A stretch of DNA of 64,000 nt from Eledone cirrhosa. Lineage: Eukaryota. The position numbers were made by a program, and so were the translations under genes. Location: NCBI GenBank assembly GCA_964016885.1, contig OZ024744.1, positions 99,076,001 through 99,140,000 on the forward strand. The letters are read 5' to 3'. Positions within the stretch are counted from its first letter, which is position 1. Every line of letters begins with the position of its first letter. The notes under the pieces are model-generated. The model saw only the letters and a list, made by a program, of their open reading frames with translations. It did no database searches and was not told the DNA's origin. Below are positions 1 to 64,000 of the stretch, piece by piece.

Positions 1-3000
1 TAAACATCAACAACAGATGACTGCAGGCTACCACAAAGCTCAGATCTAAACATCAACATCTGAAGACTGCAGGCTACCACAAAGCTCAGATCTAAACATC
101 AACATCTGAAGACCGCAGGCTACCACAAAGCTCAGATCTAAACATCAACAACAGAAGACTGCAGGCTACCACAAAGCTCAGATCTAAACATCAACATCTG
201 AAGACCGCACGCTACCACAAAGCTCAGATCTAAACATCAACAACAGAAGACTGCAGGCTACCACAAAGCTCAGATCTAAACATCAACATCTGAGGACTGT
301 AGGCTACCACAAAGCTCAGATCTAAACATCAATATCTAAAGACTGCAGGCTACCACAAAGCTCAGATCTAAATATCAACATCTGAAGACTGCAGGCTACC
401 ACAAAGCTCAGATCTAAACATCAACATCAGAAGACAGCAGGCTACCACAAAGCTCAGATCTAAATATCAACATCTGAAGACTGCAGGCTACCACAAAGCT
501 CAGATCTAAACATCAACATCAGAAGACTGCAGGCTACCACAAAGCTCAGATCTAAACATCAACATCAGAAGACAGCAGGCTACCACAAAGCTCTGATCTA
601 AACATCAACATCTGAAGACTGCAGGCTACCACAAAGCTCAGATCTAAACATCAACAACAGATGACTGCAGGCTACCACAAAGCTCAGATCTAAACATCAA
701 CAACAGAAGACTGCAGGCTACCACAAAGCTCAGATCTAAACATCAACATCTGAAGACTGCAGGCTACCACAAAGTTCAGATCTAAACATCAACATCTGAA
801 GACTGCAGGCTACCACAAAGCTCAGATCTAAACATCAACATCTAAAGACTGCAGGCTACCATAAAGCTCACATCTAAACATCAACATCTGAAGACTGCAG
901 GCTACCACAAAGCTCAGATCTAAACATCAACATCTGAAGACTGCAGGCTACCACAAAGCTCAGATCTAAACATCAACATCTGAAGACTGCAGGCTACCAC
1001 AAAGCTCAGATCTGATTATCAACATCTGAAGACTGCAGGCTACCACAAAGCTCAGATATAAACATCAACATCAGAAGACTGCAGGCTACCACAAAGCTCA
1101 GATCTATACATCAACATCTGAAGACTGCAGGCTACCACAAAGCTCAGATCTAAACATCAACATCAGAAGACTGCAGGCTACCACAAAGCTCAGATCTAAA
1201 CATACACATCTAAAGACTGCAGGCTACCACAAAGCTCAGATCTAAACATCAACATCTGAAGGCTGCAGGCTACCACAAAGCTCAGAAGACTGCAGTCTAC
1301 CACAAAGCTCAGATCTAAACATCAACATCTGAAGACTGCAGGCTACCACAAAGCTCAGATCTAAACATCAACATCTGAAGACTGCAGGCTACCACAAAGC
1401 TCAGATCTAAACATCAACATCAGAAGACTGCAAGCTACCACAAAGCTCAGATATAAACATCAACATCAGAAGACTGCAGTCTACCACAAAGCTCAGATCT
1501 AAACATCAACATCTAAAGACTGCGGGCTACCACAAAGCTTAGAACTAAACATCAACATCAGAAGACTGCAGACTACCACAAAGCTCAGATATAAACATCA
1601 ACATCTGAAGACTGCAGGCTACCACAAAGCTCAGATCTAATCATCAACATCAGAAGACTGCAGGCTACCACAAAGCTCAGATCTAAACATCAATATCTGA
1701 AGACTGCAGGCTACCACAAAGCTCAGATCTAAACATCAACAACAGATGACTGCAGGCTACCACAAAGCTCAGATCTAAACATCAACATCTGAAGACTGCA
1801 GGCTACCACAAAGCTCAGATCTAAACATCAACATCAGAAGACTGCAGGCTACCACAAAGCTCAGATCTAAACATCAACAACAGATGACTGCAGGCTACCA
1901 CAAAGCTCAGATCTAAACATCAACATCTGAAGACTGCAGGCTACCACAAAGCTCAGATCTAAACATCAACATCTGAAGACTGCAGGCTACCACAAAGCTC
2001 AGATCTAAACATCAACAACAGAAGACTGCAGGCTACCACAAAGCTCAGATCTAAACATCAACATCTGAGGACTGCAGGCTACCACAAAGCTCAGATCTAA
2101 ACATCAACAACAGATGACTGCAGGCTACCACAAAGCTCAGATCTAAACATCAACATCTGAAGACTGCAGGCTACCACAAAGCTCAGATCTAAACATCAAC
2201 AACAGAAGACTGCAGGCTACCACAAAGCTCAGATCTAAACATCAACATCTGAAGACTGCAGGCTACCACAAAGCTCACATCTAAACATCAACATCTGAAG
2301 ACTGCAGGCTACCACAAAGCTCAGATCTAAATATCAACATCTGAAGACTGCAGGCTACCACAAAGCTCAGATCTAAACATCAACATCAGAAGACAGCAGG
2401 CTACCACAAAGCTCAGATCTAAATATCAACATCTGAAGACTGCAGGCTACCACAAAGCTCAGATCTAAACATCAACATCTGAAGACTGCAGGCTACCACA
2501 AAGCTCAGATCTAAACATCAACAACAGATGACTGCAGGCTACCACAAAGCTCAGATCTATACATCAACATCAGAAGACTGTAGGCTACCACAAAGCTCAG
2601 ATCTAAACATCAACATCTAAAGACTGCGGGCTACCACAAAGCTTAGAACTAAACATCAACATCAGAAGACTGCAGACTACCACAAAGCTCAGATCTAAAC
2701 ATCAACATCTGAAGACTGCAGGCTACCACAAAGCTCAGATCTAATCATCAACATCAGAAGACTGCAGGCTACCACAAAGCTCAGATCTAAACATCAACAT
2801 CTGAAGACTGCAGGCTACCACAAAGCTCAGATCTAAACATCAACAACAGATGACTGCAGGCTACCACAAAGCTCAGATCTAAACATCAACATCTGAAGAC
2901 TGCAGGCTACCACAAAGCTCAGATCTAAACATCAACATCAGAAGACTGCAGGCTACCACAAAGCTCAGATCTAAACATCAACAACAGATGACTGCAGGCT

Positions 3001-6000
3001 ACCACAAAGCTCAGATCTAAACATCAACATCTGAAGACTGCAGGCTACCACAAAGCTCAGATCTAAACATCAACATCTGAAGACTGCAGGCTACCACAAA
3101 GCTCAGATCTAAACATCAACAACAGAAGACTGCAGGCTACCACAAAGCTCAGATCTAAACATCAACATCTGAGGACTGCAGGCTACCACAAAGCTCAGAT
3201 CTAAACATCAACAACAGATGACTGCAGGCTACCACAAAGCTCAGATCTAAACATCAACATCTGAAGACTGCAGGCTACCACAAAGCTCAGATCTAAACAT
3301 CAACAACAGAAGACTGCAGGCTACCACAAAGCTCAGATCTAAACATCAACATCTGAAGACTGCAGGCTACCACAAAGCTCACATCTAAACATCAACATCT
3401 GAAGACTGCAGGCTACCACAAAGCTCAGATCTAAATATCAACATCTGAAGACTGCAGGCTACCACAAAGCTCAGATCTAAACATCAACATCAGAAGACAG
3501 CAGGCTACCACAAAGCTCAGATCTAAATATCAACATCTGAAGACTGCAGGCTACCACAAAGCTCAGATCTAAACATCAACATCTGAAGACTGCAGGCTAC
3601 CACAAAGCTCAGATCTAAACATCAACAACAGATGACTGCAGGCTACCACAAAGCTCAGATCTATACATCAACATCAGAAGACTGTAGGCTACCACAAAGC
3701 TCAGATCTAAACATCAACATCTAAAGACTGCAGGCTACCACAAAGCTCACATCTAAACATCAACATCTGAAGACTGCAGGCTACCACAAAGCTCAGATCT
3801 AAATATCAACATCTGAAGACTGCAGGCTACCACAAAGCTCAGATCTAAACATCAACATCTGAAGACTGCAGGCTACCACAAAGCTCAGATCTAAACATCA
3901 ACATCTGAAGACTGCAGGCTACCACAAAGCTCACATCTGATTATCAACATCTGAAGACTGCAGGCTACCACAAAGCTCAGATATAAACATCAACATCAGA
4001 AGACTGCAGGCTACCAAAAGCTCAGATCTATACATCAACATCTGAAGACTGCAGGCTACCACAAAGCTCAGATCTAAACATCAACATCAGAAGACTGCAG
4101 GCTACCACAAAGCTCAGATCTAAACATCCACATCTAAAGACTGCAGGCTACCACAAAGCTCAGATCTAAACATCAACATCTGAAGGCTGCAGGCTACCAC
4201 AAAGCTCAGAAGACTGCAGTCTACCACAAAGCTCAGATCTAAACATCAACATCAGAAGACTGCAAGCTACCACAAAGCTCAGATATAAACATCAACATCA
4301 GAAGACTGCAGTCTACCACAAAGCTCAGATCTAAACATCAACATCTAAAGACTGCAGGCTACCACAAAGCTTAGAACTAAACATCAACATCAGAAGACTG
4401 CAGACTACCACAAAGCTCAGATCTAAACATCAACATCTGAAGACTGCAGGCTACCACAAAGCTCAGATCTAATCATCAACATCAGAAGACTGCAGGCTAC
4501 CACAAAGCTCAGATCTAAACATCAACATCTAAAGACTGCAGGCTACCACAAAGCTCAAATCTAAACATCAACATCTGAAGACTGCAGGCTACCACAAAGC
4601 TCAGATCTAATCATCAACAACAGAAGACTGCAGGCTACCACAAAGCTCAGATCTAAACATCAACATCAGAAGACTGCAGGCCACCACAAAGCTCAGATCT
4701 AAACATCAACATTTGAGGACTGCAGGCTACCACAAAGCTCAGATCTAAACATCAACATCTGAAGACTGCAGGCTACCACAAAGCTCACATCTAAACATCA
4801 ACATCTGAAGACTGCAGGCTACCACAAAGCTCAGATCTAAATATCAACATCTGAAGACTGCAGGCTACCACAAAGCTCAGATCTAAACATCAACATCAGA
4901 AGACAGCAGGCTACCACAAAGCTCAGATCTAAATATCAACATCTGAAGACTGCAGGCTACCACAAAGCTCAGATCTAAACATCAACATCTGAAGACTGCA
5001 GGCTACCACAAAGCTCAGATCTAAACATCAACAACAGATGACTGCAGGCTACCACAAAGCTCAGATCTATACATCAACATCAGAAGACTGTAGGCTACCA
5101 CAAAGCTCAGATCTAAACATCAACATCTAAAGACTGCGGGCTACCACAAAGCTTAGAACTAAACATCAACATCAGAAGACTGCAGACTACCACAAAGCTC
5201 AGATCTAAACATCAACATCTGAAGACTGCAGGCTACCACAAAGCTCAGATCTAATCATCAACATCAGAAGACTGCAGGCTACCACAAAGCTCAGATCTAA
5301 ACATCAACATCTGAAGACTGCAGGCTACCACAAAGCTCAGATCTAAACATCAACAACAGATGACTGCAGGCTACCACAAAGCTCAGATCTAAACATCAAC
5401 ATCTGAAGACTGCAGGCTACCACAAAGCTCAGATCTAAACATCAACATCAGAAGACTGCAGGCTACCACAAAGCTCAGATCTAAACATCAACAACAGATG
5501 ACTGCAGGCTACCACAAAGCTCAGATCTAAACATCAACATCTGAAGACTGCAGGCTACCACAAAGCTCAGATCTAAACATCAACATCTGAAGACTGCAGG
5601 CTACCACAAAGCTCAGATCTAAACATCAACAACAGAAGACTGCAGGCTACCACAAAGCTCAGATCTAAACATCAACATCTGAGGACTGCAGGCTACCACA
5701 AAGCTCAGATCTAAACATCAACAACAGATGACTGCAGGCTACCACAAAGCTCAGATCTAAACATCAACATCTGAAGACTGCAGGCTACCACAAAGCTCAG
5801 ATCTAAACATCAACAACAGAAGACTGCAGGCTACCACAAAGCTCAGATCTAAACATCAACATCTGAAGACTGCAGGCTACCACAAAGCTCACATCTAAAC
5901 ATCAACATCTGAAGACTGCAGGCTACCACAAAGCTCAGATCTAAATATCAACATCTGAAGACTGCAGGCTACCACAAAGCTCAGATCTAAACATCAACAT

Positions 6001-7965
6001 CAGAAGACAGCAGGCTACCACAAAGCTCAGATCTAAATATCAACATCTGAAGACTGCAGGCTACCACAAAGCTCAGATCTAAACATCAACATCTGAAGAC
6101 TGCAGGCTACCACAAAGCTCAGATCTAAACATCAACAACAGATGACTGCAGGCTACCACAAAGCTCAGATCTATACATCAACATCAGAAGACTGTAGGCT
6201 ACCACAAAGCTCAGATCTAAACATCAACATCTAAAGACTGCAGGCTACCACAAAGCTCACATCTAAACATCAACATCTGAAGACTGCAGGCTACCACAAA
6301 GCTCAGATCTAAATATCAACATCTGAAGACTGCAGGCTACCACAAAGCTCAGATCTAAACATCAACATCTGAAGACTGCAGGCTACCACAAAGCTCAGAT
6401 CTAAACATCAACATCTGAAGACTGCAGGCTACCACAAAGCTCACATCTGATTATCAACATCTGAAGACTGCAGGCTACCACAAAGCTCAGATATAAACAT
6501 CAACATCAGAAGACTGCAGGCTACCAAAAGCTCAGATCTATACATCAACATCTGAAGACTGCAGGCTACCACAAAGCTCAGATCTAAACATCAACATCAG
6601 AAGACTGCAGGCTACCACAAAGCTCAGATCTAAACATCCACATCTAAAGACTGCAGGCTACCACAAAGCTCAGATCTAAACATCAACATCTGAAGGCTGC
6701 AGGCTACCACAAAGCTCAGAAGACTGCAGTCTACCACAAAGCTCAGATCTAAACATCAACATCAGAAGACTGCAAGCTACCACAAAGCTCAGATATAAAC
6801 ATCAACATCAGAAGACTGCAGTCTACCACAAAGCTCAGATCTAAACATCAACATCTAAAGACTGCAGGCTACCACAAAGCTTAGAACTAAACATCAACAT
6901 CAGAAGACTGCAGACTACCACAAAGCTCAGATCTAAACATCAACATCTGAAGACTGCAGGCTACCACAAAGCTCAGATCTAATCATCAACATCAGAAGAC
7001 TGCAGGCTACCACAAAGCTCAGATCTAAACATCAACATCTAAAGACTGCAGGCTACCACAAAGCTCAAATCTAAACATCAACATCTGAAGACTGCAGGCT
7101 ACCACAAAGCTCAGATCTAATCATCAACAACAGAAGACTGCAGGCTACCACAAAGCTCAGATCTAAACATCAACATCAGAAGACTGCAGGCCACCACAAA
7201 GCTCAGATCTAAACATCAACATTTGAGGACTGCAGGCTACCACAAAGCTCAGATCTAAACATCAACATCTGAAGACTGCAGGCTACCACAAAGCTCAGAT
7301 CTAAACATCAACATCTGAAGACTGCTGGCTACCACAAAGCTCAGATCTAAACATCAACATCTGAAGACTGCAGGCTACCACAAAGCTCAGATCTAATCAT
7401 TAACATCTGAAGACTGCAGGCTACCACAAAGTTCAGATCTAAACATCAACATCTGAAGACTGCAGGCTACCACAAAGCTCAGATCTAAACATCAACATCT
7501 GAAGACTGCAGGCTACCACAAAGTTCAGATCTAAACATCAAAATCTGAAGACACCAGGCTACCACAAAGCTCAGATCTAAACATCAACATCTGAAGACTG
7601 CAGGCTACCACAAAGCTCAGATCTAATCATCAACATCAGAAGACTGCAGGCTACCACAAAGCTCAGAAGACTGCAGGCTACCACAAAGCTCAGATCTAAA
7701 CATCAACATCTGAAGGCTGCAGGCTACCACAAAGCTCAGATCTAAACATCAACATCTGAAGACTGTAGGCTACCACAAAGCTCAGATCTAAACATCAACA
7801 TCTGAAGACTGCAGGCTACCACAAAGCTCAGATCTAAACATCAACATCTGAAGACTGCAGGCTACCACAAAGCTCAGATCTGATCATCAACATCTGAAGA
7901 CTGCAGGCTACCACAAAACTCAGATCTAAACATCAACATTTGAAGACTGCAGGCTACCACAAAAC
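1..7965. repeat. 46-bp tandem satellite, consensus TAAACATCAACATCTGAAGACTGCAGGCTACCACAAAGCTCAGATC
   Basis: TAAACATC recurs at 1, 47, 93...; most units carry PstI (CTGCAG) and BglII (AGATCT) sites; the array runs off the left edge. Confidence 0.98.
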
Positions 7966-10900
7966 TAAAGTAAAGACTTTAATTTTTAATCTGATGCAGT
8001 CATGGTGTTTTTTTGTACTGTTGAAAATGTGTTGTTAATGTGGTTGTATGTGGTATAGGATGAAAACGTTATATATTTGTTACTTTTCAAGAATGTCTTG
8101 TTAATGCGGTTTCATATGGTACAGGATGTTAATAGTTAATGTGATACAGTCATAGTACTGTTTTGTACTTTTCAAGAATGGTTTGTTAATGCGGTTTCAT
8201 ATGGTACAGGATGTTAATAGTTAATGTGATACAGTCATAGTACTGTTTTGTACTTTTCAACAGTGTCTTGTTAATGTGGTTTCATGTGGTACAGGGTGTT
8301 AATAGTTAATGTGATACAGTCATAGTACTGTTTTGTACTTTTCAAGAATGGTTTGTTAATGCGGTTTCATATGGTACAGGATGTTAAGAGTTAATGTGAT
8401 ACAGTCATAGTACTGTTTTGTACTTTTCAACAATGTCTTGTTAATGTGGTTTCATGTGGTATAGGACGTTAAGAGTTAATGTGATACAGTCATAGTACTG
8501 TTTTGTACTTTTCAACAATGTCTTGTTAATGTGGTTTCATGTGGTACAGGACATTAAGAGTTAATAGCTGATCTCTCAACTTTGGTGTGACACACACAGT
8601 CCAATTGTGTTTTTCATTCTTTGGGTTCTGCACATTAACAATCTAATTGCTGTTAATTCTAATCATATTAACCATATGTACACCTACAAGGATGGTACCT
8701 CATTTAACGTTTCACATTCAGATGCCATTCACAAGCAACCAAGAAACTTGCCCACAGTCAAGGTCATGGTTGTATACTGACTCATGTACTATTCAATATT
8801 TTCCTAATCCCATATTGGGAATCCCTTCAACATCTGAAGACTCCAGGCCACCATAAAACTCAGATCTGAATATCAGCATCAGAAGACTGCAGGCTACCAC
8901 AAAGCTCAGATCTAAACATCAACATCTGAAGACTGCAGGCTACCACAAGCTCAGATCTAAACATCAACATCTGAAGACTGCAGGCTACCACAAAGCTCAG
9001 ATCTAAACATCAACATCAAAAGACTGCAGGCTACCACAAAGCTCAGATCTAAACATCAACATCTGAAGACTGCAGGCTACCACAAAGCTCAGATCTAAAC
9101 ATCAACATCAAAAGACTGCAGGCTACCACAAAGCTCAGATCTAAACATCAACATCTGAAGACTGCAGGCTACCACAAAGCTCAGATCTAAACATCAACAA
9201 CAGAAGACTGCAGGCTACCACAAAGGTCAGATCTAAACATCAACATCTGAAGACTGCAGGCTACCACAAAGCTCAGATCTAATCATCAACATCTGAAGAC
9301 TGCAGGCTACCACAAAGCTCAGATCTAAACATCAACATCTGAAGACTGCAGGCTACCACAAAACTCAGATCTAAACATCAACATTTGAAGACTGCAGGCT
9401 ACCACAAAACTAAAGTAAAGACTTTAATTTTTAATCTGATGCAGTCATGGTGTTTTTTTGTACTGTTGAAAATGTGTTGTTAATGTGGTTGTATGTGGTA
9501 TAGGATGAAAACGTTATATATTTGTTACTTTTCAAGAATGTCTTGTTAATGCGGTTTCATATGGTACAGGATGTTAATAGTTAATGTGATACAGTCATAG
9601 TACTGTTTTGTACTTTTCAAGAATGGTTTGTTAATGCGGTTTCATATGGTACAGGATGTTAATAGTTAATGTGATACAGTCATAGTACTGTTTTGTACTT
9701 TTCAACAGTGTCTTGTTAATGTGGTTTCATGTGGTACAGGGTGTTAATAGTTAATGTGATACAGTCATATTACTGTTTTGTACTTTTCAAGAATGGTTTG
9801 TTAATGCGGTTTCATATGGTACAGGATGTTAAGAGTTAATGTGATACAGTCATAGTACTGTTTTGTACTTTTCAACAATGTCTTGTTAATGTGGTTTCAT
9901 GTGGTATAGGACGTTAAGAGTTAATGTGATACAGTCATAGTACTGTTTTGTACTTTTCAACAATGTCTTGTTAATGTGGTTTCATGTGGTACAGGACATT
10001 AAGAGTTAATAGCTGATCTCTCAACTTTGGTGTGACACACACAGTCCAATTGTGTTTTTCATTCTTTGGGTTCTGCACATTAACAATCTAATTGCTGTTA
10101 ATTCTAATCATATTAACCATATGTACACCTACAAGGATGGTACCTCATTTAACGTTTCACATTCAGATGCCATTCACAAGCAACCAAGAAACTTGCCCAC
10201 AGTCAAGGTCATGGTTGTATACTGACTCATGTACTATTCAATATTTTCCTAATCCCATATTGGGAATCCCTTCAACATCTGAAGACTCCAGGCCACCATA
10301 AAACTCAGATCTGAATATCAGCATCAGAAGACTGCAGGCTACCACAAAGCTCAGATCTAAACATCAACATCTGAAGACTGCAGGCTACCACAAGCTCAGA
10401 TCTAAACATCAACATCTGAAGACTGCAGGCTACCACAAAGCTCAGATCTAAACATCAACATCAAAAGACTGCAGGCTACCACAAAGCTCAGATCTAAACA
10501 TCAACATCTGAAGACTGCAGGCTACCACAAAGCTCAGATCTAAACATCAACATCAAAAGACTGCAGGCTACCACAAAGCTCAGATCTAAACATCAACATC
10601 TGAAGACTGCAGGCTACCACAAAGCTCAGATCTAAACATCAACAACAGAAGACTGCAGGCTACCACAAAGGTCAGATCTAAACATCAACATCTGAAGACT
10701 GCAGGCTACCACAAAGCTCAGATCTAATCATCAACATCTGAAGACTGCAGGCTACCACAAAGCTCAGATCTAAACATCAACATCTGAAGACTGCAGGCTA
10801 CCACAAAACTCAGATCTAAACATCAACATTTGAAGACTGCAGGCTACCACAAAACTAAAGTAAAGACTTTAATTTTTAATCTGATGCAGTCATGGTGTTT

Positions 10901-11727
10901 TTTTGTACTGTTGAAAATGTGTTGTTAATGTGGTTGTATGTGGTATAGGATGAAAACGTTATATATTTGTTACTTTTCAAGAATGTCTTGTTAATGCGGT
11001 TTCATATGGTACAGGATGTTAATAGTTAATGTGATACAGTCATAGTACTGTTTTGTACTTTTCAAGAATGGTTTGTTAATGCGGTTTCATATGGTACAGG
11101 ATGTTAATAGTTAATGTGATACAGTCATAGTACTGTTTTGTACTTTTCAACAGTGTCTTGTTAATGTGGTTTCATGTGGTACAGGGTGTTAATAGTTAAT
11201 GTGATACAGTCATATTACTGTTTTGTACTTTTCAAGAATGGTTTGTTAATGCGGTTTCATATGGTACAGGATGTTAAGAGTTAATGTGATACAGTCATAG
11301 TACTGTTTTGTACTTTTCAACAATGTCTTGTTAATGTGGTTTCATGTGGTATAGGACGTTAAGAGTTAATGTGATACAGTCATAGTACTGTTTTGTACTT
11401 TTCAACAATGTCTTGTTAATGTGGTTTCATGTGGTACAGGACATTAAGAGTTAATAGCTGATCTCTCAACTTTGGTGTGACACACACAGTCCAATTGTGT
11501 TTTTCATTCTTTGGGTTCTGCACATTAACAATCTAATTGCTGTTAATTCTAATCATATTAACCATATGTACACCTACAAGGATGGTACCTCATTTAACGT
11601 TTCACATTCAGATGCCATTCACAAGCAACCAAGAAACTTGCCCACAGTCAAGGTCATGGTTGTATACTGAGTCATGTACTATTCAATATTTTCCTAATCC
11701 CATATTGGGAATCCCTTCAACATCTGA
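7966..11727. repeat. 1445-bp macro-repeat: ~860-bp non-46-mer block plus ~13 46-bp units, three block copies (7966, 9411, 10856)
   Basis: Near-identical blocks starting TAAAGTAAAGACTTT; the same 69-aa ORF appears at 8647, 10092 and 11537 (offset 1445). Confidence 0.95.
8080..8566. repeat. 85-bp minisatellite (~5.5 copies) inside each macro-unit; also ~9525-10011 and ~10970-11456
   Basis: GTGATACAGT at 8141, 8226, 8311, 8396, 8481. Confidence 0.93.
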
Positions 11728-13681
11728 AGACTCCAGGCCACCATAAAACTCAGATCTGAATATCAGCATCAGAAGACTGCAGGCTACCACAAAGCTCAGA
11801 TCTAAACATCAACATCTGAAGACTGCAGGCTACCACAAGCTCAGATCTAAACATCAACATCTGAAGACTGCAGGCTACCACAAAGCTCAGATCTAAACAT
11901 CAACATCTGAAGACTGCAGGCTACCACAAAGCTCAGATCTAAACATCAACATCAAAAGACTGCAGGCTACCACAAAGCTCAGATCTAAACATCAACATCT
12001 GAAGACTGCAGGCTACCACAAAGCTCAGATCTAAACATCAACATCAAAAGACTGCAGGCTACCACAAAGCTCAGATCTAAACATCAACATCTGAAGACTG
12101 CAGGCTACCACAAAGCTCAGATCTAAACATCAACATCAAAAGACTGCAGGCTACCACAAAGCTCAGATCTAAACATCAACATCTGAAGACTGCAGGCTAC
12201 CACAAAGCTCAGATCTAAACATCAACAACAGAAGACTGCAGGCTACCACAAAGCTCAGATCTAAACATCAACATCTGAAGACTGCAGGCTACCACAAAGC
12301 TCAGATCTAATCATCAACATCTGAAGACTGCAGGCTACCACAAAGCTCAGATCTAAACATCAACATCTGAAGACTGCAGGCTACCACAAAGCTCAGATCT
12401 AAACATCAACATCTGAAGACTGCAGGCTACCAGAAAGCTCAGATCTAAACATCAACATCTGAAGACTGCAGGCTACCACAAAGCTCAGATCTAATCATCA
12501 ACATCTGAAGACTGCAGGCTACCACAAAGCTCAGATCTAAACATCAACATCTGAAGACAGCAGGCTACCACAAAGCTCAGATCTAAACATCAACATCTGA
12601 AGACTGCAGGCTACCACAAAGCTCAGATCTGATCATCAACATCTGAAGGCTGCAGGCTACCACAAAGCTCAGATCTGATCATCAACATCTGAAGACTGCA
12701 GGCCACCACAAATCGCTGATCTGAACATCAACATCTGAAGACTGCAGGCTACCACAAAGCTCAGATCTAAACATCAACATCTGAAGACTGCAGGCTACCA
12801 CAAAGCTCAGATCTAAACATCAACATCTGAAGACTGCAGGCTACCACAAAGATCAGATCTAAACATCAACATCTGAAGACCGCAGGCTACCCACAAAGCT
12901 CAGATCTAAACATCAACATCTGAAGACTGCAGGCTACCAGAAAGCTCAGATCTAAACATCAACATCTGAAGACTGCAGGCCACCACAAATCGCAGATCTG
13001 AACATCAACATCTGAAGACTGCAGGCTACCACAAAGCTCAGATCTAAACATCAATATCTGAAGACTGCAGGCTACCACAAATCGCTGATCTGAACATCAA
13101 CATCAGAAGACTGCAGGCTACCACAAAGCTCAGATCTAAACATCAACATCTGAAGACTGCAGGCTACCACAAAGCTTAGATCTAAACATCAACATCTGAA
13201 GACTGCAGGCTACCACAAAGCTCAGATCTAAGCATCAACATCTGAAGACTGCAGGCTACCACAAAGCTCAGATCTAAGCATCAACATCTGAAGACTGCAG
13301 GCTACCACAAAGCTCAGATCTAAACATCAACATCAGAAGACTGCAGGCTACCACAAAGCTCAGATCTAATCATCAACATCTGAAGACTGCAGGCTACCAC
13401 AAAGCTCAGATCTAAACATCAACATCAGAAGACTGCAGGCTACCACAAAGCTCAGATCTAAACATCAACATCTGAAGACTGCAGGCTACCACAAAGCTCA
13501 GAAGACTGCAGGCTACCACAAAGCTCAGATCTAAACATCAACATCAGAAGACTGCAGGCCACCACAAAGCTCAGATCTAAACATCAACATCAGAAGACTG
13601 CAGGCTACCACAAAGCTCAGATCTAAACATCAACATCAGAAGACTGCAGGCTACCACAAAGCTCAGATCTAAACATCAACA
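11728..13681. repeat. 46-bp satellite, continuation
   Basis: Same unit as 1-7965. Confidence 0.96.
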
Positions 13682-16600
13682 TCAGAAGACTGTAGGCTAC
13701 CACAAAGCTCAGAAGACTGTAGGCTATCACAAAGCTCAGAAGACTGTAGGCTACCACAAAGCTCAGAAGACTGTAGGCTACCACAAAGCTCAGAAGACTG
13801 TAGGCTACCACAAAGCTCAGAAGACTGTAGGCTACCACAAAGCTCAGAAGACTGTAGGCTACCACAAAGCTCAGAAGACTGTAGGCTACCAGAAAGCTCA
13901 GAAGACTGTAGGCTACCACAAAGCTCAGAAGACTGTAGGCTACCACAAAGCTCAGAAGACTGTAGGCTACCACAAAGCTCAGAAGACTGTAGGCTACCAC
14001 AAAGCTCAGAAGACTGTAGGTTACCACACAGCTCAGAAGACTGTAGACTACCACAAAGCTCAGAAGACTGTAGGCTACCAGAAAGCTCAGAAGACTGTAG
14101 GCTACCAGAAAGCTCAGAAGACTGTAGGCTACCAGAAAGCTCAGAAGACTGTAGGCTACCAGAAAGCTCAGAAGACTGTAGGCTACCAGAAAGCTCAGAA
14201 GACTGTAGGCTACCAGAAAGCTCAGAAGACTGTAGGCTACCAGAAAGCTCAGAAGACTGTAGGCTACCACAAAGCTCAGAAGACTGTAGGCTACCACAAA
14301 GCTGAGAAGACTGTAGACTACCACAAAGCTCAGAAGACTGTAGGTTACCACAAAGCTCAGAAGACTGTAGGCTACCACAAAGCTGAGAAGACTGTAGGCT
14401 ACCACAAAGCTCAGAAGACTGTAGGCTACCACAAAGCTGAGAAGACTGTAGGCTACCACAAAGCTGAGAAGACTGTAGGCTACCACAAAGCTGAGAAGAC
14501 TGTAGGCTACCACAAAGCTCAGAAGACTGTAGGCTACCACAAAGCTCAGAAGACTGTAGGCTACCAGAAAGCTCAGAAGACTGTAGGCTACCACAAAGCT
14601 CAGAAGACTGTAGGCTACCACAAAGCTCAGAAGACTGTAGGCTACCACACAGCTCAGAAGACTGTAGGCTACCACAAAGCTCAGAAGACTGTAGGCTACC
14701 ACAAAGCTCAGAAGACTGTAGGCTACCACAAAGCTCAGAAGACTGTAGACTACCACAAAGCTCAGAAGACTGTAGGCTATCACAAAGCTCAGAAGACTGT
14801 AGGTTACCACACAGCTCAGAAGACTGTAGGCTACCACAAAGCTCAGAAGACTGCAGGCTACCACACAGCTCAGAAGACTGTAGGTTACCACACAGCTCAG
14901 AAGACTGTAGACTACCACAAAGCTCAGAAGACTGTAGGCTACCACAAAGCTCAGAAGACTGCAGGCTATCACAAAGCTCAGAAGACTGCAGGCTACCACA
15001 CAGCTCAGAAGACTGTAGGTTACCACACAGCTCAGAAGACTGTAGACTACCACAAAGCTCAGAAGACTGTAGGCTACCACAAAGCTCAGAAGACTGCAGG
15101 CTATCACAAAGCTCAGAAGACCGTAGACTACCACAAAGCTCAGAAGACTGTAGGCTATCACAAAGCTCAGAAGACTGTAGGCTATCACAAAGCTCAGAAG
15201 ACTGTAGACTACCACAAAGCTCAGAAGACTGTAGGCTACCACAAAGCTCAGAAGACTGTAGGCTACCACAAAGCTCAGAAGACTGCAGGCTACCACAAAG
15301 CTCAGAAGACTGTAGGCTACCACAAAGCTCAGAAGACTGTAGGCTACCACAAAGCTCAGAAGACTGTAGGCTACCACAAAGCTCAGAAGACTGTAGGCTA
15401 CCACAAAGCTCAGAAGACTGTAGGCTACCACAAAGCTCAGAAGATTGCAGGCTACCACAAAGCTCAGAAGACTGTAGGCTACCACAAAGCTCAGAAGACT
15501 GTAGGCTACCACAAAGCTCAGAAGACTGTAGGCTACCACAAAGCTCAGAAGACTGCAGGCTACCACAAAGCTCAGAAGACTGTAGGCTACCACAAAGCTC
15601 AGAAGACTGTAGGCTACCACAAAGCTCAGAAGACTGTAGGCTACCACAAAGCTCAGTAGACTGCAGGCTACCACAAAGCTCAGAAGACTGCAGGCTACCA
15701 CAAAGCTCAGAAGACTGCAGGCTACCACAAAGCTCAGTAGACTGTAGGCTACCACAAAGCTCTGTAGACTGTAGGCTACCACAAAGCTCAGAAGACTGTA
15801 GGTTACCACAAAGCTCAGAAGACTGCAGGCTACCACAAAGCTCAGAAGACTGTAGGCTACCACAAAGCTCAGAAGACTGTAGGCTACCACAAAGCTCAGA
15901 AGACTGTAGGCTACCACAAAGCTCAGAAGACTGTAGGCTACCACAAAGCTCAGAAGACTGTAGGCTACCACAAAGCTCAGGAGACTGCAGGCTACCACAA
16001 AGCTCAGAAGACTGTAGGCTACCACAAAGCTCAGAAGACTGTAGGCTACCACAAAGCTCAGAAGACCGTAGACTACCACAAAGCTCAGAAGACTGTAGGC
16101 TACCACAAAGCTAAGAAGACTGTAGGCTACCACAAAGCTCAGAAGACTGTAGGCTACCACAAAGCTAAGAAGACTGTAGGCTACCACAAAGCTCAGAAGA
16201 CTGTAGGTTACCACAAAGCTCAGAAGACTGTAGGCTACCACAAAGCTCAGAATACTGTAGGTTACCACACAGCTCAGAAGACTGTAGGCTATCACAAAGC
16301 TCAGAAGACTGCAGGCTACCACAAAGCTCAGAAGACTGCAGGCTATCACAAAGCTCAGAAGACTGCAGGCTACCACACAGCTCAGAAGACTGTAGGCTAT
16401 CACAAAGCTCAGAAGACTGCAGGCTATCACAAAGCTCAGAAGACTGTAGGCTACCACACAGCTCAGAAGACTGTAGGCTACCACAAAGCTCAGAAGACTG
16501 CAGGTTACCACACAGCTCAGAAGACTGTAGGCTATCACAAAGCTCAGAAGACTGTAGGTTACCACACAGCTCAGAAGACTGTAGGCTATCACAAAGCTCA

Positions 16601-19002
16601 GAAGACTGTAGGCTACCACACAGCTCAGAAGACTGTAGGCTACCACAAAGCTCAGAAGACTGTAGGTTACCACACAGCTCAGAAGACTGTAGGCTACCAC
16701 AAAGCTCAGAAGACTGTAGGCTACCACAAAGCTCAGAAGACTGTAGGCTACCACAAAGCTCAGAAGACTGCAGGCTATCACAAAGCTCAGAAGACTGTAG
16801 GCTACCACAAAGCTCAGAAGACTGTAGGCTACCACAAAGCTCAGAAGACTGTAGGCTACCACAAAGCTCAGAAGACTGTAGGCTATCACAAAGCTCAGAA
16901 GACTGTAGGCTACCACACAGCTCAGAAGACTGTAGGCTACCACAAAGCTCAGAAGACTGTAGACTACCACAAAGCTCAGAAGACTGTAGGTTACCACACA
17001 GCTCAGAAGACTGTAGACTACCACACAGCTCAGAAGACTGTAGGCTACCACAAAGCTCAGAAGACTGCAGGCTACCACACAGCTCAGAAGACTGTAGGTT
17101 ACCACACAGCTCAGAAGACTGTAGACTACCACAAAGCTCAGAAGACTGTAGGCTACCACAAAGCTCAGAAGACTGTAGGCTACCACAAAGCTCAGAAGAC
17201 TGTAGGCTACCACAAAGCTCAGAAGACTGTAGGCTATCACAAAGCTCAGAAGACTGTAGGCTACCACACAGCTCAGAAGACTGTAGGCTACCACAAAGCT
17301 CAGAAGACTGTAGACTACCACAAAGCTCAGAAGACTGTAGGTTACCACACAGCTCAGAAGACTGTAGACTACCACAAAGCTCAGAAGACTGTAGGTTACC
17401 ACAAAGCTCAGAAGACTGTAGGCTACCACAAAGCTCAGAAGACTGTAGGTTACCACACAGCTCAGAAGACTGTAGACTACCACAAAGCTCAGAAGACTGT
17501 AGGTTACCACACAGCTCAGAAGACTGTAGACTACCACAAAGCTCAGAAGACTGTAGGTTACCACACAGCTCAGAAGACTGTAGACTACCACAAAGCTCAG
17601 AAGACTGTAGGTTACCACAAAGCTCAGAAGACTGTAGACTACCACAAAGCTCAGAAGACTGCAGGCTATCACAAAGCTCAGAAGACTGTAGGCTATCACA
17701 AAGCTCAGAAGACTGTAGGTTACCACACAGCTCAGAAGACTGTAGGCTATCACAAAGCTCAGAAGACTGTAGGCTACCACACAGCTCAGAAGACTGTAGG
17801 CTACCACAAAGCTCAGAAGACTGTAGACTACCACAAAGCTCAGAAGACTGTAGACTACCACAAAGCTCAGAAGACTGTAGGCTACCACAAAGCTCAGAAG
17901 ACTGTAGACTACCACAAAGCTCAGAAGACTGTAAGTTACCACAAAGCTCAGAAGACTGCAGGCTATCACAAAGCTCAGAAGACTGTAGGCTATCACAAAG
18001 CTCAGAAGACTGTAGGTTACCACACAGCTCAGAAGACTGTAGGCTACCAGAAAGCTCAGAAGACTGTAGGCTATCACAAAGCTCAGAAGACTGTAGGTTA
18101 CCACACAGCTCAGAAGACTGTAGGCTATCACAAAGCTCAGAAGACTGTAGGTTACCACAAAGCTCAGAAGACTGTAGGTTACCACACAGCTCAGAAGACT
18201 GTAGACTACCACAAAGCTCAGAAGACTGTAGACTACCACAAAGCTCAGAAGACTGTAGGCTATCACAAAGCTCAGAAGACTGTAGGCTACCACAAAGCTC
18301 AGAAGACTGTAGGCTACCACAAAGCTCAGAAGACTGTAGGCTATCACAAAGCTCAGAAGACTGTAGGTTACCACAAAGCTCAGAAGACTGTAGACTACCA
18401 CAAAGCTCAGAAGACTGTAGACTACCACAAAGCTCAGAAGACTGTAGACTACCACAAAGCTCAGAAGACTGTAGAGTACCACAAAGCTCAGAAGACTGTA
18501 GGCTACCACAAAGCTCAGAAGACTGTAGGCTACCACAAAGCTCAGAAGACTGTAGGCTACCACAAAGCTCAGAAGACTGTAGACTACCACAAAGCTAAGA
18601 AGACTGTAGGCTACCACAAAGCTCAGAAGACTGTAGGCTACCACAAAGCTCAGAAGACTGTAGGCTGCCACAAAGCTCAGAAGACTGTAGGCTACCACAA
18701 AGCTCAGAAGACTGTAGGCTACCACAAAACTCAGAAGACTGTAGGCTACCACACAGCTCAGTAGACTGTAGGCTACCAGAAAGCTCAGAAGACTGTAGGC
18801 TACCAGAAAGCTCAGAAGACTGTAGGCTACCACAAAGCTCAGAAGACTGTAGGCTACCACAAAGCTCAGAAGACTGTAGGCTACCACAAAGCTCAGAAGA
18901 CTGTAGGCTACCACAAAGCTCAGAAGACCGTAGACTACCACAAAGCTCAGAAGACTGTAGGCTACCACAAAGCTCAGAAGACTGGAGGCCACCACAAAGC
19001 TA
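13682..19002. repeat. 27-bp tandem minisatellite CAGAAGACTGTAGGCTACCACAAAGCT (~197 units)
   Basis: Direct periodicity; equals the 46-mer minus 19 bp. Confidence 0.98.
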
Positions 19003-19585
19003 AGACCTGAACAGATAGATTATCTAGCCTTATATGCTGATCTCAGCACTTTTGTGGCTCAAACTCTAGAAGACCTACAAGCCACCAATCTAATAAAAGG
19101 ATAATAATAAAAGGATGAGTATGATTGCTAACAGGCCAGAAAATTGAAGTCATCTGTCTGTAAATGACACACTCACCACCACCCCTCCCTCTCTCCTCCC
19201 CACTTTCTCAGTAGAACAACAGCAACAACCATAACATTTCACAAAACCTTATTCTCTTTATTGATTTACGATGAAATCAATTCAAAAGTTAACAGCTAAA
19301 TAAATAACTGCAACGGCTATGTCACTCTTATCTGACCTTTGGTCTTTTTCTCATGACCATTAAACCTATTAGAAAATAAAAAGTATCCCTCCCTCATCTA
19401 AAAATATCTCCAATTTTATACAAAACCTATGTCACGCCACTATAATTGCTGGCCTTGTGCCTAAAAGTAGAAACAATTATTTATTACTGTTTATCTATGC
19501 AGTTAAACCACACAGATATTCTAGAGACTGTCACATGAGTTATTTATTAGCTTACATATGATTATCATTGCATTATACATATATA

Positions 19586-19908
19586 TCTATATATCTAAAA
19601 TAGAGAATGTCTGTCAGTCTGTCCGATCACTAGAACTAGAGAACCACCCAACCGATTGTTTTCAAACTTTACACATGTAATACTTATGGCTATGTGAGTG
19701 TTTTGAGCGAAGAATATTTCAAATTTTCAATGCCCTAGGGACTGCATTAGGCGATTTAGCGATCTCTCTCTATAACTCTTAGTCTTTCTCTTTTTAGATA
19801 GATACATATATATAACGTTGCGCCCTTATAATATCTGTCTGTATGTCTGGCTGTCTGCATTACGACATTATAACATAGCTGTCTGTGTGTGTATATATGT
19901 ATATATAG

Positions 19909-19971
<63 letters not shown>

Positions 19972-20261
19972 TGCAACATTTTTCGAAATATTTACTTCTG
20001 CGTTCACAGATTAATTTTTTTAGTTTCAGAAGATCCCGTCAAGGGCGAAAGCAGCGATTCTTTGCTTAAACTTTAATCTGTTATTTTAATATATATATAT
20101 TTATATATATAATTATATATTCGTGTACAGATATTTTTGCATACACAATAACAAAATATAAACAAACGTATTTATTTCACGAGGCTCGATAAGGATAAAT
20201 ATATATCAAGTATATAAGAACCTTAGAGCAAATCCCGAGCAACGCCGGGCCATTCTGCTAG
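19586..20261 (+). mobile_element. Non-autonomous Helitron-like element with internal PLE pLTR fragments
   Basis: A|TCTATATATCTAAAA...GTCTGTC 5' end; 3' CCCGAGCAACGCCGGG hairpin followed by CTAG|T at 20258-20262. Confidence 0.65.
20022..20072 (+). ncRNA. Type I hammerhead-like motif, U4A core variant (family B)
   Basis: Stem I AGTTT/AAACT, core CAGAAGA, stem II CCC/GGG, GAAA, stem III AGCA/TGCT, triplet CUU. Confidence 0.65.
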
Positions 20262-23526
<3,265 letters not shown>

Positions 23527-23529
<3 letters not shown>

Positions 23530-23640
23530 AACCAGTAAGACCCCGACAGCTGAGCTCAAGCCGTTTCGACGGCTAATTCTGGACTAAATGAAAATTTATC
23601 CTGGTATTTAAATAGCCGATCTTCTCAAGGGGTAATTCCA
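23527..23640 (-). ncRNA. Degenerate extended type I hammerhead-like motif next to (TA)n
   Basis: Minus strand reads ACCCC-TTGAGAAGA-TCGGCTA...TAGCCGTC-GAAAC-GGCTTGAGCTCAGCTGTC^GGGGT; core is non-canonical; same family as 60035-60150. Confidence 0.45.
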
Positions 23641-24846
23641 TATATGGTCAAAGTGATTGTCAAAAATCAGTAGTAATTCTGTGGTTGCAAATTAGTAGGG
23701 GAGATGGTGGCTAAACCTGCCAGTAGGAGAAAGAGGGGAGGGGGTGGAGTAGACCCAATCAAGCGTTGGTAGTGCCAGCTACAGCTGGGTATGAGGTCAA
23801 AGAAGATACAGGGGAGGGGGAGGGGGAGGAAGTCGGAACGGTAGGTAGAACAATGGGGGGTAGAAACATATAGGAAAGAAAAAATACTGAGAGTGAAGAA
23901 AAGCAAATAAGTGTAAAGAAAAAAGTAAAGTAAATTAAATTCTACGACCTAGGTCTCTAGCTATTGTTAGGCTAGAATAAATAAATAAAGAAAGAAAGGA
24001 AGAAGTAAAGAAAGAAATAAAGAAATAACGAAATAAGTAAAAGAACTAGGTGGGACGGAATAGGCAAGGACCCTTTTAAGAGGTATAAGTACGTAAATGA
24101 TACGGTGACGGGTCAACAAAAGGGGCCAAAATACTAAAGAGACTACCACGAAATAAACAATAAAGGTTTCCATCCCGGGCACAATGCCAGCAACCACCCA
24201 GTGCAGCAAAGTGAACTAGTACGAGATAATAAATCTGGGTCCCGAGAAAAATATATACTAATGCTAACTCTAAAAGATCTAAAACAAGCTACATGAAAGT
24301 TCGTACGAAGTAAAGGTAGAATACGGAAAAATAAATTCAGAATCCACCCCGCCCAAAAGAAAAGCGAAGAAAGAAATACTGAAACGAAAAAATAAGGCAT
24401 AAGTGCCACTAAGAAATATAGAGGGCACAGAGAATAGTGGGAGCGGTCGGAAAAAGGGGACAAGTATCCGGGGTCTAAACCAACTGCTATAAAGGGCGGA
24501 GTCCGCCAAATCTATCATAGACTTGGGGAGGGGGTGGGGGTACTAAGGCTACAAGGGGCCAAAGGGCAGCCTCGGGTGGGCGAGAAAAGACGCCGACAAA
24601 GGAGAAGAGCTGGGGTAGAAGGACTAAGGAGAGAGGGGGGAAGGAAATAAAGGAAGCGATAAACGAATACAAAGAAGATCTTACGTCTCCCTTGGCAAGC
24701 AGGGGTTACCCATTGCAAAATCGGCAAGTGGGGTGTTATAGCCCTAGTCTACCCCCCCCGGGTCATTATGGGGTTTGAGGGCGAGGTAAGTCCTACGCAA
24801 TCTATGTTTACATGCAGTAACCAGTTCATCTTTCTTGTTTAGGAGT

Positions 24847-24901
24847 TGGTCCGTCGAAAACAGCATTTGTAAACTTTACAAATGCTGTTTTCGACGGACC
24901 A
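24847..24901. repeat. Perfect 27-bp-arm hairpin with 1-nt loop next to (TA)n
   Basis: TGGTCCGTCGAAAACAGCATTTGTAAA-C-TTTACAAATGCTGTTTTCGACGGACCA. Confidence 0.95.
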
Positions 24902-24903
24902 TC

Positions 24904-25292
<389 letters not shown>

Positions 25293-25776
25293 ATATATAT
25301 ATATATATATAATAGAAAAAAAAACGAGGAAATTTTGTTTACATATAAAAAATATTTATCGCGTATCGACCTATTACGTTCGTTCCACAGAGGATTGGCT
25401 CAAAGTGATCCGTAGGAGTTATGGATCCGACTCCAGTATCGATCTGTACCTCAGACTGATGATGTGACAAAAAATATATTTTTGTTAAGGTATGTGGACT
25501 AAGAATATATATATATAGGCATTTCCCTATTTTTTTGTGAGGGCGTATGTGTATATTTTGGTGTAATTGGTGTGGTGGCAACACCATTATTTCACCATAC
25601 TACCTACACTATATATATATAGAAGATCCCGTTAAGGGGGAAAGCAGGAATTCTTTGCTTAAACTTTAATCTGTTATTTTAATAAATATTTGCTCTAGAG
25701 TTCTTATATATATTTGATATATATTTATCCTTATCGAGCCCTCTTTGGATTTTAGTCTTCAAATTTATTATTACTA

Positions 25777-25836
<60 letters not shown>

Positions 25837-25840
25837 TATA

Positions 25841-26562
25841 TAAACGGAAAAAATGAAACGAAATTTCATTTCCCACTCTTAGTACGGCTGTTACTTAAAT
25901 ATAAGTATTTATACGTACATACATATATGTATACAGACGTACAGTAGTATGTATATATATATATACATACATGCACACATATATATATGTACGTATGGAT
26001 TCACAGAACATTTATTATAATGCTCGGTGTGTTTGAAAACAAACATCCCCTATTAAGCCGTAGTGTCTAGCAACCATCGTTGCTAGTTTGTTCAACACTT
26101 ACAAAGGAACGCTGTACTAGTTTCAAGCTTATTAGCTATCGTCAGCAACGTATACCTTCCTGCCAGATGATTGAATGTCTGAAAGTATATACTTTCCTTA
26201 TGCATATTAACGGCTGGGCAGCCTAATTTGCATATCGAGTGGGTTAATCGGCCGGGTGCACCGAAAACGATAAACGGAAAAAATGAAACGATTAACCCAC
26301 TCGATATGCAAATTAGGCTGCTCAGCCGTAAATATGCATAAGGAAAGTATATACTTTCAGACGTTCAATCATCTGGCAGGAAGGTATACGTTGCTGACGA
26401 TAGCTAATAAGCTTGAAACTAGTACAGCGTTCCTTTGTCAGTGTTGAACAAACGAGCAACGATGGTTGCTAGACACTACGGCTTAATATAGGATGTTTGT
26501 TTACAAATACACCGAGCATTATAATAAATGTTCTGTGAATCCATACGTACATATATATATGT
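25841..26562. mobile_element. Fold-back PLE-derived insert with ~270-bp arms and a hammerhead in each arm
   Basis: ~25985-26250 is the reverse complement of ~26289-26560; hammerheads at 26109-26151(-) and 26388-26430(+). Confidence 0.88.
26388..26430 (+). ncRNA. Minimal type I hammerhead ribozyme
   Basis: ACGTTG-CTGACGA-TAGCT AATA AGCTT-GAAA-CTAG-TA^CAGCGT; palindromic stem III ACTAGT; GUA triplet. Confidence 0.88.
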
Positions 26563-26567
26563 GTGCA

Positions 26568-28620
26568 CTACACCACACCACACTACACCACACCACCCAC
26601 ACCACACTACATCACACAACACTACACTACACCACACTACACAACACCACACTACACCAGACCACACTACACCACACTACACTACACCATACTACACTAC
26701 ACTACACCACACCACACTACACTACACGACACCACACTACACTATACTACACCACACTACACCACACCATACTACACCACACCGCACTACACCAGACCAC
26801 ACCACACTACACCACACTACACCACACTACACCACACTACACCACACTACACCACACCACACCACACCACACTAAACCACACAACACCACACTACACCAC
26901 ACCACACTACACCACACTACACCACACTACACCACACCACACCACACCACACTAAACCACACAACACCACACTACGCCACACTACACAACACCACACTAC
27001 ACCACACTACACCACACCACACTACACCACACTACACTACACCACACCACACTACACTACACTACACCAGACTACACCACACTACACTACACCACACTAC
27101 ACCACACTACACCACACCTCACTACACCACACCACACTACACCACACTACACAACAACACACTACACCTCACTACACAAAACCACACTACACCACACTAC
27201 ACTACACTACACCACACAACACCACACAACACCACACTACACCGCACTACACCACACCTTATCACACCACACCACACCACACTACACCACACCACACTAC
27301 ACTACACCACACTACACCACACCACACCACACCACACTAAACCACACAACACCACACTACGCCACACTACACAACACCACACTACACCACACTACACCAC
27401 ACCACACTACACCACACTACACTACACCACACCACACTACACTACACTACACCAGACTACACCACACTACACCACACTACACCACACTACACCACACCTC
27501 ACTACACCACACCACACTACACCACACTACACCACACTACACCACACTACACTACACTACACTACACCACACTACACCACACTACACAATACCACACTAC
27601 ACCACACCACATTACACCACACTACACCACACTACACTACATTACACTACACTACACTACTCTACACCACAACAAACTACACCACACTACACAAAACCAC
27701 ACTACACCACACTACACTACATTATACCACACTACACCACACTACACAAAACCACACTACACCACACTACACTACACTACGCCACACTACACCACACAAC
27801 GCTACACCACACCATACCACACCACACTACACCACACAACACCACACAACACCACACTACACCACACCACACCACACTACACTACACCACACCACACTAC
27901 ATCACACCACACTACACCACACCGCACTACACCACACCACACTATACCACACCACACCACACTACACCACACCACACTACACCACACAAGACCACACTAC
28001 ACCACACTACACAACACCACACTACACCACACTACACTACACCACACTACACCACACTACACTACATCACACTACACACACCACACTACACTACACGACA
28101 CCACACTACACTACACTACACCACACTACACCACACCACACCACACCACACTACACCACACTACACCACACCACACTACACCACACCACACTACATTACA
28201 CCACACTACACCACACTACACTACACTACACCACACTACACTACACTACATTACACAACACCACACTACACCACACTACACCACACTACACCACACTACG
28301 CCACACCACACCACACTACACTACACCACACTACACCACACTACACCACACTACACCACACTACACCACACTACAGCACACTACACCACACCACACTACA
28401 CCACACTACACCACACTACACTACACCACATTACATTTCACTACACTACACTACACCACACTACACAACACCACACCACACTACACCACACCATACCACA
28501 CTACACCACACTACACCACACTACACCACACTACAGCACACTACACCACACCATACTACACCGCACTACACCACACCATACCACACCACACCACACCACA
28601 CCACACTACACCACACCACA
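26568..28620. repeat. Mixed pentanucleotide (ACCAC/ACTAC)n tract
   Basis: Direct periodicity. Confidence 0.95.
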
Positions 28621-28644
28621 AAATAGATTAGTTAAGCTGAGTGT

Positions 28645-29270
28645 TATTACTACTACTACTCTACTACGACTACTAACACTTCCACCACCAAAACCGCCAC
28701 CACCACCAACACCACCATCACCATAACCAGCATCACAACCACCATCAAAACCACAACCACCATCACCAAAATCACCACCACCACCACCAAAACCACCACC
28801 ACCACCACCAAAACCACGACCACCACCACCAGAACCACCACCACCATCACCACCATCACCACCACAACCACCACCAAAACCACCACCAACTACAACAACA
28901 CCAACACCACCACCAACACCATCACCAAAACCAACACCACCAACATTACTCCCCCCCCACTACTACTACTACTAACACCTCCATCACCACCATCACCACC
29001 AACATCACCACCACCACCACCACCGCCACCAAAACCACCACCACTAACACCAACACCACCAACACCACCAACACCACCACCACCAACACAACAGCACCAC
29101 CACCACCACCAACAATACCACCACCACCATCACCAACACTAACACCACCACCAACACCACTACCACCACCACCACCACCAAAATCACCACCACCATCACC
29201 ACCACCACCAAAACCTCCACCACCATCACCACCATCACCAAAACTAACACCACAAACACTACCCCATCCT

Positions 29271-29318
<48 letters not shown>

Positions 29319-29384
29319 ACACCAGCACCACCACAACCACCACCAAAACCACCAAAACCACCACCACCAACACTAACCCCCTCC

Positions 29385-29415
<31 letters not shown>

Positions 29416-29488
29416 CACAACTACCACAACTACCACCACCAACACCAATACCACCACCACCAACAACAACAACACTAACCCTCTCCCC

Positions 29489-29535
<47 letters not shown>

Positions 29536-29704
29536 CACTACTACTACCACCACCACCACCACCTCCACTACTACTACCACCACCACCACCACCGCCGCCA
29601 CCACCACCTCCACCACCACCACTACTACTACCACAACTACCACAACTACCACCACCAACACCAATACCACCACCACCACCAACAACAACACTAACCCCCT
29701 CCCC

Positions 29705-29748
<44 letters not shown>

Positions 29749-29839
29749 CACCACTACTACCACCACCACCACCACCACCACCACCTCCACTACTACTACT
29801 ACCACCACCACCACCGCCGCCACCACCACCTCCACCACC

Positions 29840-29871
<32 letters not shown>

Positions 29872-29932
29872 CACTACCACTACTACTACTACTATTACTA
29901 CTACTACTACCACTACCACTACTGCTACCCTC

Positions 29933-30030
<98 letters not shown>
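28645..30030. repeat. Compound (CAC)n/(TAC)n trinucleotide tract
   Basis: Direct periodicity, ending in a pure (ACT)n run. Confidence 0.95.
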
Positions 30031-30114
30031 GGGGATTATTTAGCATGTTTAAGATTAAGATTTTTACTTTACAACTACAATGAGAATAATTCTTTTATAC
30101 TTAGATAAAGGATA

Positions 30115-30540
30115 TATGTGTGTGTGTGTTTGTGTGTTTGAGTGTGTATGTGTGAGTGTGTGTGTATGTGTGTGTGAGTGTGTGTGTATGTGTGTGTGTG
30201 TGTGTTTGAGTGTGTATGTGTGTGTGTGAGTGTGTGTGAGTGTGTGAATGTGAGTGTGTGAGTGTGTGTGTGTGCGAGTGCGTGCATGAGTATGTGTGTG
30301 AATGTGTGTGTGTGAGTATGTGAGTGTGTGCATGTGTGTCTGTGTGAGTGCGTGAGTGAGTGTGTGTGAATGCGCGCGTGTGTGTGTGCGTGTATGTGAA
30401 TGTGTATGTGAGTGAGTGTGCATGTGTGGTGTGTGTGAGGTGAGTGTATGTGAGTGTGTGAATGTCTGTGTGTGAATGTGTAAATATGTGAGTGTGTGAA
30501 TGTGTGGGAGTCTGTGTATGTGTGTTGTGTGTGTGTGCCA
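30115..30540. repeat. Degenerate (TG)n microsatellite
   Basis: Direct periodicity. Confidence 0.9.
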
Positions 30541-30889
30541 ATGTCTGTTTCTTTGTCTTTGTCTCTCTCTCACTTTTTCTGTCTGTCTGTCTTTCTCTCT
30601 CTATCTTTCTCCTCCACTCTCTCCCTTCTTCCTTCCCCCACGCTACCCCCACCCCCTCCCACACTCCCCCCCTTCCCCTTGCCTCACTCTTTCATCCTTT
30701 TTAGGTTGATAGATAAATAAAATAGCAGTCTAGTACTGGTTGCAATTCCCACCCCCTCTTTTCTTCTCTCCCACTTCTTTGGAAGAAATCCTGTTCTGTC
30801 AACATGAATGGACCTGTTATTTTTATCTAAAGACATTTTTTCCAATTCCAACCCACCTGTCGCTTCAATCTTTCTTATTTCTCATTCTT

Positions 30890-30925
30890 TCTTCTGATGA
30901 AGGACTAGCGTCCGAAACGTTAAGA
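30890..30925 (+). ncRNA. Minimal type I hammerhead ribozyme
   Basis: TCTT-CTGATGA-A GGAC TAGC GTCC-GAAACGTT^AAGA; loopless palindromic stem III. Confidence 0.82.
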
Positions 30926-31006
30926 CCCTCTTCCTGGTATTTCAAGCGTTAACCCAATATATCCCTTCCATATACTGTACCGATTGTGTTGTTATTTCTG
31001 TTTACC

Positions 31007-31077
<71 letters not shown>

Positions 31078-31245
31078 CACACACACATATATATATATGG
31101 ATGCATTTATATGTACAAATATATATATATATATATATAAGTATTGAAATTTCCGTTGAAAACAGAAAAGGTCATAGAAGTGAAGAGTGCTCTATGTAAT
31201 TACCAGAGCAAAATTTAATGTATAAAAATCAATACAATATAATTA

Positions 31246-31315
31246 CCTCATTACCAGAGGTTTCCCGAATGAGGCGAATACGAAAGAAACGTCTTCATTC
31301 GTTCGTCAGACGAGG
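31246..31315 (-). ncRNA. Type I hammerhead ribozyme with extended stem II
   Basis: Reverse complement: CCTCGT-CTGACGA-ACGAATGA...TCATTCGG-GAAA-CC TCT GG-TA^ATGAGG. Confidence 0.85.
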
Positions 31316-32504
31316 CAATATAAAACGAGGCAATGTAAATACTTGGAAAGTCTCATCAAGAAAAGCAAAAAAAAAAAAATAGACAAATGAATTAGAATAT
31401 GAAATATATAAAAATATTTCAAGAAATATAGTTAGGTGTGTGTATATGTATGTATATACGCTCACAGATGTGCATATATGTGTATGCACAAATGTATACG
31501 TATAGTGAAAAAGTGTGCGTAAATATATATTTTAGGGCAAATGTATCTGTGTGTCTGTAATCTACAGACAGAATAGATACATCATAAGAATATGAAGGCA
31601 CGCGCATAAACACACCTACACACACGTACACTTAGATGCGGAAGTAAAAGAGGTAAGGGAGTGTAATAATTAAAGGAAAGTATCAATCTCGATATATTTA
31701 TAAAAATGGAACAATAATTTAGAAAGAAAAAATTAAAGAAAAGAAGATAAAAAAAGGTACATACATACACACACACGTATATCTCACAAAAGAAACACAA
31801 AAATATACATGCTTATATACACACGCACCCTTACACATCCATACATTCGATACGTACACACACACACACTTACACTCACGCATATTGACCTGTTTGCATG
31901 CACACGCATAAAAATGAGGATGTAAAAAAAGGGAGGAAGAAAAAAGAAACAAAACAAAAAACCTAGATGTAAAAACACGGATGTAAAGACACAGACACAT
32001 ACACATACATATATATATATATGTACACGCACGCGCGCGCACATACGTAGGCGCTCGTGTACATATATAGAAAGTATACACACATTAAGGCGTTCAGACA
32101 CATAGATACAGGGTGTAAAAATATATATATTTGTACATATAAATGCATCCATATATATATATGTGTGTGTATATATATATATATATAAAAGGTAAACAGA
32201 AATAACAACACAATCGGTACAGTACATGGAAGGGATATATTGGGTTAACGCTTGAAATACCAGGAAGAGGGTCTTAACGTTTCGGACGCTAGTCCTTCTT
32301 CGGAAGAAAGAATGAGAAATAAGATAGATTGAAGGGACGGGCGGGATGGAATTGGAAAAAATGTCTTTAGATAAAAATAACAGGTCCATTCTTGTTGACA
32401 GAACAGGATTTCTTCCAAAGAAGTGGGAGAGGAGAAAAGAGGGGGTGGGAATTACATCCAGTACTAGACTGGTATTTTATTTATCTATCAAGCTAAAAAG
32501 GATG

Positions 32505-32544
<40 letters not shown>

Positions 32545-32549
<5 letters not shown>

Positions 32550-32810
32550 CAAAGTTCTTTCGTCACACATTCTGTGTCCTCTTCAGTGACTGGGGATTCT
32601 TTTCTTTGTTTTTTTTGTGCCTCTCCTTTGTTCTGTCCTACGCCATCTTGGCGTAGGACAGAACAAAGGAGAGGCACAAAAGACAAAGAAAAGAATCCCT
32701 AGTCACTGAAGAGTTCACAGAATATGTGACGAAAGAACTTTGACAATATATAAACAACCATCTGGTTGTGGAACCAACCAACCAACCAGAAATTTATAAA
32801 TTCTTAAATA
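32545..32810. mobile_element. Fold-back insert in (TA)n: ~100-bp arms, 3-nt spacer, right-hand tail
   Basis: Centre CTACGCCA-TCT-TGGCGTAG; hammerheads 32548-32590(-) and 32702-32744(+); a one-arm copy lies at 58200-58335. Confidence 0.88.
32702..32744 (+). ncRNA. Minimal type I hammerhead ribozyme
   Basis: GTCA-CTGAAGA-GTTCACA GAATA TGTGAC-GAAAG AA CTT^TGAC; homologues at 58258-58300(+) and 60967-61008(-). Confidence 0.8.
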
Positions 32811-32839
32811 TATATATAATATATATATATATAGTAATA

Positions 32840-33823
32840 ATAAACGTGAAGACAAAAATCCAAAGAGAGCTCGATAAGGATAATATATATATATCAAATA
32901 TATAAAAACTATAGAGCAAATATTTATTAAAATAACAGATTAAAGTTTAAGCAAAGAATCGTTGCTTACACCCTTAATAGGATCTTCTGGAACTAAGAAA
33001 AATCAATGCGTGGATGCAACATCACTGTATCAAATTTAGCCAAATTACCTAGCCGTAGTAAGACTAGCAACCCTGTAGTTAATATTAACTGCAATTGTAG
33101 GAATCAGGAAGACTGTCTTCTATCCGGGAAATGCCTCTCCAGTAATATTGTCTACAAATGTAAGGTTGACACACCCACGTCTAGTAGGGCCTACATAGGG
33201 TTAACCGCCAATAGATTCAAGCAGCGTCTTTACATGCATACCCATTCTTTTCTTAACCCTTTAAGAAGGAACATGACGTCACTTTCAGCTTATATCTGGA
33301 ATCTAAAAGACAATTACACCCAACATAAATTAAACTGGGAGATCCTAGCTAAAAGCTAGATCGTATAACGGAAATAAAAGACCATGCGATCTTTGCGCCG
33401 CTGAAGCCCTGGAAATACTCTACGCCAACGATCACATCTTAGTAAAAAAATCTGAGGCAATTTCGGCTTGTAAACACAAATTGTATAAAATGTTCCTGTA
33501 TTATAGCCCCACATTATACCCTAACGGATAGTACGAACAATACGCGGATAATTTACGTCATGATGAGGTAGCTAAGTATATTTTATGTTTATACCATTAC
33601 TTATTTGTATAGGTAAGTATACCTTACCCATATGTTTGTGGAGGTACGTATATTTTCTTGTACGTATATATGCTTCTATATGTTATAGGTGTATATTATA
33701 TAACGTGTATGTGTGTATATGGTTATGTGTATTTCGTGTTTGTGTGTATATATGTGTGCGTATATGTGTGTATATGTGTATGTCTGTATATATGTATTTG
33801 TGTATATATATGTATATATGTGT

Positions 33824-33869
<46 letters not shown>

Positions 33870-34805
33870 GTGCGTGTGTGTGTGTGTGTGTGGATGTATG
33901 GGAATGCGTGTATTTGTATATGTGTATATATGGGTTTGTATGAATGTGTATGTGTGTTTGCACGTATGTATGTTGTGTATATGTGTACATAGGGTTTTGG
34001 TATATGTGCTTTTGGTGAACATGTGTTTTTACGTGTAGGTATGTGTGTGTGTTATGTGTGTATATTTATATATGTATATATAATTACATGTATACACACA
34101 TATATATATATGTGTGTATTTGGTGTATACGTTCGTATGTGTGCTGGTATATGTGTCTTGCCTGGTTTACGTACGTGTGCGCGTGTTTATGTGTATGTGC
34201 ATGTATATGTACGTATGGCGTACGTTTTTGCGTATGCACGTGTATGCACTATATAGATGTGAGCATGTATATATATAATTGTATAAATCTTAAATATTAT
34301 TACTTTTATGATTTTAATAACCTCTGTCATTTTCGTTCAACAAATTTATTTTCATTATTCTTAACTCTGAAGCTGAGAATCATTCGGTTACCTAAATGGA
34401 ATATTGGTCTAATTAATGACTCCATTTATACCATAAACGTGGTTTTGTCTTTACCTGTAATTGTTCTCAGCGCTCAACATAACGGCGTATTATCTTCGCG
34501 AACCAAAGTATCGTCTTCCTGTTTTCCTTCGATTGCAAGGTTTTTCGAAATATTTATTTCTGCGTCCACAGATTGATTTTTTTTAGTTTCAGAAGATCCC
34601 GTTAAGAGTGAAAGCAACAATTCTTTGCTTAAACTTTAATCTGTTATTTTAATAAATATACCCTTAACGGGATCTTCTGAAAACTGAGTTTCAGAAGATC
34701 CCATTAAGGGTGAAAGCAGAGATTTTTGCTTAAACTTTAATCTATTCTTATAGTAAATATTCGCTCTATGGGTTTATATATATATATATATATATAACTC
34801 TTATC
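32840..34805 (+). mobile_element. 5'-truncated Penelope-like element: inverted pLTR, GIY-YIG relic, microsatellite-filled 3' UTR, family-B pLTRs
   Basis: Inverted pLTR 32845-33005; endonuclease fragment; pLTR/hammerhead at 34585-34635 and 34687-34736. Confidence 0.75.
33006..33520 (+). pseudogene. PLE GIY-YIG endonuclease fragment
   Basis: CNCRNQEDCLLSGKCL..IVY...YIGLT..FKQR..LSAYIWNLK; after a break it continues SYNG..CDLC..E..SE..ACKH. Confidence 0.82.
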
Positions 34806-34819
34806 GTGACACCTACACA

Positions 34820-35215
34820 ACCACTTTAGTATGGACTGAATGTTCTGTGGTACCAATATAACTTTACAGAGAAAGGGTGGTGTGGGTGGAAGTGGGAGGT
34901 TGGAGTAGGGTTGGGTGTACGTTTGGTTAAGATTGTTGGGTGAAGAAGTACAAGGATTTCCCAGCGGAAAGAAACTGCCAGAGGAAAAGACCAAGGAAGA
35001 CCTGGGCAGAAGTGGTGAGAACTGATCTCAAAACACACAAGTTTACAAAGGAGATAATTGTTTCTACTTTTGGCACAAGGCCAGAAATTATCCCAGTACA
35101 TTACTGGTACTTTATTTTACAAAGGAGATAATGAAGGACCACAATGTGCAGCTGTTCTGGAAGAAAAAAAACCTGTCCAACTCATGCAAGTGTGATAAAA
35201 ACATGCATAAAAATG
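34820..35215 (+). mobile_element. Degenerate RTE-type LINE 3' end leading into a (GAT)n tail, with an antisense SINE fragment at ~35055-35135
   Basis: RKRPRKTWAEVVRTDL C-terminal motif; AACTCATGCAAG...AAAATGATG junction. Confidence 0.55.
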
Positions 35216-35488
35216 ATGGTGGTGATGACGATGATGATGATGATGATGGTGATGATGGTGGTGGAGGGGCCTGTGTTGGAGGTGGTGGTGGTGGTGGGGA
35301 GGGGATTATGATAGTGGTGGTGATGATAATCTTGATGATGATGATGGTGGTGGTGACGATGATGATGATGATGGTGGTGGTGATGATGGTGATGGTGATG
35401 GTGCTGATGGATAGTAATGATGATGATGATGTTAGTAATGATGGTAATGATGATGATGATGATGGTGAAGAAGAAGAAGAAAAAGAAG

Positions 35489-35535
<47 letters not shown>

Positions 35536-35639
35536 AAGGAAGATGATGGTGGTGATGATGGTGATTGTGATGATGATGGTGATGGATAGTAATGATGATG
35601 ATAAAGATGATGCTGATAATGATGTTAGTGATGATGATA

Positions 35640-35690
<51 letters not shown>

Positions 35691-35775
35691 CTTATGCTGA
35701 TGCTGATAATGATGTCAGTTATGATGATGATGGAAAAGAAAATGATGATGATAGTGATGATGAAGAAGATAATGA

Positions 35776-35779
<4 letters not shown>
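35213..35779. repeat. Compound (GAT)n/(GGT)n tract
   Basis: Direct periodicity. Confidence 0.93.
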
Positions 35780-35822
<43 letters not shown>

Positions 35823-35860
35823 ATATTAATAAATGGAAACTATATTTATAAAACCATAAT

Positions 35861-35922
35861 TATTTTATTATATTTCAAGGGCGACCAAGGTAAATTATGG
35901 TTCACTTTCATCAGATAAAATA
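35861..35922 (-). ncRNA. Type I hammerhead, TATTTTAT-stem family
   Basis: TATTTTAT-CTGATGA-AAG..CTT-GAAATATA^ATAAAATA; homologous to 57753, 57973, 58636 and 59408. Confidence 0.78.
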
Positions 35923-36008
35923 CAGATTTGTTTTATAAATAAATATTGACATACCCGGAAAAAGACAACCTCAACGGTTGAAATTTGCTGTATAGACATA
36001 TACACACA

Positions 36009-36093
<85 letters not shown>

Positions 36094-36097
<4 letters not shown>

Positions 36098-36517
36098 GGA
36101 AGTTATAGTTCACTTGAAGCATTGTGTAATGAGGTATAAACGTTTGTATATGTATAATAAAGCCAAAACAATGCAGGTATGGACATAGAATAAAGAATGC
36201 AAATGCAAAAGATATTGTTGACAATTAGTTTTTTACCTTAGATTTATTTAAACGTCCTTAATTTTCGAGATAATATCTCTTCTTCGGAGGGAAGTAAAGC
36301 GGTTAAACCAGTGTTCTAAATAGCTTGCCAAGTCATACTGACAGGAAATGGTTTAACCGCTTTACTTCCCTCCGAAGAAGAGATATTATCTCGAAAATTA
36401 AGGACATTTAAATAAATCTAAGGTAAAAGATTAATTGTCAACAATATCTTTTGCATTTGCATTCTTTATTCTATGTCCATACCTGCATTGTTTTGGCTTT
36501 ATTATACATATACAAAC

Positions 36518-36523
<6 letters not shown>
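36094..36523. mobile_element. Fold-back insert in (TA)n (family A): ~175-bp arms, 38-bp spacer, 40-nt tail on the left, U4C hammerheads
   Basis: CCT-CCGAAGA-A GAGAT ATT ATCTC-GAAAATTA^AGG at 36369-36403(+), mirrored at 36256-36290(-). Confidence 0.87.
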
Positions 36524-36602
<79 letters not shown>

Positions 36603-36608
<6 letters not shown>

Positions 36609-37028
36609 TAAACGGAATAGAAAATGCTGACAAATTGTTCACGGTTGAAAAATGGTTTAATTAGGAATAAAAGAATATAGTATTAGTGATTGTATGGGTT
36701 AGTATTCAGTTGTGGTTTTAAGTTTTTAAGTTTTTACCGGTTGCGCATTTCTAAATGCTTTTCAAAAATAATTTTCAGATAGAGTGTCCGTGCTGTTTGC
36801 TCTGATCTGATTATTTAATTATTTAATTATTTTTGAAAAGCATTTAGAAATGCGCAACCGGTAAAAACTTAAAAACTTAAAACCACAACTGAATACTAAC
36901 CCATACAATCACTAATACTCTTTTATTCCTAATTAAACCATTTTTCAACTGTAAACAATTTGTCAGCATTTTCTATTCCGTTTACCAATATATAATAACT
37001 TGTGTGTTACACCTCTATTCTTTTAACT
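36603..37028. mobile_element. Fold-back insert in (TA)n: ~170-bp arms, ~50-bp spacer, right-hand tail
   Basis: ATTGGTAAACGGAATAG... is mirrored by ...CTATTCCGTTTACCAAT; only degenerate hammerhead-like cores. Confidence 0.8.
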
Positions 37029-37060
<32 letters not shown>

Positions 37061-37097
37061 CATATATATATGTATATGCATATATATATATATATAT

Positions 37098-37239
37098 ATA
37101 GAAGAGCTTCTACAGGACTAGAACTGTTGAATGAAACAGTTCCAGTCTTGTAGAAGCTCTTCTATATTAAAACTTTTATACTCTGCTATGTTTTGAGTAA
37201 CTTACTTACTGTGGTTACCTCCGACTCAACCCGGAATAA

Positions 37240-37241
<2 letters not shown>
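37098..37241. mobile_element. Short fold-back insert (~31-bp arms) with right-hand tail, in (TA)n
   Basis: ATAGAAGAGCTTCTACAGGACTAGAACTGTT / AACAGTTCCAGTCTTGTAGAAGCTCTTCTAT. Confidence 0.75.
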
Positions 37242-37322
<81 letters not shown>

Positions 37323-37793
37323 ACACACACATACATATAAATCAGGGCCGAAGGGCCCATGTATGCGTTATAGTATCTTGAGTTGATCAGTTGCGTCGGT
37401 TGAAGCAAGCAGAATTTTGGCTGCTTACTAAATCGTAGACACATAAAAAAGATAACACACACACACACACACATACACACACTAGATAACACTACATGCG
37501 GCTTTGACCGGGAGGGTCATTTGGAGGGAATTGGGGCGGGGGGGGGAGGCTGCACAGCCCCACTTTCCCCCATGGCGATTGGACTCCATGCCCTGCTTTC
37601 CAGGTTACCCTTCGCCACTGATATATATATATATATGTATATACATCTTATTCATTGAAATCTCATGTTTCCCACTTCTGCCGCCTTAGTAGCTCCTTGT
37701 TTTATATAGTTATTATCCTCATCCGCTCAACTATTTTCTTCTCTATGCTATCTTGTAAATTCCTGGTTTTGCATTGTTCATGCTTTATCTATA

Positions 37794-37829
<36 letters not shown>

Positions 37830-37830
<1 letters not shown>

Positions 37831-37967
37831 GTTAAGCGGTTACGATCTGAGTTCAAATCCCGCCGAGGTTGACTTTGCCTTTCATCCTTACGGGGTCGAT
37901 AAAATAAAGTACCAGTAATGCACTGGGTATTGCTGGCCATGTGCCTAAAGTAGAAACAATAATTATT
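37830..37967 (+). mobile_element. tRNA-derived SINE fragment in (ATT)n
   Basis: B-box GAGTTCAAATCC; central TTTCATCCTTACGGGGTCGATAAAATAAAGTACCAG; tail GGCCATGTGCCTAAAGTAGAAACAATAATT. Other fragments at ~19447, 35055 and 51600. Confidence 0.7.
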
Positions 37968-40834
37968 CTAGTTAAGCGGGCGTTGACGGGGGCCATCATC
38001 AACAACAAATGGTGGTTTGCTCTGAAAAGAGCAATTAAAATAGAGTCCATTAGGTTTAGTAAGGCTTTAGCAACAGAGAAAAATAGAGCAGAGGGAGAAC
38101 TAGTTAAAAAATTAGAGGAGGCGCTTAGCAAAGGCAAAGCGACCGACGTACTTGCGGTGAAATTGGCCCTCGACCAATTCTTCAATGCAAAGCACGAAGG
38201 CTGCGTTGTCAGAGCTAGGGTGCGTGCTCTCAGACACGAGGGGACGAAAGCCATTCAATGGGCCCGAGTGGTGGAGGCGCGTCGTGGCAACAAAGCCACG
38301 ATCCGGTCTTTGGTGGACCACGACGGGCGCATGCTACTCGATCCCGGGGAAATTTGTGATGCTTTTCATCGGCACTTCGCTCAGCTGTTCAGGGGCAGCG
38401 GCGGGCCGGGTCGAGGGATGGACTTTAGTGTCTACCTCGACGGACTGCCGCGGCTCTCGGCCACTGAGGCGGAATGTTGCGAAAGGCCGATGACAGCCGC
38501 TGAAGTACGGGAGGCAATGACTGGCTGCACAAGGGGTAAATCGCCTGGTTTGGGTGGTCTGCCCTACGAACTTTACGTACACATGCCAGACTTGTTCGGA
38601 GACCTCTTGGCGGACGTCTACTGCAACTGGCAACAGAACGGGAGAATTCCCAGCTCTGTGAGCCGAGGAGCGGTGGCACTGCTGAGAAAGGATCCGAACA
38701 AGAGGGATAACATAGATAATTTCAGGCCCATAACTCTGCGAAACACAGAGTTCAAGATTTTGGCCAAGGTGCTAGCAAAAAGGTTGGCGCTTGTCGTTGG
38801 TGCTCTGCTGGGAGAGGCGCAGACATGCGCCATTCCCGACAGATCCACCCACGACAACCTCCACCTCATGCGATACATCGTAGAGAGGGTAGCTAGGGAA
38901 CCTGGCACGGGTGGGTCCTTGATCAATTTAGATCAGTCGAAATCTTTCGATAGGGTCAACCATCGTTACCTAGCGGCAGTCCTGAGGGCGGCTGGCTTTG
39001 GGCCCGTCTTCAGAGGCTGGATCGCTGCTATGCACAGCGACATCTGCTCTGTGGTGAGAGTGAACGGTCACTTTTCGGAACCGTTCAACATCATGCGCTC
39101 GGTCCGCCAAAGATGTCCCCTCTCGTCCCTCTTGTACGTATTGACTCTCGAGCCATTACTGCACAAACTGGAGACGTTGAGGGGCGTCCCGCGCGAACTA
39201 GGATGCGGAAGATCCGTGTCAGCATATGCGACGATGTCACCGTAGTGGTGTCGAACGCCAAACACATCGAGGCGATCGGCACTACACTAAGAGAATACGA
39301 AGCGGTGACAGGAGCAGTGATCAACCAGGAAAAGTCAGTGGGCCTGCAGCTCGGCACCTGGAGAGGCAGGTCCATGTCGTTCAACAGCGTCGTCGGGCGC
39401 TGGACGGATGGACCGGTTAAATTGCTAGGGGTCTGGTTCGGTCCGGACCTCCAGACGGACAAAAACTGGGACGAGGTGACGAGCAGGATGGCTTCTCTCA
39501 CCCAGAAATGGGCGGAGAGGAAGCTATCCCTGAAAGGTCGAGCGGAGGTGGCGAATGCGTACATCGCATCCGTCATCTACTACCGCCTGACCGTCGTACC
39601 TTGTCCTAAGCCCCGCCTGATTGCGCTGGAGCGTTTGCTCTTTCGCTTTTTGTGGAAGGGACGCGCTCCGATGGTCAGGCGGTCCATCTGCTGTCAACAC
39701 CCGCTACGTGGAGGGCTGGGCATGCCGTGGCTGATGATGCGTAGACACGCGCTCAGGCTACGACATCTCCACCTCTTCCTCGACGGTGATCAGGTGTGGT
39801 CGCCGTTTGCTAGACGCGTCTTTCCCAAGCTTGTCTCCTTGACGGAGCTGCAGTCCTGGGTCAAGCGAAGACCGAGAGGGAGCGCTTGGAGACTGGAATG
39901 TTTTCAGGCGCTCACAGCCCTCGACCAATCGGGCAATGTGATCGGTGGAAACTCCACCTCGGCGTTCTATAGAGGATTAGTGGAGGGGAAGAGCGACGAC
40001 GTACTTGGGGAAACTCTAGGCGTCGACAAAAATCAACTAGCCAATCTCTTCGGAAGAACTTTCGGGCCGGGGCCTATGGACAACTTCCAGAAATCCCTGG
40101 CCTGGCAGTGCTACCGAGGAGCTTTGCCAGTTCGGGATAAACTCTACAGGCATGGAGGTGCCGTCAGCCGGGCATGTCCGAGATGCGCGCAGAGCGACGA
40201 AACTGTCCTGCACGCACTCGTCCAATGTCCGAGCATTGCTTACTTGTGGGTTTATGTCGAACACCTGCTGTCGCGTGTAGGACGGATCCGGCTATCAGCT
40301 GACTCCATCGTGAGGATTGCCCCGCTCTCTTCCTTTAGCCGGGAAGAGCAGGCAGTTTTTATCTGTCTGGTGGCCATGGCGAAAGAGATATTATGGTGGA
40401 CACGTTTGAAAGGGCTGAAGCCGAGCACTTACCTCTTCGGTGATGCCCTGATTAACTTTTTCAAATTTCATTTGAAAAGGAAAATCAGGGTAGAGAGGGA
40501 AGTGCTCTCTTCCCAGCATTTTGTTGAAAGATGGGTGAGAGAAGCAAGACTGGCCCGAGTGAATGGCCTACTCTGAGTATGTGTCTGTAAATTAAAGGTG
40601 GAAAACTGGGAGAGGGCACTTGCCCTTGTGGTCAGGGTCACTGTGGCCTTTTAATGGGCTTTCTCCACAAATGTCCCTCGGAAGTCTCCTCCCTATTGGG
40701 GAATTTTTCTTTGTTATTTTATTTCATCCTCTGTTTTTTTTTACACGCAGAAATGCCCATTTGTACCGTCCTGTATTGTCCTGTACTGTCCTTAATGTCT
40801 ACTTTATGTAAACCCTTGTGGTTAATAAAGAAAA

Positions 40835-40835
<1 letters not shown>
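37968..40835 (+). mobile_element. 5'-truncated Tx1/L1-clade LINE copy 1 with frameshifted RT
   Basis: KSPG.GG, FRPITL and DQSKSFDRV motifs; 1-bp deletion in YADD (~39228); CPRC..HALVQC knuckle; ends AATAAAGAAAAC(ATT)n. Confidence 0.92.
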
Positions 40836-40890
<55 letters not shown>

Positions 40891-40891
<1 letters not shown>

Positions 40892-41250
40892 AGCTGCATT
40901 TATCTTGCTTTATGTTCATACGAGTTATCACCAAGTCACAACCAGTGACCTCAAGAGACAACAAGGTCCGCCATGTTCAAGAAAGAACATACATACTCAC
41001 ACATGCATCTTTAGGTGTTTAGAATTGTGATGTACTTATATTGACAGAATCTTCCTTAGTATATGGGCAGTTCCCATTAGTACTATCTTTTGTATTTCTC
41101 CTATACGCAGGTTTCCTGGGATTTGCGATAAGTAATCATTAGACCTCTTAGGTATCATTCCTAGAGCGCCTACAACCACTGGTATTGTTTTAGTTCTCAA
41201 TTTCCACATTTTTCCAATTTCTATTTCCAGGTCCTTATACTTGCTCAATT
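40891..41250 (-). mobile_element. 3' fragment of an R4/Dong-like REL non-LTR retrotransposon in (TAA)n
   Basis: KLSKYKDLEIEI..MW..IPVVVGALG..IQKIVLMGTAHILRK; (ATT)n on both sides. Confidence 0.8.
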
Positions 41251-41269
41251 TTATTATTATTATTATTAT

Positions 41270-41959
41270 AGCGACGAAACCGTTGTGCACGCACTCGTTC
41301 AGTGCCCGAGCATTGCTGACTTGTGGAGCTATGTCGAACAGTTGCTGTCACGTGTGGGACTGATCCGGTTGTCGACCGAGTCCATTGTGCAGATGGTCTC
41401 GCCGTCTTCCTTTGAGGAAGAAGGGCAGGCGGTTTTCATCTGCCTGGTGGCCATGGCGAAAGAGATTGTGTGGTGGACAAGGTTAAAAAGATTAAAGACA
41501 AACACTTTCCTCTTCGGCGAATCCCTGATTAACTTTTTCAAGTTTCACTTGAAGAGGAAAATCAGGGTGGAGAGGCAAGTGCTGCCTTCTAGCAAGTTTG
41601 TTGAAAGGTGGGTGAATGTAGCGAGAATGGTCCGAGAGAACGGGACCACTCTGAATATACGTCTGTAGTTTGAGAAATGGTAAAATTGAGAGAGGGCGCT
41701 TGCCCTGGTGGTCAGGGTGGCCGTGGTCTTTTGTGCGGTTTTCGCCACGAGTAACCCTCGGAGGTTTCCCCCCTATTGGGGAATTTTTCATTGTTTCAAT
41801 TTTCATTTTATTGTTTATATATATATATATATGTTTTATGTCTTTTTTCTTTTCTTATATAAACAATAAAAATATTTACACGCACAAAACCCACATCGTA
41901 CCGTCCTGTTCCGTCTGTGATGTTTTTCTTGATGTCAGCCCTTGTGGCCAATAAAGAAA

Positions 41960-41961
<2 letters not shown>
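41270..41961 (+). mobile_element. Short 3' fragment of a Tx1-like LINE (related subfamily), copy 2
   Basis: HALVQCPSIADLW...FHLKRKIRVE; ends AATAAAGAAATC(ATT)n; (ATT)n on the 5' side. Confidence 0.9.
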
Positions 41962-41991
<30 letters not shown>

Positions 41992-41997
41992 GTTATT

Positions 41998-42377
41998 ACT
42001 CTTTGAGTCTCAGTCATTGATGTTAGTTAACTGGAAAGTTTGTTGAAATGAATATCAAGCCACTACCTGCAGCCTCAGATATTCAGGACTTATCGGAGGG
42101 TTCTTGCTGTTCCCAGCAAGCATGCCTTTTGAAGCGTTCCAAAAAGCGTGAAGGGGCCAATTTTCTTTAACCATCCCTGGAAACTTTTTGAGATAGTCCC
42201 TAGTGCGCCTATGACAATCGGGATCACTTTGACTTCATGGCAGTTCCAAATCCTTTTTACCTCCCACTTTAAGTCCTGGTATCGGTTAATTTTCTCCCTC
42301 TCCTTCTCTTGCACTCTCGTGTCGAATGGGCAGGCCACATCCACAATCAGGCACGATCTTTTTTCTTTGTCCACAAC
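41998..42377 (-). mobile_element. 3' fragment of a second R4/Dong-like REL element in (TAA)n
   Basis: CLIVDVACPFD..EKEREKINRYQDL..IPIVIGALG..LQKACLLGTARTLR. Confidence 0.8.
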
Positions 42378-42447
<70 letters not shown>

Positions 42448-45400
42448 GGCGACCTACGTAGGAAATCGTATTATCGTGAGCTCCGCAAAGGTTTGTTATT
42501 TCCGTTTGTTTAAAAATTGCCATTTATGGAAAATTTTATTGTAAACTGTTTATAAGCACACATACATTGTTTTCCGAAAAGGACACCCAAAAAGATTGGG
42601 GCCTTGTGCCCAAAATTTTAACTTTTATTATTATCCAAAAATTTCTTTGAAGAAAAATGGCTAATTCCCCTCTGCACGAAGCAGCTGAAAGCCTTCCTCA
42701 CAAAATAACACCTCACACCGACACCACCATTGTAAATGTTACTACGTTTGCCAACACAAAAAAAATATAAGCAGTAGCAATATTTTAAATTTGTCTCAGG
42801 CAGACATTCATTTCCCGCCATTACCAATGACTGCAGGTGTTAAACCCTCCACCACCACCACCACCGCGACAACAGAAACAAAAGAAGAAAAAAATAAATT
42901 AACTCGTGACGTCGAAATGAAATCAAGCAAAATGGACTCTTCCCCACCAAAGACGACTGACGTCACCACCACCATAACTGAAAATAAAATTAATATTAAC
43001 GATAGCAACAACAACAACAATGACATTATAAAACCGACCCTCAGTTTCGCCATCGTAGCAAAACAATTCGAAGCGTTCACGGTAACTCAAGAAGATTTAG
43101 AAAATGCCAAACAAATGGTAAAGAAAGATGGGTACAGGGTCAGCCCCACCCCCCCCACCTAATAAAATGGAGCATCGGCGCCTGTGCACCGTGTCGTATA
43201 GAACAATAAATGTAAAATCGCGCCGAGTGGAACGGGCATCCGAGTCCCAAATCCAAAAAGCTTTGGGACATGTGTGGGCAAGAAAAACCCACATCAGACG
43301 TGGGCAAAAGTATGGAACCGTGGATGTGTTCTTTGAAACACCAGAGGAGGCTAGAGAACACTCCATGGCCCCATTAAAAAGTGACGACCTCACACTCGTC
43401 CCAAGCTATTGTGGCCAGAGACTCGTAAAGATCAGGGTGACCCACGTTCCACCGGCCATCGAAATTCCCTGGCTAATAGTGGCTGTCATCGCCGGCATCG
43501 AGGCCAACACGAAAATAATAACAATAGCAAAAGAAAAGCAGGAAAACTGGTCCGGATCTGGGATGGAGCTCCTGATCCAAGCGGACCAAAAAAGCATTGA
43601 GGAGATCCCAGAGGTAATAGACCTCACTGACGGCAGCCACCTCACGGTAATTGTCGAGGGCAGAAGACCTAGGTGTGTCGTTTGTGGTGAAGGAACCCAC
43701 CTAAGGGCTTTCTGCCCTCAGGCTAAAAGGTTGAGGCCACCTCTCCTACCCACCCCAGTGACACAACCATCAACACCACCAGTAGCAGAGATGGCAGCAA
43801 CAACTGTAGCAGCAACAACAGAAGCAACTATAACAGCAACAACCCCAGCAACAGTAGCAAAACCAACACCACTACCACCACCAGCAAAACCAACACCACC
43901 ACCACCCAACGCTTCAGAACTAGCACCAGCGCCTACACCATCCACCACACCACAACCAAAACTAACGGCTGTGGAGGATTTTCCACTCCCCGGCCTATCA
44001 CAACTGGAGACAGATTGTGACGACGAGGAGTGGGAAACGATATCCGGAAAAAAAAAAAGAAACCAAAAAAGAAAAAAATTCTCTTCCTTCCCCCTCCAAA
44101 AACAAAATACAGAGGGAAACAAATAAACTAAGAAACAAAAAAGTTAGGACAGATATGCCACCATCCACACCAGCATCACCAACCCCATCAACCCAAACAC
44201 CAACACCATCACCATCATTAACTCCAACACCACCATCACCTACACCACAAAAGTCACCAAAATGCAAAACAGAAACAAACCCACAACAAACGCAAACAAA
44301 ACAAAACAACCAAAACGATACACACTACACAGCATTAAATTTGAACAACAAGCAATTATTACACTACATCCAACACAACACCAGCATCACAGAAAAAGAC
44401 TACACAACAACCCCAAAATTCACACCACCTCCACACATACAAATCACTCGCATCACACAGAAAACGTACATGACACTAAAACAAAAATTCCCCAAAGACA
44501 TCGGAGACTTCCGACAAGCACTCTCCAGGAGGATTTATAAGGACATCCTTCCTGAGGAGGCCACAAGCAGTGAAAAGGATGGAAAAGCCGTCCTTCCCCT
44601 ACGAGAAGTAAGGTAAGTGGTCTTTCCCATCTTTTCCACTCCTTTTCAACATGACCTCACTCAGAATAGGCAGCATAAATGCGCGTGGCTTGGGGTCGTC
44701 ATGGAAGCAGGGCCACCTGCTCAACGACCTCAGGTCACTAAACATAGATGTAGTGGCCATCAGCGAGACCAGAATCTCCGAAGCACAGGCTTTCGCACCG
44801 ATCTTCGGCGGCTACGATGTGTACGCATCTCCCAGCCGTCCGGGATCGGGGGGAGGAGTTGCTGTGCTTTTTCGGAGAGGTTTGGATCTTGCCATACGGG
44901 CCATCTTCCTGGACCCAGAAGGTAAGTTGGTGGTGCTGGACGTGACCAGCGGAGACGGGCAAGCTTTCAGGTTAGTGGCCGTCTATGCCCCGACAGGAGC
45001 AGGGCGGCCTGATTTCTTCCGGCGTCTGGAGACCTTTCTTGGAACGTCCCGCTCTTTAGTGTTAGTGGGCGACTGGAACGGGATCTTAGATGCACGCTGG
45101 GATTGTGTGGGATGAGTGGATAGGGAAGGAGGGTGCAAGAGTCTCACCAACCTGCTCAGACGTTTTGAACTGTCTGACAGGTACCGAATGGATTTCTCGA
45201 ATGTACCAATGTGGACTTGGACAAATCGCATAGGGTCATCCAGATCATATCTAGATAGAGTATTTTGTAGGGAAATAGATAGGTCTAGCATAGGCTGTCC
45301 ACAATTCAAGATAGTCAGCTACACGGACCACAAATTCGTGATCTGTGTGCTTGACTTAGATAGGCTTCATAGACGAGGACCCGGCTACTGGAAGCTAAAC

Positions 45401-47884
45401 GCGTCCTTACCAGCGCGCAAGGCCTACAGAGACCGGATTAGCGAACTAGTTAAGCGGGCGTTGACTGGGGCCATCGTCAACAACAAGTGGTGGTTTGCTC
45501 TGAAAAGAGCAATTAGAATAGAGTCCATTAGGTTTAGTAAGACTTTAGCAATAGAGAAAAATAGAGCAGAGGGAGAATTAGTAAGAAAATTAGATGAGGC
45601 GCTTAGCAAAGGCATCGCGACCGACGTACTTGCGGCGAAATTGGCCCTTGACCAATTCTTCAATGCAAAGCACGAAGGCTGCGTTGTCAGAGCTAGGGTG
45701 CGTGCTCTCAGACACGAGGGGACGAAAGCCGTTCAATGGGCCCGAGTGGCGGAGGCGCGTCGTGGCAACAAAGCCACGATCCGGTCTTTGGTGGACCACG
45801 ACGGGCGCATGCTACTCGATCCCGGGCAAATGTGTGAAGCTTTTCAGCGACACTTCGCTCAACTGTTCGGGGGCAGTGGCGGGCCGGATCGAGGGATGGA
45901 CTTTAGTGTCTACCTCGACGGACTGCCGCGGCTTTCGGCCACTGAGGCGGAGTGTTGCGAAAAGCCGATAACAACCGCTGAAGTACGGGATGCAATGACT
46001 AGTTGCACAAGGGGTAAATCGCCTGGTTTGGATGGTCTGCCCTATGAACTTTACGTACAAATGCCAAACTTGTTCGGAGGCCTCTTGGCGGACGTCTACT
46101 GCAACTGGCAACAGAACGGGAGAATTCCCAGCTCTGTGAGCCGAGGAGCGGTGGCGCTGCTCAGAAAGGATCCGAACAAGGGGGATAACATAGATAATTT
46201 TAGGCCCATAACTCTGCTAAACACAGAGTTCAAGATTTTGGCCAAGGTGCTAGCAAAGAGGTTGGCGCTTGTCGTTGGTGGTCTGGTGGGAGAGGCACAG
46301 ACATGCGCCATTCCCGACAGATCCATCCACGACAACCTCCACCTCATGCGATACATCGTAGAGAGGGTAGCTAGGGAACCTGGCACGGGTGGGTCTTTGA
46401 TCAATTTAGATCAGTCGAAAGCCTTCGATAGGGTCGACCATCGTTACCTAACGGCAGTCCTGAGGGCGGCTGGCTTTGGGCCCGTCTTCAGAGGCTGGAT
46501 CGCTGCCATGCACAGCGACATCTGCTCTGTAGTGAGAGTGAACGGTCACCTTTCGGAACCGTTCAACATCATGCGCTCGGTCCGCCAAGGATGTCCCCTC
46601 TCGTCCCTATTGTACGTATTGACTCTCGAGCCATTACTGCACAAACTGGAGACGTTGAGGGGGGTCCCGCGCGAACTAGGATGCGGAAGATCCGTGTCAG
46701 CATATGCCGACGATGTCACCGTAGTGGTGTCGAACGCCAAACACATCGAGGCGATCGGCACTACACTAAGAGAATACGAAGCGGTGACAGGAGCAATGAT
46801 CAACCAGGAAAAGTCAGTGGGCCTGCAGCTCGGCACCTGGAGAGGCAGGTCCATGCCGTCCAACAGCGTCGTGGGGCGCTGGACGGACGGACCGGTTAAA
46901 TTGCTAGGGGTCTGGTTCGGTCCAGACCTCCAGACGGACAAAAACTGGGACGAGGTGACGAGCAGGGTGGCTTCTCATACCCAGAAATGGGCCGAGAGGA
47001 AGCTATCCCTGAAAGGTCGAGCGGAGGTGGCGAATGCGTACATCGCATCCGTCATCTACTACCGCCTGACCGTCGTACCTTGTCCTAAGCCCCGCCTGAC
47101 TGCGCTGGAGCGTTTGCTCTTTCGCTTCTTGTGGAAGGGACGCGCTCCGATGGTCAGGCGGTCCATCTGCTGTCAACACCCGCTACGTGGAGGGCTGGGC
47201 ATGCCGTGGCTGATGATGCGCAGACACGCGCTCAGGCTACGACATCTCCACCTCTTCCTCGACGGTGATCAGGTGTGGTCGCCGTTTGCAAGACACGTTT
47301 TTCCCCAGCTCGTCTCCTTGACGGAGCTGCAGTCCTGGGTCAAGCGAAGACCGAGAGGGAGCGCTTGGAGACTGGAATGTCTTCAGGCGCTCACAGCCCT
47401 CGACCAATCGGGCAATGTGATCGGTGGAAACTCCACCTTGGCGTTCTATAGGGGATTAGTGGAGGGGAAGAGCGACGACGTACTTGGAGAAACTCTAGGC
47501 GTCGACGAAAATCAACTAGCCAATCTCTTCGGAAGGACTTTCGGGCCGGGGCCTATGGACAACTTCCAGAAATCCCTGGCCTGGCAGTGCTACCGAGGAG
47601 CTTTGCCAGTTCGGGATAAACTCTACAGGCATGGAGGTGCCGTCAGCCGGGCATGTCCGAGATGCGCACAGGGCGACAAAACCGTCCTGCACGCACTCGT
47701 CCAGTGTCCGAGCATTGCTGACTTGTGGGTTTATGTCGAACACCTGCTGTCACGTGTAGGACGGATCCGGCTATCAGCTGAGTCCATCGTGAGGATTGCC
47801 CCGCCCCCTTCCTTTAGCCTGGAAGGGCAGGCAGTTTTTATCTGTCTGGTGGCCATGGCGAAAGAGATAGTATGGTGGACACGT
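42448..47884 (+). mobile_element. Near full-length Tx1/L1-clade LINE copy 3 (5' UTR, ORF1, ORF2), 3' end replaced by a PLE
   Basis: Starts right after (ATT)n; homology to copy 1 stops at TGGACACGT| (~47884). Confidence 0.9.
42827..44616 (+). pseudogene. Tx1-like ORF1 (CCHC knuckle, Pro/Thr-rich), two frameshifts
   Basis: SFAIVAK; RPRCVVCGEGTHLRAFCP; frame changes near poly-C (~43150) and poly-A (~44050) runs. Confidence 0.7.
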
Positions 47885-47923
47885 CGGAAAAGTCCAGGAA
47901 AAAAGAGTGCTCTATGTAGGTAA
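44651..47923 (+). pseudogene. Tx1-like ORF2: APE endonuclease + RT (YADD) + knuckle; one in-frame TGA at 45113-45115
   Basis: SINARGL, ISET, VYAP, GDWN, SYLDR, TDHK, GYWKLN, QGCPLS, YADD. Confidence 0.9.
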
Positions 47924-47966
47924 CAGAGCTTAATAGTTATGTAATAAACAACATAAGGCAATTATT

Positions 47967-48022
47967 CCATTTACCAGTGGTTTCTTAAAAGCAAAAGATT
48001 TTGCTTTCAATCCTCAGAATGA
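47967..48022 (-). ncRNA. Type I hammerhead ribozyme
   Basis: TCATT-CTGAGGA-TTGAAAGCAAAA TC TTTTGCTTTTAA-GAAACC ACT GGTA^AATGG; identical motif at 57229-57284(+). Confidence 0.87.
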
Positions 48023-48168
48023 AAAAATCCTGGTCTGTTTATTGAATTTGGATTTTAAAAACAAAAATGCAATCTATATGAAAGTGAGGCTGGAGAAGGA
48101 AGAAGGAAAGGAAAAATAAAATAAAACTACACATGCAAACACACACACAAAAACACAAAAGCATATAT

Positions 48169-48253
<85 letters not shown>

Positions 48254-48382
48254 TGTAGGAGGTGAGTTTTATTGTAGTACAATAAAGCAATGCAGATATC
48301 GGATAAGAAGCACTCTACAGTTTGTAGGACTGGAGTATACATAATATATAAGAACAAAAGATGGTTAAAAGCGTTCCATGTA

Positions 48383-48449
48383 TTTTATTATGCGCATTTC
48401 AAAAACAAATATCATCATACAATAATATTTGTGTTTTCATCAGATAAAA
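48383..48449 (-). ncRNA. Type I hammerhead ribozyme with palindromic stem III ATGCGCAT
   Basis: TTTTAT-CTGATGA-AAACACAAATATTATT..GATGATATTTGTTTTT-GAAATGCGCATA^ATAAAA; copies at 56789-56855 and 56912-56978. Confidence 0.85.
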
Positions 48450-50126
48450 CAGGAAGACATGATATGAAGGTTAAAAAAACACTTGTGGATAGTTCAGTTT
48501 TAAATCAACATATGAAAAGTAGTTTTAGATTGATGTGTGATATTGGGAAAAATATTTTATTTTGAGGGGGGGTTGGAAAGGATGAAAAAGAGGAGGAGAT
48601 GAGAGTAAAAAGTGGAGAGGGAGGAGTATAATGAGGAAGGATGAGATAGGAGGAGAGATGGGTGATAGAGAGAGAGAGAGAGATAGCTTTTATAACTGAG
48701 AAAAATATATTGTTTTACATAGAGAGGTTGAAAACCGTTGGAAGATAATGTATAAATTAAAAGAATTTGAAAATTAACGAAGAGAAAAATAATGTAAAGT
48801 TAAGGTTTGTATATTGAAGAGTTTAATAATATGTTCGATGGAGAGAAAAAGTTAATATGTATTAAGAATAATATTTAAGGGTTTAATAATATGTGCGATG
48901 GAAAGAAAATGTTGATATGTATTATTAAAGTAAGGATATATTGTGAGATGAGCATGAATAAGTTAGATGAAAGGGAGAAAAAATAATGAATTGAGGATGA
49001 ATAATCTAACGTCAAAAGAATGTTTATGTTTACGAAGGATTTTTACAAGGTGATATAGAGTAAGAATGTATTTTATTATGTAATAATTGTTTCTATGTTA
49101 GGCAACAGTGAGAAAAGGTACAGATTAGGGGTTAGACATTAAAAGAAAAAGAGAAGAAAGGGAAGTGATAAATATGAGTGATATAGAATGAGTAACAAGT
49201 ATTATATAATGTATAATAAATAACTTTGAAATAAGGTAGAAAGATGGGTATATTTTTAAAGAAGTATATATATATATATATATATGTGCCTTTGAGAAAA
49301 AGATTCTAAATTGATAAAGTTTTGGATATTAGCTGTATACTTTGTGGAATGTTTTGTGGAATTTATGCAAGCAGATAGAAAACAAGTCAGTGCATCTATT
49401 TATTATAGAATCTAAATTAGATATAATGGTAAATTTTTCATTTAGACAGAGATTGCAAATCTTGGATAGAGAACTGTTCAAGTATAAAGACGCAGAAGAA
49501 ACCTTCTTCCAAAAGATGCTATATTTAATATTTTTGTCTTTCAAGGACCATATGAGTTCTGAGAGAGCCGTGTTGGTTCTTTTAAGTTTGTATTTAAAAG
49601 ACGAATGATGGTTATAAAGACGAGCTTTAAAGGGGGTGGAAGTGGAGCCAAAATAGGTGAAGGAATTCCTTCACTATTGAAGGAATTCCTTCACTATTTC
49701 TGCTACGGTTTTTTTTTTGCTGATTCTACGTTCTGTACTCTTGTATTTTTTCTCCTTTACCTCCCCTATATTTCACCTTTTCCTATGTCCCCCCCCCCCC
49801 CACATATTCTTTTTGCCTTGCCCTTCACATACCTATGTGTATGTGTGTGTATATTTGTGTGTATATATATATATATATGTGTATATATATGTATATATAT
49901 ATATATTAGTGTGTGTATATGTATATGTAGATAGACCAGGTTTTTTTCATTCTGAAGATTGAAGGAAAATTGTTTTGCTTTTAAGAAACCACTGGTGAAT
50001 GGAATAATTGCCTTATGTTGCTTATTACTTTATTACTTTACTACTATATATATGTATATGTAAGGTTCATATGAATTATCTAAGACTGAGTTTTACACAC
50101 ACACACATGTATATGTGTATTTTGTG

Positions 50127-50199
<73 letters not shown>

Positions 50200-51463
50200 G
50201 TGTGTTTGTATTTGGTTGTGCGTGTTTATGATATGTACGTATTTGTATGTGTATAATTGTATAGCTATGTATGTATTTGTATGTGTGTATGTATACATAA
50301 TTGTGTGTGTGTGTATGTTTATATTTATGTATATATATATATATATATGTGTGTGTGTATAATTACATATACATATGGGTGTGTATTTTTGTATACGTGT
50401 GCGTGTGCATGTATGTGTATGTATGTGTTTATGTATTTGTATATGTATATTTATGTGCGAGAGTGTGTGTATGTATTTACTATTTCGTACGTATGTATAC
50501 GTGCATTTGTGTGTATTACTTACCACGCGTGTCTGTCCAGTTAGCTGCGTTCTGTATCGCTGTCAAAAATTTTTTTATATATATATATATATATATTTTT
50601 CTTATATTTATTTGCGTGTGAGAATATGTAGAGGAGTGCATTTATGTATGTGTATGTATGTACGTGTGTATATATGTATGATTGTGTGCATGTATGTATG
50701 TATGTATGTGTGTATGGCTATGTTTGTGTATGTGTATGCTTGTACACATGTATATATATATATAATATGAGGGAGCTTATAGATAGGACAACACACGCTG
50801 TCTCTTCGTGGGGTAAGTTTTTAATTAATTTTTGTATTCTGAAACATCAAAATACAACAATTTGTTGGTTACTGGACTCGGGAATGTCACGACAGAAGTT
50901 TGTGGAAGTTACACAAATATTTTAGTATATTTTAGCAGAGCAATCCTTATTTATATTTTACATTTACTTACATCTCAATATAACATGGCTAGAATTCAAA
51001 TTTTGCTAAGAGAAGAAAACGGTCAAATGAACTAGATACATCTCACTGTCCACACCACCACAATAACGTCTACACTCTCTCCCCACCATCACATGTCATT
51101 ACCATACCATACCCTATCGAGACTAAAGTCATCGACCTGTTGTCAAACTCTCTACTCTCTGATGAATGTATATATATATATGTGTGTGTATGTATATGTG
51201 TGTATATACATCACTCAGTCAAACAACCAGATTTCAACCCCAACATCTACAACAACAACAACACCGGCACTAATGTTTACAGCAACAACAGCTTCAGAAT
51301 GAACTGAAATGAACATTTACAACAATTACAACAACAACAACAACAGCGGCATCAAAACATAAAAAAAAGGAAGGGAAAAGAAAAAAGAAAAGGGAAGGGA
51401 AAAAAAAAGGAAAAAAAAAAGGAGAAAAAAAGAAAGGAAAAAAAAAAAAAAACTCAAAATAAC

Positions 51464-51498
<35 letters not shown>

Positions 51499-51935
51499 CA
51501 GAACAACAACATCAACTGCCACCACCACCACCACCGCCACCGCCGTCGCCATCACCATCACCAGCGACCTTAAGAACAACTTTAATAATAATTTTTCTGC
51601 TTTTGGCACGGATCCAGCGACTGGCCAGCGCATCACTGGTACTCTCTTTTGTTGACTCCGTGGAGAGCCATAACTCTATGCTGTAAAGCAATTATAGTAA
51701 TACTGGACTGTAATACGATCGGCTTCAACTATACAAACTCTTGAAAGTCAACAGTTGACATAATCTGGTAATCTTGTATCAGTAATGACGGTAATATATA
51801 TATATATATATGTGTGTGTGTGCGTGTAAGTGAGTAGAGTAGCGTGTGTGTGTGTTTGTTGTGTGTGTGAGTGTTGCTGTGTGCACGCATATGTATGCGT
51901 GTGTGTGTATGTCGTACGTATAAGTGTCAATAAGT

Positions 51936-51969
<34 letters not shown>

Positions 51970-51971
<2 letters not shown>

Positions 51972-52270
51972 GCGGGGACATAGAAATAATCGGGCTGGAT
52001 GCCCGATCGCGCAGTTAAACCACTGGGAGTGAAGAACCCCTAGCCCATGTCAGGGTATTCTTCTAGGAGAAGGCATCTCAGGAAACTGGGTTAACTCCGA
52101 TATAAAACCTGCGGCTCAGTAGTTACCGATGATGTTGATCTTTTCTTCTTTTCGGGTTATAGCTACTGTCGCTCAGAGAGTGGGATTGGTTCAGTGCACA
52201 GTCTTTCCTCACTTTAAAAATATTCGTCACGCACAGGCATTGCACGAGTGCATTAATAATTATTAATAGT

Positions 52271-52310
<40 letters not shown>

Positions 52311-52315
52311 TATTA

Positions 52316-52346
<31 letters not shown>

Positions 52347-55300
52347 CCCAATTCAATGATGTTCCAGAACAATGTAAACGAGATAATTGCCAATTTGGGT
52401 TCTGGAACAAAAGAGATCATTGGCAATAAGGGCAGGGGCCCCAAGTTATCACAACCTGGGCCCGCCCGTCATCGTGCCATTGTAATAGAGCCAAACAGGG
52501 CATTTAGTCTTGGCTGCTGGAACGTACGGACGCTGCTTGACAGGGATTCTTTGGAGCGTCCTGAACGAAGGACCGCTCTTGTTGCGAAGGAGCTTCGACG
52601 TTACGATCTTGACATCGTGGCTTTGTCTGAGACGAGGTTAGCTGGAGATGGTCATCTTACGGAATTTTGTGGAGAATATACATTCTTCTGGAAAGGAAGA
52701 GATGAAGGAACCAGAAGAGAGGCTGGGGTAGGATTTGCTGTTAAGACTGTACTGGTGAATAAATTAGAAGAATTCCCAGTGGGGATTAGTGAGCGTCTTA
52801 TGTCCATGAGAGTTCCGCTGGACAAGGGAAGATATGCTACCCTGGTGAGTGTGTATGCTCCAACTATGAATTCTGTCGATGAAGAAAAACTGTCCTTTTA
52901 CCATGCCTTGAAAGGTGTTTTAAGAAATATCCCTCAGGCAGACAAAGTCATCGTGCTTGGTGACTTTAATGCTAGAGTGGGTAGGGATTTTAACACATGG
53001 AATGTAATCGGAAGGCATGGGGTGGGAAAGTGTAACAGCAATGGTATGCTCTTGCTGCAGATGTGTGAGGAGCTGGATCTGTGTGTTACCAACACCATGT
53101 TCCAACGAGAGAACAAATTCAAGACCACATGGATGCATCCTGCATCTAAGGAATGGCATCTTTTGGACTACGTCCTAGTCAGGATGCGTGACAGACAGGA
53201 TGTGCGGTGTGTTCGTGTTCTTCGTGGAGCTGAGTGCTGGACGGACCACCGCCTGGTACGCGCAAAAGTGAATCTAATCACCAAACGTAAAATCCGGGCT
53301 CCTGGTGTTACCCTGCCCAAAAGATTGAATGCTGCTCGTCTTAAGGATAAAAATGTGAAGAGGACATTGGAAGAAGAGATGCAGGCTGCAGATCTTGGTG
53401 AGGATTGGCCGACCCTTAAAAAGTCGGTTTATGATGTAGGCAGACGTGTTCTGGGATTAGTGCAGAGAAAACATCAGGACTGGTTTAATGAGAAAGATGT
53501 GCATATAGATGACTTGTTGGCTGATAAGAGGCGCGCTCTGTCACGCTACTTGACGGCAAGACCACAGGAGAGGAATACGTTGCATGAGGAGCTCAGGGAT
53601 GTAAAATCACGTGTTAGGCGGAGTCTTTCTCAGATGAAGGATCAGTGGTGGAGTGAGAAGGCTGGTGAGATACAAACTGCGTCTGATTGCAATAACACAA
53701 AGCTGTTGTACAGTCTCTTGCGTGAGGTTTATGGACCGTCTTCTTCTCTGGTGACACCGATTCGCAGCAGGGATGGCAAAGAACTTCTTCGTGACTCACA
53801 GGGAATTCTACGAAGGTGGCGAGAGCACTTTGATGATCTTTTGAATCAGCCGTCTGTCGTCAGTGAAGATTTCCTCAATCTCATTCCGGAAAGTCCTGTG
53901 AAAGTAGCTCTCGCAGAGCCTCCGACACTTGTGGAGGTTGCAGTGGCTATTTCGAAGCTGAACAGTGGAAGATCTCCAGGTATGGATGGCATACATGCTG
54001 AGCTCCTACAATATGGTGGTGAGAGACTCCTGCAACATCTTCACTCTCTGTTTGGAAGGATATGGGCTAATGAATCCGTGCCTGAGGACTGGAGAGATGC
54101 AGTAATGGTGGTCTTGTACAAGGGAAAGGGTAACAGGAATGATTGTGGGAACTACAGAGGTATATCATTGCTTTCTGTCGTGGGGAAAGTTTTATGTAGG
54201 GTGCTTCTGGACTGTCTGCTGACACACATTGCAGATTGTGTCCTTCCTGAAAGTCAATCTGGTTTTCGTGTTGGACGCGGCACTACTGATATGATCTTCT
54301 CAGCTAGACAGCTCCAGGAGAAGTGCATTGAACAGGGCTTGGATCTGTATCAGGTTTTTGTCGATCTGACAAAGGCTTTCGATACTGTCAACAGAGATGC
54401 ATTATGGAAGGTTCTCCAGAAACTTGGTTGCCCTGATAAGTTCCTTGCTTTAGTTAGGTCTTTCCATGACGACATGAAGGCTTGGGTTAATGTCGGAGGT
54501 AACATGTCGGAGCCTATCTCAGTAAAAAATGGAGTGAAACAGGGGGATATTCCAGCACCGACCCTGTTTGCCATATACTTTGCAATGGTTTTCTGTGTTG
54601 CATTCAGGAATTGCGAGCATGGTGTTTACATCCGATATCGAACCTCAGGCAGCATATTTAACATCAGGCGCTTTGCTGCGAAGACAAAAGTATTTACATC
54701 AGTCATAAGAGACCTCTTGTATGCAGATGATTGCGATCTTGTAGCGCACACAGAGAGTGATATGCAGCACATTTTGAATGTATTTTCTGACGCTTGCACT
54801 GCCCTGGGTTTGACTGTCAGTCTCAAGAAAACCGTCGTCATGTACCAACCTGCACCTGGTAGGCAGTACACTGAACCAAACATCTATGTGTATGGCGAAC
54901 GACTTGGAGTGGTTGATCAGTTTGTCTACCTGGGAAGCACTGTCAATCGATACGGCAACCTTGACAGTGAAATCTCACTTAGGATTAGGAAAGCAAGTGA
55001 TGCTTTCGGAAAGCTAGAAAGGCGACTCTGGGGTCGGCGAGACATATGCAGGAGGACAAAGGTAAGGGTGTACAGGGCATGTGTACTCTCTTGTCTTCTT
55101 TATGCCTGCGAGACCTGGGTCACATATCGACGCCACCTTAAGCAATTGGAGCGTTTCCATCAGATGTGTCTCAGACGGATACATGGCGTTCACTGGAGGG
55201 ACCACATCAGTGATGTCGAGATTTTGGAAAGCTCTATGTGTGACAGTATAGAAGCTCTTGTGCTTAAGCAGCGACTCCGTTGGAGTGGTCACCTTGCCAG

Positions 55301-55909
55301 GATGAAGGATTCTAGAATACCAAAACAACTCTTCTATGGAGAGTTGGTTAAAGGAAAACGACCGCCACATAAACCAAAAAAGAGGTATAAGGATTCCTTG
55401 AAGGCCTCTCTGAGAGACGCTAACATCTCTGCTGATACATGGGAAAATGTTGCTGCTGATCGTAATAAATGGAGAAAGACTGTATATGAGGGAAAAGTTG
55501 CCTTTGAGGCATCTCGAATCGCACACGAGAAAGTAAAGCGGGACGTGAGGAAGGGTATTGCTGTTGCACTTCCAGACGGCGAGGGTCCTCCTATGTTTCT
55601 GACATGCGGCGTCTGTGCGAGACTCTGCCTAAGCAAAGCTGGACTCGAAAGTCATCTTCGCAGTCATAAAGTAAGACCAGTGGTTGACTACCAGGCTGCT
55701 GTTGGAGATGCTACTCATCATGCTTGCCAAACATGTGGTAGAGAATGTAAATCAGCAGGAGGACTCAAGCGACATGCAAAAGTACACGAACTCCAACCAC
55801 AGCCGACTATTCCCAGTAAATGTTTTGGTTGCCGACTCTGTGCAAGACATTTTGGATCATTGGCTGGGCTAAAAAGCCACATTCGATCGCAGCACTGTTA
55901 GTTGCTATC

Positions 55910-55951
<42 letters not shown>

Positions 55952-56030
55952 GCTTATGTGCGTGCGTGTGTGTGTATATATATATGAATATGTATATTAT
56001 TATTGTTGTTGTCGTTATTATTATTATTGC

Positions 56031-56076
<46 letters not shown>

Positions 56077-56198
56077 GTTATTAATGTATGTGTGTATATA
56101 TGTGTGAGTGTATGTGTATGTATGTGTGTGTGTATATATGTATGTATGTGTATGTATGTGTGTGTGTATATATATGTGTATATATATATATATGTATA

Positions 56199-56231
<33 letters not shown>

Positions 56232-56258
56232 CTTTTTTTTTTTTTTATTTTTTTTATT

Positions 56259-56300
<42 letters not shown>

Positions 56301-56385
56301 TTTTTTAATTTTTTTTTTTTATTTTTTTTTATTGTGCAATGGCCATACTCGATAACGAGGGGGCAGCCATCATATCATATATATA
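51970..56385 (+). mobile_element. Full-length RTE-clade LINE with microsatellites expanded in both UTRs
   Basis: GC-rich 5' UTR after poly-T, with TCTAGGAGAAGG..TAAAACC motif; intact ORF; 3' stem-loop CTCG-ATAA-CGAG at ~56348. Confidence 0.85.
52356..55901 (+). CDS. RTE LINE ORF: APE endonuclease + reverse transcriptase + 3 C2H2 zinc fingers (~1181 aa from the first ATG)
   Basis: CWNVRTL, ERRTA, LSETRL, GVGF, VYAPT, GDFNA, WTDH, QSGFR, GVKQG, LYADD, YLGS, RLRWSGH; three CxxC-x12-Hx3-4H fingers; no stops. Confidence 0.93.
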   Translation: MMFQNNVNEIIANLGSGTKEIIGNKGRGPKLSQPGPARHRAIVIEPNRAFSLGCWNVRTLLDRDSLERPERRTALVAKELRRYDLDIVALSETRLAGDGHLTEFCGEYTFFWKGRDEGTRREAGVGFAVKTVLVNKLEEFPVGISERLMSMRVPLDKGRYATLVSVYAPTMNSVDEEKLSFYHALKGVLRNIPQADKVIVLGDFNARVGRDFNTWNVIGRHGVGKCNSNGMLLLQMCEELDLCVTNTMFQRENKFKTTWMHPASKEWHLLDYVLVRMRDRQDVRCVRVLRGAECWTDHRLVRAKVNLITKRKIRAPGVTLPKRLNAARLKDKNVKRTLEEEMQAADLGEDWPTLKKSVYDVGRRVLGLVQRKHQDWFNEKDVHIDDLLADKRRALSRYLTARPQERNTLHEELRDVKSRVRRSLSQMKDQWWSEKAGEIQTASDCNNTKLLYSLLREVYGPSSSLVTPIRSRDGKELLRDSQGILRRWREHFDDLLNQPSVVSEDFLNLIPESPVKVALAEPPTLVEVAVAISKLNSGRSPGMDGIHAELLQYGGERLLQHLHSLFGRIWANESVPEDWRDAVMVVLYKGKGNRNDCGNYRGISLLSVVGKVLCRVLLDCLLTHIADCVLPESQSGFRVGRGTTDMIFSARQLQEKCIEQGLDLYQVFVDLTKAFDTVNRDALWKVLQKLGCPDKFLALVRSFHDDMKAWVNVGGNMSEPISVKNGVKQGDIPAPTLFAIYFAMVFCVAFRNCEHGVYIRYRTSGSIFNIRRFAAKTKVFTSVIRDLLYADDCDLVAHTESDMQHILNVFSDACTALGLTVSLKKTVVMYQPAPGRQYTEPNIYVYGERLGVVDQFVYLGSTVNRYGNLDSEISLRIRKASDAFGKLERRLWGRRDICRRTKVRVYRACVLSCLLYACETWVTYRRHLKQLERFHQMCLRRIHGVHWRDHISDVEILESSMCDSIEALVLKQRLRWSGHLARMKDSRIPKQLFYGELVKGKRPPHKPKKRYKDSLKASLRDANISADTWENVAADRNKWRKTVYEGKVAFEASRIAHEKVKRDVRKGIAVALPDGEGPPMFLTCGVCARLCLSKAGLESHLRSHKVRPVVDYQAAVGDATHHACQTCGRECKSAGGLKRHAKVHELQPQPTIPSKCFGCRLCARHFGSLAGLKSHIRSQHC

Positions 56386-56659
56386 TATGTATGTATATGT
56401 GTGTATGTATATGTATTTATATTTATGTTTCTATGTGTATGTATGTGTGTATATATGTGTGTGTGGTTGTATATATGTATGTGTATGTATGGATGTGTTG
56501 ACATTTATGTGCGTATGTATATATGTGTTTGTGTGTATTTATATACACATATGTGTGTATATATGTGTGCGTGTGTGTATGTATGAGTGTATGTATGAGT
56601 GTATGTATGTGTATATATATATATATGTATGTATATGTATATATATATATATGTATGTA

Positions 56660-57423
<764 letters not shown>

Positions 57424-57549
57424 AACATGACCCTCCCAAAGTATAACAATATCGGTTTCAACACACGATTTCAGATAAAGAATCTTGCTAAACAAATTCA
57501 GAAACGAAATATATATATATAAACGTTTGTAGTTGTAAGGCCAACTATG

Positions 57550-58201
<652 letters not shown>

Positions 58202-58436
58202 AAGATGGCGTAGGACAGAACAAAGGAGAGGCACAAAAACAAAGAAAAGAATCCCCAGTCACTGAAGAGGTCGCGGAATGTGTGACGAAAGAACTTTGAC
58301 AATATATGAACAACCGTCCGGTAATGGAACCAACCAACCAACAGGAAATTTAAAATTTAATTTATAATAAATTGGAGTGAAAGCAACTGGTGCGTGTGTT
58401 TCTTATTGGCAACATGACTCTCCCAAAGCATAACAA

Positions 58437-58531
<95 letters not shown>

Positions 58532-58589
58532 TTGCGAGGTTTTTGTATTCTGGCAATATTATTACACAAAAAAAAAATATATATATATA

Positions 58590-59607
58590 TATACAATATA
58601 TTAACAAATGGAAACTATATTTATAAAACCATATTTATTTCATTATACATATTTCAAGGACCACCAAGGCAGATTATAGTGCGCTTTCGTCAGATAAAAT
58701 ATAATATAGATTAGTTTTATAAATAAATATTGACATACCCTGAAAAATGCAACCCTCACGGTTGGAGTCTCCTGGGTAGTGGTGTTATTAGATTTATTGT
58801 TGGTTTATTATGCAAATTAGTGTCGGAAAGGTTTAAATAACAGTATATTTAAATTACACCGTTGGAAGAGGGAAAAAAGAAAGAGAAAAAGAAAAAAAGA
58901 AAGAGAAAAAGATATATAAATATATATAAAGGTTCTTAACATACACATTTAAACTTCTGATTGAATTGATAAATTATTAATTTATTAAACCCTAGATAAA
59001 ATTCTTCAACCTATCATTATAACGAACCCGGCTATTATTCATCTACGATATATTCATTTATTCATTTCTTCGCTTCTTCTCCCATAACGTAAACAATAAT
59101 TACGTTATTACTGTCCCTATAACTAATATTCTCTCTCACTTAAATATACTCACGTTGTTTCTCTTTCTCTTTCTCTTTCTTTTTCTATTTCTTTTTCTCT
59201 TTCTTTTTTCTTTTTTCTTTTTTCTCTTTCTTTTTTCCCTCTTCCAACGGCGTAATTTAAATATACTGTTATTTAAACCTTTCCGACACTAATTTGCATA
59301 ATAAACCAACAATAAATCTAATAACACCACTACCCAGGAGACTCCAACCGTGAAGGTTGAATTTTTCAGGGTATGTCAATATTTATTTATAAAACTAATC
59401 TATATTATATTTTATCTGATGAAAGCGCACCATAATCTGCCTTGGTGGTCCTTGAAATATGTATAATGAAATAAATATGGTTTTATAAATATAGTTTCCA
59501 TTTGTTAATATATTGTATATTTACTCCAATTAATTTGTTGAGTGCTTTATATCAGTTATAAAAATATTTTGCTGGTTGTATCCCAACAAATTAAGTATAA
59601 CCTCTAC
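58590..59607. mobile_element. Fold-back insert: ~320-bp arms, ~290-bp spacer, right-hand tail, paired hammerheads
   Basis: 58592-58910 mirrors ~59200-59520; hammerheads 58636-58701(-) and 59408-59473(+). Confidence 0.88.
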
Positions 59608-59629
59608 ACACACACACATATATATATAT

Positions 59630-59910
59630 TGAAAATTAGAATTGGTGCTCTGAAATAGCGATATATATATGAATGTATATATAGTGTATTTTGCAATACA
59701 CTGTATGCTTAATTAAAAGCATTTCGAAGACCTTACACTGTTGTTTCAGAGTAGTGACAGTCTCACTTACTTTAGATTTTCAGCAAACAGGGGCTGAAAA
59801 TTTAAAGTAAGTGAGACTGTCACTACTCTAAAACAATAGCGTAAGGTCTTCGAAATACTTTTAATTAAGCATACAGTGTATTGCAAAATACACTATATAT
59901 ACATTCATAT
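59630..59910. mobile_element. Fold-back insert: ~120-bp arms, 7-bp spacer, left-hand tail
   Basis: TTTTCAGC-AAACAGG-GCTGAAAA centre at ~59784-59790. Confidence 0.82.
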
Positions 59911-59915
59911 CATTC

Positions 59916-59956
<41 letters not shown>

Positions 59957-59957
<1 letters not shown>

Positions 59958-60147
59958 CGAAGGAAATGTGGTAAGGAACCAGGTGGACCATAACGCACCA
60001 AAGTACTCAATACTTAGGGTAGTAGAGTGGGTAATAGGAACGAGTAAGACCCCGACGGCTGAGCTCAAGCCGTTTCGACGGTTAATTCTGGACTCCAGAA
60101 TTAGCCGTCGAAACGGCTTGAGCTCAGCCGTCGGGGTCCTACTCGTT

Positions 60148-60152
<5 letters not shown>
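59957..60152. mobile_element. Fold-back insert: ~59-bp arms, 1-nt spacer, left-hand tail; carries the 3' half of a hammerhead
   Basis: AATTCTGGA-C-TCCAGAATT centre; GAAACGGCTTGAGCTCAGCCGTC^GGGG. Confidence 0.85.
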
Positions 60153-60196
<44 letters not shown>

Positions 60197-60198
<2 letters not shown>

Positions 60199-60532
60199 AA
60201 ACAAAATGAAAACGAAATTTCATTTCTCACTCTTAGTATGGCAGATGGGTAAACGGTGCTGATGATAGCTAACAAGCTTGAAACTAGTACATCGTTCCCG
60301 TGTCAGTGTTGAACAAAAAGGTGACGTGGTTGCCTTAACACCGTATGGCATAAATTCAGGCTGTTCAGTTTGTTTACAAACGAACAAAGCGACGTTAGCG
60401 CCGCTAAACTGATACGTGCATATATGTATGTGTACCTGAATGCATATGTATGTATATATGTATATATATATATATATGTGCATGCTACTGTACGTCTGTA
60501 TACATATATGTATGTACGTATACATGCATACT

Positions 60533-60540
<8 letters not shown>
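60197..60540. mobile_element. Inverted (twin-primed) short copy of the 25841-26562 family
   Basis: Antisense tail 60197-60246 matches 25842-25890, followed by a sense arm with a hammerhead at 60252-60296. Confidence 0.8.
60252..60296 (+). ncRNA. Minimal type I hammerhead ribozyme
   Basis: AACGGTG-CTGATGA-TAGCT AACA AGCTT-GAAACTAGTA^CATCGTT. Confidence 0.88.
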
Positions 60541-60579
<39 letters not shown>

Positions 60580-60622
60580 ATATACATATAAATATATATA
60601 TATATATATATAAATATACATG

Positions 60623-60725
<103 letters not shown>

Positions 60726-60829
60726 GTATATAGTTTTGCGAGGTTTTTGATATGAATTATACTTGATATGAATTATACTTGGGGAGGGTCATATTTGTGT
60801 AATATTGCCAGAATTAATAACAGAACACA

Positions 60830-62858
60830 CTCACTGTTTGGTTGGTTTTCGCTTCTGTGTCTTTTATATCGGTTAATTTAATTTATTCCGTCCTCAATGT
60901 TGCCATTGACTGACCAACGGTCAAAAATACAGATACAATATAGACACAAACACATATATATAGTCTATCAAAGTTCTTTCGTTGCACATCTGCAACATCG
61001 TCAGTGGTGCTATTGTTTCCTCCCGTTGCATTGTATTTTCTACGCCATCTTTATTTAGTCTGTTTATATATTTATTTATTTGTTTTGTTTTTTTGTCTTC
61101 TTTGCGCATGCGTTTGCGTGTGTCTATAGGGTTTTGTTTGATGTGTGTTCGTGATTGGGTGACTGTGTATTGGTTAATGTATTCTATCTTTACTAGAGTG
61201 TGTTTATATGTGTTTGTTGTTATTGTGCTTGTGTATGTATTTATTTATCTATTTATTTATTTATTTATTTATACTTCTCTTAGGTCAGTGTTGTTTGTTT
61301 GGGTGTTGTTGTTATTCCATTCATTTTTTCTGTTTAGCATTGGCCTTCTAAGTTCTATTTCACTGGCCTCTCTGATTTGCCTATCTGCTGGGTGATTTCT
61401 ATGTTTAGATATTATTCTAATTTCTATGTTGTCTATGTTACCGTCGTGTTGTTGTCTGGCATGTTTGTATAGTACTGAACCGTTTTTTCGTCCTTTTAGT
61501 TCCCCCCAGTGTTGGTCTATCCTTTCACCTATGCTACGAGTTGTCTCGCCTATGTATGTTGTTGTCGTGTTTCTGCAAGTACCCTCTGTACATCTTATAC
61601 TATAGACTACGTTTCTAGTTTTACAGTTTATCCGGGGTTTACTTTACATATGATACATTTCCTATTAGTACAGTGGGTTTTCTTAAAAGAGTTGGTTTTG
61701 CCGATCAGGGATTTTATGGTGGTTCCTGGATTTTCTACCACCTTAATCTTTAAGTGGGTCTTTCTCAGGTCCTTTCTACACTGGTTAGCTAATTTCCCTC
61801 CAGGAGTAGCGTCCACAAACATGACACTCTGGTATCTCTGGTTGTCGTACCATGAAGTGGCTTTCCCTATCTTATGTCTAGCCCTATCTAAGCTATTCCA
61901 TGATTTGCTCCTGTATAATGGGAAAATTCCTTTCATGTCCAGTTCTATGAGGGTCTTATACTTCTCCGTGGCTCCTTCGTATACTCTGATTCTCACTCTT
62001 TGTTTGTAGCCAGAGAACTGCATGCGGTTGATGAAGTGTTGGATGTGTCTTTCCATTTCTGCTGGGTCGCACATGCGGGACACATTCTTCATCACTCGTA
62101 CCAAGTCTGCGATCTGAATATTAAACTTAGCGCTACTGGACATTGCTGAGTTTTTGAGTATCAGGTATTTGGAGGCCATGGGTTTAGCATAGTGTGAGTG
62201 GAGAATTTGGGCTCTCTCGTCTATAGTGTTAATCCAGAGTTCCGTGTCTAATACAGGTAGTCTATTGTTAGGGTGTTTGGAAGGGTAGTCGATAGTAATA
62301 GTTATACTCTGGTGTATGGAATGATCTATCTGCTGGCTGCTTTCCATTGTGCTACGTTCTAAATCAAACTTGTTAGTGCTCTCTAGTGGGGATGTTCTTA
62401 TTACTATATTGATATCGTCTACGTAACGAGAGTACATGATGAGGTCTATGGAGCTCTCATCAAGGAGATCTTTAAGTCTCTTTTCCCACCATACCATAAA
62501 AAGGTTGGCAACGTCACCAGCTATGCTGACGCCAATGGCTGCTCCCTCATTTTGGGTGTAGATCTTCTCGTTGAACTTGAATATGTGGCCCTTTAGGGTA
62601 GTTTTGATACTAGCCCCTATTGCATGTGCGACAATTTTTCTTACCTGATCATTGTTTTGGGGGGTCCGTATAGCTTTGGTCCACCCAATCCACCTTCCCA
62701 TGGGAGTCTTTTTAGCCATTGAGGTTATGGTGGGGGGTCTACCTCTTATGGGTCTACTGGGGCAGAAACGTCTAAGGTCATGGCTGTCTAGGTAGTCAGT
62801 GTCGTAGGTAAGTCTAAGTAGGAGGCCCAGTTCGTCTGTGTTGACGTCGCAGAACAGG
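60830..62858 (-). mobile_element. 5'-truncated Penelope-like element (Naiad-like): RT + GIY-YIG + 3' hammerhead
   Basis: QNEGAAIG, YSRYVDD, LPVLD, KPMAS; EN frame 61269-61631 NVVYSIRC..C..YIGET..RQIREA..LNRKNEW; hammerhead 60967-61008(-). Confidence 0.85.
61628..62858 (-). pseudogene. PLE reverse transcriptase, 5'-truncated, stop before the endonuclease
   Basis: ORF 61628..62899; its first residues read across the inversion junction. Confidence 0.85.
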
Positions 62859-64000
62859 CGGATTGGGTGGACCAAAGCTATACGGACCCCCCAAAACAAT
62901 GATCAGGTAAGAAAAATTGTCGCACATGCAATAGGGGCTAGTATCAAAACTACCCTAAAGGGCCACATATTCAAGTTCAACGAGAAGATCTACACCCAAA
63001 ATGAGGGAGCAGCTATTGGCGTCAGCATAGCTGGTGACGTTGCCAACCTTTTTATGGTATGGTGGGAAAAGAGACTTAAAGATCTCCTTGATGAGAGCTC
63101 CATAGACCTCATCATGTACTCTCGTTTCGTAGACGATATCAATATAGTAATAAGAACATCCCCACAAGAGAGCACTAACAAGTTTGATTTAGAACGTAGC
63201 ACAATGGAAAGCATCCAGCAGATAGATAATTCCATACACCAGAGTATAACTACTACTATCGACTACCCTTCCAAACACCCTAACAATAGACTACCTGTAT
63301 TAGACACGGAACTCTGGATTAACACTATAGACGAGAGAGCCCAAATTCTCCACTCACACTATGCTAAACCCATGGCCTCCAAATACCTGATACTCAAAAA
63401 CTCAGCAATGTCCAGTAGTGCTAAGTTTAATATTCTAATCGCAGACTTGGTACGAGTGATGAAGAATGTGTCCCGCATGTGCGACTCAACAGAAATGGAT
63501 AGACACATCCAACACTTCATCAACCGCATGCAGTTCTCTGGCTACAAACAAAGAGTGAGAATCAGAGTATACGAAGGAGCCACGGAGAAGTATAAGACCC
63601 TCATAGAACTGGACATGAAAGGAATTTTCCTATTATATAGGAGCAAATCATGGAATAGCTTAGATAGGGCTAGACATAAGATAGGGAAAGCCACTTCATG
63701 GTACGACAACCAGAGATACCAGAGTGTCATGTTTGTGGACGCTACTCCTGGAGGGAAATTAGCTAACCAGTGTAGAAAGGACCTGAGAAAGACCCACTTA
63801 AAGATTAAGGTGGTAGAAAATCCAGGAACCACCATAAAATCCCTGATCAGCAAAACCAACTCTTTTAAGAAAACCCACTGTACTAATAGGAAATGTATCA
63901 TATGTAAAGTAAACCCCGGATAAACTGTAAAACTAGAAACGTAGTCTATAGTATAAGATGTACAGAGGGTACTTGCAGAAACACGACAACAACATACATA
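62859..64000 (+). pseudogene. Inverted second arm of the same PLE (RT and start of EN), running off the window
   Basis: Reverse complement of ~61550-62690 with few substitutions (e.g. YVDD vs FVDD). Confidence 0.88.

Follow-up and report, generated by a model that had tools for sequence, protein, structure and literature searches.

The 64 000-nucleotide stretch of Eledone cirrhosa DNA analysed here, which we refer to as the window, is a TA-rich animal repeat landscape with many short palindromes lying in (TA)n. Satellites occupy positions 1-19005 and 26566-30537, LINE-type ORFs are found at 37908-47923 and 52260-55901, and a coding palindrome runs off the right end of the window (Table 1). 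The GIY-YIG domain of the latter was found with a Pfam E-value of 1.9e-4, just under the curated cut-off, and its best named relative among 29 hits was an Octopus vulgaris protein, 64% identical; by its predicted domains it is an EN+ Penelope-like element (PLE). The subject of this study is the repeat immediately to its left, at 60197-60537 (copy A), which we compared with a longer copy of the same family at 25841-26567 (copy B) and with a small structure at 58526-58575 (copy C). The ORF list gave no RT + GIY-YIG ORF within copy A, such an ORF being present in the separate element at 60733-64000.

The surrounding repeats showed features of their own. The satellite at 1-19005 is built on 46 bp, contains three near-identical 1445-bp blocks (~7964-11716) with a diverged part beyond, and has a long open frame for which no Pfam match was obtained. 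A CAC/ACT-rich satellite with extreme strand skew (26566-30030) abuts the right arm of copy B and may have cut it. Two LINE copies that are 96% alike (37968-40411 and 45446-47890) encode RT and zf-RVT, the second having an endonuclease frame upstream of it together with a weak match to MBD (43122-44126), and an open frame of 1213 aa at 52260-55901, with AP endonuclease, RT and C-terminal C2H2 fingers, is apparently an intact LINE ORF.

Table 1. Positions in the window of copies A, B and C, their parts and their neighbours (., no strand assigned).
Feature	Position	Strand	Basis and remarks
Tailed antisense arm of copy B, used as reference, 451 nt	25841..26291	-	Alignments, shuffles
Sense arm of copy B	26289..26567	+	270/279 bases paired to those of the left arm; 3 nt of microhomology where the arms meet; CAC-rich satellite directly to the right
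Palindrome of another hammerhead family	32540..32810	.	Tail-less arm extends 5 nt beyond the tailed one at the centre, as a 2-bp stem with a 3-nt loop
Copy C, second non-overlapping inversion, of another PLE family	58526..58575	.	Outer end of the 60733 element (17-20 nt) and inverted 21-nt piece (60814->60794), between TA runs
(TA)n left flank of copy A, target microsatellite	60150..60196	.	Sequence
Antisense 'tail' piece of copy A (= 25842-25889); putative first cDNA, primed from the left DNA end	60197..60243	-	Alignments, shuffles, X1, X6 and X2 contigs
5-nt microhomology TGGCA, common to both pieces	60239..60243	.	X6 contig enters at 60239, others exit at 60243
Sense arm of copy A (= 26165->25899); putative second cDNA (primer, right DNA end; start, internal TA-rich site)	60239..60537	+	Alignments, contigs, shuffles
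Type I hammerhead motif	60254..60294	+	Stem I 60254-58/60290-94, core from 60259
TA-rich right flank of copy A	60538..60732	.	Sequence
Coding PLE, head-to-head palindrome, RT and C-terminal GIY-YIG, broken between	60733..64000	.	Hammerhead 61004 (-); runs off the window

Copy A consists of two non-overlapping, oppositely oriented pieces of one family, placed back to back. On alignment in both orientations, the left piece (60203-60242) matched 25850-25888 of copy B on the same strand, with 92.5% identity over 40 columns, and the right part (60239-60530) matched 26165->25902 in inverted orientation, with 72% identity over 293 columns, including 86% over 79 nt in the hammerhead zone and 94% over 53 nt at the TA-rich end; in 5000 shuffles each, no score as high was obtained for either alignment. 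The limits were refined by means of the contig loose ends described below, which place the end of the left piece at 60243 (= 25889) and that of the right arm at 60537 (= 25899), so that nine template bases are absent between the two pieces, and the five bases TGGCA at the inversion joint are compatible with both. The first-pass annotation, made from the letters alone, had described the left ~50 bp as an antisense tail and nothing else, matching 25842-25890, and the right part as a sense arm reaching from the hammerhead to about 25895-25950; both descriptions held to within a few bases. It had also stated that the sense arm has no mirror on the left and could not have been copied from the surviving left cDNA. 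We found no mirror of the right arm in 60150-60243, where the best local score, 20, came from a 16-nt AT-rich match, and the right arm cannot have arisen by fold-back of the left piece. With (TA)n on either side, no target-site duplication can be distinguished, including a discrete one of 12-18 bp. The microhomology of the outer end of copy A to TA is 2 nt, a value reached by 45% of random positions.

Copy A could beforehand have been taken for the plain element and copy B for the rearranged one, because the centre of copy B repeats its start. We therefore turned to three public contig sets aligned to 60197-60535, namely X1 (2912 contigs), which may be the window's own source, and the small sets X6 (18 contigs) and X2 (16 contigs), which may be stray DNA, and their loose ends were compared by eye with the window. 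The loose ends behind 60242-60243 continue in the order of copy B in 3/3 sets. In the subfamily of copy A, nine bases past 60243, they are the reverse complement of the right end of copy A, and one X6 contig enters copy A at 60239 out of copy B-like upstream sequence. Because the contig loose ends follow the order of copy B in all three sets, the reading of copy A as the plain element was rejected: judged by these contigs, the usual order of the family is that of copy B, and copy A is the rearranged one. Copy A showed one difference from the X1 majority at 10 listed places, in a sampling biased towards like sequences, and looks young, whereas palindromes with arms 3-5% apart stay intact.

Parts of the copy A stretch were also present in 20 of the 24 sequencing runs listed, with no RNA run among these 20; the runs with the stretch carry 15 coded organism labels and a wastewater label, and may come from relatives or contain stray DNA of a repeat with a very high copy number. 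Pattern scans of metagenome, genome and viral contigs for the stretch gave no match.

A type I hammerhead motif lies in the right arm of copy A. Its stem II begins with a U.U mismatch at the base, and its stem III is of 2 bp with a palindromic loop, the same stem II and stem III architecture being described for animal hammerheads in the available portions of PMC7229834 and PMC4209133. One stem I pair is altered on both sides, from G.U to U.G, compared with the copy at 26394 in copy B, and the cut is predicted after 60289. An Rfam scan gave no hammerhead among 90 matches, all of them below gathering scores and mostly miRNA models on palindromes or TA runs, and the fold energy was no better than that of shuffles. 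The hammerhead is real as a sequence motif; its self-cleavage is a prediction. In the coding palindrome, the hammerhead at 61004 (-) has the same sense as the ORF, and the sense of the hammerhead therefore marks the sense of the RNA, with 3' ends pointing outward.

Copy A is likely to be a non-coding, hammerhead-bearing derivative of a PLE, to judge from the traits it combines: a type I hammerhead, a head-to-head tailed relative in its family (copy B) and (TA)n on both sides. No link of the family to a coding PLE was found within the window beyond a 17-nt match to the coding element (E 0.033, opposite sense). In this match (25841-25857 against 61320-61336), the 430-nt family at its tail end and the PLE endonuclease frame at its terminus agree in 16/17 bases; the match lies in the opposite sense to the hammerhead and is probably due to chance.

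The unit of the family is 430 nt, and the 451-nt left arm of copy B comprises one such unit and 21 nt of the next, with the same run-on seen as a loose end in X2. Because both the arm of copy B and X2 run past one unit, the template was likely tandem or circular, as for non-LTR retrozymes, which makes the 'tail end' a site within the template. Two hammerhead units in tandem were not seen in the window. The arms of copies A and B cross the predicted cut site, so that the template would have been uncut, or re-joined, at that point.

Taken together with the short gap and the microhomology at the joint, this geometry makes it rather probable, in our judgement, that copy A represents two cDNAs from one RNA, one primed at each end of a cut (TA)n target. 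Both strands of the target would be cut by an RT/GIY-YIG protein of a PLE, supplied in trans. One DNA end would then prime at the outer tail site, giving a cDNA that stops 9 nt short of the inner TA-rich site, and the other would prime at that inner site and copy ~300 nt through the uncut hammerhead; the two cDNA 3' ends would be joined, likely via the 5-nt microhomology. A single RNA is proposed as the template for both cDNAs, as in L1 twin priming, because the breakpoints nearly abut, and we infer it from this alone.

The first-pass annotation had claimed that the geometry fits L1 twin priming, a model due to Ostertag and Kazazian 2001 (via PMC11702581), and we agree. The available part of PMC11702581 gives deletions of 1-10 bp in 22 of 32 cases of L1 5' inversion, with microhomology at the junctions, and copy A is in line with these values in its geometry, its gap of 9 nt and the 5 nt of microhomology at its joint. 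The two have in common a pair of opposed, near-abutting pieces of one template, a short gap and microhomology at the joint. In contrast to L1 inversions, copy A has no poly(A), readable target-site duplication or L1 protein. The position of its second start is not free but recurs at the tail base, and its 3' piece, only 47 nt long, is a tail of PLE type located inside a 430-nt unit. Copy A works like an L1 twin-priming inversion, yet is not one.

Both ends might instead have been primed on two separate RNAs by a PLE protein dimer, with the cDNAs joined end to end, which would not be twin priming. For the PLE protein PAc, Poseidon of Anolis, a dimer is predicted, and extension of both strands is described (PMC11167929, in part); L1 insertions from two RNAs are recorded in the available part of PMC11702581. 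We nevertheless think this improbable: if the templates were independent, a stop of the first cDNA only 9 nt from the start of the second would have no explanation, and the arms within a palindrome (112/113 and 189/192) are usually nearer to each other than to other copies (~90% and 80%), which gene conversion could also bring about.

Non-overlapping inversion is not confined to copy A. Copy C, from the 3' end of another PLE family (that of the 60733 element), combines two short pieces for which 0 and 1 of 5000 shuffles scored as high, its inverted piece lying ~41 nt further in than its outer-end piece; a control with real sequence gave 11 hits of 1313, namely eight simple repeats, two related hammerhead copies and copy C itself. 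In X1, all six joints listed start at 60236-60243, followed by at most 11 bases of the family, and each reaches one of six points in the sense arm (60275, 60300, 60301, 60314, 60405 and 60407), and no strand-change joint was among them. The sides of these joints are only 21-28 letters long, so that breaks more than ~12 nt past 60243 are invisible as skips, and the comparison left out 60437-60535 as repeat; hairpin junctions were also likely under-sampled. Given this detection limit, we rejected the X1 joints as proof of breakpoint clustering, and they show recurrence only. Many such copies seem to be present in this genome.

These recurrences bear on two further explanations. The joint of copy A might be an assembly error: among the contigs listed for X1, X6 and X2, none bridges it, and PLE inverted structures are described as troubling assemblies in the available text of PMC8557442. 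The presence of the same joint type in six X1 contigs and in copy C makes an error of this kind barely credible. Alternatively, a plain antisense, 5'-truncated copy might have been inverted later by a two-step replication template switch, which would yield an identical geometry with microhomology at both joints. This appears very improbable to us, because 64 kb of sequence contain two cases, each broken at or within a PLE tail, which together with the six X1 joints point to a step tied to insertion, and there is no TA run at the inner joint. The absence of TA from the inner joint also led us to reject inversion through self-complementary TA runs.

A different order of events, in which a palindrome like copy B first arose by fold-back and then, at the time of insertion or later, its left arm was removed by a deletion between two TGGCA words, would suit the 5-nt microhomology equally well. 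Palindromes are common in the window (12 candidates), many Penelope copies are disabled by microhomology-mediated deletions according to the available part of PMC3846280, and loss of the whole mirror would be a stable end state. Against this, the break must lie outside the mirror in both copy A (by 9 nt) and copy C (by ~41 nt), and copy A looks young while older palindromes persist; we therefore hold loss of an arm to be unlikely.

The arm ends of other families bear on the priming of two cDNAs at two sites. In three other families in the window, the tail-less arms end at the same base (3/3, 3/3 and 2/2 ends aligned). The overlap of the arm end with the TA flank in six families, as read by eye, was 4, 5, 3, 7, 2 and 3 nt, a slight excess over random positions (P 0.027) in which the value for copy C, following an A run, is doubtful. 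Copy B has a satellite directly against its right end, and for this reason that end was not counted among the priming sites. Next to the single-arm copies (23528, 35819 and 57518) we saw no tail piece. The expectation that breakpoints cluster at the TA site is thus met with in other families of the window, but it does not distinguish priming at both ends from self-priming, since both models predict it.

The palindromes require a separate account. The 12 candidates in the window, not all of which are shown to be PLE-derived, have spacers of 0, 1, 1, 3, 5, 6, 6, 8, 38, 38, 160 and 261 nt; the spacer is 8 nt or less in 8/12, and the arms are 95-99% alike. Because two independently truncated cDNAs would rarely give such symmetry, either fold-back or the running of both cDNAs off the same RNA end is needed, and most likely the palindromic copies involve a further step, the fold-back of one cDNA onto itself. 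The claim that one process yields both copy A and the palindromes consequently stands only with this additional step; as originally put, it would rarely give the short spacers and closely similar arms. In 4/5 palindromes in which the spacer could be assigned by sequence, it belongs to the tailed arm (copy B, 25022-25291, 59957-60152 and the coding palindrome), the assignment resting for 59957-60152 on 2 nt only and for the coding palindrome, whose right end is off the window, on ORF continuity. For these four, fold-back alone is a sufficient explanation. Copy B could alternatively be non-overlapping on a dimeric RNA, its left arm stopping 21 nt into the next tail.

The palindrome at 32540-32810 differs from these four in that its tail-less arm runs further than the tailed arm, and three of the five extra nucleotides at its centre are locus-specific (~1 in 64 by chance). 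The tail therefore needs a separate cDNA, and the sequence suggests fold-back of the tail-less arm, with the tail coming from elsewhere. We propose, tentatively and with more doubt than confidence, that PLE insertion is routinely two-ended, both cut ends priming one RNA at a fixed pair of sites, one at each boundary of the tail. Inversions (60197, 58526) would result where the cDNAs are joined directly, and a tailed palindrome (32540) where either of them folds back. If this is true, the tail, the palindrome and the inversion belong to one scheme, which would replace self-priming on an antisense template.

Known traits of PLEs include inverted 5'-truncated arms, one-sided tails and a bias towards microsatellites, and their origin is called unresolved in the available part of PMC8557442. 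EN+ PLEs with an inverted pLTR and a one-sided tail (PMC3846280, PMC8557442; both in part) resemble copy B and the other palindromes of the window in their head-to-head arms, tail, hammerhead and (TA)n targets. Copy A is unlike them, as its tailed arm is the tail alone and there is hence no inverted repeat. Inverted PLE joints were read as self-priming in the part of PMC3846280 consulted, and this process cannot build copy A unaided.

Biochemical work on purified PAc provides another parallel. In vitro, both strands are cut and extended by PAc, for which uncut RNA offers two internal start sites, one on each side of the tail (PMC11167929, in part). Extension of both strands, two RT starts bounding the tail, AT-rich targets and an uncut hammerhead RNA as template correspond to what we propose for copy A. 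In contrast, the joining of two cDNAs and non-overlapping inversion are not described in the available part of that paper, which states that priming needs no homology.

Metazoan non-LTR retrozymes, for which mobilisation by PLEs is proposed, are likewise non-coding units a few hundred bases long that contain one type I hammerhead (PMC7229834; bioRxiv 10.64898/2026.07.22.740005; both in part), and the 2026 preprint derives them from PLE pLTRs. Copy B is similar in that it extends beyond a single unit, which an RNA of tandem or circular form would permit. Unlike non-LTR retrozymes, the window copies are inverted, tailed insertions, and no two-hammerhead tandem was seen among them.

One-sided tails, inverted arms and two-strand extension in vitro were already known, and what appears to be new is a non-overlapping PLE inversion in which the tailed arm consists of the tail only. 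Two-ended priming of PLEs is not treated in the available parts of PMC13282606 and PMC12910113. A search of titles and the beginnings of abstracts, outside which most subscription papers lay, found no paper that applies twin priming to PLEs. Such copies may be shown in Arkhipova 2006 and Evgen'ev and Arkhipova 2005. Tailed arms made of tail alone are a genomic footprint that separates self-priming from two-ended models, and counts of such junctions make the open question of PLE insertion a countable one. Copy A itself is an ordinary piece of repeat, and no host function is implied.

Several other arrangements were seen among the hammerhead repeats of the window. The structure at 56658-57315 is maybe like that at 32540-32810, but its parts could be separate insertions. 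It shares with 47936-48473 two hammerhead segments and the intervening TA run, which recur together, and in the 56658 copy 123 nt are duplicated in tandem, 44 nt are mirrored exactly and an inverted part of 234 nt is 99% alike; the two are possibly one composite unit, produced by two-ended priming and fold-back. An inverted pair at 30691-31009 and 32188-32506, 96% alike and ~1.2 kb apart, has some of its TA-rich flank mirrored, and its hammerhead-like cores point inwards, opposite to those of the other palindromes. One hammerhead family (58586-59605, 57704-58165 and 35819-35980) has tails of ~80-100 nt, compared with the 30-40 nt usually quoted, and its palindrome at 57704 has a centre without a spacer. 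In a family with a degenerate hammerhead (34534-34800, 19972-20233, 25622-25774 and 32834-33018), the copy at 34534 shows sense, 23-nt antisense and sense segments in series, and that at 19972 a body followed by an inverted piece from the tail side.
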